Made by a program: the position numbers and the translations under genes
Shown: in pieces, positions 1 through 64,000 of the stretch
How the letters are laid out: each line of letters begins with the position of its first letter
Numbering within the stretch: the stretch's first letter is position 1
Assembly (NCBI GenBank): GCA_964597575.1
Contig: CAZQXB010000001.1
Coordinates: forward strand, 594,511-658,510
From: an uncultured Gammaproteobacteria bacterium
GTDB taxonomy: Bacteria; Patescibacteriota; Patescibacteriia; Magasanikbacterales; UBA922
Direction: 5' to 3'
Length of the DNA: 64,000 nt
Notes under the pieces: generated by a model
Told to the model about the DNA's origin: nothing
The model's input: only the letters and a program-made list of their open reading frames with translations
The model's database searches: none

Positions 1-811
1 CATCCCCTTTTCGCTTAGAGAGCTTTTTTCGATCCAAACTTACGAGGAGTGGCATGTGGGCATGAACCGGAATATTCCAACCAAATGCCTTGTAGAGCAA
101 AATATGTTTTGGGGTAGATGGAAGCCAGTCTTCACCGCGGATGACATGGGTAATTTCCATGAGGTGATCGTCGACGACAACAGCGAGGTGGTAGGTAGGA
201 AAACCGTCAGACTTCATGAGCACCTGATCATCAATTTCTTTACTCTGTACAGTCACACGTCCACGGACAATATCATCAAACGATACTTCTTGATTTTCTG
301 GTACTTTTAACCGGATGACGTGCGACACACCACTTTCAAGGAGGCTCTGCACTTCGTCATCAGGCAAGGTAAGGCTATTTCTCATGGCTAATCGGTCGTA
401 TTTTGGAGGTAACTTTAAGAGCTCTTGGTGCTTGCGCATGGCATCAAGTTCTTCTGTCGTGTCAAAAGCGTAATATGCTGCACCCTTTTGAATTAACTCT
501 TTCGCATATTTTCCATAAATATGAAGCCGTTCTGATTGAATGTATGGTCCATGACCACCCTTGTGTCCGATTTTTCCATTTGGTAAAAGAGTTGGCCCTT
601 CGTCAATCGTAATTCCAGCCCACGTTAATACTTTAATCATGTTTTCGACCGCCCCTTCTACTAAACGTTCCTGATCGGTGTCTTCCACACGAACAATAAA
701 CACCCCATGATTTTTTTGAGCAAAAAGAAAAGGGTACAGCGCTGCACGGAGTGACCCTACATGAACAAAGCCAGTTGGGCTTGGAGCAAAGCGAGTGCGG
801 ATATGTGTCAT
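1..811 (-). CDS. gltX: Glutamyl-tRNA synthetase, N-terminal part; C-terminus lies beyond window start
   Basis: Minus-strand translation from ATG (rc of 809-811) gives MTHIRTRFAPSPTGFVHVGSLRAALYPF... and later HVIRGEDWLPSTPKH, the class I HIGH-region signature of GltX. The frame stays open to position 1, which is why it is absent from the closed-ORF track. Confidence 0.85.
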   Translation of the reverse strand, partial: MTHIRTRFAPSPTGFVHVGSLRAALYPFLFAQKNHGVFIVRVEDTDQERLVEGAVENMIKVLTWAGITIDEGPTLLPNGKIGHKGGHGPYIQSERLHIYGKYAKELIQKGAAYYAFDTTEELDAMRKHQELLKLPPKYDRLAMRNSLTLPDDEVQSLLESGVSHVIRLKVPENQEVSFDDIVRGRVTVQSKEIDDQVLMKSDGFPTYHLAVVVDDHLMEITHVIRGEDWLPSTPKHILLYKAFGWNIPVHAHMPLLVSLDRKKLSKRKGD

Positions 812-1575
812 AAATGTTTATGCATGTGATGGAGGGCAATTCCAGCAGCTACAGCCACGTTCAGTGACTCAGTCTCCCCTCCTCCGGAAATTGTTACCTG
901 TTTTTGAAATAAAGCTAAAATATCTTCCGAAACCCCATGTGATTCACTTCCAAATACGACGATACTTTTTTTGTTCGGAGTATACGTTTCAAGCGGAGTG
1001 CCTTTCAGAGTAAAGGAGGTTACACTGTATCCTTTTGTGTGAAAAAATTCAAGCGTTTCTTTCAGGCTTTCTACGCGAACAATCGTCGTGTGATGAAGTG
1101 AGCCCATCGTGCTTCGGACAACCTTTTCATTGTACGGGTCTACGCACCCCTCAGAGAGAAGAATATTTGTAATTCCAAACCAGTCAGCCGTGCGGATAAT
1201 CGTCCCTAAATTTCCCGGATCACTAATGCGATCGAGTGCGACAATTGGCCCAGGAACAAAACTACTGATCGTGTGGTTTGGGAGCTCCACTTCGGCCAAA
1301 ATTCCGGCCGGTGTGGTGGTTCCAGAAATGCTTTTATAGGCAAGTTTACTTGTTTCAGATACAGGAATGTCATTCGCTTTGGCGAGAGCAATAATTTCCT
1401 GCTTATCAGCCTCAAGCATGCGCGACTCGTCAACGACAATACGCTTAATATTTTTATTATAGCGAAAGGCTTCCGCAACTCCCTTTACCCCTTCAATAAG
1501 AAACGCACCGTATTCTTCACGGCCTTTTTTATCAAGGAGTTTCAGTAAATGGGAAATGTCTGATTTTGAAAGCAT
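808..1575 (-). CDS. TrmH/SpoU-family RNA 2'-O-methyltransferase (RlmB-like)
   Basis: 255 aa with an N-terminal SpoU substrate-binding-like segment and a C-terminal SpoU methylase fold (GSESHGVS...NVAVAAGIALH). Its stop overlaps the gltX ATG (ATGA-type overlap). Confidence 0.8.
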   Translation of the reverse strand: MLSKSDISHLLKLLDKKGREEYGAFLIEGVKGVAEAFRYNKNIKRIVVDESRMLEADKQEIIALAKANDIPVSETSKLAYKSISGTTTPAGILAEVELPNHTISSFVPGPIVALDRISDPGNLGTIIRTADWFGITNILLSEGCVDPYNEKVVRSTMGSLHHTTIVRVESLKETLEFFHTKGYSVTSFTLKGTPLETYTPNKKSIVVFGSESHGVSEDILALFQKQVTISGGGETESLNVAVAAGIALHHMHKHL

Positions 1576-1576
1576 A

Positions 1577-2407
1577 TTATGATGATTGGTTAAATCCCAT
1601 TTTTTCTAAAAGAATAAGTGCTGGGAAAACGAATACGGCCGTTATAATTCTCCCGATACGCTTTGGTTCGAGGAGAAGTCTCCAGAGCCACTCTATTCCG
1701 ATGCGGCGCATAAAAAGCGGTGCCCGTGGTGTTTTTCCAGACAGTGTATCGAGTGAGCCGCCGATACCAATAGCGATTTTAACACTGGGCAATTCTCCGA
1801 GGTGTTCGGTAATCCAAAGCTCCTGCTTCCCATGACTGAAAGCGACGACGAGCACATCTGGGGCTGCTGCAATAATGGCATCAACCATTCCATCCTCAGC
1901 TTCTTTGCTTTCTGGAGTGAGCGAGCCTATTCCACCCTCGACACCGTAATGAAGAGAAATTCCCGGGTGCGTACCACAGATGATAAGGTTCGGTGCATAG
2001 ACTTGAAGAGCCTTACCTGCTTTCTCGAGAACTTCCTTGCTACCGGTCCCCAAAAGAAAGACTTTTTTTTGCTGTCGAGCTGATTCCTCAATGAGTGTAA
2101 GAAGAAGATCAACTCCTGGGAAACGCTCTACATTCCCATTCGCAAAAAGCTCGATCCCTCGCCCATCACAGACATTAAGGGGTGCAGCATTTAAGGCGGC
2201 CTTAAAAACCGTATCCCGGCTCGCTGCAACAAGAATTTCAGGGTTTGGGGTGGTGATAATATGACCCCCAGGTTCGGTAAAGAACGACCGAAGTTTTTCT
2301 GATATCTCGGCTTTCGTATAGGTGTCGATTCGAACTCCTAGAACAAAGAGAGCCACAGACAGCAAAATAATGGGTACGTTATGATGGGTACACGCACAGC
2401 CTACCAT
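1577..2407 (-). CDS. WecB/TagA/CpsF-family glycosyltransferase with N-terminal TM segment
   Basis: 276 aa. It carries the C-terminal GIEWLWRLLLEPKR motif typical of TagA/WecG, and HIITTPNPE near the N-terminus. Confidence 0.8.
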   Translation of the reverse strand: MVGCACTHHNVPIILLSVALFVLGVRIDTYTKAEISEKLRSFFTEPGGHIITTPNPEILVAASRDTVFKAALNAAPLNVCDGRGIELFANGNVERFPGVDLLLTLIEESARQQKKVFLLGTGSKEVLEKAGKALQVYAPNLIICGTHPGISLHYGVEGGIGSLTPESKEAEDGMVDAIIAAAPDVLVVAFSHGKQELWITEHLGELPSVKIAIGIGGSLDTLSGKTPRAPLFMRRIGIEWLWRLLLEPKRIGRIITAVFVFPALILLEKMGFNQSS

Positions 2408-2410
2408 AAT

Positions 2411-2438
2411 TTGACAGGCTTTTCCAGTGTGCTATAGT
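2411..2438 (+). promoter_or_regulatory. Sigma70-like promoter for clpB (TTGACA-16-TATAGT)
   Basis: TTGACA at 2411-2416 and TATAGT at 2433-2438, read directly from the sequence. Confidence 0.5.
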
Positions 2439-2439
2439 A

Positions 2440-2466
2440 TTATCACTCTAATAACGAGAGTGATAA
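2440..2466 (+). promoter_or_regulatory. CIRCE-like inverted repeat (TTATCACTC-N9-GAGTGATAA), putative HrcA-type heat-shock operator
   Basis: Perfect 9-bp arms separated by 9 nt, located immediately downstream of the clpB -10. The CIRCE consensus is TTAGCACTC-N9-GAGTGCTAA, so there is one symmetric mismatch per arm. Confidence 0.5.
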
Positions 2467-2504
2467 CTTTCCCCTGCTCCTATAATGATTCATTATCTAT
2501 CCGT

Positions 2505-5144
2505 ATGAATCCTCATAATTTCACCCAAAAGTCCCAGGAAGCGATTCAGAGAGCTTCAGATATTGCTCATGAACATGGCCAGCCCCAAGTGGAGCCTCCA
2601 CACCTTTTCGCCTCCCTTCTTCAAGAAGAGGAGGGCGTCGTGATTTCCGTACTTAAAAAAATGAATGCGAACATTCCTGAACTCCGAAATGCGGTGAGTA
2701 GCATGATTCAGGGGATGCCCCGAATCCCAGGCCCTATGCCGGGCGGTATCGGGCAGATTCTGATGGGTCAGGCCATGATGTATATTTTGGAGCGAGCCGG
2801 GGAAGAATCCAAAAAAATGGGCGATGAATACATTAGTGTTGAACATTTATTGTTGGCATTTTTAGGAAATAAAAACCCTATTAGCAGCGCTCTTGGAAAT
2901 CAGGGAGTTCATTACGACGACGTCTTAAAAACATTAGTGACGGTACGTGGAAATCAACGGGTTGATTCAGCAAACCCTGAAAGTAAATATCAGGCCCTTG
3001 AAAAATACGGTAAGAATTTTACCGAACTCGCTCGTCGAGAAAAGTTGGATCCTGTCATTGGTCGTGATGACGAAATTCGTCGAGTCATGCAGGTTCTCAC
3101 ACGTCGCACCAAAAATAACCCGGTACTTATTGGTGAGCCTGGAGTTGGGAAAACCGCCATTATTGAAGGCTTAGCACAGCGCATAGTAAAGGGCGATGTC
3201 CCTGAGAGTTTAAAAGAAAAAGAAGTGGTTGGGCTTGATATTGGTTCTCTCGTGGCCGGAACAAAATTTCGCGGTGAATTTGAGGAACGTTTTAAAGCAG
3301 TTTTAAAAGAAGTGATTGAATCCGATGGGCGTATTATTTTGTTTATTGATGAGCTCCACACCATTGTCGGAGCAGGTGCAAGTGAAGGTGCGGTCGATGC
3401 CAGTAACATGTTAAAGCCCGCACTCGCCCGTGGCGAACTTCATACGGTTGGGGCAACTACGCTTAAGGAATATCGTGAGCATATTGAAAAAGATGCAGCG
3501 TTTGAGCGTCGATTTCAACCGGTTCTCGTGACCGAGCCTACCCCTGAAGACGCGATTGCTATTTTGCGAGGAATCAAAGAAAAATATGAAGTCCATCATG
3601 GGGTCCGAATTACTGACTCTGCGATTGTGGCAGCGGTTGAATTATCAAGCCGCTATATTACCGACCGATTTTTACCCGACAAAGCGATTGATTTGATTGA
3701 CGAAGCTACCTCAGCCCTTCGTATGGAAATTGAATCAATGCCAGACGATTTAGATAAAATGAAACGAAAGATGATCAAAATCGAAATTGAAATGAGCGCC
3801 CTTAAAAAGGAAAAAGACGCTGATGCGAAAGAACGTTTGGGAAAACTGAAAGAAGAGATAGAAAATCTCCGCGAGAAAAGCAATGAGCTTGAAATGCACT
3901 GGAAAAATGAAAAAGAAATTATTGGAAAAATTCGTGAACATAAAAAAAGCATTGATAAGCTAAAGCAGGAAGCTGAAATTGAAGAACGAAACGGTAACTT
4001 ACAAAAAGTAGCCGAAATTCGCTACGGCAGTATTCCTATGATTGAAGAGGCTATTCGAGAAGATGAAAAGAAACTGACCGATATTCAAAAAGGACGTTCT
4101 ATTTTGAAAGAAGAAATTACTGAGGAAGATATTGCAGCCGTAGTTTCGCGCTGGACTAAAATTCCCGTTTCCAAAATGCTTCAGGATGAAATGCGCAAAC
4201 TCGTTACAATGGAAGATGAGCTTCGAAAGCGTGTCGTTGGTCAAGATGAGTCTATTCGCGCGGTAGCAAACGCGATTCGTCGTTCACGGGCTGGTATTTC
4301 TGAAAAGAAACGTCCAATCGGATCCTTTATCTTTCTTGGTCCAACCGGAGTTGGAAAAACGGAACTGGCTCGTGCACTCGCAGATTTTCTTTTTAATGAT
4401 GAGGAAGCTCTGGTTCGGGTGGATATGAGTGAGTTTATGGAAAAACATGCGGTCAGTCGCATGATCGGCTCCCCTCCTGGGTATGTGGGCTACGATGATG
4501 GAGGGCAGTTAACCGAAAAGATTCGTCGTCGTCCATTCTCGGTCGTGTTATTCGATGAAATCGAAAAAGCACATCCAGATATTTTCAATGTCATGCTTCA
4601 AATTCTCGATGATGGTCATGTAACTGATGCCAAAGGCCGTAAAGTCAATTTTAAGAATACCGTCATTATTATGACGAGTAACGTGGGGTCAGACATGATT
4701 ATGCGCTTAGGAAAGCGCGGAGAATTTGGCTTTGGTGATAATTCCGAAAAAACGACGAGTGAGAAAAAAGAAGACGCGATGAAAACGAAAGTCATGGAGG
4801 CTCTCCGTGATCAGTTTCGCCCAGAGTTTTTGAACCGCGTCGATGAAATTATCGTTTTTCATCCCCTCACAAAAGAGAATCTTCGTATCATTGTGGATCT
4901 TCAACTTCTTCAAATCGCAGAGCGACTTCGTGAAAGAAAGCTCACTCTTATTGTGACTGATGCAGCGAAGGATTGGCTCGGTGAAAAAGGATATGACGCA
5001 GAACTGGGAGCCCGCCCGATGAAACGGACGCTCCAAACTGAGGTTCTCGACCCTCTCGCGATACAAATCATGGCCGGAGAAGTGGTAGAGGGTGCGACTA
5101 TTACGGTTGATGTAAAAAATGATAAGATTACGTTCGTTGTTTAA
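2505..5144 (+). CDS. clpB: ATP-dependent chaperone ClpB (two AAA+ modules plus coiled-coil M domain)
   Basis: [16 protein letters not shown]-domain. D1 has Walker A GEPGVGKT and Walker [10 protein letters not shown] long coiled-coil middle domain follows. D2 has GPTGVGKTE and [11 protein letters not shown]. The track ORF starts at an upstream GTG (2427); the ATG at 2505 fits ClpB N-termini. Confidence 0.9.
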
Positions 5145-5157
5145 GTCATGGAATTCT

Positions 5158-5184
5158 AAAAAGCCCCGTTATGGGGCTTTTTAA
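5158..5184. terminator. Rho-independent terminator hairpin (aagcccc-gttat-ggggctt followed by TTTT), bidirectional between clpB and the convergent gene
   Basis: A GC stem plus T-tract 14 nt after the clpB stop. Confidence 0.7.
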
Positions 5185-5199
5185 TTACCAAGAATACGG

Positions 5200-6108
5200 T
5201 TATTTTAGGTGACCAGCTCGGGTCGTTTCTAATTCCTGAATTTCTTTGGTAAAGGCAGCAACACGATTGATAACTGGAACTTTAATAGGAAACTTCTCAA
5301 GTTCAGCATCAACGTTGTATTTTCCGATATCTGCATCAAGAAGCGTCTGGCGAATCGTCGCCTCATCGGTATTAAACTTTTCTTTTACGAGCTCAAGTAC
5401 TTCTGGATACTTTGCAATCTCTTCATTCCGAAGTTCACGCAATTCTGACACTGATTGCTGAAGTCCGCCAGCTAAATTCCCCTTCTCCTGGGCCGTGGCA
5501 ACGCGTTTTACTAACTTTCCATTCGTTACCTCGGAAACTTCCCCTTGATTTACCTCAACTATTTCGTCTCCTTTTGTTACCGCCACAACCCCTTCTCCGG
5601 TCATAATTTTTCCACCAGGGTGCATTTCAAAAGCGGTACCTTTCACCGTTGCGGTAAAGGTACCGTCGGTAACAACGTAGCTTCCGTTTGTATGTACACC
5701 ACTAACTTCGTGCCATGTACGACCACTCTCCAATCGGAGACGAATCGCATCTTCTTTGAGAGATTCAATGACCACTTTCGTGTTCATATCAAGAAGCACA
5801 ACCGAGCTTTCAAACATCTGAAGTGAGGCATTCCCGCCCATTTTGGTTTCAACCGTATCCCCTTCTTTCACAGCGGTAACTCCATCAACTAAAGTTCCAT
5901 TCACATAGACCTCAACCCCTAAATTGCGCGGCTCAACTTCCGCTGTGCGAATTGGCGCTGAAAAAAGCATACGGTACGCCACTACCCCGGCAACGGCAAG
6001 AGCGGCGATGATAAGCAGAACAACCGTAAGAACAATATACTTGGTCTTTGATCGTTTCGGCTCAGTGCTACCCATCTGAGTTGTCTGTACTGTTGCTGAA
6101 TTTTCCAT
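5200..6108 (-). CDS. Membrane-anchored protein with FecR-like beta domain
   Basis: 302 aa with an N-terminal TM helix (YIVLTVVLLIIAALAVAGVVAY). Its beta-rich central region resembles FecR-domain proteins (GTAFEMHPGG...GEGVVAV). Confidence 0.5.
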   Translation of the reverse strand: MENSATVQTTQMGSTEPKRSKTKYIVLTVVLLIIAALAVAGVVAYRMLFSAPIRTAEVEPRNLGVEVYVNGTLVDGVTAVKEGDTVETKMGGNASLQMFESSVVLLDMNTKVVIESLKEDAIRLRLESGRTWHEVSGVHTNGSYVVTDGTFTATVKGTAFEMHPGGKIMTGEGVVAVTKGDEIVEVNQGEVSEVTNGKLVKRVATAQEKGNLAGGLQQSVSELRELRNEEIAKYPEVLELVKEKFNTDEATIRQTLLDADIGKYNVDAELEKFPIKVPVINRVAAFTKEIQELETTRAGHLK

Positions 6109-6117
6109 AAATAAAGA

Positions 6118-6408
6118 TTATGTTTCTGGGAATAATTTTTTGTTGTTTTCGTCGTAGAGGTGAATGGCCAGAACCGGACAGGCTTCTGCTGCCATTTTTA
6201 TGGTTTCGTCATCCTCATAGGTGGAATTTTCTTTCACGACATATGCTAGGTTCTCATCATCCATTTGAAATGTCTTCGGTGCGACGAGGACACATGATCG
6301 CGCCCCAATACAGGCTGGTCGGTCGACAATCACCTTTCTGATTTTTCCTGTTGCTTTTGTACCGACTGACGGATTCTCAAATTGTGCTTCTGGTAGAGAT
6401 TCATTCAT
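6118..6408 (-). CDS. Small ferredoxin (single Fe-S cluster type)
   Basis: 96 aa with the Cys motifs DRPACIGARSC ... AAEACPV, typical of small [3Fe-4S]/[4Fe-4S] ferredoxins. Confidence 0.6.
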   Translation of the reverse strand: MNESLPEAQFENPSVGTKATGKIRKVIVDRPACIGARSCVLVAPKTFQMDDENLAYVVKENSTYEDDETIKMAAEACPVLAIHLYDENNKKLFPET

Positions 6409-6414
6409 AGTAGA

Positions 6415-7125
6415 TTAGTTATGTAAAGTTATTTCAGGAATGATGTTACACCCAACACTCGGTATGTGAATTGCTGCATCCGAGGATAAATTTTCTTTCG
6501 TTACCCAACTGTACTCATACCACGTCCCCTGCTCATCCCGACTAAATTCAGTCTGATTACCGAGGTCAGTTGCACCATAGTAGCAACGCATGACTTTCCA
6601 TGCATTTTTACCTGCTTCTGTTTGTTTCATGTCAATAAAGTATACGTCACCCCCGTATGCTGATGTTGCGATCGCGAGATTTATTCGAGGGTTTTCGACG
6701 TCTGGCCCACTCTCGTGCCAAATATCATGGACGGAATAGTTCCCTTTGAGTTCAATAAATTTATCCCAATGTTTTTTTTCTTCGTCGAGTTTAAGGACAC
6801 CTAAAAACGTCGTTTTTTCAAATGAACCACCATGTCCACCTACAAGGCCGTATGTGGTGAGCCCAACATGTTTTAATTGAATATACTGAGCAATAGTAAG
6901 ATCTTCCGGAAGAGTACCCATACCAAGGATTGCCTGACGCTCTTCGGTAATAATATAACCATCCTTATCGGTAAGATGTGCTGGTTTGTTAAGCTTTTCT
7001 TGACCAACACTATCTAAAATAAGAGGGCTCTGTTGGAGAAGAATGGCTTTCCATATAATAGTCCACAAAACAAAACATGCCAAGAATCCAAAAAAGAAAA
7101 ATTGTAGCTCGCGTGTTTTGTTCAT
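6415..7125 (-). CDS. Hypothetical membrane-anchored protein
   Basis: The ATG at 7125 gives MNKTRELQFFFFGFLACFVLWTIIW, a TM anchor followed by a ~200-aa globular region with no recognisable family. It sits inside the suf transcription unit. Confidence 0.5.
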   Translation of the reverse strand: MNKTRELQFFFFGFLACFVLWTIIWKAILLQQSPLILDSVGQEKLNKPAHLTDKDGYIITEERQAILGMGTLPEDLTIAQYIQLKHVGLTTYGLVGGHGGSFEKTTFLGVLKLDEEKKHWDKFIELKGNYSVHDIWHESGPDVENPRINLAIATSAYGGDVYFIDMKQTEAGKNAWKVMRCYYGATDLGNQTEFSRDEQGTWYEYSWVTKENLSSDAAIHIPSVGCNIIPEITLHN

Positions 7126-7126
7126 A

Positions 7127-7468
7127 CTACAAATCACCTAAAAAATTGTTCGCGGTCATAATATCTTCAGCAGAGAGACCGGTTCTCGTTGTCGTTTCAC
7201 GAGCGTCAGGATCTTCAAGTGGTTGCTGCATCAAAACCCGTTTTACTTCACTCACTGCTTCGTCGGGGGTTACATGATGAAGGAGTGTTTGGCCAACAAC
7301 GACATTTGGAGCGCTCGAACATGGGCCAACACATGGGCAAGGAGAAATATTAAGGTCATTTGGGAGAGCCCCTTGATTTTTTGCATCGACAAGAATTTGA
7401 GAGATGCGCTCTCCGCCAAACGTCTGGCACGATCTCCCATTACACACACGGACAGCAGGATGTTTCAT
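7127..7468 (-). CDS. Thioredoxin-like [2Fe-2S] ferredoxin family protein
   Basis: 113 aa with the Cys pattern VCNGRSCQ ... CPCVGPC, characteristic of the NuoE/thioredoxin-like ferredoxin family. Confidence 0.6.
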   Translation of the reverse strand: MKHPAVRVCNGRSCQTFGGERISQILVDAKNQGALPNDLNISPCPCVGPCSSAPNVVVGQTLLHHVTPDEAVSEVKRVLMQQPLEDPDARETTTRTGLSAEDIMTANNFLGDL

Positions 7469-7477
7469 AGAATTCTA

Positions 7478-7813
7478 TTATACACCAAGAACGACCCGAA
7501 GTTCAGGTGAAGGCTTCCAGGGGGGCTCAAATGTAACCGTGATATTCACTGTTTTAAATCCAAGCATCTTTAAGCTTGTTTCGATGTCTTCTTTGATCTG
7601 CTCGCCCGAAGGGCAAAGGGGTGTGGTGTAGGTGAGCAAAATATCAACCACTTCAGCACTTTTTATATCGATATTATAAATAAGACCAATCGTCCAAATA
7701 TCAACCCCAAGTTCGGGGTCAAAAACCGTTTCGAGCATTTCAATCACCTGCTCCTTTGAGGGAGCTTTTTTTGTACTAGGTATAGGAGCCATATCCGTGT
7801 GTATCAATATCAT
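7478..7813 (-). CDS. DUF59/MIP18-family Fe-S assembly protein (SufT-like)
   Basis: 111 aa with VFDPELGVDIWTIGLIY ... TTPLCPSGE, the DUF59 signature with conserved Cys. The start may instead be the internal ATG at 7792. Confidence 0.7.
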   Translation of the reverse strand: MILIHTDMAPIPSTKKAPSKEQVIEMLETVFDPELGVDIWTIGLIYNIDIKSAEVVDILLTYTTPLCPSGEQIKEDIETSLKMLGFKTVNITVTFEPPWKPSPELRVVLGV

Positions 7814-8504
7814 TGGCTAATTCAGGTCCAGCAGTTTTAACCATTTTGCCTTTTTTCAAAAGGTGAACGGTATCAGGCGTCACGTACTCTAAGATTCGGG
7901 TGTAGTGGGTGATGAGAAGAACTGCGGTATCTTTCGAACGGAAACGGGAAATTGCTTCCCCTACAGCCCTGAGACCATCTACATCAAGCCCAGAATCGGT
8001 TTCATCGAGGATAGCATACTTCGGGCTGAGCGTAAAAAGTTGGAGCATTTCAAGACGCTTTTTTTCTCCCCCGGAAAAACCCACATTGACCGAACGCGAG
8101 AGTGCCTCTTTTCCGAGCCCAAGTTTCTCTCCTTCGGTAATAAGAGTTCGGTGGAACGGAAGCGGGGCCACATGCTCGCCCGTGAGTGATTCTTTGGCGG
8201 TTCGTAAAAAATGGGAGATGCCTACACCATCAATTTCTGGTGGATATTGCATCGAAAGAAACAGCCCGCTCTTCGCTCGTTCATGCACCTTAGCGTTCGT
8301 GATCTCTTTTCCATCAATCGTAATCGATCCCCCGGTTATGGTATATTTTGGATGACCCATGAGGACGTTGGCAAAGGTTGATTTCCCTGAACCATTTGGG
8401 CCCATGAGGACATGTACCTCCCCTGGTGAAATAGTAAGATTGACTCCATCCAGAATGGGAGTGCTACCTGAAGAAACACTGAGATTTGAAATGTGGAGAG
8501 ACAT
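7776..8504 (-). CDS. sufC: Fe-S cluster assembly ATPase SufC
   Basis: MSLHISNLSV... then GPNGSGKST (Walker A), the ABC signature LSGGEKKR and Walker B ILDETDSGLD. The ATG at 8504 lies immediately after the sufU stop. Confidence 0.9.
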   Translation of the reverse strand: MSLHISNLSVSSGSTPILDGVNLTISPGEVHVLMGPNGSGKSTFANVLMGHPKYTITGGSITIDGKEITNAKVHERAKSGLFLSMQYPPEIDGVGISHFLRTAKESLTGEHVAPLPFHRTLITEGEKLGLGKEALSRSVNVGFSGGEKKRLEMLQLFTLSPKYAILDETDSGLDVDGLRAVGEAISRFRSKDTAVLLITHYTRILEYVTPDTVHLLKKGKMVKTAGPELANDIDTHGYGSYT

Positions 8505-8506
8505 AT

Positions 8507-8875
8507 TTATAGAGTGCGAGTTGCTTTTTGAATAGCACGGAGGGTAAGAGATGCGCAATTCTCGCGAGTATACACTATGTCAAAGCCGAACCATTCGTCA
8601 ATGTCTCGCTTGGTGTAGCCAGTAATTTCCTGAACAGTTCTTCCCTTCACAGCATCGGTAGCTAAAGATGCTCCAGCCAGGGAAATTGCACAGCCGACTC
8701 CGGTAAACTTTGCATCGACAATAATTCCCTCACGAATAAGAAGTTCCACGATAACTTCATCCCCACAACTCGAGTTAACTTCCCTTGCTGTGTGCGTGTG
8801 CCCCAAAAGAGACCCTTTATTATGTGGATTATGGTAGAGATCAAGAATGATGTCGCGGTATAAATCCATGCTCAT
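8507..8875 (-). CDS. sufU: SufU/IscU-like sulfur-transfer scaffold protein
   Basis: MSMDLYRDIILDLYHNPHNKG... with conserved Cys in CGDEV and GVGCAIS, typical of NifU-N/SufU. Confidence 0.8.
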   Translation of the reverse strand: MSMDLYRDIILDLYHNPHNKGSLLGHTHTAREVNSSCGDEVIVELLIREGIIVDAKFTGVGCAISLAGASLATDAVKGRTVQEITGYTKRDIDEWFGFDIVYTRENCASLTLRAIQKATRTL

Positions 8876-8876
8876 A

Positions 8877-10079
8877 CTACTGTTTGAAAATGTTTTGTGC
8901 GTCGAGCAGCGCCTGCACCGTGCGGTCAATGTCTTTTTTACTAGAGTAGGCGGCGAACGAAATACGTCCTGTTCCAGGGAGCTTCAGTAAACTCATAAGT
9001 GGCATAGTACAGTGCGACCCCCCACGAATGGCAATGTGTCTTTCTCCAAGAATTTCTGCAATGTCATGAGGGTGAATGCCGTCTACCGTAAAGGAAATAA
9101 CCCCAACCCTTTCCTCTGTTGTGCCTGGTCCAACAATAGTAAGCCCTGGAATACCCTTCAAGCAGGTCAGAGCATAGGTAACAAGCTCCTTTTCATGAGT
9201 CATGAACTGATCAAAACCAACAGAGGTAAGCCATTCCACGGCCCTCCCAAGCCCAATAGCTCCACTTATATTTGGTGTTCCCGCTTCAAATTTCCACGGA
9301 ACCTCGTTCCAGGTTGCCGATGCGTACGTTACTTCGCGAACCATATCGCCACCAAAAAGAAGCGGATCAAGAATCTCAAGTCTTTCTTTTTTTCCATACA
9401 ATATGCCGATACCCGTTGGACCATACATTTTGTGCCCAGAAGCAACGAGAAAATCACAATCAATCGCCTTCACATCGAGAGGAATGTGGGCAATGGATTG
9501 AGCCGCGTCAATAATAGTTACAGCATTCACTTTTTTTGCTTCAGAAACTATTTTTTCTATAGGGAAGATGCAGCCAAGCGTATTTGATACATGCATGACC
9601 GAAACGATTTTGGTTGTTTTATCAATTTTTGAAAGTGAATTTTCGTCAAGAAGAAAATCAGGGGTTAATTCCAAAAATCGAAGTTCAAATCCGTATACTT
9701 TACTCATTTCCTGCCAAGGCACAATGTTCGCATGATGCTCAGCACGAGTGAGCACGACACTATCCCCTTTCCTCAGTCGTTTTCCTAAGGATTGTACAAG
9801 GAGGTTCAAGCTTGAAGTAGTGCCACCGGTAAAGACCACCTCCTCTTTTGTTGCTCCAATAAAACGAGCGATGATTTCGCGAGCATGCTCGTATTGAAGC
9901 GTAGCCCGCGCAGCATCTGGGTACAACCCTCGGTGCACATTTGCGCGATACTCCTCTTCAAATTCGACTAGCGTATCAATTACACAAGCTGGCATGAGTG
10001 TGGTTGCTGCATTATCAAGATAGGCGTATACTTTATCGCGTTTCAGACGAGGGAATTGTGAACGAATATTTTTTTTCAT
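8877..10079 (-). CDS. sufS: Cysteine desulfurase SufS (group II)
   Basis: MKKNIRSQFPRLKRDKVYAYLDNAATT..., HHANIVPW, SGHKMYGPTGIGILYGK and RGGSHC. The upstream in-frame ATG at 10175 would add an atypical 32-aa extension, so 10079 is preferred. Confidence 0.9.
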   Translation of the reverse strand: MKKNIRSQFPRLKRDKVYAYLDNAATTLMPACVIDTLVEFEEEYRANVHRGLYPDAARATLQYEHAREIIARFIGATKEEVVFTGGTTSSLNLLVQSLGKRLRKGDSVVLTRAEHHANIVPWQEMSKVYGFELRFLELTPDFLLDENSLSKIDKTTKIVSVMHVSNTLGCIFPIEKIVSEAKKVNAVTIIDAAQSIAHIPLDVKAIDCDFLVASGHKMYGPTGIGILYGKKERLEILDPLLFGGDMVREVTYASATWNEVPWKFEAGTPNISGAIGLGRAVEWLTSVGFDQFMTHEKELVTYALTCLKGIPGLTIVGPGTTEERVGVISFTVDGIHPHDIAEILGERHIAIRGGSHCTMPLMSLLKLPGTGRISFAAYSSKKDIDRTVQALLDAQNIFKQ

Positions 10080-10229
10080 AGTTAGAGTACAGGTTGGGCA
10101 ATTTCTGAAAGACAGTAGTCCTTTTACCGGGTGCTGTGGTAAATGGTGAAAAGGTTTGCTGAAACTGTTCCCCATTGGTTTTTCCTAGATCAAGGTTAGC
10201 CCCAGCAAAAGGGTGGTTTGAAAAAACGT

Positions 10230-10355
10230 TTACCCCTGACTTCCACAGAATGATCGTGTTTCAAATAATTTTGTAGGATCTGGAAAGAGAAAAACGCAAC
10301 CGACAGTAACAAAATCACCAGAAAAATTCCAATTGTTTTTTTGATTCTTACTCAT
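10230..10355 (-). CDS. Small ORF (41 aa) translationally coupled to sufD
   Basis: Its ATG overlaps the sufD TGA (ATGA). Manual translation gives MSKNQKNNWNFSGDFVTVGCVFLFPDPTKLFETRSFCGSQG. There is no family match and it is below the 60-aa track cutoff. Confidence 0.25.
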   Translation of the reverse strand: MSKNQKNNWNFSGDFVTVGCVFLFPDPTKLFETRSFCGSQG

Positions 10356-11344
10356 GGGTAAAATTGAGTAATGCATAGTGATGGGTCAATTTGTGGGGGC
10401 AATGCTGGGGCTATGTGTGCTTCAAGCGTAAGAGATGTTGCTTTATTTCGGTCTAAGCCTCGAGAACAAAGATAGAACAATTTTTCATCAGACAAGCGAG
10501 TTGTTGTCACCGCATGAGAACACTGCACATCGTTTTCACGAATATCTAAATCGGGTACGGTTTGACTTTTCGCGTGAGGGGAAATAAGAAGCGTATGCAT
10601 TTCTTCACGTGCCTTCACTTGGCGGGCATGGGGAAGTATCGTTGTCTGTGCACGACCAATGTGACGCGCGTGCCCATCTAAAAGAACTCGGATATTGGCG
10701 TGCGATACCGTATGTGCGGCTTCATGAATAGTGTGATAAAAGGTGTCAAAAAGTTGACCGCCCTTTCCAAGGATAGCGCTTTTTACGATAGCCTCAGCTC
10801 CTTCCCCTACGAGGCAAGTTATTGTTTCGCTCGTGCATTCGTTTTCAGCTTGAGCTGTATCAAACCATGTTAATTTTGCATTTTTCTCTACCGTTGCAAC
10901 GCGTCGAATAGCCAGATGGCGAGGCGCATATTCTGATGATTCGTGCATGTAGCTTACCGTTGCGCCTTCGCCGATTTTGAGAATTAAAGAAAAAATGAGG
11001 AGGTCTTGCCCATGAGTATGCTCAATAATCGTTACGTTCGCATGAGGGGCAACAGAGAGAGTACACTGTAACACACTTGATTCAGCTAAACCTTCGGCAG
11101 TGAAATGAAACGGTTCCGATTCATTTTTTTTATCCAAAAAATGCGTATATGCACTTGTTGGCTTTATGCCAAAGAAGGGGTGTTTTTCGTCAAGGATAGT
11201 ATAGCCTCCCACTTCCTCCAGCTGCACCCCTTGTGCATCAACAACATCACCAGAACCTGGTGTTCGGTGATACAAATCAAAAGAAGTAAGGTCGTGCACC
11301 ATACCCGGCCCGTAGGAGAGAATTTTTGATCGTTCTTTGGGCAT
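10352..11344 (-). CDS. sufD: Fe-S cluster assembly protein SufD (SufB/SufD family, short form)
   Basis: 330 aa with the beta-helix C-terminal region and the LFYLCSRGL motif. It is too short for SufB, and a separate 468-aa sufB lies upstream. Confidence 0.8.
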   Translation of the reverse strand: MPKERSKILSYGPGMVHDLTSFDLYHRTPGSGDVVDAQGVQLEEVGGYTILDEKHPFFGIKPTSAYTHFLDKKNESEPFHFTAEGLAESSVLQCTLSVAPHANVTIIEHTHGQDLLIFSLILKIGEGATVSYMHESSEYAPRHLAIRRVATVEKNAKLTWFDTAQAENECTSETITCLVGEGAEAIVKSAILGKGGQLFDTFYHTIHEAAHTVSHANIRVLLDGHARHIGRAQTTILPHARQVKAREEMHTLLISPHAKSQTVPDLDIRENDVQCSHAVTTTRLSDEKLFYLCSRGLDRNKATSLTLEAHIAPALPPQIDPSLCITQFYP

Positions 11345-11359
11345 AAATTATCTTGTAAC

Positions 11360-11388
11360 ATTGTAGCTTATTTTAGGTAAAATTTCAA
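11360..11388 (-). promoter_or_regulatory. Sigma70-like promoter TTGAAA-17-TACAAT driving sufD and downstream suf genes
   Basis: On the minus strand, TTGAAA is the rc of 11383-11388 and TACAAT is the rc of 11360-11365, with exactly 17 nt between them. It sits about 15 nt upstream of the sufD ATG, giving a short leader. Confidence 0.5.
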
Positions 11389-11414
11389 GTTAAATTCTCA
11401 ATAGAGATGATAAT

Positions 11415-11440
11415 TAAAGAAGCCCTTTTTAGAGGGCTCC
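11415..11440 (-). terminator. Rho-independent terminator after the 1141-aa gene (agccct-ttttag-agggct, then U-tract on minus strand)
   Basis: A hairpin 24 nt past the stop at 11464, followed on the minus strand by TTCTTTAATT. Confidence 0.6.
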
Positions 11441-11463
11441 TTTAATGGGGTTAGTGCCTCTGG

Positions 11464-14400
11464 TTAAATACCGGTGTACGGAACAGAAGCCGAATATGCG
11501 GAACACGAATTTGTGGCTTGGTTGTAGGCGCAAAGACGAAGATAAATGGTACCGGTGGGAAAATTAAGCTCACCGCGATTAATGTAGACTTCGTTGTTTC
11601 CAGCAGCGCGCGCATAGGCTATTACACCTGACCCATACAGAGTAGGGTTGTTTTGCAGAGAGAAGAGAACTCGAAATTCTTGGTTTCCTGTCCAGTATGC
11701 GTATGCAGATGAGTTGAGAACTGTTAACGCATAGCTGTCCCCACTGCTTACCGGAGGGGTTGTTGGATTGGGTGCTGGCGAAGGGCTTGGAGTTGGTCCT
11801 GGTGTAGGAGATGGTGGGGGTGGCGGAATGGGTGCTGGAGAGCCTCCGCGACCAACCCACGAACCTCCGAATTCACAGCCTGTCCACCAGCACGGTGTAC
11901 CAAGAGCAAAATTTTCAAGAGCCGTAAATTTCGGAGCTTCGCTGTGTGATTGATTTTGCGAAAGGAGTGCTCCGAAATTTCCGTACCGAGTTTGAGGGGT
12001 GACGTCAACGAAATGAACAAATGTTTTTCCACCACGCTCTCTCCAGCCATTCAGGTATTGGGTGTAGAGGGCTCCCATTCGTGGATCGTTGTTTGCATCT
12101 CGAAAAAGAGCTTCGACCGTTGCATTATTTTCGTTTGCTCCATACGCAATAAGATGCTGCCCACCTTCGTATGCAATGAGATCGATTCCTGGGTACGATT
12201 GTCGAAGAAATGTATTATCATCGCTCATTTCCTGAAAGGCCTGAGGTAAATCTATCGACTGCAATTGATCGAAGATTTGATTGAGTGTCATGCTTTGTGT
12301 GGCCGATGAACCACTTAGTCTGTTTCCAAAGTATGGTGCTGTGGCAACCGCATCAATATTCTGATACGCGTTTCTCCAGGAGAGCAGGTTGCCTGTTCTC
12401 CAGGTGTTTCCCGTAAACGAGCCCATCACTCGCACTACGCGACCGTTTACACCAAATACGTCACGGAAAATTTGTCCAACTTGAACCGATCGTTCACTAA
12501 ATTGCCGCATTTCACCCATACCACAAGCTTGGATGTACCGGAGTGGCCACGGATGACCCTCACAATAGACACCGTTTCCTGGGTTTGCATCCTGATCACA
12601 CTCCGCTTGAAGATCAGGATTATTCTGACACCCTCGTGCCGCTAAAATTTGCTGCTGGAGGATGTATGGGTACGCACCATTCCACGATTCGTTCGAATAC
12701 TCAACAAAGATGCGACTGTTTGAGTTAATGGCACCGCGAATACGGGAAGCAATATCCCGCACAAGGGCGTCCGATGCATTTACCGGAATGTTAATCCACA
12801 AATCAGCCTGAAGGGTATTTGAGAACTCAGCAAGAATTTCTGGTGGGGTCCGAACCCAGTGAGCATCAGTGACGCGTGTAAGGTCACTCACGTTTACCAC
12901 ATTTTCAATACCTGCTTCATTTATCCCCCATTCTTGCATAAAACGCACAACGCTTGTTGAGCGATTATTACGAAGGTATGTCGGGTGAAACAGTTGTGGG
13001 TTTGGGGTGTCCGCAAAAATACGGCACGTATTTGATCCTCCGCACTGGCTGTTTGTTGTGCAGTACTGTGTTTGATCATTTGAGCACGATCCGCCTGGAG
13101 GGTATACGCGAATGTTTCTAATATAGTTATTTGGGTTCGTTGAACTAATTTCTAGCATGACAGTCGTTTCAAAGGCGGAGCGAGTTACATCGATCACATC
13201 ACGCCCTGGCCTCGACAAATCAGCATTTCGTGTACCTCCGGAATATACTATGACCCCTTCACCGTCATAGAGAACGGTATATCTACCTGTCGGATAAAAA
13301 GTTGAAGGGTTTGTTGAGCCTGCAACATTCGTTACGAGTGCGGTACGGATAATATTTGTTCCCGGAACATTATTTGGAACAGATCGTACCCATCCGTTAC
13401 TATCAAGATTGACTGCCGGACCACAGTTCCAGCATGCCTCGACAGTTCCGTTTCCTATAATACCAGAAGCCCATGGTCGTGATGATTTAAACAAATCTAC
13501 AAAAACCCAGTTCGCCCCGAAGTCAATAAGGGAATGAGTATTTGTTCCGATCGCGGATCGATAATTCGCCAAACTTCCAGATGGTGGAGGGCTCACTGGT
13601 GCTGGTGGAGGTACTGGAGCTGGAGGTGGCGGAGGTGTCGTTGGAGGAGTAGCAGGGGGTGCTGGTGGAGCAACAGGAGGTGTCGCCGGTGGGGGTGGTG
13701 GCGGTGTTCCGGGTGGAGCTGGAGGTGGCGGAGGTGTCGTTGGAGGAGTAGCAGGGGGTGCTGGTGGAGCAACAGGAGGTGTCGCCGGTGGGGTCGTTCC
13801 CCCTGCTGCGTTTACGGTAATTGAGGTCGGTCCTGAAGTCGTCTCTTGGCCGGAATTATCCCGAGCCCGGACAGATAGCGAGTGAGCTCCACGCGTTGGA
13901 TTCACCCAATTAAATACAAACGGCGAAATGGTGTCACGACGCAAAAGATTGGTGCCATCAAAAAACTCGACGTACGATATAGACCCGTTTGCATCGCTGG
14001 CTGTCGCCTCAAGCCGAACTGTTGTCGGTAGTGTAAAAACAGAATTTGCAATAGGGCTTGTAAGTGAAACTCTCGGTGCACCAGGGGTGGGTAACGGAAC
14101 AGGGGCGGGCGGAGGAAGAGGGACCGTCGATCCTGGAGATGGTGCGGGTGGAGTTGGAGGGGTAATCGGGCGAGAACTTGTTGCGTCCGCAAATACCCGT
14201 GCCAACGGAATTGTCGCTACATGATCAAGGCGAAATTGGTAAACGTTAGTCACCTCCTCGGCCGAGGTAATATACCGCTTTGCTAAAGATGAAGCAGTTT
14301 GACCGCTCGTAGAAACGGATTCTAAAGCGTACACTTTGGGATCGTTTTGATATTTAAAAAGAAGATTTGATGGGAGCGTATCAACCGTTGTAATGGCGGG

Positions 14401-14883
14401 CAACACCGTATATTTTTGAAGCACGACCGGGGTAACATCCTCAATTTGATCAAAAGAAAAGCCTAAAACATTCAGAAATGTATTTTCAGATTCAATAGGA
14501 TGTATTGAAGAGTTACCAAGAACTATGTAGACCTTTGGGTCTGTCACGGTTTTAAGTAAGGATCCGTTTGGATATACTCTTCGATGACCCCAAGGAAGAA
14601 AGGATAACTCGTGATTAGGTATGCGAGCGAGTGTTTGAGCATTTGTTATCCGAACGTCACTCCATGATGCAAAATGAGAAAAATAAACCTGCGAACTTTT
14701 AATTGGGCGTTTTTTACAGTCTTCTGAGATGTAATAGACTGCTGGGTTGTTAGGAATTTTATATGGTTGCAAAATGGTCAGCGGGCAATTTGTTGAGGTT
14801 TGGGATATTGCCGGGGCAACAAATACCACTCCGAGAGATGCAAATAGGGCCAAACCCAAAGAGAGAAGATGAGAACGACGCAT
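11464..14883 (-). CDS. Large secreted multidomain protein: signal peptide, Ig-like domain, Pro/Thr-rich linkers, putative clan GH-A glycoside-hydrolase-like core, C-terminal beta domain
   Basis: The ATG at 14883 gives MRRSHLLSLGLALFASLGVVFVAPAISQ, a signal peptide. PTPPAP linkers flank an Ig-like segment (SVRARDNSGQETTSGPTSITV). The core carries VEYSNESWNG (resembling the GH-A acid/base xExxNEx motif) and LIAYEGGQH (a nucleophile-like motif). The final PT-rich linker is followed by a beta-rich tail. Confidence 0.75.
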   Translation of the reverse strand: MRRSHLLSLGLALFASLGVVFVAPAISQTSTNCPLTILQPYKIPNNPAVYYISEDCKKRPIKSSQVYFSHFASWSDVRITNAQTLARIPNHELSFLPWGHRRVYPNGSLLKTVTDPKVYIVLGNSSIHPIESENTFLNVLGFSFDQIEDVTPVVLQKYTVLPAITTVDTLPSNLLFKYQNDPKVYALESVSTSGQTASSLAKRYITSAEEVTNVYQFRLDHVATIPLARVFADATSSRPITPPTPPAPSPGSTVPLPPPAPVPLPTPGAPRVSLTSPIANSVFTLPTTVRLEATASDANGSISYVEFFDGTNLLRRDTISPFVFNWVNPTRGAHSLSVRARDNSGQETTSGPTSITVNAAGGTTPPATPPVAPPAPPATPPTTPPPPPAPPGTPPPPPPATPPVAPPAPPATPPTTPPPPPAPVPPPAPVSPPPSGSLANYRSAIGTNTHSLIDFGANWVFVDLFKSSRPWASGIIGNGTVEACWNCGPAVNLDSNGWVRSVPNNVPGTNIIRTALVTNVAGSTNPSTFYPTGRYTVLYDGEGVIVYSGGTRNADLSRPGRDVIDVTRSAFETTVMLEISSTNPNNYIRNIRVYPPGGSCSNDQTQYCTTNSQCGGSNTCRIFADTPNPQLFHPTYLRNNRSTSVVRFMQEWGINEAGIENVVNVSDLTRVTDAHWVRTPPEILAEFSNTLQADLWINIPVNASDALVRDIASRIRGAINSNSRIFVEYSNESWNGAYPYILQQQILAARGCQNNPDLQAECDQDANPGNGVYCEGHPWPLRYIQACGMGEMRQFSERSVQVGQIFRDVFGVNGRVVRVMGSFTGNTWRTGNLLSWRNAYQNIDAVATAPYFGNRLSGSSATQSMTLNQIFDQLQSIDLPQAFQEMSDDNTFLRQSYPGIDLIAYEGGQHLIAYGANENNATVEALFRDANNDPRMGALYTQYLNGWRERGGKTFVHFVDVTPQTRYGNFGALLSQNQSHSEAPKFTALENFALGTPCWWTGCEFGGSWVGRGGSPAPIPPPPPSPTPGPTPSPSPAPNPTTPPVSSGDSYALTVLNSSAYAYWTGNQEFRVLFSLQNNPTLYGSGVIAYARAAGNNEVYINRGELNFPTGTIYLRLCAYNQATNSCSAYSASVPYTGI
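13619..13792. repeat. Tandem direct repeat, 2 x 99 bp, encoding a duplicated 33-aa Pro-rich linker
   Basis: gctggaggtggcggaggtgtcgttggaggagtagcagggggtgctggtggagcaacaggaggtgtcgccggtgg occurs at 13619 and again at 13718. The protein repeat is ATPPVAPPAPPATPPTTPPPPPAP x2. Confidence 0.8.
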
Positions 14884-14967
14884 AGACAAAAAAAGATAAT
14901 GCCCCTATGACAAAGGGTACCAAATTAAAGAACTATTCGCAATTTTTTATCCTCTTTGTCGCCTTCT

Positions 14968-16374
14968 CTACCCCACCGCTCCTTCCATCTCAAGTTCAAT
15001 AAGTTTGTTTAATTCAAGTGCATACTCGAGAGGGAGCGCCTTTACAATAGGTTCGATGAATCCTGCAACCACCATTTGCATGGCTCGCTCGGCGGTAAGC
15101 CCTCTGCTTTGCAAATAGAAAATCTCCTCTTCCCCAATTTTTCCCACCTTAGCCTCATGAGCAATATCAACATCACTTTGTTCGATATTCATAACAGGAT
15201 GAGTTGTTGAAATTGAAACCTCATCAAGAAGGAGCGCATCGCAAGCGACCGAAACAGTAGAGTCTGGTGCCTTCGCAGTTACCTTAACGAGCCCTCGGTA
15301 ACTTGAAATCCCTCCGCCAAGAGAAATAGATTTGGATTGAATCGTAGATTTTGTTCTCGGTGCAGCGTGAATTACTTTAGCTCCAGTATCTTGATGCTGA
15401 CCTGGTCCAGCAAAGACGACCCCCAAAGAGTCGGATGTTGCTCCTTCGCCACGCAAAATCGAGGCTGGATACAGCATGGTCACTCCAGAACCCATATTTC
15501 CATTAATCCACTCGACCACACCATTTTTATCAACTAACGCCCGCTTTGTATTTAAGTTGTAGGTATTTTTACTCCAATTTTCAATAGAGAAGTACCCGGC
15601 ACGAGCATTTTCATGCACAAATATTTCGACACACCCGGCATGCAAAGAACTTTTTGCATATCGTGGCGCACTGCAGCCTTCTATGTACTGCACCTCAGCC
15701 CCTTCATCGACAATAATAAGCGTATGTTCAAACTGACCACCCCGTTCTGCATTCATACGAAAGTACGCCTGAAGCGGCAGGTCAACCTTCACACCTTTGG
15801 GGACATAGATGAACGTCCCCCCACTCCATACCGCTGCATGGAGCATAACAAATTTGTGATCATTAATAGGAACGCACTGTGTCATGAAGTATTTCTGAAC
15901 CATCTCAGGATATTTTTGGACCGCTGTATCCATGTTTTCAAAAATAACCCCTTTATCAGCTAAGTTTTTTTGAATACTATGGTAGACAATATCACTGTCA
16001 TACTGAGCCCCTACCCCACCAAGCATAGTCTTTTCGGCTTCAGGAATACCGAGTCGGTCAAATGTTTTCTTGATATCTTCTGGTACCTCATCCCAATTTG
16101 CAGCCTCCTTTGTGTCTGGTCGAACAAAGTACACAATCTCATCGAGATGAAGCCCAGAAAGATCAGGGCCCCAAGTTGGCAGAGGTGCTTTCAGATACAG
16201 TGCAAGCGCAGCGAGCCGTTTTTCAAGCATCCAGGCTGGTTCATTTTTCTGAGCAGAAATTTCGCGTACGACTTCCTCGGTAATTCCAGGCTTGGCAATA
16301 TATTTTGAACGATCAACATTAGCCTCTTCGTAGAGAGACCGGCTCGGAGGTTGAATTGCCGGTCGGTTTGACAT
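14968..16374 (-). CDS. sufB: Fe-S cluster assembly protein SufB
   Basis: 468 aa, full-length SufB with the FYLQSRGL motif and conserved Cys/His region. It is separated from sufD by the 1141-aa gene. Confidence 0.9.
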   Translation of the reverse strand: MSNRPAIQPPSRSLYEEANVDRSKYIAKPGITEEVVREISAQKNEPAWMLEKRLAALALYLKAPLPTWGPDLSGLHLDEIVYFVRPDTKEAANWDEVPEDIKKTFDRLGIPEAEKTMLGGVGAQYDSDIVYHSIQKNLADKGVIFENMDTAVQKYPEMVQKYFMTQCVPINDHKFVMLHAAVWSGGTFIYVPKGVKVDLPLQAYFRMNAERGGQFEHTLIIVDEGAEVQYIEGCSAPRYAKSSLHAGCVEIFVHENARAGYFSIENWSKNTYNLNTKRALVDKNGVVEWINGNMGSGVTMLYPASILRGEGATSDSLGVVFAGPGQHQDTGAKVIHAAPRTKSTIQSKSISLGGGISSYRGLVKVTAKAPDSTVSVACDALLLDEVSISTTHPVMNIEQSDVDIAHEAKVGKIGEEEIFYLQSRGLTAERAMQMVVAGFIEPIVKALPLEYALELNKLIELEMEGAVG

Positions 16375-16496
16375 AATGAACCATTTAAATAGAAATACGC
16401 ATCGCTTCTTTAGAAGCCTCCAATGCCTGGCTGTGGATTTGATAAAAGAGTGTTCGGGGCTTGGGAAAGTGCGTCGATAAAATCAGGTATGTCCGT

Positions 16497-17399
16497 TTAC
16501 GGGAAGACAGAACGAATATATTCAATCGACTTGAACGGCTCTTCTGTATTTGTGATTTCATGCTGGCATGCATCAATAATTTCTATTTGTCCGTTGGTAA
16601 GCTTAAAGGTGAAAACAACTTTTCCACTTTGCTGAGAACAACCGTATGTCGGCGAAAGTAGACCAACATTTGGTGCGCTACGCTGACGAATTGAGGCATA
16701 ACTGGTCTGATTTACCTCACGGGAAATGACAGACATTTTCTCTGGACTTAACGTCGTTTTTAATTGCCCGTTTACATAATATTTTCCATTTGAGGTGAAT
16801 CGAAATTCACAGGGGTTTGACGAGCAATATAAATTACTTGAGTTTGAAGCTGTGTGATGTTTAAAATAAACCACATCATATTCAGGTACCACAATCAAGT
16901 TATTTGTCGGCCCTGGCTGCTGCACAATCGGTTGTGTCGTCGGTCCTGATTGTGGGGAAACAGTAATGCTTCCACTGCCACTTGTTCCACCACTCGACTG
17001 AGAACCAGGTGCAATTGTTGGTTGAGGCTGATTCGTAACAGGTTGAGCCGGAGAAAGGCCACTCGGTTGAGGGCGTACTATGGTCGGCGTTGGCTGATTC
17101 GTAACAGGTTGAGCCGGAGAAAGGCCACTTCCCCTAGCTGGGGTTGGTGAAGCCGCTGGCGGAGTAACGCTTACGGGTGTTGGATTTGTTGGAGGTACTG
17201 GGGCTCTCGGGGTTGGAGAAGCCGGCTCAGGAACTGGCGTAGGAGAGACCTCAACAGCATCAGGGGTTTTAGCAACTTTTTCTTCGGTTGTTTTTTCACC
17301 TTTACTAGCACTAAACCAAACCACGAACAAAAGAATGAAAAGAACGACAACGAAAGCTCCTCTTTTTTGATTTTGAGTAAGTGAGTCTAGCTTGGCCAT
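16497..17399 (-). CDS. Membrane-anchored Pro/Thr-rich protein with Cys-containing C-terminal domain
   Basis: 300 aa with an N-terminal TM (AFVVVLFILLFVVWF), a PT-rich stalk and an internal 22-aa tandem repeat (SGLSPAQPVTNQP...). The C-terminal globular part has 4 Cys. Confidence 0.5.
   Translation of the reverse strand: MAKLDSLTQNQKRGAFVVVLFILLFVVWFSASKGEKTTEEKVAKTPDAVEVSPTPVPEPASPTPRAPVPPTNPTPVSVTPPAASPTPARGSGLSPAQPVTNQPTPTIVRPQPSGLSPAQPVTNQPQPTIAPGSQSSGGTSGSGSITVSPQSGPTTQPIVQQPGPTNNLIVVPEYDVVYFKHHTASNSSNLYCSSNPCEFRFTSNGKYYVNGQLKTTLSPEKMSVISREVNQTSYASIRQRSAPNVGLLSPTYGCSQQSGKVVFTFKLTNGQIEIIDACQHEITNTEEPFKSIEYIRSVFP
17026..17129. repeat. Tandem repeat, 2 copies, 66-bp period (ggctgattcgtaacaggttgagccggagaaaggccact)
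   Basis: The 38-nt block is seen at 17026 and 17092, encoding the repeated SGLSPAQPVTNQP peptide. Confidence 0.7.
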
Positions 17400-17425
17400 A
17401 CAAATAGAATAAAAATAATGTAAAT

Positions 17426-18628
17426 TTAGGAAACGGAACCCATTTTTCGAACGGCAGAAACAACCTCATCAATTACTTTTTTTACATAGGCCATGTCGTC
17501 ACGGGTCGTTTCTTGTCCTAAAGAAAATCGGATACTCTGTCCCGCCTCTTCCTTACTCATTCCCGCGGCCAAGAGTACATGCGACGCTTCATCTTTATCT
17601 GTGGCACAGGCAGACCCACTGGCGACCGCGATCCCCTTAGCATCCAAGTAGACAATAAGTGCCTCAGCTTCAGCTCCAAAAAATGTAACGTGTAAGAAGT
17701 GCGGCAACTGCATCTTTGTATCCTTTGGCTTATTGATTCGAATATGCGAAATCTTCTTTGTGAGAAACTTTTCCAAGTCATCACGGAGGTGCTCAACTCT
17801 CGCAGATTCCTTGTTCAGATTTTTCCTCACCCGCTGAAGGGCCTGACTGAACCCGATGAGGTTGGGAACATTTTCCGTTCCGCTTCTGAGACCAAATTCT
17901 TGCCCTCCTCCAGGAATAAGAGGATAGAGCGGAACACCCCGACGCTTATATAATACACCAATTCCCTTTGGTCCATATATTTTTGAACCATTCAGCGTTA
18001 ATAAGTCAACATGAAGTCGTTCCACCGAAAGGTCGAGGAACTGTCCGGCTTGGCATGCATCGGTATGGAAAATAGGATACATTCCAGATGTACTTTTGCG
18101 CAAACGAAGGATGCCTCGTCCAATGTCAGAAATAGGTTGGATAGTGCCGAGCTCGTTATTCGCATACATAACAGACACAAGCACGGTTTGAGGTGAAATC
18201 GCTTCAAGCACGTCCACACTTCGGACAATACCCTCATTTGTTACAGGCACAATAGTTACGTCGGCCCCTTCTTTTTCCGCCAAACGAACTGCTTCCAAAA
18301 CGGCATGATGCTCAATCGCGGTTGTCACTATATGTGGTTTCTTTACGCCATTTTTCTTAGCCTCACGCACAACCCCCAAAATTGCCATAACACAGGATTC
18401 CGTGCCACCACTCGTAAAGAGGACCGTGTCCGGTTGTGCCTCGAGGATCGTTGCTACCAGAGCCCGTGCTTCATCAATTTTTTCACGAACAAAAGTAGCC
18501 TCTTTATAAAGAGCCGAAGGGTTCGCCTGATGAATAGTAAAAAACGAACGCATCGACAATAAAACCCCAGGGTCGATCGGGGTTGCTGCCGCGTGATCAA
18601 GGTTTATGGAAGGAGTTTTTCTCTTCAT
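17426..18628 (-). CDS. Cysteine desulfurase, IscS/NifS-like (group I)
   Basis: 400 aa with the PLP-lysine region SGHKIYGPKGIGVLYKRRG. This is a second desulfurase, distinct from SufS. Confidence 0.85.
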   Translation of the reverse strand: MKRKTPSINLDHAAATPIDPGVLLSMRSFFTIHQANPSALYKEATFVREKIDEARALVATILEAQPDTVLFTSGGTESCVMAILGVVREAKKNGVKKPHIVTTAIEHHAVLEAVRLAEKEGADVTIVPVTNEGIVRSVDVLEAISPQTVLVSVMYANNELGTIQPISDIGRGILRLRKSTSGMYPIFHTDACQAGQFLDLSVERLHVDLLTLNGSKIYGPKGIGVLYKRRGVPLYPLIPGGGQEFGLRSGTENVPNLIGFSQALQRVRKNLNKESARVEHLRDDLEKFLTKKISHIRINKPKDTKMQLPHFLHVTFFGAEAEALIVYLDAKGIAVASGSACATDKDEASHVLLAAGMSKEEAGQSIRFSLGQETTRDDMAYVKKVIDEVVSAVRKMGSVS

Positions 18629-18710
18629 AGAAATTTGGCTCTATGTTGCGTTTTTTATCCCTCTATAGTAGACTATATCTTATCAAGAAAATGCCATTTT
18701 GTCAACCGCT

Positions 18711-19403
18711 ATGCCTGCCCTCCCTCTTTATACAACAGTAGTGACCGAGCATCGTTTTCTGAACTCCACTGTCATGGAAATCCGCCTGGCTACTCCAGCA
18801 GGCTTTTCCTATACGCCAGGACAGTTTATTCAGGTCGTTATTCCAGGAACTGATGGAAAAGTAACTCGCTCTTACTCCCTTGCGAGCACTCCAAACGATC
18901 CCTATCTTGAACTCTGCATGAAAGTGGTTCCCGGAGGAACCACCGATACCTATTTTCAGCATTTGCGTGTCGGAGATACCGTTACGATTCGAGGTCCCTT
19001 AGGGCAATTTACGAACACTTCTGATAAAGCACTTGGCCTCGTTGCAACAGGAGCCGGTCTTGCTCCTATTATGGGTATTCTTCGGAATGAACTTATGGTA
19101 AAACAAAACACCAAACCCATTCATGTATGGTTCGGTGTTCGTAGTGAAGAAGACTTATTTTGGGTAGAGCGACTCGAAACACTTGCCCGAGATTTTTCCC
19201 ATTTTACCTACACACTCACTCTCTCCCAACCGGGCTCAGCGTGGAACGGCAATCGCGGGCGCGTAACAGAGCATATCCCTCTTCAATTCCTACCCAATGC
19301 TATTTGGTTTCTCTGCGGAAGTAAGCCAATGGTACAGGAAGTACGAGAGATGCTTTTTACAAAAGGTGTACCACCACAAGAAGTTCGTATAGAAATTTTT
19401 TAA
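18711..19403 (+). CDS. Ferredoxin-NADP reductase-family FAD/NAD(P)-binding oxidoreductase
   Basis: The ATG at 18711 gives MPALPLYTTV... then the RSYSLAS FAD-binding motif and the GTGLAP-like NAD(P) motif (ATGAGLAPIMGIL). The track ORF starts at an upstream TTG (18699). Confidence 0.7.
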   Translation: MPALPLYTTVVTEHRFLNSTVMEIRLATPAGFSYTPGQFIQVVIPGTDGKVTRSYSLASTPNDPYLELCMKVVPGGTTDTYFQHLRVGDTVTIRGPLGQFTNTSDKALGLVATGAGLAPIMGILRNELMVKQNTKPIHVWFGVRSEEDLFWVERLETLARDFSHFTYTLTLSQPGSAWNGNRGRVTEHIPLQFLPNAIWFLCGSKPMVQEVREMLFTKGVPPQEVRIEIF

Positions 19404-19411
19404 TCCTAATT

Positions 19412-20011
19412 CTAAAAGGGAAGAGTAAGATTGAGACTACTTCCACCCTGCGCACCACCTTGGTGAGCAACCTGCACTTGTGGAGAAAAATCAAAGTTTA
19501 CTGCGAGCGGACGGAGTTCTCCGGTGAGTGTTGTGTAGTAGAGCATTTTATTTTTTCGACCGTACTCGTAGAGCTCCTTCGTAACCTTCACATCTTGCTC
19601 ACAGTACTTTTTAATTTCATCCAGCTTTCCTTCAGCGAACCACTGCATAGCTTGAAGCCCATCAGCGCTTTTTTCAATTTGAAGCGTGGCCTTGGCCAAA
19701 TCATTAAGCTTGTATCGTGAACCATTCATTTCTTTAATCACTTTCAGCATGTCGAGGTGCGGAAAGCGTGTGAGATCACCAGCGTAGTATTTATTGAGTA
19801 CCGGAATATCAAAATGTTCGCTGTTAAAACCAATCAACCGTTCCGCACGTTCAAAAATCGGCCAAAGTTCTTTTAATTCATGCTCCTCGAATGATTGGTA
19901 GGTGTCTGTTTCATATTGATAAATGGAAACAACCGTCATTTTGAGAGAATCAAACTGTTTAATATCCCCAATTGTTTCAATATCAAAAACGACTTCGCGA
20001 CTTGGATTCAT
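19412..20011 (-). CDS. DEDDy-type 3'-5' exonuclease (DnaQ/RNase D-like)
   Basis: Exo I VVFDIETIGD, Exo II GFNSEHFDIPVL and Exo III YCEQDVKVTKELY. The start is taken as the internal ATG MNPSREVV. Confidence 0.6.
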   Translation of the reverse strand: MNPSREVVFDIETIGDIKQFDSLKMTVVSIYQYETDTYQSFEEHELKELWPIFERAERLIGFNSEHFDIPVLNKYYAGDLTRFPHLDMLKVIKEMNGSRYKLNDLAKATLQIEKSADGLQAMQWFAEGKLDEIKKYCEQDVKVTKELYEYGRKNKMLYYTTLTGELRPLAVNFDFSPQVQVAHQGGAQGGSSLNLTLPF

Positions 20012-20018
20012 AGAAGTA

Positions 20019-20372
20019 TTATTGGACTTTCTTGAAATTGACTTTAAACACGGGCTGGTAGGTATTTTCGTACTCATCTTTCACCTCCACCGTCTCCCCT
20101 TTCATGAGTTGGGTCATCGCCATATCGGTCAGTACCTCAGTATCACTCGCCATGTCAATTTTTAAATCATCAAGCTTCGTCAGTTCATTCGCAAAATTTT
20201 CCTTTACCGTTTGTTCAATTTGTTTTTTCTTTTCTCGAAGAGTGGTGAGTTTTTCCGTTACCTCCTGATACTCAAGTGAAGTCTCAAGAGCATCTTTGTA
20301 GGCGGCACGCAAATCTTTTTGTTTCTTTTTATTCTCTTGGAGACGAGCAAAAATTTCTTGAACAGATTGCAT
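20019..20372 (-). CDS. Hypothetical coiled-coil protein
   Basis: 117 aa with K/E-rich heptad-like sequence and no recognisable family. Confidence 0.4.
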   Translation of the reverse strand: MQSVQEIFARLQENKKKQKDLRAAYKDALETSLEYQEVTEKLTTLREKKKQIEQTVKENFANELTKLDDLKIDMASDTEVLTDMAMTQLMKGETVEVKDEYENTYQPVFKVNFKKVQ

Positions 20373-20434
20373 AGAAATGAAAATGAATGTGAAAAGTATA
20401 CCATGGCCTCAAACAGCGGACAAGCATCATTTTA

Positions 20435-22069
20435 TTACCGAGTACACGCAGCCACAAACGCTAAAAAGAGAGGGTGGGGCTCCATCGGGCGAGATAAAAA
20501 TTCAGGATGGAACTGAACCCCAACAAAGAATGGGTGGTCTTTCAGTTCAACAATTTCAACCAAATCTGTTTCTGGATTCACCCCGACAATTTGTAATCCA
20601 GCAGCATCAAGGGCATCTCGATATCCATTATTTAATTCGTACCGGTGGCGGTGGCGCTCTGAAATGATATCGGCTTTGTAAGCGGCATGGGTTTTGGTGC
20701 CTCGTCGTACCGCGCAATCGTATGCCCCGAGACGCATTGTACCTCCGTAGCGATTCTCTTTAACATTTTTCGCCTGCATCGGATTAATATGGATAATTGG
20801 ATCTGGAGTTTTCTCTGCAACTTCAACTGTATGAGCTTCTTTTTTCTGAAGTACATTGCGAGTAAACTCAACACAGGCAAGTTGCATACCATAGCAGAGG
20901 CCATAATAGGGAATCTTCTTCTCTCGGGCAAACCGAATGGCAGTCATAATTCCCTCAACCCCCCGTGCACCGAAACCACCTGGCACAAGCACACCATCAT
21001 ACTCACTTAGCTCCTCAACCTTTTTTATATTTTTTTCATAGGCTTCTGCGTCAATCCAGGTGAGCTCAGGTTTCCGCTTTTGTGCCCAAGCAGCATGTTT
21101 GATTGCTTCAATGACGGAAATGTAAGAATCCGCAAGTGTAAAATTTCCGGTACCAAAATATTTTCCAATGACTGCGATTTTAACAGGCTTTTCACTCGTT
21201 TCAATAGAACGGACTAATTTTTTCCATGATTCCATTTTCGAAGGACGCGTACGAAGTTCGAGAACCTTTAATAACTTGTTTCCAGCCTCCTGAGCTTCCA
21301 TACGAAGCGGTATTTCATAAATGGAAGAAACATCCGGGGCCGCAATACAGTTTTCTTTAGAAACTCCGCAAAAAACTGCTAATTTTTCTCGTCGAATTTC
21401 ATCGAGGGTTGTTTGTCCACGAGCAATAATCATGTCTGCTTGAATACCCGCATTATTCAGTGCCCGTGCCGCATGTTGAGTTGGTTTTGTTTTCATTTCA
21501 CCGAGGTGTGATGGAACAGGAAGATAGCTGACCAGCACAAAGGCAACACTCGACGGATCTTTTAACTTCATCATGCGGGCGGCTTCGAGAAAAAGAATAT
21601 TTTCATATTCACCAACCGTTCCACCAATTTCGATAATCGTAATATCTGCTTTATCCTTTTTCGCAGCAGTCTCAATACGACGGATAATTTCTTCCGGAAT
21701 ATGGGGAACCACCTGGACGCATTTCCCTTTATACTTCATGGCGCGTTCATTTTCGATAACGGTTTTGTACACTCGACCCGTTGTCATGTAGTTATCTTTC
21801 GATAAGTTGATGTTCAAAAAACGTTCATAGTTCCCCATATCTTGATCTGTCTCATCTTTATCATTCGTTACAAATACCTCACCGTGCTCGATTGGATTCA
21901 TCGTACCAGCGTCCACATTCACATACGGGTCAGCCTTAAGAGCGGTCACCGAAAAACCTTTCGCACTAAAAATTGCGCCCAAAGACGCCGAAGTAACTCC
22001 CTTACCCACCCCCGAAAGAACGCCTCCGACGACAAAAATGTATTTCTTCTTGGCTTTATTTTTTTTCAT
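20435..22069 (-). CDS. pyrG: CTP synthase
   Basis: 544 aa with the N-terminal synthase domain (VVGGVLSGVGKGV) and the C-terminal GATase domain (GLCYGMQ, HPEF). Confidence 0.95.
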   Translation of the reverse strand: MKKNKAKKKYIFVVGGVLSGVGKGVTSASLGAIFSAKGFSVTALKADPYVNVDAGTMNPIEHGEVFVTNDKDETDQDMGNYERFLNINLSKDNYMTTGRVYKTVIENERAMKYKGKCVQVVPHIPEEIIRRIETAAKKDKADITIIEIGGTVGEYENILFLEAARMMKLKDPSSVAFVLVSYLPVPSHLGEMKTKPTQHAARALNNAGIQADMIIARGQTTLDEIRREKLAVFCGVSKENCIAAPDVSSIYEIPLRMEAQEAGNKLLKVLELRTRPSKMESWKKLVRSIETSEKPVKIAVIGKYFGTGNFTLADSYISVIEAIKHAAWAQKRKPELTWIDAEAYEKNIKKVEELSEYDGVLVPGGFGARGVEGIMTAIRFAREKKIPYYGLCYGMQLACVEFTRNVLQKKEAHTVEVAEKTPDPIIHINPMQAKNVKENRYGGTMRLGAYDCAVRRGTKTHAAYKADIISERHRHRYELNNGYRDALDAAGLQIVGVNPETDLVEIVELKDHPFFVGVQFHPEFLSRPMEPHPLFLAFVAACTR

Positions 22070-22130
22070 ACAATGCTTGAAGCTATGTTGAATAGGAGTA
22101 TAGCAGAAAGAACGACTGTATGAAAATCTA

Positions 22131-22159
22131 TTGACAAATTACCTAAATTATGCTATATT
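22131..22159 (+). promoter_or_regulatory. Sigma70-like promoter TTGACA-17-TATATT for the GC-rich island gene
   Basis: TTGACA at 22131-22136 and TATATT at 22154-22159, followed by the strong SD aaggag at 22207-22212, 9 nt before the ATG at 22222. Confidence 0.5.
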
Positions 22160-22221
22160 TTGCACGCTCTCTTTAGCATGTTCCCATCGTGGCACGCTAT
22201 AGGAGTAAGGAGTTAAGGACA

Positions 22222-22818
22222 ATGAGAAAAGCAACAAAGGGCGCGAGGGTCCTGTGGATCGGAATGCTGGTCACCCTCGGGGCCCTCTGCCTCGCAGGGC
22301 CCGGCTGTGGCGGGACGGAGGAGAGCTCGCTTGAGGAGGAGCACTCCGAACTGTTCGGCAGCCCAACGCCGCAGCAGCGGTGCTTGCCGAGCTACTGCAC
22401 ATCACTCAACAAGGAGGTGCCGTTCCCACGGGTCATGTTGTGGTATCATGAATCCGATCCCCGGGGAGGTCAGCCCTGGCTGGGGACGCCGCAGGGTCAG
22501 TGCGTGGATGGTAGTGGTGGATCATTCGGCATCTACTACACTCCACAAGACCTCGCTGATGAATTTTCGCGGCATAGACACCAGTTCATTCAGCAGCCAA
22601 CCACACCGGGAAAACTGACCAGATTCACCAACAACTCCACTTACGGAATCACCGTAGTCTATATTCAGGGTGACTTCGACAACAGCGTCAGGCCGCTTAA
22701 CTACATAGGGCCAGGGCAGCAGCGAGCGCTGCCTACTCCAAGTGGCACAGATCGGTTCAAGGTCTATATCAATGGCGCCGGCACTTCGCTCGTGAACATC
22801 GCCGACGTGTGCAATTAG
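22222..22818 (+). CDS. Secreted Cys-containing protein of unknown function encoded on a GC-rich island
   Basis: MRKATKGARVLWIGMLVTLGALCLAGPGCGG is a signal or lipoprotein-like peptide. The ~170-aa mature part has 5 Cys and no family match. Codon usage is GC3-rich, unlike its neighbours, and it carries a strong SD, which is absent from host genes. Confidence 0.6.
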   Translation: MRKATKGARVLWIGMLVTLGALCLAGPGCGGTEESSLEEEHSELFGSPTPQQRCLPSYCTSLNKEVPFPRVMLWYHESDPRGGQPWLGTPQGQCVDGSGGSFGIYYTPQDLADEFSRHRHQFIQQPTTPGKLTRFTNNSTYGITVVYIQGDFDNSVRPLNYIGPGQQRALPTPSGTDRFKVYINGAGTSLVNIADVCN

Positions 22819-22977
22819 TCGACATCTGAGCAACTAGTATTACTGGGCATACCTGCTACCTAAATGCATTACCAGCATGCACCGCAGTTGAAGTCAGCCA
22901 CACCAGTTGCCGACTCCTGCCCATCTCGCGCCGGTCGCAAGCAGTGAACACAACTCGTTCCCTGTACCGGCCCCCTA

Positions 22978-23008
22978 TAAAAGAGCTTTTACGAAGGCTC
23001 TTTTTTGG
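22978..23008 (+). terminator. Putative terminator (agagcttt-tacg-aaggctct, then TTTTTT)
   Basis: An imperfect hairpin plus T-tract that closes the GC-rich island. Confidence 0.4.
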
Positions 23009-23045
23009 TCTTTGGGGTAATTCTCAAAAAACTACTCTTTCCTCT

Positions 23046-23074
23046 TGACTTTTTGGCTAAAATACGCTACACTA
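23046..23074 (+). promoter_or_regulatory. Promoter TTGACT-17-TACACT for era
   Basis: Read from the sequence, 20 nt upstream of the era ATG. Confidence 0.4.
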
Positions 23075-23094
23075 CGAGGTATTCTTTTTTGCCT

Positions 23095-23967
23095 ATGAAA
23101 TCCGGATTCGTCGTCTTAGTTGGACGAAGCAATGTTGGAAAATCAACTCTCATGAATACCCTTGTCGGGACAAAGATTTCCGCAACGTCTTTTCGTGCAC
23201 AAATGACTCGTCATATTATTCACGGAGTCATGAATATGCCAGATGGCCAGGCTATTTTTGTCGACACTCCAGGGATGTTTAAAGACCGCCGTAATGCCCT
23301 TACTGCCCGTTTAACCGGAAAAGTAAGCGAAGCCCTCAAAGACATTGATGTTATTGTGTATGTGGTCGACCCGACTCGTGAAGTAGGTCCGGAAGAACGT
23401 GCGATGTACGGCATGATTCGCCACTTATCGAACCCGAAACTTTTAGTGATTAATAAAAGCGACCTTCCCCCACGTGATCGCCCTCATACCCGTGAGTATG
23501 AAGCCTGGGCTGAAGATTTTGCAGGAGTATTTTATCTTTCAGCGCTTCGTGCAAGCCACATTCAACCTCTCAAAGAGAAGGTAATGGAACTTTTGCCAGA
23601 AGGTGAACCTCTCTATCCTCCCGACCAGCTTACAAACATCGACAACCATTTTTGGATTGCGGAAATTGTTCGTGAAAAAGTATTTTCTATTTTTGATAAA
23701 GAAGTGCCTTATTCCATGGCAGTCGAAGTTGATACGGTTGAAGAAAAGACCTTTGGAAAAGGTGATGCCGCTGTCCCTGGACTTGCGATAAAAGCCAGAA
23801 TTTTGACCAATGAAGAACGGTACAAACGAATAATTATCGGGGCACGAGGGAACAAAATTAAGGAAATCGGCCAAATGGCACGCAAGGAACTCGAAGCCTC
23901 AACCAACCGTAAAGTATTTCTTGAACTTGAAGTAGAGGTTGACACACACTGGGTTGAACGAATCTAG
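23095..23967 (+). CDS. era: GTPase Era
   Basis: MKSGFVVLVGRSNVGKSTLMN (G1), DTPG (G3), NKSD (G4) and a C-terminal KH domain (ARGNKIKEIG). Confidence 0.9.
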   Translation: MKSGFVVLVGRSNVGKSTLMNTLVGTKISATSFRAQMTRHIIHGVMNMPDGQAIFVDTPGMFKDRRNALTARLTGKVSEALKDIDVIVYVVDPTREVGPEERAMYGMIRHLSNPKLLVINKSDLPPRDRPHTREYEAWAEDFAGVFYLSALRASHIQPLKEKVMELLPEGEPLYPPDQLTNIDNHFWIAEIVREKVFSIFDKEVPYSMAVEVDTVEEKTFGKGDAAVPGLAIKARILTNEERYKRIIIGARGNKIKEIGQMARKELEASTNRKVFLELEVEVDTHWVERI

Positions 23968-23974
23968 ACAGATA

Positions 23975-24008
23975 TAAAAAACTCCGGTACTGTACCGGAG
24001 TTTTTTTA
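23975..24008. terminator. Bidirectional rho-independent terminator (actccggtac/gtaccggagt flanked by A- and T-tracts)
   Basis: A perfect GC-rich palindrome between era and the convergent gene. Confidence 0.8.
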
Positions 24009-24022
24009 TTATACAAATGCTG

Positions 24023-24754
24023 TTAGTAGCTGATTTCCACTTGGACACTCTCTGTTTTCGCTTTTGCTACACAATTTTTTAACTCTGTAGTTTGTTCCCA
24101 CTCACACTTCCCTGTGGTTTTATTCTTTCCGCATGTCGCTTTTTGGTAGCACGCAAACTCTGGTTTATAAATACACGTACTTACCATATCTTCATCACTG
24201 CACACTTCACCACTGCAGCCACTTGGCCGACACTCTCCTTTGGCCACCGTTGATGATGGAGCGACAGGCGGGGTCAACTCTTCTCCAAAACTCACGGGCA
24301 CCACAAACGACATATCGTTTTCTGGGAGTCCTGATGGATTATCGCGCATAAAAGCCAATGAACCGTTGGCTGTGGCCGGGCGCACAAACGTAAGCGTTGC
24401 AGAAAATGGCACGAACTCTTCAGTCATCCACTCTCCGTCAGCATTAGCAATGCCTGTCGCAACTTCTTGCCCATTCCCATCAAGAAGCTTTATAGGGAAG
24501 CTCGCTTCAAAAAAGTATGTTCCTCTCGCTTCGCCATTTATTCGAAGTGGGTTCGCGATGGTCTCATTTCTCTGAGGCGCTGATACGCGAATCATATCAC
24601 TTGGATCTTTTTCAGAAGGAGTGGCTGGAGTAACGACCGATGGAGATGGTTCTGGATTCATCGATCTCTTTATCGGTTCAAGAAGCAAAATGACACTGGC
24701 AAACATTACGACTGCAGCACCAAGGAGCGCGATCACCCACATTTGCTTATTCAT
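24023..24754 (-). CDS. Secreted/anchored protein with Gmad2/GerMN-like Ig domain and C-terminal 8-Cys module
   Basis: N-terminal TM or signal (MWVIALLGAAVVMFASVILLL) and a beta domain (GTYFFEASFPIKLLDGNGQEVATG). The C-terminus has 8 Cys (CRPSGCSGEVCS...CEWEQ). Confidence 0.5.
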   Translation of the reverse strand: MNKQMWVIALLGAAVVMFASVILLLEPIKRSMNPEPSPSVVTPATPSEKDPSDMIRVSAPQRNETIANPLRINGEARGTYFFEASFPIKLLDGNGQEVATGIANADGEWMTEEFVPFSATLTFVRPATANGSLAFMRDNPSGLPENDMSFVVPVSFGEELTPPVAPSSTVAKGECRPSGCSGEVCSDEDMVSTCIYKPEFACYQKATCGKNKTTGKCEWEQTTELKNCVAKAKTESVQVEISY

Positions 24755-24763
24755 AGCAAAAAA

Positions 24764-26200
24764 TTAAGAATGAATTGATGAAAACAAAGCATGCCCAACT
24801 CGAAGCACCTGCTCGTCTTGCAGCCGTGGACCAATAAGCTGCACGCCCACCGGAAGACCATTTTTTGTTTTTCCTCCAGGAATGGATAGGGCTGGAACAC
24901 CGGCCAAGGCTGCAGGGCTCACAAACACATCTGCTAAATACATAGAGAGAACATCAGAAGATTTTTCCCCTAAACGAAAGGCCGGAAATGGAGAAGTGGG
25001 AGTAATGATCGCGTCAACTTCCGTAAAGACATCTGCGAAATCTTTTGCAATAAGCGAACGCACTTTCTGAGCTTTTTTGTAGTACGCATCATAATAGCCG
25101 GCGGAGAGTGCATAGGTACCAATCATAATACGGCGTTTCACTTCACTCGGGAAACCATGGGAACGTGAGTTTGCGTAGACGGCCTCAAGCGCATCCCCTG
25201 CCTCACGGACTCCATAGCGGATTCCATCAAGACGGCCCAAATTAGAACTATCTTCGCTTGGAACAAGAAGGTAATATGTAGGGACTGCATACTTTGTATG
25301 CGGAAGTGATACCGGAACGACTACACAGCCCAAATCTTTCAGCTTTTGAATTGCACCATCCACAATCATTTTTGTTTCACTCTCTAATCCCTCAAGTTCA
25401 AAATATTCTTGCGGCACACCAATACGCATCCCCTTCACTGGCTTTTGAATTTCCTCAGTGTACGTTGGTACGTTGTGCGGCGCAGTTGTTGCATCAAGCG
25501 GATCAACTCCTGCCATGATTTCCATAAGGAGTGCTATGTCCTCAACGGTTTTAGCCATGGGCCCAACGGTATCGAGTGAAGAGGCCATTGGCATAATACC
25601 GTACCTTGAATTGCGTCCGTAACTCGGGCGAAACCCTACCACCCCACAAAATGCTGCCGGTTGGCGAATCGAACCACCGGTATCTTCTGCGATAGAAAAT
25701 AAGCACATGTTGGCAGCGAGAGCGGCCGCTGAACCACCTGAAGAACCACCTGACACACGCGAGGTATCATGAGGGTTTTTCACGGCTCCATACATGGAGT
25801 TTTCATTACTTGCTCCATGACCAAAGCTGTCACAATTTTGTTTACCCACGAGAACGGCACCGGCTTCTTTTATTTTTCGAACGACTGTTGCGTCAAACGG
25901 AGGGATGTAGGTATCTAAAATACGCGCCGCGCCAGTCGCTCGTACGTCTGCGGTACAAATAGCATCTTTTACTCCGAAGGGAATACCCGTAAGTACGCTG
26001 GCTTCTCCTTTTTGAAGAAGTTCATCGGCGACTTTTGCAGCATGATGCGCATCGTCTTCTGTCACCGTAATAAAGGCATTCATATCTGGATTTTTCTCAG
26101 CAATGATTTTCAAACATGCCTTGGTTAATTCCAAAGCAGAAAACTCCTTTTTATGAAGCCCAATTCTTGCTCCGGCTATTGTTAAATTCTGTACATCCAT
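24764..26200 (-). CDS. gatA: Glu-tRNA(Gln)/Asp-tRNA(Asn) amidotransferase subunit A
   Basis: Amidase signature GGSSGGSAAALAA...GGSIRQPAAFCGVVGFRPSYG. Confidence 0.9.
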   Translation of the reverse strand: MDVQNLTIAGARIGLHKKEFSALELTKACLKIIAEKNPDMNAFITVTEDDAHHAAKVADELLQKGEASVLTGIPFGVKDAICTADVRATGAARILDTYIPPFDATVVRKIKEAGAVLVGKQNCDSFGHGASNENSMYGAVKNPHDTSRVSGGSSGGSAAALAANMCLFSIAEDTGGSIRQPAAFCGVVGFRPSYGRNSRYGIMPMASSLDTVGPMAKTVEDIALLMEIMAGVDPLDATTAPHNVPTYTEEIQKPVKGMRIGVPQEYFELEGLESETKMIVDGAIQKLKDLGCVVVPVSLPHTKYAVPTYYLLVPSEDSSNLGRLDGIRYGVREAGDALEAVYANSRSHGFPSEVKRRIMIGTYALSAGYYDAYYKKAQKVRSLIAKDFADVFTEVDAIITPTSPFPAFRLGEKSSDVLSMYLADVFVSPAALAGVPALSIPGGKTKNGLPVGVQLIGPRLQDEQVLRVGHALFSSIHS

Positions 26201-26202
26201 AA

Positions 26203-26502
26203 TTATTCGGTAAATACCGCCTTTACGCGCAATAAATCAGCATGTTTTTCTGGAAATGCATCGAGAAGTTTTTGGCGAACATCGCTCTTAGTAAGCGCGG
26301 CTTCATCTGGTCGGGTAACATCCTCTAAACCCGTAACCTGAACTGTCTCCGACACAGTCGAGGTGTCGACGGTGTTTAGCTCTTCGACGTACGAAAAAAT
26401 AACCGAGAGTTCCTTGGCGTAGGCTTCAACTTCGGCATCAGTTACTCCGAGCCGCGCCAATTTGGCTACAGCCCGAACGGTTTCATGAGAAATGGTAGTC
26501 AT
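26203..26502 (-). CDS. gatC: Amidotransferase subunit C
   Basis: The ATG at 26502 gives MTTISHETVRAVAKLARL...YVEELN, a ~99-aa GatC. The track ORF has a spurious N-terminal extension. Confidence 0.8.
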   Translation of the reverse strand: MTTISHETVRAVAKLARLGVTDAEVEAYAKELSVIFSYVEELNTVDTSTVSETVQVTGLEDVTRPDEAALTKSDVRQKLLDAFPEKHADLLRVKAVFTE

Positions 26503-26678
26503 AGAGGTAAATGCGTAGCTAGTGTACCGTGCTCTTGGGGTCTTGACAAGATTGTACCATTTGAGTATTTTACACATGCTCACGTACAAGCGCCTTGCGG
26601 GCACCATTCTCCGGATTCGTCCGGTTGAGCACACACCGCCCCAAGCTCGCTTCGTACGTGGGCACTTTTATTTTGAAG

Positions 26679-29478
<2,800 letters not shown>

Positions 29479-29525
29479 ACGGACAGAAGTATACCATATC
29501 TCCTCCTACCGAAGAAAAATATTCT

Positions 29526-29581
29526 GTAAAATAAAGAGAGACCGGACCGAGCGAAGGATGTTACTCCTCCGCTCGGCCGGT
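29526..29581 (-). terminator. Strong GC-rich rho-independent terminator inside the GC-rich insert, just upstream of the pilD start
   Basis: An 11-bp stem with one bulge (ccggaccgagcg / cgctcggccgg), followed on the minus strand by TCTCTCTTTATTTTAC. Confidence 0.6.
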
Positions 29582-29707
29582 CCCGTGGGCGATCATCCTC
29601 GACCTGAGCCTCCGCTCACGGTCATGTCACTCGACGTTGCCCACGTGGGAACGACAGTGGCGAGGAATGAACCCCACTCGATCAGACAGGCCGGCGCCGG
29701 GCGCGGG

Positions 29708-29803
29708 TCAGCTGATCACGATGGTGCCGGCGCGGTTGCTCTCGAGCTTGCAGTGCTTGTAGTAACAGGTGTTCTGCACCTCGGTCGGGTCGTGGTTGCG
29801 CAT
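29708..29803 (-). CDS. 31-codon ORF with strong SD in a GC-rich insert (MRNHDPTEVQNTCYYKHCKLESNRAGTIVIS)
   Basis: Manual translation. The SD aaggaga lies 4 nt upstream of the ATG, and GC is about 60% against a ~40% background. There is no family assignment, so this could equally be a non-coding structured element. Confidence 0.3.
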   Translation of the reverse strand: MRNHDPTEVQNTCYYKHCKLESNRAGTIVIS

Positions 29804-29869
29804 CGGTTCTCCTTGGTGTCCTTGGCGAAGGCGTCTCCTGCACTGGGCAGTACAGACGCGGTTGATAAA

Positions 29870-29908
29870 AAAAGAATAAAATAAATCACCCTCTTTGTCA
29901 AGAGGGTG
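29870..29908 (-). terminator. Rho-independent terminator for the DUF368 gene (caccctctt-tgtc-aagagggtg, then U-tract)
   Basis: A 9-bp perfect stem. On the minus strand it is followed by ATTTATTTTATTCTTTTT. Confidence 0.6.
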
Positions 29909-29947
29909 AGAGGGATATTTTCCTAAATATGCCTTATTTTAGCCAAA

Positions 29948-30802
29948 TTATTGTTTTTTCGAAACCCAACGGTGAATAGCAAACACAAGAGCCATACCTA
30001 AAAATACCAGCATAACTCCAAACACTGTTTCACGGGTAAACTCTAGTCCAGTCTGCTTCCAAGGCCAAATTTTCCGAATAGAGCCAAGCATAAGTCCTAA
30101 AAGGACCGCAATGGTCACATCATGATACTTCCTCAAAAGCCATGCTACCACCCGCACAAACAGGAGAATTCCAACCACCATTCCCACCCCAAACGGAATG
30201 AGTACCCCCCAATTCCACAGGGCCACTGCCTCAACCATAGGGTAATACTGACCGAGAATATGAAGAGTAAACGCTCCAGATAAACCTGGCAATAAGCCCG
30301 CCACAACCGCCACAGCCCCGCTTAAAAAAAGCACCGGGGTTGTTTGGGGAAACTGCTGTGGAATAATATCAACCATAAACCAGCCCGCAACAAAACCAAT
30401 CAAGGTGAGGATCCAGGTAGCGGCTGTTTTTTTCTTGATTTCAGTATGAACGAAATATGCAGAGGCAAGCATGAGTCCGAACAAAAGTGCATCTGTATAT
30501 AATGGGAATGCCACCTTAAGTGCATCCACGGCTCGAGCTGATAGAACGACGGCCACCGCAACGCCGCTCGTAAGCACCACCAAAAAATGCCAAGGAATAT
30601 ACGCAGCAAGCTCTTTCCACTTTCCCCGTAAAAATAACCCGAGTGCTTGCCAATTAAATCGAGCAAGCGCCACTAAAATATCCTGATACAACCCTACAAT
30701 AATTGCCATGGTTCCCCCAGATACCCCAGCAACGATATCAACCGCCCCAATCACTAACCCTTTCACAAATAACCTTCCTCGAGAATCGGTATTCTGTAAC
30801 AT
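29948..30802 (-). CDS. DUF368-family membrane protein (putative polyprenyl-phosphate translocase, PopT-like)
   Basis: 284 aa, polytopic, with GVSGGTMAIIVGLY and a repeated half (GLSGAFTLHILG) typical of DUF368. Confidence 0.75.
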   Translation of the reverse strand: MLQNTDSRGRLFVKGLVIGAVDIVAGVSGGTMAIIVGLYQDILVALARFNWQALGLFLRGKWKELAAYIPWHFLVVLTSGVAVAVVLSARAVDALKVAFPLYTDALLFGLMLASAYFVHTEIKKKTAATWILTLIGFVAGWFMVDIIPQQFPQTTPVLFLSGAVAVVAGLLPGLSGAFTLHILGQYYPMVEAVALWNWGVLIPFGVGMVVGILLFVRVVAWLLRKYHDVTIAVLLGLMLGSIRKIWPWKQTGLEFTRETVFGVMLVFLGMALVFAIHRWVSKKQ

Positions 30803-30804
30803 AC

Positions 30805-31278
30805 TTATTGCTTAAGTAAGTTCTTAAGTACTGCTGCAACTTCACCAGCGTGACCTTCTGGCTTTGCTTTCTCCCATACATGAACAATAACCCCATCGGG
30901 ATCAATAAGAAAAGTAGAACGCGACATACCCATGTACGTTCTCCCCATGAACTTTCGCTCACCCCAAACCCCGAATGCATCGGCGAGCGCGTGATTCTCA
31001 TCAGCCCAGAGAGGAAAATTTAATTCGTATTTTGCGGTAAATTTTTCATGGGCCTTTAAACCATCTTTACTCACACCAATCACTACCGCCCCAAGCTTTT
31101 TAAGCTCAGCCTCAGCATCACGAAAACTACACGCCTGTGTGGTACACCCCGGTGTCATATCTTTCGGATAAAAATAGAGGACGACATACTTCCCAAGAAA
31201 ATCTTTCAAAGAAACTTCCTTTTCGTCTTTACCCATCACCTGCACATTGAGAGGTGCTTTCTTTCCAATCTGGAGCAT
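30805..31278 (-). CDS. bcp: Peroxiredoxin Bcp (thiol peroxidase)
   Basis: FYPKDMTPGCTTQACSF peroxidatic Cys motif. The start is taken as the ATG MLQIGKKAP. Confidence 0.85.
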   Translation of the reverse strand: MLQIGKKAPLNVQVMGKDEKEVSLKDFLGKYVVLYFYPKDMTPGCTTQACSFRDAEAELKKLGAVVIGVSKDGLKAHEKFTAKYELNFPLWADENHALADAFGVWGERKFMGRTYMGMSRSTFLIDPDGVIVHVWEKAKPEGHAGEVAAVLKNLLKQ

Positions 31279-31287
31279 AGACAAAGA

Positions 31288-31698
31288 TTATTTTTTAAGA
31301 AGGTCACGAATTTCTCGAAGAAGCACAATATTCTCCGGTGGAGGTGACACTGCAGCTTCTTCCTTTTTTTCTTCTCGTTCCATTTTTTGGCGAAGCGTGT
31401 TCAGGGCTTTAATAAAAAAGAAAATACTCCCGGAAATGATGAGAAAATCAAAAATCGACTGGATAAAAAGGCCGTAGCGAATGGCAAGTTCCGGCGTATC
31501 CTCTACTGCGGGTTTTAAGATCAGTGTGAGCCATTTAAAATCAACCCCTCCGAGAATTAAACTAATAATCGGGGTAATAATATCAGCCACGAGCGAGCTC
31601 ACAATTTTTCCAAAAGCTCCACCGATGACCACACCAATAGCCAAGTCAACCACATTCCCCTTTGCTGCAAACTGACGAAATTCTGTAAGAATAGACAT
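31288..31698 (-). CDS. mscL: Large-conductance mechanosensitive channel
   Basis: MSILTEFRQFAAKGNVVDLAIGVVIGGAFGKIV. Confidence 0.9.
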   Translation of the reverse strand: MSILTEFRQFAAKGNVVDLAIGVVIGGAFGKIVSSLVADIITPIISLILGGVDFKWLTLILKPAVEDTPELAIRYGLFIQSIFDFLIISGSIFFFIKALNTLRQKMEREEKKEEAAVSPPPENIVLLREIRDLLKK

Positions 31699-31742
31699 AT
31701 ATTAAGTACAGCCACGAAATAACGAGTTCAGTATAGCGTACC

Positions 31743-34322
31743 TTACCTGCCCTGGCTATCGCTTTCAGAAACCAAAGCTTCTTTCGGTGGAGGCAAAAAG
31801 TACTTACGGAGTTCAACCCCAACCAACGGCAAAAGGGATAGTGGAAGAATTGCTCCAAGCAAAGAGAGGGACAGCGGACGTGTTGCAAACAGTTGATTCG
31901 CAATTGGAACGTACACGAATAAAAATGCAATGAGAAGTGTGCCGAGAATGGTGAGTGTAAGAAAGATATTTTTTCCAACATGACGTGAAAAAAGGGAGTG
32001 ACGATCGGATCGGCAATTATATGCGTGCCATAATCGTGATAGAAATGCGGTCATAAACGCAGCGGTCTGTGCCGATTCTGGGTCAAGAACAAGGGCAACT
32101 CCGTACCCAGCGACTGCAGTCACCGTAAGTAGAACGGCTTCAAAAAAGATATTCCCCCATCGGCGGCTGGAAATAATGGGGCGACTTCTCGGCCGCGGTT
32201 TCATATTCATAATATGCCCTTCAGGGGGTTCAAGACCAAGAGCAATGGACGGCGCGGTTTCTGAACCTAAATTTAAAAGAAGAATGTGAATAGGTAAAAG
32301 TGGTGATGGCAAACCCATGAGAAGAGAAGTCAGGATAAAGAGAACCCCGGAAAGATTACAAGAAATTTGATATCGTAGAAATTTTCCAAAATTATGCATG
32401 ATCGTTCTCCCTTGCCGAATACTGTCTACAATCGTCGCATAGTTGTCATCTTCAAGAACAATGTCTGCCACCTCTCGAGCCACATCAGTCCCAGTGCGCC
32501 CCATCGCAATACCAATGTTAGCCGTTTTAATAGCCGGAGCATCGTTTACCCCGTCCCCCGTAACCGCAACCACGTGACCCGTCGCCTGGGCCGCCTCCAC
32601 AATCCGAAGCTTATCAACCGGAGACACCCGAGCGAATACCCGAACAAAGCCAAGGGCAGCTGCCAATTCAGCATCGTTCATTTTTTGTACCATACTTCCT
32701 TCCATAATTGCTTTGTCTCCCGGAATCATTCCAAGCTCAAGCGCGATACTTTTAGCAATAAGTTTATGGTCTCCGGTAATCATTATCGTCTCAATCCCCG
32801 CTCCACGAGCTGCGGCAATGGCAGCAATCACTTCTTTTCGAACTGGGTCACGCATACCAATAAGGCCAAGGTATACATGATTTTTGACCACTTCCTCTTC
32901 GGTAAAAGAAGCAAGATGGTCCGAAGGAGTGCCCAAATTCTTTGTTGAAAAAGCAAGCATGCGTGTACCTTTTGTTGCAAGCTCATCTGTTTTGGTATAG
33001 GGCTGTGTTCCACAATCAATACCCGCACAAATACTTTCTGTCGCACCCTTAGCAATAGCTAAGTACTTTCCATCCGGGCTCTTTACAACAACAACCATCC
33101 GTTTGGTATCTGAAGAAAAAGGAATTTCGTATACTCGCTCATACGAATTACGCACTACTTCAACTGAAATACCTTGTTTTTCTGCAGCTTCGAGCAAGCA
33201 AATTTCGGTAGGGTCTCCCACATATGTTCCATCATCTATTTTTTGTGCGTCAGAGCACAAAATCGCAGCCTCGAGCAGCCACTGGGGCTGTTCAGATATG
33301 ATGTCGGTTACCGTCATTTTATTTTCTGTGAGTGTCCCTGTTTTATCGGTTAAAATGGCTGTCGTACTGCCGAGAGTTTCAACGGCCGTTAAATTTCTCA
33401 CGGTAGCTTTCTGGCGTGCCATAACAGTTACCGATAAAGCAAGGACCGTGGTAACAACCGTCGGCATGCCTTCAGGCACAACCGCCACGGCCAATGAAAT
33501 AGCCGTAAAAAAGGCATCACTTAAACGAAGAGACTGTAAAAGGATGAGCGCAGCAAATACTATCCCTGCTGCAGCACAGGCAAAAATCGTTAAATGAAAC
33601 CCCAAGCGATTTAATTCTTCTTGGAGCGGAGTTTTCTTTTCTGGAGCATGGAGAAGAAGTGCCGACACCTGACCAATTTGAGTGTTGAGGCCTGTCACAA
33701 CGACGACCGCCTCAGCACGACCATGAACCACGACTGTTCCTTTGAACACCATCGTACTCTGATCCCCCATACTCACATCATCCGGAAGCACAGCCATAGC
33801 GTCTTTAAGTGCGGCGTTTGATTCCCCAGTTAACGCAGATTCGTCTGTTTTGAGTTGAGCTGTTTTAAGAAGACGAGCATCTGCCGGAACTTTATCTCCG
33901 GCTTCAAGCACAATAATATCACCTGGCACTAATTCTTCAGACCGAAGAGTGGTGAGTAGCCCCGCGCGTTTCACCTTCGCCGAAGCCACAATTCTTTTTT
34001 TAAGGGCAGCTAAAGCATGTTCAGCTTTTGTCTCTTGGAAAAACCCAATACCGATATTAATCAGTGCAATGGAAAAAATAACCCACGCATCAAGCGTGGC
34101 ACCGATTGCATACGAAAGAATAGCTGCAACTACGAGCAAAATAACCAAAACATCGGTTGATTTTTTTACTAACCGCTGCCACCAAAATATTCGTTTCCCT
34201 TCAGGGATCGCATTGGGCCCATAGATTTTTAATCGCAAAACAGCCTCTTCTTGAGAGAGCCCAGTTGCAGATGACTCGAGTGTCGATAGGACTTTACTCG
34301 AAGGAAGCGAATGGTAGAACAT
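31743..34322 (-). CDS. Cation-transporting P-type ATPase (type II, Ca2+/Mg2+-like)
   Basis: 859 aa with DKTGTLT phosphorylation site, TGES, PEGMPTVVTTVLA, TGDH...GDGVND and about 10 TM segments. Confidence 0.9.
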   Translation of the reverse strand: MFYHSLPSSKVLSTLESSATGLSQEEAVLRLKIYGPNAIPEGKRIFWWQRLVKKSTDVLVILLVVAAILSYAIGATLDAWVIFSIALINIGIGFFQETKAEHALAALKKRIVASAKVKRAGLLTTLRSEELVPGDIIVLEAGDKVPADARLLKTAQLKTDESALTGESNAALKDAMAVLPDDVSMGDQSTMVFKGTVVVHGRAEAVVVVTGLNTQIGQVSALLLHAPEKKTPLQEELNRLGFHLTIFACAAAGIVFAALILLQSLRLSDAFFTAISLAVAVVPEGMPTVVTTVLALSVTVMARQKATVRNLTAVETLGSTTAILTDKTGTLTENKMTVTDIISEQPQWLLEAAILCSDAQKIDDGTYVGDPTEICLLEAAEKQGISVEVVRNSYERVYEIPFSSDTKRMVVVVKSPDGKYLAIAKGATESICAGIDCGTQPYTKTDELATKGTRMLAFSTKNLGTPSDHLASFTEEEVVKNHVYLGLIGMRDPVRKEVIAAIAAARGAGIETIMITGDHKLIAKSIALELGMIPGDKAIMEGSMVQKMNDAELAAALGFVRVFARVSPVDKLRIVEAAQATGHVVAVTGDGVNDAPAIKTANIGIAMGRTGTDVAREVADIVLEDDNYATIVDSIRQGRTIMHNFGKFLRYQISCNLSGVLFILTSLLMGLPSPLLPIHILLLNLGSETAPSIALGLEPPEGHIMNMKPRPRSRPIISSRRWGNIFFEAVLLTVTAVAGYGVALVLDPESAQTAAFMTAFLSRLWHAYNCRSDRHSLFSRHVGKNIFLTLTILGTLLIAFLFVYVPIANQLFATRPLSLSLLGAILPLSLLPLVGVELRKYFLPPPKEALVSESDSQGR

Positions 34323-34342
34323 GTCAAAAAGTATATCACGAG

Positions 34343-35758
34343 TTAGCTCTTTCTCTCGACAGCCCGAAATATGCGGGGATCAAAAATAGAATCATCAAGC
34401 ACGCCGTGCACAAGGTAAAGCGCTAAACGCTTTGCTCCATATATCGAGGGGAGGATTCCGATTCCATTGCACCCTAAGTTGTAGAGGAGCAAGGGATTTT
34501 CTGGTTCAGGACCAATACAACGAAGTCCGGTACTCGTATACCCCATGAGCCCGTGCCACTCGTAGGTAAATTTTACTTTCCTTTTGGGTGCCGGAGCAAA
34601 AGTAGTCTTCAAAAAATTTCTCATTTCTTTTGTTGCCTGCTTTGGATACGGATGAAGATCCTTTGTATATTCGCCACCAGGAGGAAGTTCACTCTCTGGA
34701 CCACCGATGCATACTAAGTTGTGTGTTTCGTCTTTTTCATACTCATGGGCTCGGCGTGTAATAAGAAAGTACGGGTCGGCCTCGGCGGCTCCACTGCCCT
34801 CTTTGGCTCGACTATTTGAAACGTAACTAATTCCCGTAGGCGGACTTCCGAGCGGCTCAAGATACCCAGCCATGTACCCAATGCGACCTGTAACCATATC
34901 ATGAAACATCGTATCGACCGGCTCCCCGACCGTATTGGTAATACGAATTCGTTCAAACCCGTTGGTGCAAAGCACGATATGGCCTGCAGTAATTGTACCA
35001 CCATCAGACACGGCCTTCGCTTCACGACGCATGAGGTCGACCTGATCAATGGGAGTCTGTTCAAATACCTGAAGACGTTCGGGGTAGCGGGACATGAGTG
35101 CTGACAAAAGCTCTTCAGTAAAAAGAGCACTATTCACGCATCCTTTTCTACTCACCAGTGCTGCCACATATGCTTCATTTTTCGATTCCGTAAGTTCTAA
35201 AATGCGACTCGGGGATACCGCCGCACAAAGCGATTGATAGGCCGCAGGAATTTTAGGGAAAATCTGTTCAGAAACTAACATGTTCTCAATGGAGAGCCCC
35301 GCCTCTCTTTGAAGGCGAATATCTTCTAAATACGAAACCACGTCCTCAAGGGAAGCTAAGGCGGCATACCCAGTAAACGTCGAAAGCGGGGTTTTCAGTT
35401 CAAACGTTTTGTACAGAAAGAAGAGCAAATCCCATGCACTAAAAATGCCTTCTTGAGCTTTTGCAGCAAGTGGTAAGCCGTACACGCGAGCAATATCACT
35501 AAACGGCCGCTCAAAATAACTCACAATTTGCCCTGCATTGTGCCCGGTCGCGCCATGAGCAATTTTTCCCGCATCCACAAGAACAATTTTTTTCTCGGTA
35601 TCAAGAAGAAGGAAAGCAGCCGTAGTTACCCCGGCAATACCGCCACCAATAATTAAAACCTCGGTAGAAATATCCTCTGAAAGCTTTTTCGCGGCCCGTG
35701 TGCGACGAAGCGTGTGAATCCAAGGTGAAAAATTTTGTTTCCGGCGTCGAAAAAACAT
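34343..35758 (-). CDS. FAD-dependent oxidoreductase (DAO family)
   Basis: Rossmann dinucleotide motif VLIIGGGIAGVTTAAFL and C-terminal HGLMGYT. Confidence 0.7.
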   Translation of the reverse strand: MFFRRRKQNFSPWIHTLRRTRAAKKLSEDISTEVLIIGGGIAGVTTAAFLLLDTEKKIVLVDAGKIAHGATGHNAGQIVSYFERPFSDIARVYGLPLAAKAQEGIFSAWDLLFFLYKTFELKTPLSTFTGYAALASLEDVVSYLEDIRLQREAGLSIENMLVSEQIFPKIPAAYQSLCAAVSPSRILELTESKNEAYVAALVSRKGCVNSALFTEELLSALMSRYPERLQVFEQTPIDQVDLMRREAKAVSDGGTITAGHIVLCTNGFERIRITNTVGEPVDTMFHDMVTGRIGYMAGYLEPLGSPPTGISYVSNSRAKEGSGAAEADPYFLITRRAHEYEKDETHNLVCIGGPESELPPGGEYTKDLHPYPKQATKEMRNFLKTTFAPAPKRKVKFTYEWHGLMGYTSTGLRCIGPEPENPLLLYNLGCNGIGILPSIYGAKRLALYLVHGVLDDSIFDPRIFRAVERKS

Positions 35759-35761
35759 ACA

Positions 35762-36490
35762 CTACTTTGCTTTACGCATATAATATGCCCGGGTTTCAGG
35801 CGTAAACCGTTCAATGGCATACCGAAGCATAGTTCGAGGCATATAATCTTTGTGTGTTTCTAAAAAAGCCTGTAGTACCCCTGGATTCTTTTTACCGACC
35901 TCTCGGAGCATCCAGCCTGCAGCTTTATGCATCAGATCCTCCTTATCCTTCAACACAGTGGCAGCTGCAAAAAGAGTGGGTTCAAAAATACCTGTACGGA
36001 TAAATGCCCATGTGGAAACTACGCCTATCCGACGATCCCACAATCTTTTGCTTTTAAGAAGCTCGCCCTGAGTCTTTTTTACCCATATTTTTCTCGTACG
36101 ATATTCTTGAAGCCAAAAATCACCGACAAGGTATGGAGCAGTAAGATCAACCAAATCCCAATTATTCGCAGCGGATTTTTCTTTTATGAAAAAAGAATAT
36201 AATTGTTTTTTTTCTTTGAGAGAAGCGGCTTCGTACTGCATCACAAGTATCTCAAGCCCCACCAAGCGATCTTCATGCCAAGTACTACTTAATAATTGTT
36301 TTACAACAGAAAGCGGAGCGTCTTTATATTTTTTTGCGACCAAACGGCAGGCGGGCACGGTCACCCCGATGAATTTATCACCAAACCCGTACTCCCCTTT
36401 TTTGGTTTTAAAAAACCAGGTAAGTGTTTTGCCATACCCCGGCTTTTTAACCTTTCGAAGGTCTTTTTTGATAACAACGGCATTGGTCAT
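35762..36490 (-). CDS. DNA alkylation repair enzyme (AlkC/AlkD-like HEAT-repeat glycosylase)
   Basis: 242 aa with YGFGDKFIGVTVPACRLVAKKY ... WHEDRLVGLEIL ... ANNWDLVDL, matching the DNA_alkylation family pattern. Confidence 0.7.
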   Translation of the reverse strand: MTNAVVIKKDLRKVKKPGYGKTLTWFFKTKKGEYGFGDKFIGVTVPACRLVAKKYKDAPLSVVKQLLSSTWHEDRLVGLEILVMQYEAASLKEKKQLYSFFIKEKSAANNWDLVDLTAPYLVGDFWLQEYRTRKIWVKKTQGELLKSKRLWDRRIGVVSTWAFIRTGIFEPTLFAAATVLKDKEDLMHKAAGWMLREVGKKNPGVLQAFLETHKDYMPRTMLRYAIERFTPETRAYYMRKAK

Positions 36491-36610
36491 AGCTTAAAAC
36501 ACTGTACCATATTATGATCATTTTCTGAAGACAAAAGGCTTTACCTCAAAAGCACTCCGACGGACAGATGTTTTTTTCAGAAATGATCTTAAATGAAATA
36601 TAAGAAGGGT

Positions 36611-36638
36611 TGTTTCCCTGGTCACCACAGGGTACAAT
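36611..36638 (+). promoter_or_regulatory. Possible promoter TTGTTT-17-TACAAT abutting the helicase start (possible leaderless or short-leader mRNA using the second ATG at 36651)
   Basis: The hexamers are read from the sequence. The -10 ends 1 nt before the first ATG, so the start site may be 36651. Confidence 0.3.
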
Positions 36639-37970
36639 ATGGAAACATACCATATGACCCAAGAGGAAGCGCTCGACATTTTAAAGATGGGCCACAATGT
36701 TTTTCTCACGGGGCCGGCCGGAAGTGGCAAGACCTATGTTTTGAATTCTTACATTAAGTATCTAAAAAAACACAAGGTCCCGGTGGCAGTTACCGCTTCA
36801 ACCGGAATTGCCGCAGCCCATATGGATGGCACAACAATTCATTCCTGGACAGGCATTGGCCTTAAGGATTCCCTCACTCGTAAACAACTTACTGAACTAT
36901 CCAAAAACAAAGAACTGGTTGCGCGCATTGAAGGTGCTCGAGTTCTTATCATCGATGAAATCTCTATGCTTGATTCCAAGCGTTTTGAAGCCATTCAGAT
37001 GGTTTGCCAAAGCATACGAAAAAGCGCCCGGCCATTTGGTGGAATACAACTCGTTTTATGTGGAGATTTTTTTCAGCTTCCGCCAGTCGCTAAAAGAGAT
37101 GCTCCAGCCCCCCAGTTTTGCTTCACCTCCTATGCTTGGCGCGAAGCCAATATTGTCACCTGCTACCTCGAAAAACAATACCGCCAACACGACACACGCT
37201 TTCTCGACACGCTAAACGCTATCCGAAACAATGCGGTTACCCCAGAAATTCGAGCCACTTTGCTTGAGCGTCAAGGAAAACCCATCGAAGGAGTAGTAAA
37301 GCCAACGAAACTCTATACCCACAACCAGCGCGTAGACGAAGTGAATGCATTTGAGTTGAATCAAATTGAGGGGGAAACTTCAATTTACCGCATGAAATAC
37401 GATGGCGGATATACGGAAATTGATGAGCTTAAAAAATCGTGCCTTGCACCAGAAGAATTGGTAATCAAAAAAGGAGCGTTTGTCATGTTCACTAAAAATA
37501 ATTACGAAGCCGGGTACGTTAACGGCACTCTTGGAACGGTCGTCGCGATTGAAATCGATACCAACCATCCTGTTGTTCAAAAACTGGATGGCACAACGGT
37601 TGTAGCGAAACCCAGCGATTGGGTTATGGAAGACGATAGCGGAGAAGTGCTTGCCACCATTACTCAAATCCCCCTCAGGCTTGCCTGGGCCATGACCATT
37701 CATAAAAGCCAAGGGATGAGTTTGGATGCAGCCGAAATTGACCTCGGAAGTGCGTTTACCGAAGGAATGGGGTATGTAGCGCTGTCACGCGTTCGATCAC
37801 TTTCTGGAATTAAATTGCTTGGTTTAAATACCATGGCGCTTCGGGTAAACCCACTCGTTCATGAAGTAGATACCGAATTACGTATACTCTCGCTTGAGAG
37901 AGAAAAAGAATTACAAAAACTCCCCAAACGAGAAAAACAAGATCTCCACAAAAAATTTCTAAAAAAATAA
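36639..37970 (+). CDS. PIF1-family ATP-dependent DNA helicase
   Basis: GPAGSGKTYVL (motif I), VAVTASTGIAA, LIIDEISML (motif II) and GGIQLVLCGDFFQLPPV, the PIF1/RecD-like signature, plus a C-terminal SH3-like region. Confidence 0.75.
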   Translation: METYHMTQEEALDILKMGHNVFLTGPAGSGKTYVLNSYIKYLKKHKVPVAVTASTGIAAAHMDGTTIHSWTGIGLKDSLTRKQLTELSKNKELVARIEGARVLIIDEISMLDSKRFEAIQMVCQSIRKSARPFGGIQLVLCGDFFQLPPVAKRDAPAPQFCFTSYAWREANIVTCYLEKQYRQHDTRFLDTLNAIRNNAVTPEIRATLLERQGKPIEGVVKPTKLYTHNQRVDEVNAFELNQIEGETSIYRMKYDGGYTEIDELKKSCLAPEELVIKKGAFVMFTKNNYEAGYVNGTLGTVVAIEIDTNHPVVQKLDGTTVVAKPSDWVMEDDSGEVLATITQIPLRLAWAMTIHKSQGMSLDAAEIDLGSAFTEGMGYVALSRVRSLSGIKLLGLNTMALRVNPLVHEVDTELRILSLEREKELQKLPKREKQDLHKKFLKK

Positions 37971-37996
37971 ATCCGGCAAATCGCCGGATTTATTTT
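37969..37996. terminator. Bidirectional rho-independent terminator (aaatccggc-aaatc-gccggattt)
   Basis: A perfect 9-bp stem flanked by A- and T-tracts, between the convergent helicase and META genes. Confidence 0.7.
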
Positions 37997-38010
37997 AACG
38001 AAATAAGAAT

Positions 38011-38610
38011 CTATTGACCAAGAACACGGGTAAATGTCATCGTTCCTGCACCACCCTTGAGGTTTAATGTAAGCGTATTTCCAGATGCAGATACCGTATA
38101 CCCAATCACATCAGTTAAATACCCAGAATAAATAGTTTCTTGAGAATCTTTGCAATACATAAGGGTTGATGTTAACGGACCGATGCTCATGTATCCAGCA
38201 TTTGCGGTGTATTTTCCAGAAACGCTATTGCAGTCAGTGTGACTTACCATGCGTTCTCGCGTTTCAAAACTGAGCACAAAACGTTCAGGATTTTTTGGAG
38301 TAAACGTTCCTGTTTTAAGGGTTGTTTTCTGCCACTTCCAGGTTGTTCCGAATAAAGCTCCATTCATCGGTTCCGGAGTTGGCGCAGGAACTGGTGCTTT
38401 CGGAGTAGGCGCTGGCGGCTTAACTGCTCGAGCAGGTGGTTTTACCGCCGTTCCCGGAGCTACCACAGTAGTTGTTGGAGCTGCGCTTGGCTGAGGATCC
38501 ACTCCCTGTTTCTTTTCCTTATCTGGTTTCATCATGAATGCCACCCCGAGCGAAATAATAACGACCCCTGCCACGACAACAAGAAAAATAAATGGCGCCT
38601 TCTTTGTCAT
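38011..38610 (-). CDS. Membrane-anchored META-domain (DUF306/HslJ-like) protein
   Basis: TM anchor (FIFLVVVAGVVIISLGVAF), a PA-rich linker and a C-terminal META-like domain (CNSVSGKYTANAGYMSIGPLTSTLMYC). A GTG at 38682 overlaps the upstream stop, so the start is uncertain. Confidence 0.65.
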   Translation of the reverse strand: MTKKAPFIFLVVVAGVVIISLGVAFMMKPDKEKKQGVDPQPSAAPTTTVVAPGTAVKPPARAVKPPAPTPKAPVPAPTPEPMNGALFGTTWKWQKTTLKTGTFTPKNPERFVLSFETRERMVSHTDCNSVSGKYTANAGYMSIGPLTSTLMYCKDSQETIYSGYLTDVIGYTVSASGNTLTLNLKGGAGTMTFTRVLGQ

Positions 38611-38678
38611 ACTTATGAAGAATAAGAAATATTGTATAGTATAGCACACTCTATACAAAATTATCTCTTTTTTTCTCC

Positions 38679-39956
38679 TCACGATAATCCCTGACGTATC
38701 TCTTCTTCCACTAAACGCTTTGGGCGAGCATATGCTAAACGACTTAAACGCCGAAGTGTTGTAATTTGTTCCGCGTCGGCAGTGCCCCGTGCAGGTAAAC
38801 TTACTCCAGAAAACGCTTCACTCATTTTGCCATCAATCATGAGCTTCAAATAAAAATGAAATTTTGGAAGGTTAAGGAAATCTTCTTTCTTTATCGGATA
38901 GAATTCTTTTGCGAGCATCTCTGCATCTTCCACACCGACCCCAAAAGCCATAAATGTGCCTACGTTTCCTAAAATAGAATCTTGCATTCGTTCGGGAAGC
39001 TGTGCAAAGTACTGATTGGTCAAGTGAACCCCAAGCCCGTACTTGCGTGATTCCGAAAGTAAGCTTGAAAAGGTATCAGAAATAAGATTCTGAAACTCGT
39101 CGACATACAAATAAAAAGGGTATCGTTTTTCGACCGGCAACCCCGCTCTTTTTAAAATCGCAGCCTGTAATTTTGAAATGAAAATAAGCCCGAGCATCTG
39201 TGCATTAATGTCCCCAATTTTTCCTTTCGAAAGATCAATCAAAAGAATCTTTTCTCGATCAAGGATGTGGTCAAACTGAAAAGCTGATTTTCTCTGCCCG
39301 ATGATATTTCTCATGAGGCCGTTATTCATGAAGTGGCCAAATTTTGAGGTAAAATAATTAAGCATTTCGGATTTATGAAAATCTGAGGTACTTGCCATCT
39401 GCTTTGTCCAAAAATCAATCACCAGTGGGTCTTTTATGAACTTCCGCTTCGCAAGCTCAAACCGTTTATCAATAAAAAGTTTCGGGATCTCAATAAGGCT
39501 TCCCCCTTCTGGCCCCGCCATCACGGTCAGGGCCGCGCTCCGAAGCCAGTGCTCAAATTGTGGACCAATGATCCCTGTTTTATCCGGATCAAATAATTTA
39601 TAAAAAATTTCAATAACCTGAGCCACGAGAAAATCTTTTTCTGCTTCGTCACGCCACTCAAGCAAATTTAACCCAAAGGAGCATTCCGCATCAGAAGGAT
39701 CAAACAAAATAACATCCTCTAGACGGTTTTTTGGAATACGTTCTAAAAGCCAAGCGATCGACTCACCGTGAGGGTCGATGAAACAGACGCCATGCTGGTT
39801 TTCAATATCCTGCAAGCAAAGATTTTGAAACATGGTGGACTTCCCTGCCCCGGTTTTTCCAAGCATATACATATGCCGCAAACGATCGGCATCTTTATAC
39901 ACGATAGAGGTTTTTTTATTCCGAAACTCATTCGTTCCAAGGAGAACAGTAGGCAT
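38679..39956 (-). CDS. Soluble P-loop NTPase of the TraD/TraG/VirD4 coupling-protein (HerA/FtsK-like) superfamily
   Basis: 425 aa. HMYMLGKTGAGKST (Walker A) is followed by FIDPHGE. ILLIDLSKGKIG, LYVDEFQNL (Walker B-like) and ESRKYGLGVHLTNQYFAQL are also present, with no N-terminal TM segments. Confidence 0.6.
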   Translation of the reverse strand: MPTVLLGTNEFRNKKTSIVYKDADRLRHMYMLGKTGAGKSTMFQNLCLQDIENQHGVCFIDPHGESIAWLLERIPKNRLEDVILFDPSDAECSFGLNLLEWRDEAEKDFLVAQVIEIFYKLFDPDKTGIIGPQFEHWLRSAALTVMAGPEGGSLIEIPKLFIDKRFELAKRKFIKDPLVIDFWTKQMASTSDFHKSEMLNYFTSKFGHFMNNGLMRNIIGQRKSAFQFDHILDREKILLIDLSKGKIGDINAQMLGLIFISKLQAAILKRAGLPVEKRYPFYLYVDEFQNLISDTFSSLLSESRKYGLGVHLTNQYFAQLPERMQDSILGNVGTFMAFGVGVEDAEMLAKEFYPIKKEDFLNLPKFHFYLKLMIDGKMSEAFSGVSLPARGTADAEQITTLRRLSRLAYARPKRLVEEEIRQGLS

Positions 39957-39961
39957 ACAAT

Positions 39962-40246
39962 TTATTCTTCAGTTCCGAAAAACTTTTGCTCAAAATAATA
40001 GGGCGGGAGAACAAACGAATAGTGAGATAGTGTCTCTTGTTTTGCCTCCTCAACCGCAAATAGTTTTTTTAAGGCTTTTCTTTCTTGCTCTAACTTTTCT
40101 TCAATAGTATGAAAAAACTTTGGACTTACCACTCTTTCAATCTTTTTAAGCTCTGCACAACGCGCATGATAAAGAGCTGTAATATCTTCTTCAGAAAGCA
40201 TCGGGGCTTCCGCGCTGCCATGTATAGGGGAATAGAAGTGGGTCAT
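39962..40246 (-). CDS. Hypothetical 94-aa protein
   Basis: It overlaps the upstream AAA+ gene stop by 4 nt (ATGA) and has no family match. Confidence 0.4.
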   Translation of the reverse strand: MTHFYSPIHGSAEAPMLSEEDITALYHARCAELKKIERVVSPKFFHTIEEKLEQERKALKKLFAVEEAKQETLSHYSFVLPPYYFEQKFFGTEE

Positions 40247-41910
40247 ACTTCATCGGCTAAAAGTTTTTCACTAATCAAATTTTCACACGTTGTTTCAATA
40301 AAACGTTTTACCGGTCGGGCACCAAAACGTGGATCAGACAACGTGCGAATCTTCTTTTTTAGAATTTCAGGGTCAATTTTAAAGGAAATTTTGTGTTTTG
40401 CAACCCGTGCCTCTACTTTTTTAATTTCTAACTTCGCCACCTCAAGCAGGTGTTCTTCGGTAAGAGGTTGAAAAACAAGCACAGCATCAAACCGATTTAA
40501 GAATTCTAAACGAAAAAATTGCGCGAGTGCAGGGACCAATTTTTCCTGAAAGAAAGCCTCGCTGTGAATGTCATCTCCTTTTTTAAAGCCATCGATAATA
40601 TCACCCACAGCTAAGTTTGAAGTAGCCATAATAACCGTTTGCGTGAAGTCGATGGTCTCACCCTGACCTGAGGTAAGTCTTCCATCATCTAAAATCTGCA
40701 AAAAGACATCAAAAATTTTGGGATGGGCTTTTTCAATTTCATCGAGAAGCACCAAACTGTACGGCTCCGTTTTTACGGCATTGGTGAGCCCTCCCCCTGC
40801 TTCAAAGCCGACATATCCTGCAGGCGCACCAATAAGACGCGCCACGGTGTGTGCCTCGCCAAATTCGGACATATCAATACGGACAAAACTTTTCTTTCCC
40901 CCGAACAACTCACTTGCCAACACTTTCGCTGTTTCTGTTTTTCCAACCCCAGAAGGACCGAGCACAAGAAAAGACCCGAGGGGGCGGTTTGGATTCTTTA
41001 GCCCAAGCTTCGCTCGCTTCACGGTTGAGGCAATTTGATTCAATGCAACTTTCTGCCCAATAATATGAGAATTAAGCTTATGTTCCAGTTGGCGAAGACG
41101 TTCTTTTTGAGATACTTGGAGTTCAGTTAAAGGAACGCCTACTTTATCAGAAATAACCTGATAGACATCCTCCTCTTTTACCTCCTTCCCTCCTTTTGTT
41201 TTGACGAGCGTTACAGACTCATCGAGAATACTTACCCCTGCCCCTGGCGAGTGACCGAGAACGGCAAACCGTTCAACGAGGCTCAAAATAAGCTCCAAAA
41301 TAGTTTGAGGGATTTGAATATGAGGGAGACCGAAACGCTTTTCCGCCGCCCGAAGAATTTGTATCTGCTCAGCTGCAGGTTGGGGTTTCAATGTCAGAAC
41401 TTCAAAAAAATGAAGAAATTGGGCCTGTTCGTTTTGAAGCCATGCAAATTCTTTCGATTCAAAAGAAAGAATCAACCGTACTTTTCCCAAATCAGCAATT
41501 GGTTTCAAAAGCTGAATCATATGCTGAAGAATGATCGGTTTGTTGTAGACGAGTGCTCCAAAATTATCAATAATAAAAACACAGCTCGGTAGTGAATCAA
41601 GTGCTTCTTTATATTTTTGAAGTGGTACCTGTACGGTACTATTTAAAGGTTCAAACGCCGAAGCTTCACATTCCACCACTCGAAAGGGTTTTGTTTCCTT
41701 TTTTTGAGCATATCGCTCCGCAAAACCACGAAGGAGAGAAGTTTTTCCAATGCCATTTGGCCCGACCACAATACAATTGTTGTGTACTGTACGGTGGACG
41801 ACCCGCTCCATGCGCTCACACTCTTCAGCACGACCAATACACGGCAAAAGACGCCCTTTGAATGCTTCGAGTGTTAAATCGTAATACCCAATTTTTGTAA
41901 ACTCAGGCAT
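40243..41910 (-). CDS. Clp/Hsp100-family AAA+ ATPase paralog lacking the N-domain, with a degenerate D1 Walker B
   Basis: 555 aa. D1 has Walker A VVGPNGIGKTS, but its Walker B is FIIDNFG, where Asn replaces the catalytic Glu. D2 is canonical: LGPSGVGKTE, LVLLDEIEKAH and sensor region SNLAVGD, with a ClpB-like D2 C-terminus. Confidence 0.8.
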   Translation of the reverse strand: MPEFTKIGYYDLTLEAFKGRLLPCIGRAEECERMERVVHRTVHNNCIVVGPNGIGKTSLLRGFAERYAQKKETKPFRVVECEASAFEPLNSTVQVPLQKYKEALDSLPSCVFIIDNFGALVYNKPIILQHMIQLLKPIADLGKVRLILSFESKEFAWLQNEQAQFLHFFEVLTLKPQPAAEQIQILRAAEKRFGLPHIQIPQTILELILSLVERFAVLGHSPGAGVSILDESVTLVKTKGGKEVKEEDVYQVISDKVGVPLTELQVSQKERLRQLEHKLNSHIIGQKVALNQIASTVKRAKLGLKNPNRPLGSFLVLGPSGVGKTETAKVLASELFGGKKSFVRIDMSEFGEAHTVARLIGAPAGYVGFEAGGGLTNAVKTEPYSLVLLDEIEKAHPKIFDVFLQILDDGRLTSGQGETIDFTQTVIMATSNLAVGDIIDGFKKGDDIHSEAFFQEKLVPALAQFFRLEFLNRFDAVLVFQPLTEEHLLEVAKLEIKKVEARVAKHKISFKIDPEILKKKIRTLSDPRFGARPVKRFIETTCENLISEKLLADEV

Positions 41911-41917
41911 AGGAAAA

Positions 41918-44434
41918 CTAAGCAGCTATGGCGATTGGTGTCTGCGGTACAGAGTGTTGAAGAATACTCCTCACATTTCCTTCAATCACCTCTTCCAATT
42001 CACTTGGATTATACCCACGAACGCGACCGAGAAGAGACTCTACTTGACCCCGAGTTCTCGCCGTAATTTCTTTTTTAAATTCTTCGCCAATTTTTTCTTT
42101 CCCTTGTGGCACCATCTCTGGTTTCAAAGTAGCGCCGTCGGTTTGTTTTGCAACATCGCGTACATATGTTCTTTCTTCAAAGCCTTTTTGGTCGGGCGTT
42201 TCTTTTCTCTCTAGCCCAATTTTTTCAGTAGTTTCAAACTTCAACGACACCCCTTCACTTGTGGTTTTTTCAGGAACCGTATGATTCGTGTCTAATTGGT
42301 CTATGTTTTTTTCGGCAACCACAACCTCTTTTACAACAGTTTCTTGTCTTAAAGATACAGAAGGTGAAAACAGCACCGCAGGTTCCGAGGTGGCGGTTCT
42401 TTCCTTATCCGTATTATTCACGATTTCTACTATGCCCACATCTTCCAAAGAAGGCGTTTCAGAAAATTCGACCATCTTTGTAACAGGAATAACTTGAGCT
42501 TTTTCCACAATATCCTTTTCAGTTGCTTCAACTACTTGAGCTACAAACACCTCTTCCATCACGAACACTCCTTCAGAATTATTTTCATAATCCTGAACTT
42601 GGCCAGACTCTTTCTCCACTATTGCTATACCAGATACATCGTCAACAATGGGCAGGTAAGTTTCTTTTCCCACTCCTAGCACCCCAGAAAGAGTAGTGGG
42701 AAGGGAAACAGGAGCCACACTCTCAATATCGGTATCAGTAATTGCCTGCTCCACGAGCCCAATACCAGTTTCCTGCCATACCGCTTGCGCAGTTTCAGCA
42801 AAAGTTTCTTCCTCCGCTACTAAATTTTCTTTTCTCTCAGATACTGTCGTTTCTGTAACAGAAAAAGGGGTAGATTCGATAGAAGCTGAAGAGTTATCTA
42901 CCTCAACCATCGGGAAAACTTCCGTGTCAAAAATAAGTGTTATCGCTTCTGGGGTAGGAGTTGCAGTATTACTTTCTCTCTTAAAATCCGTGACGCGCTC
43001 ATCCCTCTCTACAACTTCCGTATCTCCCTTTTCATGGAAAGAAAAAGTCTCTTCAAAAGAAGTGTCGGCAACCACAATAGACTCTGGGGCAAAATTTTCT
43101 CTTTCGCCCACTGTCATTTTTTTAATATGAAGAGAATTTTCACCTTCTTCAGAACTTGATGCACTTTTTTCTATGTCATCTCTCAGAATAGGGGCCACAT
43201 CTACATAGTGAGAAAAAGAAGACATCTCTGACTCTCCTACCAGACCACGCGAAACATCATATGTTTCTAACTCAATACCAGAAGAGACTTTTATCTCTTT
43301 TGTTTGGAAAGAGGGATCTTCCGGAGTTTGAACTTCTAAAAAAACAGGAACACCTTCTGAAATCTCAAAAGATTGACCTTCCTTTTCAAGGGTAATGCCG
43401 AGCAGCTCCCCCTCTGTTTCATAAACATGCTGAATAACTTCACTGCGTGGGGCATGAACTTGCCGTGCAACATCTCCTAATTCTAGAATCTGAGGAATGA
43501 GTTCATGATTCTCCTCTACAGAAGCCGCCTCGTCTACACCTTCTTGTTCTAATGAAGGGGTGGTAAAAATTTCTTTAGGTAACATTATCGGCGACACCTC
43601 ACCTAAAAAAGGTTGCTCAAATTTTTCAGTTTCAAAAACATGAGATTCTTCAGGCGCAGCAAACATCCGATCAAACCAGGAGTTCTGTTCCTCCGTAGTC
43701 TCTAGATTACCATTCTCGGGTAAGGACAGTTCCACACCCGTGGCGATTACGCCAGATACATCATGGTGCTCTAAAGATTCCTGCCAGATAGGGGTTAAGT
43801 TAAGTTCAATGCCCTGCGTACTTAAATCAACCACCGTTCCATCACCCTCTTCATCAAGCTCGCCATCATTCGCTACCCTCTCCGCAGACACAGGGACATC
43901 ACGAGTAAATCCATACATTGCAATCTTACCATCAGCAGTCACCCACATTTTTGATATATGCCACACCTCTTTATCACCTTTTTGTTCGACATGCTTTCCA
44001 ATATGCTCTGATCTCGGACCCTCCTGAAGGGCCCCCCGCATTCGTTCGTGGTACGCAATCTCCTCGGCTGTACCGGTCTCATGCACACCCTTGGTAACAT
44101 CGTGCTGTGTTCTTGGTACGAATAAATGCCCGGTAGTTGCATCAAACTCCATTTGTCCCACATTGTCAGAAAATTCTACACTCCACTCAGACATCTCCCC
44201 ACCAAACATCGTTCGAATTTCCTCTAAAGCAGATTCCTGAGTGGGAGGAGTATACTCCTCAGAGACGCTAGCTGGCTCTCGTTCATTCTGCAAAGCCAGC
44301 TCTCCAGAATCAGGGGATGCTGGAGGAAGCTCAACTGAATTTGGCGCGCGAAAAGGACTACCCTCACTAGAATTGGGAAATTGATCTTCTTCAGGCTCTT
44401 TTTCAATTCTCTGTTGTCCGTGGAGTTCTCGCAT
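41918..44434 (-). CDS. 838-aa hyper-acidic, low-complexity (E/D/S/T/V-rich) protein with a short globular N-terminal region
   Basis: Acidic residues dominate throughout. There is no TM or signal peptide. Residues ~90-180 (FDATTGHLFVPRTQHD...WHISKMWVTADGKIAMYGF) look globular. It is first in the operon. Confidence 0.6.
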   Translation of the reverse strand: MRELHGQQRIEKEPEEDQFPNSSEGSPFRAPNSVELPPASPDSGELALQNEREPASVSEEYTPPTQESALEEIRTMFGGEMSEWSVEFSDNVGQMEFDATTGHLFVPRTQHDVTKGVHETGTAEEIAYHERMRGALQEGPRSEHIGKHVEQKGDKEVWHISKMWVTADGKIAMYGFTRDVPVSAERVANDGELDEEGDGTVVDLSTQGIELNLTPIWQESLEHHDVSGVIATGVELSLPENGNLETTEEQNSWFDRMFAAPEESHVFETEKFEQPFLGEVSPIMLPKEIFTTPSLEQEGVDEAASVEENHELIPQILELGDVARQVHAPRSEVIQHVYETEGELLGITLEKEGQSFEISEGVPVFLEVQTPEDPSFQTKEIKVSSGIELETYDVSRGLVGESEMSSFSHYVDVAPILRDDIEKSASSSEEGENSLHIKKMTVGERENFAPESIVVADTSFEETFSFHEKGDTEVVERDERVTDFKRESNTATPTPEAITLIFDTEVFPMVEVDNSSASIESTPFSVTETTVSERKENLVAEEETFAETAQAVWQETGIGLVEQAITDTDIESVAPVSLPTTLSGVLGVGKETYLPIVDDVSGIAIVEKESGQVQDYENNSEGVFVMEEVFVAQVVEATEKDIVEKAQVIPVTKMVEFSETPSLEDVGIVEIVNNTDKERTATSEPAVLFSPSVSLRQETVVKEVVVAEKNIDQLDTNHTVPEKTTSEGVSLKFETTEKIGLERKETPDQKGFEERTYVRDVAKQTDGATLKPEMVPQGKEKIGEEFKKEITARTRGQVESLLGRVRGYNPSELEEVIEGNVRSILQHSVPQTPIAIAA

Positions 44435-44705
44435 AATTAAAAACGCACCTCTCCCGAGGTGGTCAAAAAATATACTGAGATAGATATTTCCTGCTCGGGA
44501 TGTCTACACTATTTGGCGATCTGACTCCTTTAGGCTGCCCTAAAGATTACAGTTGCGGCACAGTACCGGAATTTCACCGGACTTCCCCAAATAGCTGCTC
44601 AATTGTGTGTCCATTGTATCTCGCGCATCGAGCGGTGTCAAACGTCCAAATATCACAAAAAAATATTCACTACTGCGTACACTAAAATGGTTATCCACAC
44701 CGTAT

Positions 44706-44736
44706 TTGACTCTCACGTTACGTCATAGTTTACTAT
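44706..44736 (+). promoter_or_regulatory. MerR-type promoter: TTGACT, 19-bp spacer, TACTAT, with internal dyad CACGT-T-ACGTCA
   Basis: The hexamers are at 44706-44711 and 44731-44736. The 19-bp spacing and in-spacer dyad are the classic architecture of MerR-family autoregulated promoters. Confidence 0.5.
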
Positions 44737-44761
44737 AGATCTTAGGAAGAATCTTCCCTCT

Positions 44762-45511
44762 ATGAGTTATACGGTTAACCAGTTAGCGCAACTCGCACAC
44801 ATTAGCGTGCGGACACTTCATTACTATGATGAAATTGGGCTTCTCGAACCCTCTTCTGTCATGAAAAATGGATACCGCTCCTATGAGGAAAAAGAACTTA
44901 TCCGCCTGCAGCAGATACTCTTTTTTCGCGAGCTCGAGTTTACGCTCGAAGATATTAAGCGCATGCTCAACCGCCCCAATTTTAGTGTGGTCGAGGCGCT
45001 TCGAGACCAAAAAAAACTCATGCAGTTAAAACAGAATCGCCTCACGAACCTCGTGAAGACGATTGATAAAACGATTCGCACTATGACGAAGAATCAAAAA
45101 ATGAATGATGAGGAAATGTACGATGCATTCAAAGATGAAGATGTGAAACAGTATCAGGAAGAAGTGAGAGAGCGTTGGGGAAATACAGAGGCGTACAAAC
45201 AAAGCCAGGCCAAAGTGAGCAAAATGACAAAAAAAGAAATGGACAAGCTAAAAGAAGATGGAAAGAAGTTTACCGAAGAGCTTGCAAAGGCCATGGATAA
45301 GCCAATCGATAGTAAAGAAGTACAGGCGCTTATCCAAAAACACTACGATGGGGTAAACCTTTTTTACACGTGCGATCTTCAGATGTATCGAAACCTTGCT
45401 CAAATGTATGTCGACGATCCACGATTCACGGCCTATTACGATAAATTCCGCCCAGGTCTTGCCGTATTTGTTCGGGATGCGATCTTTCATTACATTGATG
45501 CAAAAAAGTAA
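44762..45511 (+). CDS. MerR-family transcriptional regulator with TipAS/Mta-like C-terminal effector domain
   Basis: N-terminal HTH MSYTVNQLAQLAHISVRTLHYYDEIGLL and a coiled-coil linker. The C-terminal domain resembles the TipAS antibiotic-recognition domain. Confidence 0.85.
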   Translation: MSYTVNQLAQLAHISVRTLHYYDEIGLLEPSSVMKNGYRSYEEKELIRLQQILFFRELEFTLEDIKRMLNRPNFSVVEALRDQKKLMQLKQNRLTNLVKTIDKTIRTMTKNQKMNDEEMYDAFKDEDVKQYQEEVRERWGNTEAYKQSQAKVSKMTKKEMDKLKEDGKKFTEELAKAMDKPIDSKEVQALIQKHYDGVNLFYTCDLQMYRNLAQMYVDDPRFTAYYDKFRPGLAVFVRDAIFHYIDAKK

Positions 45512-45570
45512 TTGGTTTAAATAACACACCCGGATGAGGGTGTGTTATTTTTACTCCATGTTTCACTTAA

Positions 45571-45990
45571 TTAAAATACCGTGCGTTCAAAAATAAGACC
45601 GGCAACGAGAAGTGAAATAAGTTGGTACCCAGTCATAATCAAAAACTTTTGCCACTTCCCTCTTTTGGAAAGATTATCCCAGAGTACTGCACTCGCTTGT
45701 ATCGGCATAATAAAACCAAACCAAATGGCAAATGCAGTAACTGGTCCCCGTACAAGGCCACGCGAAACGGCATACGCGAGAGCCGTATTAATAAGGAGTG
45801 ACAGCAAAAATTGAATAATGTAGAGCACCTGAGCATCTTTCTGCATGGCTTTCAATTCAGTCTCACTTTTTCCGGCCACGCCCATAAACTCCATCCATTT
45901 CTTTCCAAAAAGAAACGGGCCGTACCACAACATACCAAGGCCCATTTGAATGATCGCCACGACGAATATTGAAATGAAAGGAATGTCCAT
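45571..45990 (-). CDS. Small polytopic membrane protein (DUF1761-like)
   Basis: The ATG MDIPFISIFVVAIIQMGLG... is followed by 4 predicted TM helices. Confidence 0.45.
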   Translation of the reverse strand: MDIPFISIFVVAIIQMGLGMLWYGPFLFGKKWMEFMGVAGKSETELKAMQKDAQVLYIIQFLLSLLINTALAYAVSRGLVRGPVTAFAIWFGFIMPIQASAVLWDNLSKRGKWQKFLIMTGYQLISLLVAGLIFERTVF

Positions 45991-46006
45991 AAAAAATAAT
46001 ATAATT

Positions 46007-46681
46007 CTATTGTCGCACATCCGAAACAATCTTTCCGTCACGAAGAGTTACCACCCGTTTTGCTTTTTTTGCATACTCTTCTTCATGAGTAACCATCACA
46101 ATCGTCTGACCACTTTTATGAAGCTCAAGGAAAGCATCCATCACCACCCGGGAATTTTCTGAATCAAGGTTCGCCGTAGGTTCATCCGCAAAAAGCACAC
46201 GGGGTTCGTGGGCGATAGCACGAGCAATTGAAACACGTTGTTGTTGCCCACCAGAAAGCTGACTCGGCAAATTCTTTTTCTTTTCCAAAAGTCCGATGCG
46301 AGCTAATGCTTTTTCTGCCTTTTGATACGCTTCTTTTTTCTGCATTCCCTGCATAAGCATAGGTAGCCCTACATTTTCTAAAGCGGTAAGTTCAGGAAGA
46401 AGTGCGTAGTCTTGAAACACAAACCCCATTTTGTTCAAACGCACATACGTTTTTTCTGTTTGATTCATCTGATGCGTCGGCTCTTTATCAAAAAAAACCT
46501 CTCCATCTGTCGGCTCATCGAGAAGAGAGAGTTGATAGAGCAGTGTGGATTTTCCAGCGCCAGATGGCCCAATGATCGCCACAAATTCTGCGTCATCAAT
46601 CCGAAGCGACACTTCTTTTAGAACCGTAATCGCGGTATCCCCCTCTCCAAATCGTTTTACGAGTTTTTCAGCAACAATCAT
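46007..46681 (-). CDS. ABC transporter ATP-binding protein (MacB/LolD/FtsE-like)
   Basis: GPSGAGKSTL, LSGGQQQRVSIARA and LFADEPT. Confidence 0.85.
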   Translation of the reverse strand: MIVAEKLVKRFGEGDTAITVLKEVSLRIDDAEFVAIIGPSGAGKSTLLYQLSLLDEPTDGEVFFDKEPTHQMNQTEKTYVRLNKMGFVFQDYALLPELTALENVGLPMLMQGMQKKEAYQKAEKALARIGLLEKKKNLPSQLSGGQQQRVSIARAIAHEPRVLFADEPTANLDSENSRVVMDAFLELHKSGQTIVMVTHEEEYAKKAKRVVTLRDGKIVSDVRQ

Positions 46682-46682
46682 A

Positions 46683-47981
46683 TTAGCGTCCTAAAATAGC
46701 ATCAAGGGTGTTTTTCCGTACGATCATTTTTGCAGGAATGTACCCGGCTAAAAGCGAAACGGTCAGCAAGATAATAATACGAATTGTTGCTCCCATTGGC
46801 GTTACTACTAAAATTCCATCGGAAAATGGGAAGTTGATCGGATTTGCATTGAAAAACGGTTTAAGGAATCCAAAGGTGAACAAGGCGCCAATGGCTGAAC
46901 CCACAGCACCGTAAAAAAATGCCTGAAGCACATACGAAAATTCAATAGCAAGGGGGCTAATACCAACACCTTTCATAATCCCAATGAATTTCCGTTTGGT
47001 TACGGCATTAATAAAGATCACAATAAAAATCGTAATTGTTGCCACAACAAGAGCGATCGACGACAATGCATTTCCAAGCACACCCATGGTTGTTTCAATA
47101 TCCCGAAGAAACGAGGGAATAGCTTCTTGATACGTCTGTACGCGCGGCCCTGATACTCCAGTAAACTCCTTTACATCAGCCACGACCTGTTCGGCATACC
47201 CTTTATCCGTTTGAATGGCAATTTCCTGTATTTCCATTTTTCGAACCGGCAGAAGCCGTCGCACCTCGCTATCGAGCACAAAAGCACGCGTAGAAATCTC
47301 ATCGACTTTACTTTTCACAATCCCGCGCACAATAAACTCTTTTGTAGCCTGTCCTCCGTCTTCTTGGGCAATGGTTAATCGCACGCGAGTGCCCACGTCA
47401 ACATCTTCAAGCAAGTTAAGCCCTGGGATATTGGCATCAGCAAACGAAGAATATTTTTTAAGCATGTTTGCACCAATAAGCATCCCCTGTGCATCGCCAG
47501 GTTGGAGCGTTTCCCCACGGATAATAAAGCGCGAGAAACCGGTCAGCGCTTCTTCTTGAGTAGGGTCAAAGCCAGAAATTGCGATACCTGCTTCATTTGG
47601 TTTTTCTTCCTTTTTTGGCAACCGGTCAAGAGTTCCCAAAATTTGTCCTGCCACCACGTAACGAGGTGAAATCTTTTGAACATGTTCGTGGCCCTCTAAG
47701 TACGAAATAAGCGCATGAGAATTTGGAATGTAGGTGCGTCCCTCTGCAGTAGTAACAATTGCGTCTCCGCTGTAATTATCACGAAACTGAATGAATGACC
47801 CACTAATAAGCCCGAGCAAGAGCCCAGACACGACCACCAGGTTCAAGAAGGTAAGGACCATGATCGAAATAATCAGAAAAGTGGTCCACTTATTCGAACG
47901 GCGAAGCTGGCGGAGGGCCAAAAACCAACCCACTCGAACGGTGTTATATAGTTCCTTCTTTTTGAGCTGAATTTTAGTCAT
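46683..47981 (-). CDS. ABC transporter permease, FtsX/MacB-like with large extracytoplasmic domain
   Basis: Internal ATG MTKIQLKKKELY. There is one N-terminal TM, a large periplasmic domain and three C-terminal TMs. It lies immediately upstream of the ABC ATPase gene. Confidence 0.8.
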   Translation of the reverse strand: MTKIQLKKKELYNTVRVGWFLALRQLRRSNKWTTFLIISIMVLTFLNLVVVSGLLLGLISGSFIQFRDNYSGDAIVTTAEGRTYIPNSHALISYLEGHEHVQKISPRYVVAGQILGTLDRLPKKEEKPNEAGIAISGFDPTQEEALTGFSRFIIRGETLQPGDAQGMLIGANMLKKYSSFADANIPGLNLLEDVDVGTRVRLTIAQEDGGQATKEFIVRGIVKSKVDEISTRAFVLDSEVRRLLPVRKMEIQEIAIQTDKGYAEQVVADVKEFTGVSGPRVQTYQEAIPSFLRDIETTMGVLGNALSSIALVVATITIFIVIFINAVTKRKFIGIMKGVGISPLAIEFSYVLQAFFYGAVGSAIGALFTFGFLKPFFNANPINFPFSDGILVVTPMGATIRIIILLTVSLLAGYIPAKMIVRKNTLDAILGR

Positions 47982-48043
47982 AGATATGTGCCACACTGTA
48001 CCATGCTGCGTAGAGAAAATCAACTTGATTTTAAACTTACAGA

Positions 48044-48072
48044 TTGACAGGAGTCTCAAAAAATGCTACTAT
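48044..48072 (+). promoter_or_regulatory. Sigma70-like promoter TTGACA-17-TACTAT for the GC-rich 94-aa gene
   Basis: The hexamers are at 48044-48049 and 48067-48072. The ATG at 48087 is about 8 nt past the predicted start site. Confidence 0.45.
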
Positions 48073-48086
48073 TTCTGCTCAAGAAA

Positions 48087-48371
48087 ATGCCAACACAATC
48101 ACGGTTTAGCACCATCAGAGGTGCCCCATACACACCGCGCCCAGGAGATCGGATTCTCTGGGACAAAAGAAACCATGTCATCACAGTTCGTCCGGAAGGC
48201 TCGTCAGCTGCGGTTCTCGTGGACGGGAAGATGACTGTTTCGACCAAGGGAATTACCGGAACCGCAGCCATGAAGCTTATCGAGGAGCTTGCAAAGGCGA
48301 GCGGCAACGGCGTGCGGTTCGCACAGGAGGAGTACCTTACCGAAATCTACGAACTGCGCTCAAGCCCCTGA
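48087..48371 (+). CDS. 94-aa protein of unknown function on a GC-rich island
   Basis: MPTQSRFSTIRGAPYTPRPGDRILWDKRNHVITVRPEGSSAAVLVDGKMTV.... GC is about 56-58% against the AT-rich background, and there is no family match. Confidence 0.5.
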   Translation: MPTQSRFSTIRGAPYTPRPGDRILWDKRNHVITVRPEGSSAAVLVDGKMTVSTKGITGTAAMKLIEELAKASGNGVRFAQEEYLTEIYELRSSP

Positions 48372-48379
48372 ACGCTCTC

Positions 48380-48415
48380 CCTCAGGCCCGACCCTCGATT
48401 GGTCGGCGCCTGAGG
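48380..48415. terminator. GC-rich ~14-bp hairpin (cctcaggcccgacc...ggtcggcgcctgagg) without U-tract; possible terminator or 3' stabiliser
   Basis: Read from the sequence, between the convergent island gene and the NUDIX gene. Confidence 0.35.
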
Positions 48416-48436
48416 ACCCTATACCAAGCCAATATT

Positions 48437-48895
48437 TTAAACCCCTTTGGGGCTTTTTTCATTTATATGACGTTCAAACGAATACTGCCCTGCAAATTTT
48501 TTCACAGTCATATACACATTCTCTTTCAGCGCCTCCTCTTTCGTAAAAAATCGAGTTTCAACACACTCAGATGAAGGTGTAATGACCATGTCCGCTACAG
48601 TCGTGAGGTAGAACACATTTACCACCCACCGACCGGAATTTGGTGAACGCCCCGTAATAAAATAAAGGGGGAAATCCCCAACTGAAGTAACCACTAACCC
48701 CATTTCTTCTTTTACTTCTCGCACCAATCCTTCTGCAGGACTCTCACCAAAATCTAATCCTCCACCCGGAAAGTCCCACAATCCACTCTCTTCTTTACAG
48801 AGCAAAAAACGCCCTTCAGAATCTAAAATGAGAGCTTTGACACTCACCCGGTAAAAACAATTGGGGATATTCTCGTGTTCAAACATATTTTGCAT
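48437..48895 (-). CDS. NUDIX hydrolase
   Basis: Nudix box GGGLDFGESPAEGLVREVKEEMGL. Confidence 0.8.
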   Translation of the reverse strand: MQNMFEHENIPNCFYRVSVKALILDSEGRFLLCKEESGLWDFPGGGLDFGESPAEGLVREVKEEMGLVVTSVGDFPLYFITGRSPNSGRWVVNVFYLTTVADMVITPSSECVETRFFTKEEALKENVYMTVKKFAGQYSFERHINEKSPKGV

Positions 48896-48926
48896 GTACA
48901 CCTCCTAAGGTGTAACTAGAAAATTG

Positions 48927-49856
48927 TTAAGCTGATTCTAATACACTTTTCAAAAGAGGTACAATTTGCTTGCGCATAAGTACATTAGCCCTCACTGCTA
49001 CAGATTCTTGAAATGACACTTCCAATACCTGCTCAAGAAGAACTCTCGTTTTTTCATCTGGAGAGACAAAATAATTTTTACTCTCTTCAAGTTCAATCGT
49101 ATTTTGAAATATATAATCAAGTTTTTCCTTCTGCTGAATCTCTTGAAGAATTTGCACAATCTCTTCCCCTCTTTCCTCAATAAGCACCTTTGCACCAATC
49201 ATTTCAATCTGGGCAATTCCCATCTTTTTCTCCCCACAAGTAAATAGGACAAAATCCCCTTCAATTCGTTCTTTTAATTTTCCTCCTGGCATGTCTGACT
49301 TAGCTAGAAACAATTCTTTCCAGAAGTCTTCACCTAACTGGGCAATAGAGTTTAGCCGTGCAAATGCATTTCTATCACGATCCGTAGTTACCGTTGCTTT
49401 AAAATTCAATGTATTTGAAATAATAGCACCACAGATAAGAACGGCTGATTCTCGCGACATTTCAATCTGCTTATCAAAAAATCTCTCCGCAATAAGTGTT
49501 GCGGCCGACCCCACTAACTCTACCTGCACCCGGGCATTCGGAAAGGCATCAGCTCGATGCACTTTTCTGTGATCAATGACCTCAATCACTTTACCTAGTT
49601 CAATATGCCCATGCAGTGCCTGCGGTTCACTGGTATCAACTAAAACCACCTCATCATAGTCACTACTATCACTAACCACACTCGGAAAAGGGATATTGAA
49701 TCGTTTCAAAACATATTCCGCCTCTTCGTGTGGTTGACCCAAAATACCAACCGTTGCGAGTCGTTCAGTTTTCTGTAGAAACTCAGCATATGCAACGATT
49801 CCAGCCACCCCATCAAGATCTGGATTTACGTAACTTGTAATTAAAATGGGTTTCAT
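48927..49856 (-). CDS. DHH-family phosphoesterase (family II pyrophosphatase/NrnA-like)
   Basis: N-terminal NPDLDGVAGIVAYAEF (DHH motif I-II) and VIDHRKVH (motif III-like). Confidence 0.65.
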   Translation of the reverse strand: MKPILITSYVNPDLDGVAGIVAYAEFLQKTERLATVGILGQPHEEAEYVLKRFNIPFPSVVSDSSDYDEVVLVDTSEPQALHGHIELGKVIEVIDHRKVHRADAFPNARVQVELVGSAATLIAERFFDKQIEMSRESAVLICGAIISNTLNFKATVTTDRDRNAFARLNSIAQLGEDFWKELFLAKSDMPGGKLKERIEGDFVLFTCGEKKMGIAQIEMIGAKVLIEERGEEIVQILQEIQQKEKLDYIFQNTIELEESKNYFVSPDEKTRVLLEQVLEVSFQESVAVRANVLMRKQIVPLLKSVLESA

Positions 49857-49863
49857 ATAATGA

Positions 49864-50109
49864 TCATCTCAGAGCACATAGCAATTCCTTCTCTCCCTTG
49901 GTGAGCTGCTTTATGCGATACTCTTCCTTTTGAGCTAAAGAACGCGTACGAAATTTCTTACTATATACTAAACTGACGGGCAGTCGAGAGCGGGTATACC
50001 GAGCCCCTTTATTTCCAAAACTATGCTCCCTGATTCGACGAGGTATATTTGTCGTAATTCCTGTATATAAAGAATTATCAGCACAACGCAGTATATACAA
50101 AAAATACAT
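49864..50109 (-). CDS. GIY-YIG nuclease-family small protein (UPF0213-like)
   Basis: MYFLYILRCADNSLYTGITTNIPRRIREH ... ARYTRSR. Confidence 0.8.
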   Translation of the reverse strand: MYFLYILRCADNSLYTGITTNIPRRIREHSFGNKGARYTRSRLPVSLVYSKKFRTRSLAQKEEYRIKQLTKGEKELLCALR

Positions 50110-50122
50110 AGAGCAAGTATTT

Positions 50123-51094
50123 TTACTCTAAATTTTCAAGGTCTTTTCGAAAAGAAGGAAGTTTTTCTAACTCAAGAATTTTATGAAGAATAATCGCAAC
50201 ACCCTGCTCTGACTGTTCCAGATAGGCGTGCATCCGTTCTGCGCTCTCTTTTTCTTCTGCATCAAAAACCCCTTGTTCACGCATACCCTGTATCTCTTCT
50301 CGCACGCCTTGCATATAAGTTCTCGACTCTTCTTCAACCGCTTTTGCAATTCTCCGAGCATTGGCAATTGCCGCCTTATTAAAGCCTAAACTCTGAATTA
50401 CATTCCGCTCAGCTTCGGCTCCTAACCGAGAAGGTAGACCGTCAACAAATTCTCGCATTGATCCTTCTGATAACCGACCACCCTCGTCTTTGTTTTTCGC
50501 GCCCGTAGGTTCTACCACCGCAAGCTCACCTAAAACTCTTTGCATTTGAGGATCATCTGCATCATAAGCAACCGCAAGGTCTTTCCGAATGGTTGAAAGG
50601 AACTCTGCATCAAGCTCTTGAAGAACTGCGTCTTCCGAACGACCAGATTGGACTTTCAAAAAGAAGACGGTACGGATTCTCGCCACCAACTCTTTCAGAG
50701 ATAGTTCAGCATGTGTTTCTTCGTCAAAATACTCTTCATGGTCTGGGTCGAGTTCTTCTTTTTTCCGGGTATAAAAATCACCGAACTGTTCTTCCAAAAC
50801 AAAAGAGCTATCGTCATCAAAGCCGTAGTGTGCAAATACTGCCTCAAGATTCCTTGTGAGCACTCTGGAGTTTTCATTCGCGATGAACTCACTCGAGCTT
50901 GCATCAAAACTGCCAATATACTCTCGTACCTGAGCTCTCTCATTTTCAGAAAGTTTCCCATTAAAAAATTTCTGAATTCGATCCATGACCTGGTCTTCGA
51001 ATTCTTTATACAACAACTCAACCTGTACTCTTTCTTGCGCCTTTTCCTGCTCTTCAGTTCCAAACCAACCACCTCTCCCAGTCTCTCGTGACAT
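50123..51094 (-). CDS. Hypothetical acidic cytoplasmic protein
   Basis: 323 aa, E/D-rich and helical, with no family match. Confidence 0.45.
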   Translation of the reverse strand: MSRETGRGGWFGTEEQEKAQERVQVELLYKEFEDQVMDRIQKFFNGKLSENERAQVREYIGSFDASSSEFIANENSRVLTRNLEAVFAHYGFDDDSSFVLEEQFGDFYTRKKEELDPDHEEYFDEETHAELSLKELVARIRTVFFLKVQSGRSEDAVLQELDAEFLSTIRKDLAVAYDADDPQMQRVLGELAVVEPTGAKNKDEGGRLSEGSMREFVDGLPSRLGAEAERNVIQSLGFNKAAIANARRIAKAVEEESRTYMQGVREEIQGMREQGVFDAEEKESAERMHAYLEQSEQGVAIILHKILELEKLPSFRKDLENLE

Positions 51095-51192
51095 ATACGA
51101 CAGATGCTATAATTACAAAATACTTTTTAGAAATGTATTAATATAGTCTACCCCACCATCTCCTTTTAGCACAATATCAAATTTGGAGATGC

Positions 51193-51765
51193 TCATACCT
51201 CTAAAAGGTCAAATAATTCTCGTTCACATTTCTTTAAACTCGAATCTTTTCCATGTTTATACTCTTTAAATGCTTGCCAAAATCGTATGGTTTGAGGTTT
51301 CCTCCACGGTTTAAACACAATAGCAATCGGACAAAACTCTTTCCCACTCCATTCTTTTCGACCCCGAAACATATGCTGCGACACTCTTCCCCAATGCTGA
51401 AAGACTTGTAACTCTAGTGTACCCTTCCATTCCCACTGGCTACGTTCCGACCAATTTATAACGACTGCTTGGGAACGAATTTGGGGCAGGATATGCTCTT
51501 CGACATACTCTTTCCAAACAGGAGAATCTGAATAAACAAAAAGTAAATGCTTTCCTTTTGGGTACCACCTTTGCCTTACTAAAAAACCAAGCCTCTTCCC
51601 TTTTATAAAGTGGTAAAAAAGAAAGAAGATAATTACCGGAAAAAGAATGGCAAGAAAGACGAGAAAAAAGATCGTCACGAAGAAATCTTTCATTTTTCTT
51701 TGCAGTGACTGTTCGTGTGGCATAGAGCCTAGCGGGTTTACTTTTTTATTTCGATTATTTTTCAT
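51193..51765 (-). CDS. Hypothetical membrane protein
   Basis: One or two N-terminal TM helices (FFVTIFFLVFLAILFPVIIFFLFY) and a W-rich soluble domain. Confidence 0.45.
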   Translation of the reverse strand: MKNNRNKKVNPLGSMPHEQSLQRKMKDFFVTIFFLVFLAILFPVIIFFLFYHFIKGKRLGFLVRQRWYPKGKHLLFVYSDSPVWKEYVEEHILPQIRSQAVVINWSERSQWEWKGTLELQVFQHWGRVSQHMFRGRKEWSGKEFCPIAIVFKPWRKPQTIRFWQAFKEYKHGKDSSLKKCERELFDLLEV

Positions 51766-52177
51766 CCACGGTAATCTTTTTTAACACTCCTTTTCTTTTG
51801 ACAATATTCTTATAATCCCATTGTATAAGCTCTGCTTTTTTGAGCCAACGCTTGAGATCTTTCTTATTAATTTGTGACACATCAGCATATCGCATTTCTG
51901 CCGCCTTAAAGCTTCCTTCTTTTTGCAAATCTCTTTCTTTGAAAGATTGGCCGCTCCAAAAAAGTAACCGCACATTCCCCTTCAACTTGCTGTAGCCAAC
52001 GATAGGATTACCTTCTAAAAACCATACGGGGTGCGCATGCCATAATTTATTTTCTGACTTCGGCAAACTCCGAGTAATTTCTTCCGAGAGTACATCACAT
52101 ATTTCTTTATCCTCCTTGGAAAGAGCCTCGTTATACGCTTGAATATCTGGGGAAATTTTAGATGCTGTTTTTAGCAT
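51755..52177 (-). CDS. Hypothetical protein (possibly YdeI/DUF1801-like)
   Basis: 140 aa, overlapping the downstream gene by 11 nt. Similarity is weak. Confidence 0.35.
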   Translation of the reverse strand: MLKTASKISPDIQAYNEALSKEDKEICDVLSEEITRSLPKSENKLWHAHPVWFLEGNPIVGYSKLKGNVRLLFWSGQSFKERDLQKEGSFKAAEMRYADVSQINKKDLKRWLKKAELIQWDYKNIVKRKGVLKKITVDEK

Positions 52178-52308
52178 ACCAAAAGCAATTAGTTATGGAA
52201 CTATGAGGTATCATATCCTATTTGATTCAGAAAATATACCAGCTAGCTTATACCGCCTAAAAATGGCTTTATCATGTTTATTTTAGCACCACTTCTATTG
52301 CCTTTTTT

Positions 52309-52614
52309 GTGGCACTTTACCAGGCATTTAAGTTGCTTGGGTATATGGGGCGAAATGAAGTATCTTCACAAGCAGCGGTAAAAACCTTACGAACCATAAA
52401 GTACTGTGCGATAATTCTCGTCGCTTTTATTATAGGGGCTGAAGCCTACCTCGGTATTGTTCAGCGCAAAATTGAGGAAGATATTGCCGGCGGCGTAATG
52501 ATGGGTCTTGTTATGATTTTCGTTTCCGCCGTAGTTGGTACTGCTGCTGCGGTATTTGAAAGAACTTTACAAAACGCGGTGGATATAAAGTCTGAGAATG
52601 AGTTAACGGTTTAA
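52309..52614 (+). CDS. Small two-TM membrane protein
   Basis: GTG start with two hydrophobic helices. It may be DUF2975-like, but that is uncertain. Confidence 0.35.
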   Translation: MALYQAFKLLGYMGRNEVSSQAAVKTLRTIKYCAIILVAFIIGAEAYLGIVQRKIEEDIAGGVMMGLVMIFVSAVVGTAAAVFERTLQNAVDIKSENELTV

Positions 52615-52647
52615 AACTTTTCTTTCCATTCAAATTCAGTCTACAAA

Positions 52648-52685
52648 AAATACATAAGAGCACCGTACGGTGCTCTTATGTATTT
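52648..52685. repeat. Perfect 38-nt palindrome aaatacataagagcaccg-ta-cggtgctcttatgtattt (copy 1 of a repeated palindromic element)
   Basis: Read from the sequence. It shares the core ATAAGAGCACC...GGYGCTCTTAT and the flanks CAAAAA / TTGCGG with the copy at 62406-62443. Confidence 0.75.
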
Positions 52686-52830
52686 GCGGGGAATAAAAGA
52701 AAAAAATCGAATGGAATTCAAGGGATCTTGCCAGTAGAAGGAGGGGTTTGGGGAGGAATTCCGTCCGCTCCTTGGCCGTGGGTAAATGACGATTTTAAGT
52801 TTTTGAATGAGGTTGCAATACCTCATTCCG

Positions 52831-52862
52831 GAGCTCGTTTCAAGGTAGTCTGAAACGAGCTC
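52831..52862 (+). terminator. 12-bp perfect hairpin gagctcgtttca-aggtagtc-tgaaacgagctc followed by TGCTTTGG
   Basis: Read from the sequence. It is preceded by a second hairpin at 52806-52827. Confidence 0.4.
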
Positions 52863-52916
52863 TGCTTTGGCAGCAAATTCTTTTATTAGCAATTCACATT
52901 TTTAATCCAATAAACA

Positions 52917-53465
52917 CTACTTATAAAACAACTCATGGCTGCGAAGCTCCTCCTTAATGTCCAAATAATCAGGAAGAGCTTTTGCCACAAGTGCCCAGAA
53001 TTTTCTAGAATGGTTGAATTCTTTGAGATGGCACATTTCGTGAACGATAATATAATCTTGATATTTTGGTGCCAAAAATATAATTTTGTAGTTCAGATTT
53101 AAATTTTGCTTACCTGAACAGCTCCCCCATCGAGTCTTTTGATTTTTAATAAAAATTTTGTTGTATGAAAAACCGTACACTTTATTATAAAACTCAACTC
53201 TTTTCTCTACGAGAGAAAGGGCTTTATCCTTATTTTCTAAATAATCCTTGTGCGAGAAAGTACGAATAGCCTTACTATCCACGCTTTTGAAAAATTGAAT
53301 TTTATCCCACACCCATTGCTTTTTATCAGCAATAAATTTTTCAATCAGCGACAGCTCTACCCCCAAAGGACTGGTAACAACAACACTTCCATCACAATAC
53401 ACCGCAAGGCGCATTCGTTTCGCCCTTTTGCTTCTCTTTAGTTTGTAAGGAATCTTCTTCTCCAT
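52917..53465 (-). CDS. DUF45/YgjP-family zinc metallohydrolase
   Basis: WGSCS ... YIIVHEMCHLKEFNHS (HExxH). Confidence 0.75.
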   Translation of the reverse strand: MEKKIPYKLKRSKRAKRMRLAVYCDGSVVVTSPLGVELSLIEKFIADKKQWVWDKIQFFKSVDSKAIRTFSHKDYLENKDKALSLVEKRVEFYNKVYGFSYNKIFIKNQKTRWGSCSGKQNLNLNYKIIFLAPKYQDYIIVHEMCHLKEFNHSRKFWALVAKALPDYLDIKEELRSHELFYK

Positions 53466-53469
53466 AGTT

Positions 53470-56382
53470 CTAGAATTTCTTCGTGATGATGTCCACCAGT
53501 CTATTCAAGAATTTTGGAAAGTCTTTAAGTACAAATCGACCTTTATAATCTCTCAAAATCAATTCCTGCAAGGTTTGTTTTATATCCTTCACAAACACAT
53601 CCCGCTTTGAGGATTCCTGCCAACCACTATCGAGATCGTCTTCAATACGAATGCGCAACTCTTTTATAAATTCCTTTATCACATCCTCTTTTCCAGCCTC
53701 AACAAACTCTTGAGAAATGACATAGAGCGCGTATTCCTTTAGATCAAGCCCTAGATCCTTCGCCTCGTCTCCTTTCGTCTTGATATCGCTCATCAATTCC
53801 TCATATCGGCGTATTCGTTCGGCAAGGTCAATTTGATTCTGTTCAAACTCACGACGAATAGCGGTTAGCCGTTCGCTAAACTTCTGATACGCCGGATTTT
53901 CATCAAGATTGATAGAGATTTCCTGCTTGAGCATCTTCTCAAGGTTGAGAGCCTTTTCTTCTTCGTCCATTCCCTTGAGGCGTTCAAGCGTGTACAAATC
54001 ATTCACGCGAAGTTCTCTGAAATTCTTGGTGATTCCTTCGTAGTCGATGATATTGCTCTTTTGAATAAGCTCTTTAACTTTCTCCCCATATTCTTCAAGC
54101 AAATAGCGATCATCTTCGCTTCGGAATTCTTTCAAAAATGCCAGGTAAAAACTCGTCACCCATTCAAACGGACGAATATACTGCTTCAGGAATGGATCAG
54201 GCGAAAGAAACTCAAACAAACTCTTGAGCTTCATATACTTCTCAACAAAGTATTTCTGCTTGTCTTGATTATCGATGAAAATCTTGAGACATCGACGAAG
54301 ATTATCCATTGATGGGTCTTCAATATTCACGCCGGTAAATACCTTCATCACATCATTTAAGACATCAGTAAATCGCGCCTTGACTCGCTCAATATCAATC
54401 ATCGCCGAATCAATGACGTCTTCGTCAAAATCTAGAGCATCATAAAGATTCCTCGTAATGCCATAGTAGTCAATAATCTTTCCGGCTTCTTTGTTTTTAT
54501 ATACCCGATTCGTACGCGCAATAGCCTGCAAGAGGTTGTGGTCGCGAAGCGGCTTGTCGAGGTACATCACTTGCTCAATCGGCGCGTCAAAACCAGTGAG
54601 CAACATATCGCACACCAAAAGGAATTTAAGTGATGACTTTGAATCTTTGAATTTCTCAATGATTTGCTCTCGCTCACGTTTGCTCGTGTTGTACACCTTC
54701 AAATCATCCGCATCACTGTTTGGGTCGCCAGGCGAATACACTACCGCCGACCATTCAGCCGGAACCAATTTATCAAGTAGCTTTTTATACGTTGCCACGG
54801 CTTCACGGTCATATGCCACTATTTGCCCCTTAAAGCCGTTTGGCTCCACATAGAGCTTGTAATGCTCCACAATATCCCTTGCCACGGCTTCCATACGCTT
54901 AGGAAGCTTCACGAGCGCTGCTTTCTTACCATACTTCTTCACCAACTCGGTCTTTTGTTTGTCTGACAAATCTCCAGCAATCTCTTCAAACTGTTGATCA
55001 AGCTTTTCTTCATCAATAGAAAACTTTGAAAGACGCGCTTCGTAGGTAACAGGGATAGTCGCCCCGTCATCAATCGCTTGCTGGATAGAGTAGTAGTCCA
55101 AGTATCGCTTCCCATCACCTTCATAATTTCGGAATGTATTGGTATGCGTCTTATCCACCGGCGTTCCAGTGAATCCGAAGAAAAATGCTTTTTTGAACGC
55201 ATTACGCATGTTAATACCCGACACACCCTCGTCCCCTCGATGCGCCTCGTCAGAAAGCACAATCACATTCTCATCAAGATTTTCCACCTTGTCTCCAAGC
55301 TCAGCAAACTTCTGAATGGTCGTAATGAATATGCCTTTCTCCGGTGATTGAATTTTTTCTTCCAAATCTTTGCGCGAAGTGACACGAACAATATTTTTTC
55401 CACCAGCATTGGTAAATGTTTCAAATATTTGATCGTCCAAATCCACGCGGTCAACCAAAATAAATACCTTAGGGTTTTCCAGTTGTTTATTAAACCGTAG
55501 TTTCCATGCCGTGAAATACATCGTGAGCGTCTTGCCTGACCCTTGTGTGTGCCAAATAAGCCCTTGTCGTTTCTCTTTACTTACAACACGCTCAACAATT
55601 TTATTCGTCGCACGCATTTGCTGATAACGAGCAATTTTCTTCACCAATTTCTCCTTCTCTTTTTCAAATAAAATGAAATTTTGCACGATATCCAAAAAAT
55701 TCTCTTTAGAAAGAAGTGAGAAAAGCGACATCTCCAACTCTCCACCAAGCTCTTTTTCCATGTCTTCGTCGCGCCACTGGAGGAAGTATTGCTTTGGCGC
55801 GCCGGTTGCACCGTACACCGTTTTGAGCCCGTCGCTCGCGATATTGAAGCAGTTGGGAATAAACAACTTGCGAGCTACTTTTTCGTATCGCTTTATCTGG
55901 TCAATACCATTTTCAAAACTCACACCCTCCGAAGCCGTCGGGCTTTTGGCCTCAATATCTACAAGCGGAAGCCCGTTTACGAAAATCATAATATCCTGAC
56001 GTATGTTTTCCGTATCCCCCTCAAAATAGAATTGATTAGTAACAACAAATTGATTGTTTTCTGGATTATCGAAATCTACGATTTTATAATCGCGAAATAA
56101 TCCCGTTGCAGAATCTTTGAGGTTTATACCGTTACGAATTGCGTCAAGAAAAATTTGATTTGAGTCAATTTTATTTACTTCACGCAAAATACTTTTGGCG
56201 ACAGTATCATCAACGCTGTTTATTCTTTTAATAGCATCAAGTAATTGTGGTTTGATAGTATACTCACTCTCCAAATCACGGAGTTTGGCAAATTCCTCTG
56301 GTTTTATGTATTCAAAACCAAGCTTATCTTTAATAAACCTGATGATGTAATTTTCTACTGTAACTTGTTCATTGAATTTCAT
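53470..56382 (-). CDS. hsdR: Type I restriction enzyme R subunit
   Basis: ATG at 56382 (MKFNEQV), an N-terminal nuclease region, helicase motifs (QGSGKTLT, VLSDEAHR) and a C-terminal helical domain. The track ORF starts at an upstream TTG. Confidence 0.9.
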   Translation of the reverse strand: MKFNEQVTVENYIIRFIKDKLGFEYIKPEEFAKLRDLESEYTIKPQLLDAIKRINSVDDTVAKSILREVNKIDSNQIFLDAIRNGINLKDSATGLFRDYKIVDFDNPENNQFVVTNQFYFEGDTENIRQDIMIFVNGLPLVDIEAKSPTASEGVSFENGIDQIKRYEKVARKLFIPNCFNIASDGLKTVYGATGAPKQYFLQWRDEDMEKELGGELEMSLFSLLSKENFLDIVQNFILFEKEKEKLVKKIARYQQMRATNKIVERVVSKEKRQGLIWHTQGSGKTLTMYFTAWKLRFNKQLENPKVFILVDRVDLDDQIFETFTNAGGKNIVRVTSRKDLEEKIQSPEKGIFITTIQKFAELGDKVENLDENVIVLSDEAHRGDEGVSGINMRNAFKKAFFFGFTGTPVDKTHTNTFRNYEGDGKRYLDYYSIQQAIDDGATIPVTYEARLSKFSIDEEKLDQQFEEIAGDLSDKQKTELVKKYGKKAALVKLPKRMEAVARDIVEHYKLYVEPNGFKGQIVAYDREAVATYKKLLDKLVPAEWSAVVYSPGDPNSDADDLKVYNTSKREREQIIEKFKDSKSSLKFLLVCDMLLTGFDAPIEQVMYLDKPLRDHNLLQAIARTNRVYKNKEAGKIIDYYGITRNLYDALDFDEDVIDSAMIDIERVKARFTDVLNDVMKVFTGVNIEDPSMDNLRRCLKIFIDNQDKQKYFVEKYMKLKSLFEFLSPDPFLKQYIRPFEWVTSFYLAFLKEFRSEDDRYLLEEYGEKVKELIQKSNIIDYEGITKNFRELRVNDLYTLERLKGMDEEEKALNLEKMLKQEISINLDENPAYQKFSERLTAIRREFEQNQIDLAERIRRYEELMSDIKTKGDEAKDLGLDLKEYALYVISQEFVEAGKEDVIKEFIKELRIRIEDDLDSGWQESSKRDVFVKDIKQTLQELILRDYKGRFVLKDFPKFLNRLVDIITKKF

Positions 56383-56389
56383 AGTATTA

Positions 56390-57571
56390 CTATGGTTTTT
56401 TGTCCAAGTTCGCCACAAACCCTTCTTTTGATAAAATTTCTACAATCCCTCGCAAAAGATAGTTGTTTGCAAAAGCCACTGTATAAATCCTACCGTTTTC
56501 TTTGAGCGGCATGACCATCTTTTTTTCTTTCAACTTCGAGATAATACGAGACCTTTGCACTGATGAATCCTCATTCAACACCTTCTCCAAATCGCCGGCT
56601 TTTACTTGCATATCTTTTTGAGAGATTATAAATGTCAGAATCTTATATTCTCGATCAGTAATCCATTTATTCTCAAGAGAAAAACTAAAAACTGGTAACA
56701 AAATACTATTGATCAAATAATTTTGATCAAGCAATTTATCTATTTTTTCAATTTCAGCCTTTAGACCCGAGAATACATATTCGCACCATGCGATTGTTTT
56801 TTCTTGTTCTCCAGTATCCGCACCGGCAAGCATATCGTAATATTTTTGCCTATCCATACAAAACATTGCTGTTGGGTTCAAAATCGAACCCGTCTTCACC
56901 TGAAACCCCTGCTTAATGAGCATGGCATAGGTTAGTAACCGCACCAAACGGCCATTTCCATTATCAAACGGGTGAATCCAAGCAAAACGATGGTGTGCCA
57001 GTGCCATAACTAAGAGGTCATTCGCTTTTTCAGTCTTTTGATTTACAAAAGAAAGTAGTTCGTCAAAATAATTTGGTACTTGCAGGTATTCAGGTAAGAC
57101 AACCGAAGACCCTGTAATTTCAGGATTTACATTTCGAAGTTCACCGGGCCGCGCTGAACCTTCTCCTTCTGGTGGTGGAGTAAGATCTTTCGTTATGATT
57201 TTATGCACTTCTGATAAAATAGCCCTACTGATCTCGGTATCTTCTTTAATAGTCTTATGCAAAAATTGCAAAGCATTTTCAATATTATCAATTTCTCTAG
57301 AGCTTTCGTCTGTACGGGTTTTTCCTTGAATTTTTTTCTCCACGAATTCCGCCAGTGTTGTACGATTACCTTCTATTCGTGCCGAACCCAAACTTTCTAG
57401 TATATGAAAAATATCTTTCAATTGAAAAAAGATGTACGGTGGCACACCCACGCTAAAAATCCGTTTAGTGCGTAGTTCTTCAAGCTCAAAAATCAAAGTG
57501 GCAAGACGCGAGTTCCACTCTGGTTTTATAAGCTTAAGCGGTATTTCTTTGAATTCTCGTGTATTTTTCAT
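56390..57571 (-). CDS. Fic/DOC-family protein (AMPylase-like) with C-terminal winged-helix
   Basis: Fic motif HPFDNGNGRLVRLL. Confidence 0.85.
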   Translation of the reverse strand: MKNTREFKEIPLKLIKPEWNSRLATLIFELEELRTKRIFSVGVPPYIFFQLKDIFHILESLGSARIEGNRTTLAEFVEKKIQGKTRTDESSREIDNIENALQFLHKTIKEDTEISRAILSEVHKIITKDLTPPPEGEGSARPGELRNVNPEITGSSVVLPEYLQVPNYFDELLSFVNQKTEKANDLLVMALAHHRFAWIHPFDNGNGRLVRLLTYAMLIKQGFQVKTGSILNPTAMFCMDRQKYYDMLAGADTGEQEKTIAWCEYVFSGLKAEIEKIDKLLDQNYLINSILLPVFSFSLENKWITDREYKILTFIISQKDMQVKAGDLEKVLNEDSSVQRSRIISKLKEKKMVMPLKENGRIYTVAFANNYLLRGIVEILSKEGFVANLDKKP

Positions 57572-57708
57572 AAATTGATGATAGCATTATTTACAACATA
57601 CTACAATACTATTTAACATATACACATACAAAAGCCTTATTTTAAGCTATTTTATTACATATACTCTGTAGTATTATTTAACATTTCTCTAATAATGATT
57701 TAACATAT

Positions 57709-59013
57709 TCATGGGATCATTTTCCCAATCGCAGCAAGATGATCAGTTCTCACTTGTCCGCTTAATAAGTCTTGCATCAGGCCTTTTTTGAGGAGAGTAA
57801 ATTTTTCTTTTAATTTTTTATTGACCAAAATCTTTTCATCGACTGCGGAAAGAATTTCCGCAATTTCTTTTTGTTCATCTTCTGTTGGAATCGGGATATA
57901 TACCTGCTCCAAGCTTCCTATAGGCAACTGGGGCTGAGCTGAGCCGGAGACGATTTCTTTATACTTTCGCTTCAACATATCACTCTTCATTAAATGATAT
58001 AGGAAGACTGCCTCGACGCCGTCAAAAGCTCTTAATAAAACCATGCCTGAATTAATTCTTATATTTTCGAAGGTAACATTTTTATCGTAATAAGCAACGT
58101 TTCCTACGGTACCTCTCGTGGTCAACACAACATCTTCCCTTTGAAGCCTTCCCTTTCTTAACGCTTGATCCTTTTCTCTTGATATGAACTGCAATTCGTT
58201 AAATAAAAACTTATCGTCTTTAATGTTCTTATTATTCAGGAACAGACAATAACCCCCACTTGTGAGATAGGGGTCAATAAAATCATGGCCGTGTGGGTAA
58301 TTAACACCGCGATCACCATCAATTATTTCTATAGGTGCATCTTTTAACTTTAAAACCTCCCACTCTTGAGGAATCTGCCCGATTTTTGTTTCTTTAAATT
58401 TTGTATGCCCAATCCCGCGAGTAAAGAGCTGTTGCATCAGTCCGCGTTTGAGTTTTTCTGTCGTCTCAATCACTTCCTGCGTTTTCGCGATATCCTCATC
58501 CACCACACCTAAAATCTCTGCAATCTTTTGCTGTTCTTTGATTGGAGGAATAAGAACTTCAATTTGAGTTTTTATTACAGATGGTCGCACCTCCTTTATG
58601 GTGCTACCAGAGGAAAGTTTGTGCAGAAGATTTTTCTTACTTAGAAGTAAATAATACAAATAAGTATTAAGAAGGTCATCATTTGGTATAATCCCCGCAA
58701 TTCCTTGCTTTGTAGTAACAGGAACATCCGCAATACCAACTTCGCCAATAGTAGCCCCGAACGACAGGATTACGCTTCCAGTCGGCCACAGTTTTGCAGA
58801 TGATTTTTGGAGACCTTCATCCGTAAGTGTGTCCTTTGTTTGTTTAATATGTGGTTTTATATCATTAACCACAACCCAAGGAATCTTGCCGCCAAAATAT
58901 TCATCTTTTGAACGCAAAGGTGTCCCTCCATCACCAATATCAGCGAGAAAATTGCCCAATTCTCCAAATTTCCATCCATTCGGAATATTCTGTTGCGTTT
59001 TAGTGATTGGCAT
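57709..59013 (-). CDS. hsdS: Type I R-M specificity subunit with two target-recognition domains
   Basis: Two TRD-like halves separated and followed by conserved coiled-coil spacers (LKRGLMQQLF / LKKGLMQDLL). The ATG is at 59013. Confidence 0.85.
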   Translation of the reverse strand: MPITKTQQNIPNGWKFGELGNFLADIGDGGTPLRSKDEYFGGKIPWVVVNDIKPHIKQTKDTLTDEGLQKSSAKLWPTGSVILSFGATIGEVGIADVPVTTKQGIAGIIPNDDLLNTYLYYLLLSKKNLLHKLSSGSTIKEVRPSVIKTQIEVLIPPIKEQQKIAEILGVVDEDIAKTQEVIETTEKLKRGLMQQLFTRGIGHTKFKETKIGQIPQEWEVLKLKDAPIEIIDGDRGVNYPHGHDFIDPYLTSGGYCLFLNNKNIKDDKFLFNELQFISREKDQALRKGRLQREDVVLTTRGTVGNVAYYDKNVTFENIRINSGMVLLRAFDGVEAVFLYHLMKSDMLKRKYKEIVSGSAQPQLPIGSLEQVYIPIPTEDEQKEIAEILSAVDEKILVNKKLKEKFTLLKKGLMQDLLSGQVRTDHLAAIGKMIP

Positions 59014-59677
59014 ATTCTTCAATTAACTTTCTCGCGTATGCACGACCAAAATATTTTATGACAACAAACCCGAAACATAGGTACAGACCGTAGCCGATCA
59101 AACAGATTACTCCAACGGTGCGCAGCAGACTCAATGGCTCGGAAAGAAAAATAAGAAGTAGTGACCCGAAAATTCCGCTCAAAGAAGCTCCCCAGAGGTT
59201 TCTGACGAATCCATACTCGATATTATGTTGAAGTACCAAGTAGCCATCTTTTACCTTCCCGATTATCACGCGGATGGAATCCTTGATTCGCTTACGCGCA
59301 TCTTTTTCGTTCTTGTGTTCGTCATCTGCGGTTGGCAGCTGAATTGATAAATCTCTTTTGACCGCCTGACGGATCTGGTCTTTAAACTCGCTCGAATATT
59401 CATCATCAGAGTACATAAGGAAGCTTGTTGTTGGAAAATAAAGTTGCTTCTTAAACAAAAAGTCCTCAAAAATTTTACTCGGTATGCGAACAAAATACTG
59501 GTTGAAGGTATAAAGTAGAATGGTTGACAGCCCAACATTTCCGACAGCAGAAGCGATTAAGGAATCAATATTCCAGATGTTGTTGAGGTAAAAATATTGA
59601 AAAACAAACCACGGAATAAGTCCGATGATAGTCGGAAAGATTCTCGCTATGAGGTTGTAAGTGGAGAATATTTTCAT
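59000..59677 (-). CDS. Hypothetical 4-TM membrane protein embedded in the R-M operon
   Basis: 225 aa with two N-terminal and two C-terminal TM helices around a charged cytoplasmic middle. The gap to the upstream gene is 2 nt, and it overlaps hsdS by 14 nt. Confidence 0.5.
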   Translation of the reverse strand: MKIFSTYNLIARIFPTIIGLIPWFVFQYFYLNNIWNIDSLIASAVGNVGLSTILLYTFNQYFVRIPSKIFEDFLFKKQLYFPTTSFLMYSDDEYSSEFKDQIRQAVKRDLSIQLPTADDEHKNEKDARKRIKDSIRVIIGKVKDGYLVLQHNIEYGFVRNLWGASLSGIFGSLLLIFLSEPLSLLRTVGVICLIGYGLYLCFGFVVIKYFGRAYARKLIEEYANH

Positions 59678-59679
59678 AT

Positions 59680-60534
59680 CTATACAGCGAGTGTGTCGTA
59701 TGAGCGAGTACCGTCCGCTCCAAATTCAATAAGAATATGCCCGTCACTACGGGTAGTGAGCACTTTTCTCGTACTTCCTCCAAAATTTACCCCGTCTCCT
59801 AATACATGACCTGCATATTTCTGTGCCATACCTCCTTGTGTGTCATACATTATGTCTTTATCGGAAATCACCACGACCTCTGGAAAGCAATTCTCGAAAA
59901 TTGATTCGTGATATCCATTATCCCTTCCGTGATGCGGGGCAATAAGTACATCTGTTGAAAGCATGTGCGTTTTCACCGCATCTTTTTGAAGAATCTTTTC
60001 CCAAGCCACTCGCTCTAAATCACCAGCGACACAGAGCTTTGATCCTCCAAACTCCACAAAGAGCATTTGACTAAGGTGATTCGTGTTAAGATCTCCATCC
60101 AAATCACTTTGTTCTAGGTGATAAGAATGGGTTGTGTACACAGGAGTGAAATCAACAGCGTTGCCCGTGTAAGTGTCTTTCAGATGGCACACATGTTGGA
60201 GCGCAAAAGTGATTTCATCCTTGTGATTCTTCAGTTCCTGACTAGTGATATTTTTTGGAAGTCGAGTAGTCCATATATCAACTTTCTTTCTTAGGTCTGG
60301 CAACCATGAAAAATGGTCATGGTCGTAGTTTGTGATAGTTAGGTTACCCAAACGAGGTTTTCCGTTTGCGTTCTTTGGAAGTATATTTTTTGAGACTATA
60401 AATTCCACCGGAGAGAATCCTTCGCTTTCACCACCGCAATCTATAAGTCGTGCATGGCTAGGTTGTTCATTAGGGAAAACCAATATAGATTGTGCCGCAC
60501 CAACATCAAACACCGCAATTTGTAATTTACTCAT
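59680..60534 (-). CDS. Metallo-beta-lactamase-fold hydrolase embedded in the R-M operon
   Basis: LIDCGG, NYDHDHF (HxHxDH-like), APHHG and ISDKD. Confidence 0.65.
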   Translation of the reverse strand: MSKLQIAVFDVGAAQSILVFPNEQPSHARLIDCGGESEGFSPVEFIVSKNILPKNANGKPRLGNLTITNYDHDHFSWLPDLRKKVDIWTTRLPKNITSQELKNHKDEITFALQHVCHLKDTYTGNAVDFTPVYTTHSYHLEQSDLDGDLNTNHLSQMLFVEFGGSKLCVAGDLERVAWEKILQKDAVKTHMLSTDVLIAPHHGRDNGYHESIFENCFPEVVVISDKDIMYDTQGGMAQKYAGHVLGDGVNFGGSTRKVLTTRSDGHILIEFGADGTRSYDTLAV

Positions 60535-60536
60535 AT

Positions 60537-62222
60537 TTAATATTTTAATTCTGATAAATAATTAGCGACCTTTTTATCAATTGCTTCGCGGGTTTTTTCA
60601 ATCTCCCTCACTTCACTCCACACCGTTTTTACATCCACCACCTCTTCATCTTCGCCATTTTCTACATAGCGACGTACGTTGAGATTGAACTCGTTTTCTT
60701 CGAGCTCCTTAATATCCACCACGCGAGCGTATTTTTCAATATCTCGGTAGCTTTCAAATGCTGACACCATTTTCTCGATATCCTTCTTGCGTAGGCGGTT
60801 TTGATTTTTTCCTTCCTCGTAATCTTGCTCGGCATCAATGATAAGGATTTTATCCTTATGATTCTCTGGCTTGTTTTTGTTGAATATCACAATTGCCGCC
60901 GGAATACCTGTACCATAGAAAAGTTTTGCAGGAAGAGCGATAATGGCTTCTATAAGATCGTTCTTGATAAGTTCCTCACGGATACGACCTTCGGCACCTC
61001 CACGGAAAAGCACGCCATGCGGAAGCACGATGCCGGCGCGGCCGTTTTCGTTCATTGACTTCACCATGTGGAGCACAAAAGCGTAGTCGGCTTTTTTTGC
61101 CGGAGGCATTTCGTAGCCCGCCACTCGTCCATGTTTGTCATTCTTGAATATCTCATACTCCCACTCGCTTATGGAGTAAGGCGGATTGGCAACACAAATA
61201 TCAAATGTCTTGAGCGAGCCGTCAGGATTGAGAAACTTTGGATCAGCAAGTGTATCTCCGCGTTGAATGTTGGCACTATCAAGTCCATGGAGGAACATGT
61301 TGATTTTCGCAATCGCGTATGTCCCGATGTTTATTTCCTGTCCGTAGAGGTAGAGTGAGCGAGCTTTCTTTTCTCCTGCGCTCAGTCTGAGATGGTGATA
61401 GGCCTCCAAGAGGAAACCACCCGAGCCGACCGCCATGTCGTAGATGTGGTCTTTCTCGTGGGGCTTAAGGATACTGACGATCACACGCTCAACTTCCCGC
61501 GGAGTATAAAATGATCCTCCTTTTTTTCCGGCGTCCGCGGCGAACTGCGCAATTAAATACTCGTAAGCATCGCCAAGTAAATCAGTGCTTATGTAATTGT
61601 CACCAAAATTATACTTAGAAAAATGATTGATTAACTTTTGCAGAACCTCGTTTGGAAATTTGTCTTTGTTGGCAAAATCAAGGTCATCAAAAATCTTGTC
61701 CAGCTTCGGACTGTTGGCATTGGTTAGCTTATCAAAAATTTCGTTGAGCTTGTGGCCGATACCTTCGGCTTGTTTTTGTATGACTTCCCATCGACATTCC
61801 TTTGGAACCTGAAACTTGTGATTGTGATCCGCCTTGGCTATTTCTTCATCATGATATTCCTCAAGAATTTTTTTGTATTCTTCGTCCCACACATCACTAA
61901 TTCGTTTATAGAAAAGAAGACCAAAAATATATTTTTTATAATCTGCACTATCTATTCTGTCGCGCAAAATATCTGCACTACTCCAAAGGAATTGCTTAAG
62001 CTGTGTTAGGTCCATTTTTCCTTCATCATCAGTCAGTGGCGCACCGAGATCTTTGACAATGCTTTTGTCATTAGCTATTTTTTCCAAATCTTCAGGACGA
62101 TATTTTCTGTCACCACGGGGACCAACACGCATAGGAGTAATCAAACCTTTTTTCTCCCAATTCCTCAATGTGTCTTTATCTAGACCAAAAATCTTTGCCA
62201 CCTCACTAATCGAAAGTAACAT
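60537..62222 (-). CDS. hsdM: Type I R-M N6-adenine DNA methyltransferase with N-terminal MerR/excisionase-type HTH fusion
   Basis: N-terminal ISEVAKIFGLDKDTLRNWEKKGLITP (HTH_17-like), then an HsdM_N-like helical region, the AdoMet motif DMAVGSGGFL and the catalytic NPPY (VANPPYS). Confidence 0.9.
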   Translation of the reverse strand: MLLSISEVAKIFGLDKDTLRNWEKKGLITPMRVGPRGDRKYRPEDLEKIANDKSIVKDLGAPLTDDEGKMDLTQLKQFLWSSADILRDRIDSADYKKYIFGLLFYKRISDVWDEEYKKILEEYHDEEIAKADHNHKFQVPKECRWEVIQKQAEGIGHKLNEIFDKLTNANSPKLDKIFDDLDFANKDKFPNEVLQKLINHFSKYNFGDNYISTDLLGDAYEYLIAQFAADAGKKGGSFYTPREVERVIVSILKPHEKDHIYDMAVGSGGFLLEAYHHLRLSAGEKKARSLYLYGQEINIGTYAIAKINMFLHGLDSANIQRGDTLADPKFLNPDGSLKTFDICVANPPYSISEWEYEIFKNDKHGRVAGYEMPPAKKADYAFVLHMVKSMNENGRAGIVLPHGVLFRGGAEGRIREELIKNDLIEAIIALPAKLFYGTGIPAAIVIFNKNKPENHKDKILIIDAEQDYEEGKNQNRLRKKDIEKMVSAFESYRDIEKYARVVDIKELEENEFNLNVRRYVENGEDEEVVDVKTVWSEVREIEKTREAIDKKVANYLSELKY

Positions 62223-62405
62223 ACTTTATATACTATCTTTTTAATATTTCATATGTTATCATAGGTTCATTGTTTCCGTCAAACTTTTTACAAAAATTCA
62301 TAAGTTTTCATAGGTTAGAGGGTTTTTACCTCTTGCCATCCTCCGCCCCACTGAGGTGGGAACCTTCCGGTTCCCAAACCCCTGTTCGAATCCACTCTAC
62401 CCAAA

Positions 62406-62443
62406 AATTATATAAGAGCACCATGAGGCGCTCTTATATAATT
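62406..62443. repeat. Palindromic element copy 2: aattatataagagc-accatgaggc-gctcttatataatt
   Basis: 14-bp perfect arms with the same ATAAGAGC core and CAAAAA / TTGCGG flanks as copy 1. Confidence 0.75.
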
Positions 62444-62950
62444 GCGGTGTGTATTGGACGAAGTTCGAATGTATTTCGGGAAAAATCCGCAGGATTTTGA
62501 CTGATTCGCACGCGCGGAGCGCGTGGTGGCTTTGACCCAAATCGTACGCTCCGATTGCCTGGTGAAGCGAACCAATGCGCCTCGGACACGCTCGCGGACT
62601 CGCGTGTGCAAAAGCCAAAAAAATTTCCTTGCATTTTTCTCGCGTCTCCTCCCCCCACCCCTCCGCCGCGAAGCGGAAAAAGAAATGGAAAGGAAATTTT
62701 TTGGTTTTGCTTCGCCGTTTCAGTCTCCAAAAAGAGCATCTCTATTTTATCACTTTTGATATGCTCTTTTCTCTGCCTTCACGGCGACCGAGGCGCACCT
62801 CCTATCCGCGTTCGGTGGTAACTCGGTACTCCGCGAACCACGCACAAGTGCCTACGCATAGCCCGCTCGCATTCGCTCGCGCTGGCTGCTTCGGCATTGT
62901 GCGTGTTCGCTCGGTGGCTTCGTTGGAGTAGGTGGTAACTCTAAAAAGAA

Positions 62951-62970
62951 GTTTGTGCTAAAGCACAAAC
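62951..62970 (-). terminator. Rho-independent terminator (gtttgtgc-taaa-gcacaaac, then U-tract on minus strand)
   Basis: A perfect 8-bp stem. The rc of 62941-62950 is TTCTTTTTAG. Confidence 0.55.
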
Positions 62971-63016
62971 AAATCTCTATGTGCTTGCCCCACCCACCCA
63001 GTGCGCGCACAGAAAA

Positions 63017-63036
63017 CCACCTGCTGACGCAGGTGG
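63017..63036 (-). terminator. Rho-independent terminator for the cupredoxin-like gene (ccacctgc-tgac-gcaggtgg, then TTTTCTGT)
   Basis: A perfect 8-bp stem 12 nt after the stop at 63049. The two terminators lie in tandem. Confidence 0.65.
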
Positions 63037-63048
63037 CTCCCTTGAAAA

Positions 63049-63450
63049 CTAACTCGATTTAATTTGAAAATTGTACATTCCCATTCCGCACACACCCTGT
63101 ATTTTTTCGCCAGATTTTGGAGTGCCAAGGTCAATCACTTCTTCGCCAGATGGTTGTAATATTTTTTGAAAACCTGTCGAGCGGATAACGAGTGATGCAG
63201 AGCAATCGTATGTGCCGTTTGTCTTTACAATAAGTTTTGTAGGTAGGTTCGGTTGTATAATCGATTGGCGTGGCGAGTACCCACCCTTCGCATCCACGGT
63301 GACATATTGCACACCGTCTTTTACTTCAACATTTTGAGATTGCGAGACAGCACCATTTTCGGAAGAAGTAGGTTTTTCAGACACAAAATACAGCGTTCCA
63401 CCAATGATAACGATGCTGATGATAATGGAAATGATTGTGTTCTTTTGCAT
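63049..63450 (-). CDS. Membrane-anchored cupredoxin-like (Cupredoxin_1-type) protein
   Basis: N-terminal TM, a beta-sandwich-like domain with Cys (YDCSASL) and C-terminal GVCGMGMY. Confidence 0.45.
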   Translation of the reverse strand: MQKNTIISIIISIVIIGGTLYFVSEKPTSSENGAVSQSQNVEVKDGVQYVTVDAKGGYSPRQSIIQPNLPTKLIVKTNGTYDCSASLVIRSTGFQKILQPSGEEVIDLGTPKSGEKIQGVCGMGMYNFQIKSS

Positions 63451-63468
63451 AGAGATTAACTAGTAAAA

Positions 63469-64000
63469 TTATACATTAAATAACGGGTTGATAATACCAA
63501 GCCCCGCAAGCCCAGCGAGAAGCGCAAAAATTCCAAGACCGATAACAACCACTCCCGCAGATTTGAAAAAGAGCGGAGCATATTTTGATTGAGCAATCGA
63601 AGCAGAGCCGAAAGATAGAAGTGCGAGCATTGGAAGCGTACCGAGCGCGAATGCGGTCATAATGAGTAGGCCCGACAAGAATGAACCGCTTGATAGAGCC
63701 GCAACCTGCATCGCCTGAGTGAAGCCACAAGGCAAGAAGAAAGTCCCGACACCGACAAGAAATGGAGCGATGGTTTTGTGTTCTACCTTACGGAAAAAGC
63801 TAAATACACCAGATGGCAAAGCAATCACGTTTTTCTTAAACAAACCTACGAGATTAAGCCCGAGCACGATCATCACGACGGATGCAAGGATTCCAAGTAT
63901 CGCCGTGAGGGTAAAACTTATGCCGATCGCGCTTCCAATGGTACCGAGCATCCCACCGAGCACCGCAAAACTCACTAATCGCCCTCCGTGGAAAAGCATC
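63469..64000 (-). CDS. Polytopic membrane protein (DsbD_2/CcdA-like), probably N-terminally truncated by the window end
   Basis: Multiple TM helices and FLPCGF. It is paired with a cupredoxin-like gene, as is often seen for DsbD_2 proteins. Confidence 0.45.
   Translation of the reverse strand, partial: MLFHGGRLVSFAVLGGMLGTIGSAIGISFTLTAILGILASVVMIVLGLNLVGLFKKNVIALPSGVFSFFRKVEHKTIAPFLVGVGTFFLPCGFTQAMQVAALSSGSFLSGLLIMTAFALGTLPMLALLSFGSASIAQSKYAPLFFKSAGVVVIGLGIFALLAGLAGLGIINPLFNV

Follow-up and report, generated by a model that had tools for sequence, protein, structure and literature searches.

A predicted ComEC-type MBL nuclease and a Csx27-like 4-TM membrane protein nested between hsdM and hsdS: a candidate defence module carried within a type I restriction-modification operon

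PrrC of EcoprrI, a defence effector, is encoded within a type I restriction-modification (R-M) operon, and the cI-rexA-rexB operon of lambda encodes, along with a repressor, the 4-TM protein RexB and a cytoplasmic partner expressed with it. More directly comparable to the genes considered here is PDC-M48 (cassette CAS_00157, FAM_01875>>FAM_00178), a predicted defence candidate that emerged from a guilt-by-embedding screen, its definition resting on genes found inside BREX, DISARM or type I R-M systems (Payne, Hughes, Fineran and Jackson 2024, bioRxiv 10.1101/2024.01.29.577857). In the outline given by Makarova, Gao, Zhang and Koonin (2019, FEMS Microbiol Lett 366:fnz088), the Csx27-like 4-TM superfamily is linked to ComEC-like, ubiquitin-like and DNA-modification genes. 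A third described system, 6A-MBL, represented in NCBIfam by NF058524 and NF058523, is reported to act against phages (van den Berg et al. 2024, Cell Host Microbe).

The window analysed here, a stretch of 64,000 nucleotides, bears on its minus strand a type I R-M operon in which an MBL-fold gene and a 4-TM gene lie between hsdM and hsdS. The genes, in their order on that strand, are as follows:

60537-62222, minus strand: hsdM, type I methyltransferase and first gene of the operon (561 aa; MerR/HTH_17, HsdM_N and N6_Mtase domains)
59680-60534, minus strand: MBL-fold gene (284 aa; PADLOC PDC-M48B)
59000-59677, minus strand: 4-TM gene, predicted inner-membrane protein (225 aa; putatively placed by profile searches in the Csx27-like superfamily, branch c1)
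57709-59013, minus strand: hsdS, specificity subunit (434 aa from the ATG of the public gene call)
56390-57571, minus strand: Fic-domain gene, SoFic-like, in the hsdS/hsdR slot (393 aa; Pfam Fic 7.1e-16; PADLOC SoFic 3.3e-42)
53470-56382, minus strand: hsdR, restriction/translocase subunit (970 aa in the public gene call; 982 aa from an upstream TTG)
52917-53414, minus strand: YgjP-like zinc peptidase gene, after hsdR (Pfam YgjP-like 1.4e-43)

These coordinates agree with the original prediction, which had placed hsdM, MBL, 4-TM, hsdS, Fic and hsdR in that order on one strand; the YgjP-like gene follows. The genes hsdM, hsdS and hsdR all have Pfam and PADLOC matches and are intact, full-length and co-oriented. 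HsdM combines N6_Mtase (2.3e-108), HsdM_N (4.4e-27) and N-terminal MerR_1 (2.3e-12) domains and matches PADLOC MTase_I at 3.6e-142; HsdS has two target-recognition domains, with Methylase_S (3.8e-44) matched in two stretches; and HsdR contains HSDR_N, SWI2_SNF2, ResIII, T1R_D3-like and T1RH-like_C domains. The tight coupling ascribed beforehand to the first four genes is also evident on reading the sequence. The hsdM/MBL junction is TAA-AT-ATG and the MBL/4-TM junction TAG-AT-ATG, each leaving a 2-nt gap, and hsdS begins with an ATG 14 nt before the 4-TM gene ends, giving a 14-nt overlap (the ORF list offers an alternative TTG start for hsdS upstream, at 59022). A pattern scan of the region for hairpin-plus-T sites yielded 18, against 8.7 expected, several of them weak and inside coding sequences; none falls at a gene junction, and one weak example with a 5-bp stem (59753-59740) lies within the 3'-terminal part of the MBL gene. 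A search of the GC-rich gap upstream of hsdM revealed no tRNA or known RNA gene.

Both inserted genes are genuine and under strong purifying selection. A word search returned more than 335 homologues of the MBL protein and 93 of the 4-TM protein, and a full profile scan with the latter gave 2151 clusters at 50% identity. Relative to three homologous loci, non-synonymous differences amount to 0.09-0.36 per site, compared to synonymous differences of 0.75-0.93, which are saturated; there is therefore no sign of the pseudogene-like decay that had been named as counting against the prediction.

By sequence and by modelled structure, the MBL protein is predicted to be a cytoplasmic metal-dependent nuclease. 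It matches PADLOC PDC-M48B (PDLC04674) at 8.7e-25 over residues 4-269 of its 284 aa, and a profile of its family recovers ComEC chains from the PDB (2.8e-7 for 9vcb). The AF2 model (pLDDT 94.1) finds its best Foldseek match in 9ic4, a ComEC beta-lactamase-like domain (E 8.6e-14, TM 0.70/0.75). Residues D32, N69, D71, D73, H74, D172, H201, H202 and G203 are invariant across 100 homologues, the metal site reading NxDxDH / GD / HHG and covering MBL motifs 1, 2, 4 and 5. The HPDADH of ComEC aligns to the invariant NYDHDH of the MBL protein, with GD172 and HHG201-203 conserved too. Where the ComEC motif has His as its first metal ligand, the MBL family has an invariant Asn, so its chemistry may differ. 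No TM segment or signal peptide was found in the protein, whose N-terminus forms beta-strand 1 of the fold in the AF2 model; the MBL domain of ComEC is thought to work outside the cytoplasm.

The metallo-hydrolase had originally been proposed to be a nuclease or a cyclic-nucleotide phosphodiesterase. The first of these is favoured, the ComEC nuclease domain being the top match in both sequence and structure searches, and we infer nuclease activity with DNA as the substrate. The second was set aside: in Foldseek comparisons the cyclic-nucleotide phosphodiesterase, RNase J and CPSF folds match far worse than ComEC. The runner-up for the MBL model is the pneumococcal phosphorylcholine esterase Pce (E 4e-10), with the phosphodiesterases YhfI and tw9814 likewise matched. 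When a defence role was weighed, the Asn ligand, the place of Pce as second structural match and the lack of an export signal, unlike ComEC, were counted against it.

Hydropathy and the AF2 model (pLDDT 90.4) agree with the earlier description of the partner as a 4-TM protein, both giving two TM helices, a helical insert of ~100 aa and two further TM helices. The charge distribution fits an N-in/C-in topology, in which the insert would be cytoplasmic. Across 40 homologues Y7, R12, P15, P82, Y155-G-F-x-R159-N160 and Y214 are invariant. Searches of the protein against Pfam, PADLOC (even at E <= 10), NCBIfam and PHROGs gave no match. Its family, c1, aligns in hhalign to family c26 over the full length (93%, 3e-7) and to c8 (86%, 5e-6), and an iterative HMM search starting from c1 picks up both c8 and c26. 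The PADLOC Csx27 model is matched by 7 of the 23 members of the joint c1+c8+c26 alignment (best 2.8e-9), with matches in the sister families c8 and c26 and the window's own protein giving no direct match to that model. Four predicted TM helices in 225 aa are within the range of the Csx27-like superfamily (about 160-250 aa). Partner family c7 is the equivalent of PDC-M48A (4.5e-65 in L009); hhalign ties c7 weakly to c8 (55%) and not to c1. Taken transitively, these profile and iterative searches would place the window's 4-TM protein in the Csx27-like superfamily, as a sister branch to PDC-M48A. One relative has its 4-TM domain fused to a PNP_UDP_1 domain, PNP being another enzyme type reused in defence systems. 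A Rosetta-stone fusion of MBL and 4-TM was also sought and none was found, the long 'MBL' ORFs of GC-rich loci being start-codon artefacts.

The pairing of the MBL protein with a 4-TM partner is conserved and co-inherited across phyla. A same-strand adjacent partner (families c1, c2, c7, c8, c26 and c28) is present in 54 of the 72 loci with a called MBL gene, and 7 further partners recovered from the raw ORF table bring the total to about 61 paired loci out of 79; these figures come from a locus sample seeded with the MBL protein, not an unbiased census, and since gene calling with a greedy ORF caller went wrong at some GC-rich loci (L065-L074), the adjacency counts are lower bounds. The partner may lie upstream or downstream of the MBL gene, at gaps of -4 to +15 nt, and pairwise identities of MBL protein and partner correlate with r = 0.80 (20 loci). 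The partner families are interchangeable, since MBL proteins 53-60% identical to that of the window are accompanied by c26 (L024/L098) or by c7, that is PDC-M48A (L097). The two proteins may form a physical complex.

How far the pair belongs to a named system, which the original prediction had not recognised it as doing, can now be stated more closely: the MBL protein is PDC-M48B and the 4-TM protein would be a member of the Csx27-like superfamily, and to that extent the claim needs qualifying, but the partner does lie outside the PDC-M48A models. In common with PDC-M48, the window has two genes, a small 4-TM protein together with the same MBL family, and a type I operon in L097 contains a true PDC-M48A partner together with an MBL protein that shares 60% identity with that of the window. 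The differences are that the window partner (225 aa, with its insert of ~100 aa) matches no PDC-M48A model, and that its gene order is MBL then 4-TM, whereas in PDC-M48 A precedes B. Assignment of the window pair as canonical PDC-M48 was considered and rejected on the failure of the partner to match any PDC-M48A model, and PADLOC would probably not call PDC-M48 at the locus. The window pair represents a variant on a kind of system already predicted by computation and is not categorically new. That the embedding screen of Payne et al. had independently picked out the MBL family, as PDC-M48, was counted in favour of a defence role.

As regards the Csx27-like superfamily, associations with ComEC-like, ubiquitin-like E2/E1/JAB and DNA-modification genes were all recovered independently here. 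In contrast to type VI-B1 Csx27, however, the window pair is flanked by hsdM and hsdS, with no adjoining cas13b or CRISPR context. The 6A-MBL enzyme is a paralogue within the cluster of the window MBL protein, but the window pair corresponds to the accessory small MBL and 4-TM genes and not to those that define 6A-MBL. Assignment of the pair to 6A-MBL was rejected: the window MBL protein scores 19.3 bits against NF058524 (E 4.8e-4, partial), for which the cut-off is 220 and a true member (L062) reaches 399 bits, and domains of an NF058523-type E2-E1-JAB protein (Prok-E2, ThiF and JAB) were not found in the operon genes from 52917 to 62222. In 6A-MBL operons NF058524 (1e-119) and NF058523 (2e-204) precede a small MBL gene and a 4-TM gene at gaps of 1-13 nt, and at about 16 of the 79 loci, as well as on plasmid L090, a small MBL and 4-TM pair, 30-35% identical, lies directly after or beside the 6A-MBL enzyme and E2-E1-JAB. 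Functional analogies might also be drawn with PrrC, as an effector nested in a type I operon, and with RexB, whose repressor operon parallels cassettes of lexA, MBL and 4-TM genes, but PrrC, RexA and RexB are not known to have sequence or fold similarity to the window pair.

In all nine distinct loci examined (eleven locus records) with MBL identity to the window protein of 60% or more, the gene is nested in a type I R-M operon. Recurrence of homologous pairs next to hsdM/hsdS had been proposed as a check, and they do recur there, with defence and mobile-element contexts elsewhere. The order hsdM-MBL-(MBL2)-4TM-hsdS is found in the window and in L001, L002, L083, L085, L087, L095 and L096, and the module is instead at the hsdS/hsdR position in L097, L024/L098 and L033. 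Several of the R-M-embedded loci are 26-39% identical to the window in HsdM and 28-34% in HsdR, for MBL proteins 53-68% identical.

On balance we favour interpretation of the pair as a mobile two-gene, membrane-anchored nuclease module with a candidate anti-phage or anti-plasmid function that would add to restriction. The sensor/effector or abortive-infection module first envisaged stands as far as association with R-M and defence genes goes, and the defence role itself would be read from that association. Such a module would be self-contained and horizontally mobile, consisting of a cytoplasmic ComEC-type MBL nuclease and an inner-membrane 4-TM protein of the Csx27 superfamily, in which the conserved helical domain on the cytoplasmic side probably serves to dock the enzyme at the membrane or to gate it there. 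It is nested in the hsdM-hsdS transcription unit and so would be produced along with the modification and specificity subunits. The membrane-anchored nuclease might cut DNA on cell entry; alternatively, the 4-TM partner might sense infection and let the nuclease go as an effector. More ambitiously, and as a tentative possibility only, the pair could be a stand-alone immune module with a mechanism new to validated defence, the 4-TM protein positioning or gating the nuclease so that DNA is destroyed at entry or infection is aborted. The window clade would then be obligately wired into hsdM-hsdS as a second layer acting with, or guarding, the methyltransferase complex, and the effector arm would be common to PDC-M48, many 6A-MBL operons and the LexA cassettes.

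The consistency of the embedding can be read differently, as a guard arrangement like that of PrrC in which the methyltransferase/specificity complex keeps the pair inactive until a phage anti-restriction protein disables the R-M enzyme and so unleashes it on nucleic acid or membrane. Every context examined with an MBL protein at least 60% identical being inside a type I operon, the exact placement of eight loci (window included) at the hsdM/hsdS junction despite very different R-M lineages, and the translational coupling of the pair to hsdM and hsdS would all be consistent with this. We nevertheless judge it unlikely: the MBL-4TM family is also common at sites lacking type I genes out to 8 kb, behind LexA, in Tn7-like cargo or in 6A-MBL operons; the insertion site differs, being M/S in some loci and S/R in others; and neither protein is known to have sequence similarity to PrrC.

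The competence protein ComEC/Rec2 was compared as well. The window enzyme and ComEC belong to a common MBL subfamily (NxDxDH / HxDxDH, GD, PHHG), ComEC is the best solved-structure match, and the overall logic of a membrane component with an MBL nuclease is the same. The window MBL protein differs from ComEC/Rec2 in having no channel domain (PF03772; no Competence or DUF4131 match) or OB fold, it scores 23 bits against TIGR00361, where the cut-off is 190, and it is a separate, single-domain soluble protein without an export signal and with no competence genes nearby. As a second alternative, the pair might be a DNA uptake-and-degradation device, in which the 4-TM protein provides an ssDNA channel and the ComEC-like enzyme processes or degrades what is imported, for nutrition or control of transformation and not for immunity; the closest relatives of the enzyme are ComEC nuclease domains, and a hypothesis of this kind is reported for Csx27-family operons. 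It appears improbable.

Contexts unrelated to R-M or defence had been named beforehand as telling against the module. Besides R-M, the contexts found are defence or mobile elements, the departure being LexA, frequent in one clade, which is neither R-M nor classical defence and had not been foreseen. Distant relatives adjoin SduA_C (Shedu), HaeII and BamHI type II R-M, a TIR protein and OLD/AAA_15, and others occur in Tn7-like cargo, on plasmids, or with serine recombinases and terminase-like genes nearby. A search of 50,697 phage records gave 1 weak match to the MBL gene and a phage origin was rejected; its near absence from isolated phage genomes was counted against a defence role. Among the 79 genome-scan loci, 14 have a LexA-type repressor beside the pair, as do L092 and L093; often it shares the strand of the pair, separated by 4-12 nt or overlapping, and 8 of the 9 neighbours tested pass the TIGR00498 LexA equivalog cut-off. 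That these neighbours could point to a DNA-damage response was also counted against defence.

Together with the Tn7-like cargo, plasmids, serine recombinase and terminase-like neighbours, the LexA genes would suit an SOS-controlled or mobile-element maintenance module, either a damage-induced nuclease with its membrane partner, serving programmed growth arrest, cell death or DNA processing, or an addiction cassette that stabilises its carrier elements, having no direct anti-phage role. We consider there to be little chance of this: LexA is lacking at the locus of the pair and in the whole close clade, which is seated in constitutive R-M operons. Damage-sensing repressors also control bona fide defence systems, as with CapH/CapP and BrxR/CapW, and an SOS reading therefore overlaps with defence and does not exclude it. 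It is hardly probable, finally, that the MBL protein, instead of being a nuclease, works as a phosphodiesterase or esterase and has as substrate a small molecule, a cyclic nucleotide signal or a membrane or envelope phosphodiester, with the 4-TM protein presenting the substrate or serving as regulated partner: Pce, YhfI and tw9814 as structural runners-up and the invariant Asn in place of the first His of the canonical motif would agree with it, but the ComEC nuclease domain is the clear top match by sequence profile and by structure, and the NxDxDH, GD and HHG pattern is that of the ComEC subfamily, the wider MBL superfamily having HxHxDH as its canonical motif.

If the pair is, as we favour, a working defence module, it would provide a function for a widespread, experimentally uncharacterised family (the 2151 4-TM clusters at 50% identity) and would join PDC-M48, the 6A-MBL accessory genes and the Csx27 family known from type VI-B CRISPR loci, which are now separately listed. 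It would also mean that a competence-type nuclease fold had been recruited to membrane-level immunity. That the whole clade is nested between hsdM and hsdS of unrelated type I systems makes for a natural experiment on embedding, setting co-regulation against functional coupling. Should the pair prove ordinary, it is still a well-documented case of embedded cargo and exposes a gap in the PADLOC models, which leave the c1 partner family uncovered.

The Fic gene is a second embedded cargo gene of the operon; in the related locus L083 the slot between hsdS and hsdR is filled by a 219-aa gene unrelated to Fic. The YgjP-like gene is the usual last gene of these type I loci, occupying the equivalent place in L080, L083, L087 and L096.

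The type I restriction-modification operon is complete in the window, on the minus strand, and the genes of concern here are as follows.

60537-62222, minus strand: hsdM, with a MerR-type HTH at the N-terminus
59680-60534, minus strand: MBL-like ORF, 284 aa
59000-59677, minus strand: 4-TM ORF, 225 aa
57709-59013, minus strand: hsdS
56390-57571, minus strand: Fic, SoFic-like
53470-56382, minus strand: hsdR
52917-53414, minus strand: YgjP-like peptidase

Read directly from the sequence, the hsdM/MBL junction is TAA-AT-ATG and the MBL/4-TM junction TAG-AT-ATG, while the ATG of hsdS lies 14 nt within the 4-TM gene. A pattern scan found no hairpin-plus-T sites at the gene junctions of the operon, the weak ones present all lying within coding sequence. 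The original prediction, which described a pair of MBL and 4-TM genes between hsdM and hsdS on the same strand and with gaps of at most 2 nt or overlaps, is therefore accurate, and the pair itself is confirmed by the sequence. By word-index search the MBL protein has over 335 homologues and the 4-TM protein 93; when 1.84 billion representatives were scanned in full with the 4-TM profile, 2151 clusters matched at E <= 1e-3, of which 303 reached E <= 1e-30. Both inserted genes are real and maintained: pseudogene-like decay, which had been named as a possible objection, does not apply, as non-synonymous differences from the homologous loci L001, L083 and L002 amount to 0.09-0.36 per site against saturated synonymous sites (0.75-0.93).

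Residues 1-51 of HsdM form a MerR/HTH_17 DNA-binding domain. The related locus L083 encodes this HTH region on its own, in an ORF of 138 aa that precedes an HsdM of 442 aa; the domain may have an autoregulatory, C-protein-like function, or else L083 may carry a frameshift. The Fic gene, in the slot between hsdS and hsdR, matches PADLOC SoFic (3.3e-42) and is a second, independent cargo embedded in the operon; the equivalent slot of L083 holds an unrelated 219-aa gene without a Pfam match.

On balance, we lean towards reading the pair as a membrane-anchored nuclease module acting against foreign DNA or infection. The 4-TM protein would tether a cytoplasmic nuclease of the ComEC type to the inner membrane and control it, the putative complex would target incoming foreign DNA or serve as an infection-triggered effector, and the module would thus form a second layer on top of the co-expressed type I system.

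Pairing was assessed in a genome scan using one genome per species, which gave 79 loci with an MBL relative. ORF clustering across these loci nearly always places beside the MBL gene, on the same strand and at a distance of -4 to +15 nt, a gene whose product has 160-250 aa and 3-4 TM helices. In the close clade this partner is downstream; distant clades have it on either side. A conservative gene caller detected a 4-TM-type partner in 54 of 72 loci, with 7 more in the raw ORF table. MBL proteins and their partners vary together in identity (r = 0.80 over 20 loci), the pattern that inheritance as a unit would give. By BLAST the partners form clusters c1 (that of the window), c2, c7, c8, c26 and c28. 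MBL proteins 53-60% identical to that of the window pair with c26 or c7, not c1, and the partner families therefore look functionally interchangeable, one of the features of most interest here. In L007 a cassette of MBL (287 aa), 4-TM (210 aa) and a second MBL (330 aa) occurs twice in tandem on one contig (4113-6606 and 9150-11643); a second MBL paralogue also lies beside the pair in L010, L093 and L095.

Of similar interest is the clade-wide nesting of the pair in unrelated type I operons. Wherever the MBL protein is at least 60% identical to that of the window, every context examined has it nested in a type I operon. The order hsdM-MBL-4TM-hsdS recurs in L001, L002, L083, L085, L087 and L096, and in L095 with an inserted second MBL paralogue; L097 reads hsdM-hsdS-PDC-M48A-MBL-Abi_C-hsdR, and L024/L098, with an MBL 53% identical, hsdS-MBL-4TM-hsdR. 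Between the window and L002, L085 and L087 the MBL proteins are 67-68% identical, compared with only 26-39% for HsdM and ~28-30% for HsdR. The cassette thus accompanies several distinct type I lineages and occupies two insertion points. Some remoter members, too, are found within or close to type I genes (L033, L042, L051, L062 and the plasmid loci L089 and L090). The original proposal of embedded, defence-type cargo gains support from these comparisons. A PrrC-like guard tied to the restriction-modification complex, the strongest rival, would also fit the nesting; the sharing of the pair among restriction-modification, LexA-controlled and 6A-MBL contexts, again of most interest, makes it the less probable reading.

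Peptidase_S24 (12) and LexA_DNA_bind (8) are the most frequent families among 124 neighbours in the clade at 39-55% identity; N6_N4 methylases and large serine recombinases come next, with single occurrences of BamHI, TdeIII, SAVED, TrwB and MobC. The LexA equivalog cut-off was exceeded by 8 of the 9 repressors tested, and these LexA-type repressors usually lie directly upstream of the MBL gene, on the same strand and abutting it. Such lexA-MBL-4TM cassettes are present in 14 of the 79 genome-scan loci (including L010, L011, L012, L014, L017 and L018), as well as in L092 and L093. In L092 a Tn7-like transposon carries the lexA-MBL-...-4TM set as cargo, next to a type IIG enzyme. A function in the SOS response or in maintenance of mobile elements, which these cassettes would suit, seems improbable for the pair. 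The module also occurs in defence islands, where its neighbours include SduA_C (Shedu) and a serine recombinase in L091, HaeII restriction-modification genes and Vsr in L093, and a CAP12/PCTIR TIR protein with OLD/AAA_15 in L094. In several Patescibacteria the lexA-MBL-4TM cassette and a set of methylase and terminase-like genes are divergently oriented, with a large serine recombinase close to the cassette.

At ~16 loci the 6A-MBL enzyme (NF058524, 1e-119) and the E2-E1-JAB protein (NF058523, 2e-204) are followed or flanked by a 30-35% identical pair of small MBL and 4-TM genes, with gaps of 1-13 nt to the 6A-MBL genes. On a Sphingobium conjugative plasmid the same four genes adjoin a type I system. 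6A-MBL, from Pseudomonas aeruginosa, is listed among the validated anti-phage systems. Across the type I, LexA, defence-island, 6A-MBL and fusion contexts no competence, metabolic or housekeeping partner recurs; a tie to competence or metabolic genes, which the original prediction regarded as evidence against it, is thus not seen in the contexts examined. A device for DNA uptake and degradation, to which the likeness to ComEC might point, appears improbable.

Library searches with the MBL protein gave a marginal Pfam match (Lactamase_B, E 0.038), a match to PADLOC PDC-M48B (8.7e-25) and, in NCBIfam, only weak, partial matches to ComEC/Rec2 and the 6A-MBL enzyme. A profile of 100 homologues matched the MBL domains of solved ComEC structures (9vcb, 2.8e-7; 9ic4, 3.4e-4), and the AlphaFold model (pLDDT 94.1) is closest among solved structures to the 9ic4 ComEC beta-lactamase-like domain (Foldseek E 8.6e-14, TM 0.70/0.75). 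The profile alignment sets ComEC T-H-P-D-A-D-H against T-N-Y-D-H-D-H of the MBL protein, GD/AD against G171-D172 and PHHGS against PHHGR. Residues N69, D71, D73, H74, D172, H201, H202 and G203 are invariant in 100 of 100 sequences, and the NxDxDH form is kept in the remotest relatives (TNYDEDH, TNADQDH). The protein has neither a TM helix nor a signal peptide, its N-terminus being the first strand of the fold. We infer a cytoplasmic, metal-dependent phosphodiesterase, most probably a nuclease resembling the ComEC domain, itself an established nuclease. A non-nuclease esterase, recalling the phosphorylcholine esterase Pce that ranks second to 9ic4 and ahead of the RNase J, CPSF73 and RNase Z folds, is an improbable alternative. 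The MBL family reaches haloarchaeal plasmids at ~29% identity, in L089 (Haloplanus aerogenes), where ~5 kb separate the gene from type I hsdR and a SprT/YgjP-like peptidase, and in H4 (Halobacterium sp. DL1).

For the 4-TM protein, no model matched in Pfam, PADLOC (to E <= 10), NCBIfam or PHROGs, and no resembling structure was found among solved or viral structures. Its own model is confident (pLDDT 90.4), with two TM helices, a helical insert at approximately residues 62-160 and two further TM helices. Lys and Arg abound in the insert and C-terminus but not in the short loops, so the topology is probably N-in/C-in with a cytoplasmic insert. Forty homologues share invariant Y7, R12, P15 and P82, the last inside an FPTT motif, a striking LQHNIEYGFVRN motif directly ahead of TM3 and a C-terminal YA..L..EY motif.

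Cluster c7 corresponds to PADLOC PDC-M48A (4.5e-65), and the PADLOC Csx27 model was matched in a first scan by c8 (2.9e-7) and c26 (1.2e-3), and by 7 of the 23 members of a joint c1, c8 and c26 alignment (best 2.8e-9). By hhalign, c1 matches c26 at 93% (E 3e-7, full length) and c8 at 86%; c8 and c26 match at 97%, c7 and c8 weakly at 55%, and c2 and c28 gave no links. An iterative HMM search seeded with the window's family recruited c26 and then c8, and the joint alignment retains an N-terminal Tyr and a Y-G-F-x-R-N motif. Judging by these alignments, the window's 4-TM protein probably forms a divergent lineage within the Csx27-like 4-TM superfamily. In the 500-aa metagenomic protein P0389 an N-terminal PNP_UDP_1 domain (nucleoside phosphorylase superfamily) is fused to a complete 4-TM domain of the window's family, which suggests that defence-type enzymes of other kinds can use the membrane module; PNP is listed among the domains that recur across defence systems.

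The pair is no categorically new system and is a variant of a predicted family (PDC-M48, or Csx27-like plus ComEC-like). PDC-M48 belongs to a set of 145 'phage defence candidates' drawn from genes found inside BREX, DISARM and type I systems; it is a predicted cassette FAM_01875>>FAM_00178 with 63 homologues, FAM_00178 being found with another partner family too (Payne et al. 2024, bioRxiv 10.1101/2024.01.29.577857). The window's MBL protein matches the B family, whereas its c1 partner branch is missed by current PADLOC models. By its title and the summaries in two citing papers, Makarova et al. 2019 linked the Csx27 family through comparative genomics to ComEC-like, ubiquitin-like and DNA-modification genes, and proposed Csx27 proteins as ssDNA channels; the present analysis recovered these gene links independently.

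Elsewhere in the window, 63049-63999 holds a cupredoxin-like gene (Pfam Cupredoxin_1) and, beside it, a multi-pass membrane ORF, across a GC-rich gap from hsdM. In L087, DsbD_2 and Cupredoxin_1 genes (1695-3108) lie a few kb upstream of the hsdM-MBL-4TM operon; by this comparison we would guess the membrane ORF to be DsbD_2-like, and the likeness of the two neighbourhoods may come from synteny kept in related organisms or from an insertion region common to them. The gap between the hsdM start and the cupredoxin-like gene (62250-63040, ~800 nt) is ORF-poor, contains hairpins and has a GC content of 0.47-0.54 against ~0.40 around it. No tRNA or tmRNA was found there and, even at relaxed thresholds, no Rfam family; possible explanations are an unknown RNA, a decayed gene and the scar of an insertion. 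The sole Rfam match in the window is an AdoCbl-II (cobalamin) riboswitch at 44506-44605 on the minus strand, upstream of an 838-aa ORF at 41918-44434.

Follow-up and report, generated by a model that had tools for sequence, protein, structure and literature searches.

A structured region in a Patescibacteria genome as the likely terminal module of a large serine recombinase element

In the 64,000-nucleotide stretch of DNA analysed here (the window), positions 62444–63048 very likely form the cargo-distal terminal module of an integrative element of ~7.8 kb that is mobilised by a large serine recombinase (LSR). The family of such elements and its architecture appear to have no prior description, and a literature search returned no described serine-recombinase element of Patescibacteria (CPR bacteria). 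The module has no gene of its own and a GC content of 53%, compared to 44% for the window. A sequence-only reading had delimited a GC-rich island without ORFs at 62446–62940, bounded by a palindrome on one side and two terminators on the other, in what it took to be an AT-rich genome. The natural unit runs from 62444 to 63048 instead, and a window mean of 44.0% GC does not describe an AT-rich genome. GC in the island was said to lie far above background; at 53.7% it exceeds the window mean and reaches the 98th percentile of 495-nt windows, but it is not the maximum. The palindrome and its second copy were confirmed, as were the named hairpins aaaatcc-gca-ggatttt (62482–62498) and cacgcgc-gga-gcgcgtg (62510–62526), while the stems CCCAC/GTGGG and GGGAACC/GGTTCCC exist at 62347–62376 but fall outside the unit, in the flank. 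The parts of the module and its surroundings are as follows.

62406–62443: palindromic terminator-type hairpin in the flank, outside the element; it abuts the insertion point and has a near-copy at 52648–52685
62444–62447: GCGG core, predicted crossover region, common to the element ends, the internal attP copy and tRNA-Ser 3' ends
62444–62504, plus strand: attP "P" arm and detached LSR 3' coding end, (tg)G CGG TGT ... GAC TGA, read as WRCVLDEVRMYFGKNPQDFD-stop, with the stop codon at 62502–62504
62444–62720: IR-B, one arm of a 277-bp inverted repeat; both arms found by blastn against seven contigs (L001–L007) at 99.6–100% identity
62505–62575: subfamily-specific insert with the hairpin at 62510–62526; in alignments, subfamilies X and Y and some members of W lack it
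62576–62797: conserved four-helix "P1 domain"; 19 of 19 sequences fold alike when singly folded
62576–62585 with 62788–62797: helix P1
62586–62607: helix Pa
62608–62710: helix Pb, bordered by A- and T-tracts and C/G-rich at its apex
62712–62718 with 62781–62787: helix Pc
62730–62770: helix Pd
62814–62824, plus strand: first copy of the direct repeat GGTGGTAACTC, located 5' of hairpin H3 and conserved across alignments A1 and A3
62826–62918: H3, a long, GC-rich, optional hairpin
62931–62941, plus strand: conserved direct repeat GGTGGTAACTC, copy 2; conserved in the alignments
62951–62970, minus strand: T1, intrinsic terminator of cargo transcription, called by the scan; stem GTTTGTGCT/AGCACAAAC, then TTCTTTTT on the minus strand
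62979–63011: near-invariant block ATGTGCTTGCCCCACCCACCCAGTGCGCGCACA in the alignments; its 20-nt core matched at least 120 metagenome contigs
63017–63036, minus strand: T2, first terminator hairpin past the cargo operon; CCACCTGC-tgac-GCAGGTGG, then TTTTCTG (minus strand)
63037–63043: conserved motif CTCCCTT beside T2
63049–63450, minus strand: last cargo gene (cupredoxin-like) of the copper operon; its transcription is predicted to run into T2, then T1

Position 62444 is a sharp element end. Ten public contigs, all encoding an identical cupredoxin, match the window over 64000..62444 with 99.6–99.9% identity and then diverge completely, and the identical element was found in at least five different flanks. 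The cupredoxin protein itself recurs unchanged in 108 blocks of public assemblies; operon DNA was compared in the ten contigs only, giving the 99.6–99.9% identity. A sharp boundary is present in 37 elements, and 27 relatives all begin with GCGGTGT. Among relatives, a terminator hairpin often ends 0–10 nt ahead of the junction, and the flank palindrome at 62406–62443 probably once served as the terminator downstream of the target tRNA-Ser gene. A simple tandem-array model was tried and rejected, the duplicated palindromes (pal1 and pal2) being left unexplained. Contigs very often break at the repeat; two that share the flank of the window (L011 and L012) break 30 nt into it.

The window stops at 64000, short of the LSR gene, the second repeat arm and the target, which were therefore read from 99.9% identical contigs; two of these (L003 and L004) contain the full element layout. 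In the orientation of the window, the flank is followed by GCGG-IR-B, a structured spacer and the cargo, and then by inverted IR-B, inverted IR-A', the LSR gene, IR-A, GCGG and the target; the second repeat arm thus sits between the cargo and the LSR gene. The cargo of this copper element is csoR-copA-YncE-like-HMA/DsbD2-cupredoxin. The LSR (520 aa) has the Resolvase (PF00239), Recombinase (PF07508) and Zn_ribbon_recom (PF13408) domains in precomputed Pfam annotation, NCBIfam CcrB/XisF-like matches below the cut-off, and an N-terminal YTRKST...Q motif. In GTDB genomes it has 320 relatives, nearly all labelled Patescibacteria, and 80 of these loci, with 79–97% amino-acid identity, were retrieved for comparison. 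None of the 80 carries the copper operon; their cargo consists of defence, restriction-modification or metabolic genes. The module is nonetheless kept next to such unrelated cargo, and cargo genes point toward it in 20 elements. The family is spread over many CPR lineages with no transfer genes aboard. A blastn search of 50,697 phage records and 72,556 plasmid records gave no match to the module, and IMG/VR contained no LSR relatives.

The junctions indicate how the family integrates. GCGG is common to the flank/IR-B, IR-A/tRNA and IR-A/IR-B joints and to unoccupied tRNA-Ser genes, and three types were seen: IR-A-GCGG-antisense tRNA-Ser, IR-A'-GCGG-IR-B, and unoccupied tRNA-Ser as flank-GCGG. 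In ~52 of 60 loci, an antisense tRNA-Ser (anticodon gct, tga, gga, cga or act) overlaps the LSR 3' end. As read from these junctions, the family integrates site-specifically by recombination between attP (IR-A-GCGG-IR-B) and the tRNA-Ser 3' end (flank-GCGG-acceptor plus T arm), and integration restores the tRNA, with the CCA end supplied by the element. The tRNA-Ser target is shown for the family and is a candidate for the copy in the window, whose LSR end lies past the window; in the copper element of L003 and L004, the LSR end adjoins a degenerate attP-like arm, not tRNA-Ser. ARAGORN found no tRNA in the window and did not call a tRNA-like fragment at 62330–62402. Furthermore, a tRNA-like fold of the att arm was rejected, since the arm has only TTCGAA in common with the T-loop and no T-arm pairing. 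Metagenome contigs scanned for exact matches to the window flank yielded no empty site of the copper element. No excised circle was found, and no recombination directionality factor was identified.

Across these junctions, the LSR reading frame is seen to cross attP, so integration detaches the last 20 LSR codons (62444–62504) and replaces them with antisense-tRNA codons, and excision would rebuild the native LSR tail. The detached tail, W-R-C-V-L-D-E-V-R-M-Y-F-G-K-N-P-Q-D-F-D-stop, stands in frame at 62444–62504, the best-conserved stretch of the repeat (93–98% identity); ~55 of 60 attP copies preserve the frame, the peptide motif and the stop codon, with conservative substitutions. The earlier claim that no frame is open therefore fails for these 61 nt, the in-frame recombinase 3' end, and stands beyond 62504, where no reading frame is conserved and substitutions lack 3-periodicity. 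The remainder might be imagined as a decayed pseudogene or a random GC-rich spacer with chance hairpins, given several stop-free runs of 60–120 codons and the gene-caller ORFs of 101 aa and 145 aa that public contigs carry here. We find this scarcely credible: no frame persists from one subfamily to the next, indel lengths do not follow multiples of three, most of the 145-aa ORF is antisense to LSR coding sequence, and both sequence and structure are strongly conserved beside unrelated cargo. As proteins, the 101-aa ORF (62434–62739, minus strand), a 118-aa ORF and the 145-aa ORF were likewise rejected for want of a conserved frame or periodicity.

A complete second attP (IR-B plus IR-A') lies inverted directly upstream of the LSR gene, and identical inverted repeats of 190–430 bp consequently bracket the cargo bay. 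Within each of 27 relatives the two arms (188–429 bp) are ~100% identical, yet they differ between elements. In the window, the arm at 62444–62720 covers almost half the module and ends just past the 5' strand of Pc. The module could be one arm of an invertible segment of the Cin/Gin kind, in which inversion of the cargo, the LSR gene or both by the recombinase or RecA serves as a switch, a reading we hold to be unlikely. The identical arms do indicate concerted evolution, and minority arrangements occur: the unique spacer lies beside the proximal repeat in two loci (L064 and L065) and beside the distal repeat in ~22, another locus (L089) runs LSR, IR-A, IR-B and then the opposite cargo end, and in three (L041, L057 and L058) the IR-A' that lies upstream of the LSR gene adjoins a tRNA-Ser. 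Nonetheless, these minority states come from short-read MAG contigs, for which assembly-path errors through perfect inverted repeats of 116–430 bp yield just such orders, whereas both complete chromosomes (L025, OZ246398.1; L070, OY969413.1) are in the majority state; moreover, a cargo flip has no obvious phenotypic pay-off. In the C segment of phage P1 (cin) and the G segment of Mu (gin), a serine recombinase gene also adjoins a segment bracketed by inverted repeats (~0.6 kb in P1), and the crossover sites lie at the outer repeat ends, as in the element. Cin and Gin, however, are small invertases dependent on an enhancer and on Fis, and they switch tail-fibre genes; the enzyme here is an integrase-type LSR, and inversion is a candidate.

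The module is clearly structured. On each strand, its 495-nt stretch has a better fold than dinucleotide-shuffled sequence (z of −3.62 and −4.56), and 0 of 100 shuffles were as good. Covariation, the comparative check that the sequence-only reading had proposed, revealed a conserved secondary structure with compensatory changes. Across 46 sequences, which represent only ~6 independent subfamilies and were scored against a structure derived from the window sequence, 80.6% of cells pair, compared to 40–48% with the partners slid. Double-change cells numbered 201, against 88 ± 8 in shuffles, and none of 500 shuffles reached 201. Pc is 96% paired, with compensatory changes in four of its seven pairs, and the base of Pb is 90% paired. 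The apex helix of H3 is 97.7% paired with three compensatory pairs, and the H3 apex or all of H3 is absent in ~20 of the 46 relatives. T1 is 86% paired, with UA-to-CG swaps in nine sequences, and the T2 stem varies in sequence between elements with its pairing kept. A G-quadruplex role for the G-rich apices was rejected, as they do not contain four clean G-runs and the strand of the apex switches from one subfamily to another. We also rejected the unique spacer as an ancient inverted copy of IR-B; beyond 17 nt of P1 plus Pc, no convincing similarity was seen by eye.

Significant folding and a multi-helix structure conserved with compensatory changes are what a free-standing structured ncRNA gene would display, that is, a gene for a stable transcript whose fold is its function, as originally proposed. 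In addition, the minus strand of the Pd loop has a conserved extended −10 of TGnTAAAAT-like sequence (alignments A1 and A3). We nevertheless consider such a gene very unlikely. The core helices contain 1390 Watson-Crick, 15 G-U and 22 A-C pairs with no strand preference (overall, plus-strand G-U pairs number 187 and A-C pairs 211), and near-pure Watson-Crick, strand-neutral pairing is not the signature of a one-strand structured RNA. A transcript from the putative −10 would not include the 3' strand of either P1 or Pc, the first 61 nt are protein-coding, and the region never occurs apart from the element, half of it being inverted repeat. No Rfam 15 family reached its gathering threshold in 62150–63150 in covariance-model searches, in keeping with the earlier failure to match RNase P, tmRNA, SRP or 6S; the top scores, 24 and 21 bits, fell short of gathering scores of 76 and 72, respectively, with E ≥ 1, and matches at E ≤ 10 were at chance level (RAGATH-27 in the flank, rteR and miRNA models). 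In six relatives, Rfam found tRNAs only. GOLLD, ROOL, HEARO/omega RNA and the RAGATH motifs resemble the module as GC-rich, conserved multi-helix structures in mobile DNA, often near tRNA genes; the module differs in having neither a covariance-model match, at gathering threshold or at E ≤ 10, nor a strand-specific G-U signature. What endures of the original proposal is a region that is non-coding past its first 61 nt, conserved and structured, but is very probably not a free-standing ncRNA gene.

We infer that the structured remainder of the module is a cis-acting insulator or a DNA-level structure rather than a classical ncRNA. Both minus-strand terminators named earlier do bound the region; they belong to the mobile-element backbone, not to the copper operon as such. 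T2 and then T1 would halt cargo transcription ahead of the att arm. The A-/T-tract-flanked hairpins Pb and Pd may act as bidirectional terminators, judging by their sequence form alone; a consensus terminator scan called T1 alone, not Pb or Pd. A bidirectional role for Pb and Pd would explain Watson-Crick-only conservation on both strands, and, because Pb lies inside the repeat, the same insulator would shield the LSR gene, too, across the cargo. Insulation does not account for the covariation of P1 and Pc, however, because a transcript terminated at Pb cannot form both helices.

Alternatively, the four-helix domain and H3 may be a DNA-level signal that folds in single-stranded DNA or as cruciforms for transfer, second-strand priming or recombinase control, with single-strand origins, oriT, integron attC and the folded CTX attP as analogues. 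The strand-symmetric, Watson-Crick-only conservation suits such a signal, as does a structure retained through changes in sequence and in apex orientation (subfamilies differ by a flip of the Pb apex). So does the spread across many CPR lineages without onboard transfer genes. Nonetheless, we regard this reading as rather unlikely. LSRs use double-stranded sites and do not require accessory DNA, and the element has no relaxase gene, Rep gene or nick-site motif. Moreover, the Z subfamily has two hairpins only and no unique spacer, and H3 is missing in three elements, so large parts of the module are dispensable.

These features could also be combined into a recombination switch that works without a directionality factor, built from the LSR tail swap, the inverted attP and a DNA-level fold. 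We consider it quite unlikely that the module is part of such a switch. The native tail would be read from 62444–62504 and the integrated form would read into antisense tRNA, while the inverted attP copy, the four-helix domain and H3 would act as a cruciform or single-stranded fold. Their role might be to set directionality or expression, or to assist establishment after uptake of single-stranded DNA in naturally competent Patescibacteria.

Compared to LSR elements and prophages (phiC31, Bxb1, A118, TnpX of Tn4451, CcrAB of SCCmec, XisF), the terminal-module element likewise has one LSR with Resolvase, Recombinase and zinc-ribbon domains, precise ends, and an attP with imperfect dyad symmetry around its core. 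Conservative recombination of attP with attB at a very short common core is also shared, here known from sequence. In contrast to those elements, the target is a tRNA gene, the recombinase frame crosses attP, a second complete, inverted attP lies upstream of the gene, the cargo is bracketed by 190–430-bp inverted repeats, and no directionality factor was seen. The attB of Mx8 is reportedly a tRNA gene as well. For Mx8 IntP/IntX and the SSV-type integrases, the integrase gene itself contains attP, and integration alters the 3' end of that gene, giving a different C terminus (PMC6070905; PMC4383910), which is the same kind of change to the recombinase gene. However, these enzymes, from a myxophage and from archaeal viruses, are tyrosine recombinases, whereas the enzyme here is a serine recombinase on a phage-free cargo element, in which only the last 20 codons are exchanged, for antisense tRNA sequence. 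Tycheposons of Prochlorococcus are small, cargo-carrying, tRNA-targeting integrative elements, a minority of which use an LSR, and they too build islands in streamlined genomes without classical transfer systems (10.1101/2020.12.28.424599). They differ in belonging to another phylum, in relying mostly on tyrosine recombinases and in often carrying replication genes; long inverted repeats, a split recombinase gene and a structured end module are not reported there (10.1101/2020.12.28.424599).

The element identity accounts for both the odd non-coding island and the adjoining copper-resistance operon. It also carries a caution for assembly and annotation, as the repeats break contigs and spurious ORFs of 101 aa and 145 aa are annotated. 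The family provides many independent loci for serine integrases at tRNA genes, a use that the literature treats as unreported or unproven: targeting of tDNAs was not known for the serine family (PMC4383910), and serine integrase use of tRNA genes was earlier unreported, with 14 of 297 cases predicted (PMC7192596). Its architecture is unusual, with a recombinase gene split across attP, an inverted attP duplicate and a putatively insulated cargo bay, and it carries defence, restriction-modification and metal-resistance genes among reduced genomes. Since LSRs of 79–97% identity occur in widely differing Patescibacteria lineages and target a universal site, the tRNA-Ser 3' end, the attP/LSR pair is a candidate genetic tool, which would serve organisms that are very hard to manipulate. 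Should the switch reading be true, serine integrases would have a new mode of control, and the family would offer a ready-made vector for integration at a tRNA-Ser site found across CPR bacteria.

The hsdM-like methylase gene and the cupredoxin-like gene are separated by 826 nt. The two genes and the features between them are as follows.

60537-62222, minus strand: hsdM-like methylase gene
62576-62585, pairing with 62788-62797: helix P1, four-helix domain
62586-62607: helix Pa, four-helix domain
62608-62710: helix Pb, four-helix domain
62712-62718, pairing with 62781-62787: helix Pc, four-helix domain
62730-62770: helix Pd, four-helix domain
62826-62918: H3, an optional hairpin with GGTGGTAACTC direct repeats on both sides
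62951-62970, minus strand: T1, terminator of the module
62979-63011: invariant block, 33 nt, nearly invariant
63017-63036, minus strand: T2, terminator in which the stem sequence varies and pairing is retained
63049-63450, minus strand: cupredoxin-like gene

All hairpins listed by the sequence-only reading were found, and its 495-nt region (62446-62940) is indeed GC-rich (53.7% versus 44.0% for the window; 98th percentile of 495-nt windows), but it is not the maximum, and the genome, contrary to that reading, is not AT-rich. For each strand, this region surpassed dinucleotide shuffles in folding (z = −3.62 and −4.56). At gathering thresholds Rfam gave no match here, and its matches at E ≤ 10 were all at chance level; ARAGORN found no tRNA gene in the entire window. 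The sole Rfam hit in the window was an AdoCbl-II (cobalamin) riboswitch aptamer at 44506-44605 on the minus strand (42 bits; gathering score, 36.5).

Public assemblies list the cupredoxin protein in 108 blocks, and 10 fetched contigs (L001 to L010) carry its operon of csoR, copA, YncE-like, HMA/DsbD2, and cupredoxin genes. From 64000 to 62444, the window is 99.6 to 99.9% identical to these contigs at the DNA level and unrelated past 62444; the alignments place the end of a mobile element at this position. In each of the 10 contigs, a second, inverted copy of 62444-62720 (277 bp; repeat arm IR-B) lies upstream of csoR, adjoined by a gene for a 520-aa large serine recombinase (LSR) with Resolvase, Recombinase, and zinc-ribbon domains. 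All 137 nt from the LSR start codon to IR-B constitute IR-A', an inverted copy of LSR codons about 461 to 499 (IR-A), and IR-A' plus the IR-B arm upstream of the LSR gene make a complete inverted attP (IR-A/GCGG/IR-B). In two contigs, L003 and L004, the LSR end of the copper element abuts a degenerate attP-like arm, not a tRNA, which points to arrayed elements; the window stops short of there.

LSR relatives numbered 320 among GTDB contigs (one genome per species), and 80 loci were fetched, with LSR protein identities of 79 to 97% and labels across many Patescibacteria lineages (Paceibacteria, Saccharibacteria, and Uhr-, Morani-, Kaiser-, Nomura-, Levyi-, and Peribacteria groups). The common layout is distal IR-B, unique spacer (conserved; present in most subfamilies), cargo, inverted IR-B, inverted IR-A', LSR gene, and IR-A. 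Cargo spans 1.5 to 6.7 kb and includes restriction-modification/defence, nitroreductase, glycosyltransferase, and cytochrome d1-like genes; the copper operon occurs in 0 of the 80 loci. Since the module recurs beside differing, non-copper cargo, the region is element backbone, neither cargo nor host DNA.

Distal ends all begin flank/GCGGTGT..., with unrelated flanks that often close with a terminator hairpin. At the LSR 3' end, IR-A terminates ...caattttg/GCGG, and in about 52 of 60 loci a reverse-complement tRNA-Ser gene (anticodon gct, tga, gga, cga, or act) continues from there; empty tRNA-Ser genes read flank/GCGGAG.... These junctions and unoccupied genes indicate that attB is the tRNA-Ser 3' end with GCGG as the common core, and they identify tRNA-Ser as the target of the family. 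The element contributes ...CCGC/CAAAATTG, the encoded CCA end. Use of tRNA genes by serine integrases has been regarded as unknown or unproven (PMC4383910; PMC7192596), with 14 predicted cases among 297 (PMC7192596). The palindrome at 62406-62443 is best read as the terminator that once lay downstream of the target tRNA. In locus L015, an unoccupied tRNA-Ser (17028-17115) lies 12 kb from the distal end, and comparison by eye puts its flank at about 85% identity with the distal-end flank (4750-4801), the same kind of duplication as that of the flank in the window.

The LSR frame ...CAA TTT TGG CGG runs through the core and, within attP, enters IR-B, where 62444-62504 encodes W-R-C-V-L-D-E-V-R-M-Y-F-G-K-N-P-Q-D-F-D-stop; the frame, the motif W-R-C-[VLI]-L-[DN]-[EK]-V-R-x-Y-F-x-x-N-P-x-D, and the stop codon are kept in about 55 of 60 attP copies, with conservative changes. 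After integration, the LSR tail consists of residues read antisense from the tRNA, e.g., WRRGRDSNPR. As judged from these reading frames, integration splits the LSR gene, and the same principle of tail exchange is found in the Mx8 and SSV tyrosine integrases (PMC6070905, PMC4383910). Thus, the region is not wholly ORF free as had been thought: 62444-62504 is coding (LSR tail), while 62505-63048 shows no conserved frame or codon periodicity across the alignments. The hairpin aaaatcc-gca-ggatttt lies inside this tail and is not kept in other subfamilies. Gene calls of 145 aa (L003:4768-5205, minus strand) and 101 aa (L002:5578-5883; window 62434-62739, minus strand) inside the inverted repeat were rejected as low-complexity with unconserved frames; partly antisense to recombinase codons, the public calls are probably spurious annotations spread through databases.

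Within each of 27 elements, including two complete chromosomes, the IR-B arms are 95 to 100% identical over 188 to 429 bp, most of them exactly, whereas between elements the IR-B middle differs by 20 to 30% plus indels, indicating concerted evolution. Some loci depart from the common layout: the spacer lies beside the proximal arm (L064, L065), the order is LSR, IR-A, IR-B, other cargo end (L089), or tRNA-Ser is joined to IR-A' (L041, L057, L058). At face value these variants would point to inversion or second-attP use, but they are no more than suggestive, as they are short-read contigs, in which path errors through perfect inverted repeats look identical. Contig ends very often coincide exactly with the repeat, e.g., 30 nt inside IR-B or on the inner edge of the arm (L001 to L010, L011 to L012, and many of L013 to L212).

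The module was aligned in 19 and then 46 sequences from six or so subfamilies; the larger set was recruited with the invariant block's 20-nt core, a probe that matched at least 120 metagenome contigs. Each of the 19 sequences forms the four-helix domain when folded on its own. Across the 46 sequences, 80.6% of cells were paired compared to 40 to 48% with slid partners, and double-change cells numbered 201 versus 88 ± 8 in shuffles, none of 500 reaching 201. Pc was 96% paired, with compensatory pairs at 4 of 7 positions, and the H3 apex was 97.7% paired; the 19 sequences aligned first agreed with this. These data demonstrate a conserved structure. The inverted repeat always ends just past the Pc 5' strand. 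The Pb apex is rich in C or in G, depending on the subfamily, and the Z subfamily has two hairpins only, without the unique spacer. The module is also a mosaic that tolerates change: three elements (L177, L109, L157) lack both H3 and the GTGGTAACTC repeats, locus L134 (152-694) has gained about 80 and 60 nt by insertion, in Pa and at the Pb apex, and L096 (4778-5231) joins a W-type 5' half to a Y-type 3' half.

A free-standing noncoding RNA gene is an unlikely reading of the module. Pairing showed no strand bias (plus strand, 187 G-U versus 211 A-C), and the core helices contain almost nothing but Watson-Crick pairs (1,390 Watson-Crick, 15 G-U, 22 A-C). Cargo transcription nearly always points at the unique spacer, and T2 and T1 would halt it ahead of the att arm. 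The hairpins Pb and Pd, each lying between A- and T-tracts, may be bidirectional terminators, which would account for the strand-symmetric Watson-Crick conservation; Pb, being inside the repeat, would insulate the cargo bay on both sides, LSR gene included. However, P1 and Pc cannot form in a transcript ending at Pb. The module could act as a DNA-level signal (single-strand or cruciform) or as a regulatory RNA.

The type I R-M/Fic island (about 52.7 to 62.4 kb) has, within 52648-52790 and 62330-62443, a near-identical palindrome on each side, each followed by GCGG. An exact copy of the 21-nt motif AGGAGGGGTTTGGGGAGGAAT, typical of the Z subfamily of the same element family, occupies 52739-52759, 54 nt past the first palindrome. 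Simple tandem integration does not account for the duplicated palindrome. A decayed, older member of the family may have carried the island as cargo, and elements may accordingly be arrayed here at a tRNA-Ser hot spot. On the plus strand, the degenerate fragment 62330-62402 looks like a type-II tRNA 3' part: it has a stem like that of an anticodon arm, a GGGAACC/GGTTCCC hairpin in the manner of a long variable arm, and a loop TTCGAAT, and it stops just short of the palindrome; neither ARAGORN nor Rfam called a tRNA there. A RAGATH-27-like match at 62266-62331 (plus strand) is weak, at 24 bits (E = 1; gathering score, 76), and its primary sequence agrees strikingly with the model's 5' half. It overlaps direct repeats of 30 nt at 62238-62267 and 62287-62316, which lie upstream of the MerR-HTH-fused hsdM, and 62238-62331 may serve the island as promoter or operator DNA.

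Integrative islands, LSRs, and integrase genes spanning attP are already known, and the closest concepts are tycheposons (10.1101/2020.12.28.424599) and Mx8 IntP. In the searched literature, a CPR-wide LSR family specific to tRNA-Ser appears to be undescribed, as do its duplicated inverted attP, repeat-bracketed cargo bay, and structured end module. This element family systematically breaks up short-read assemblies of CPR genomes.
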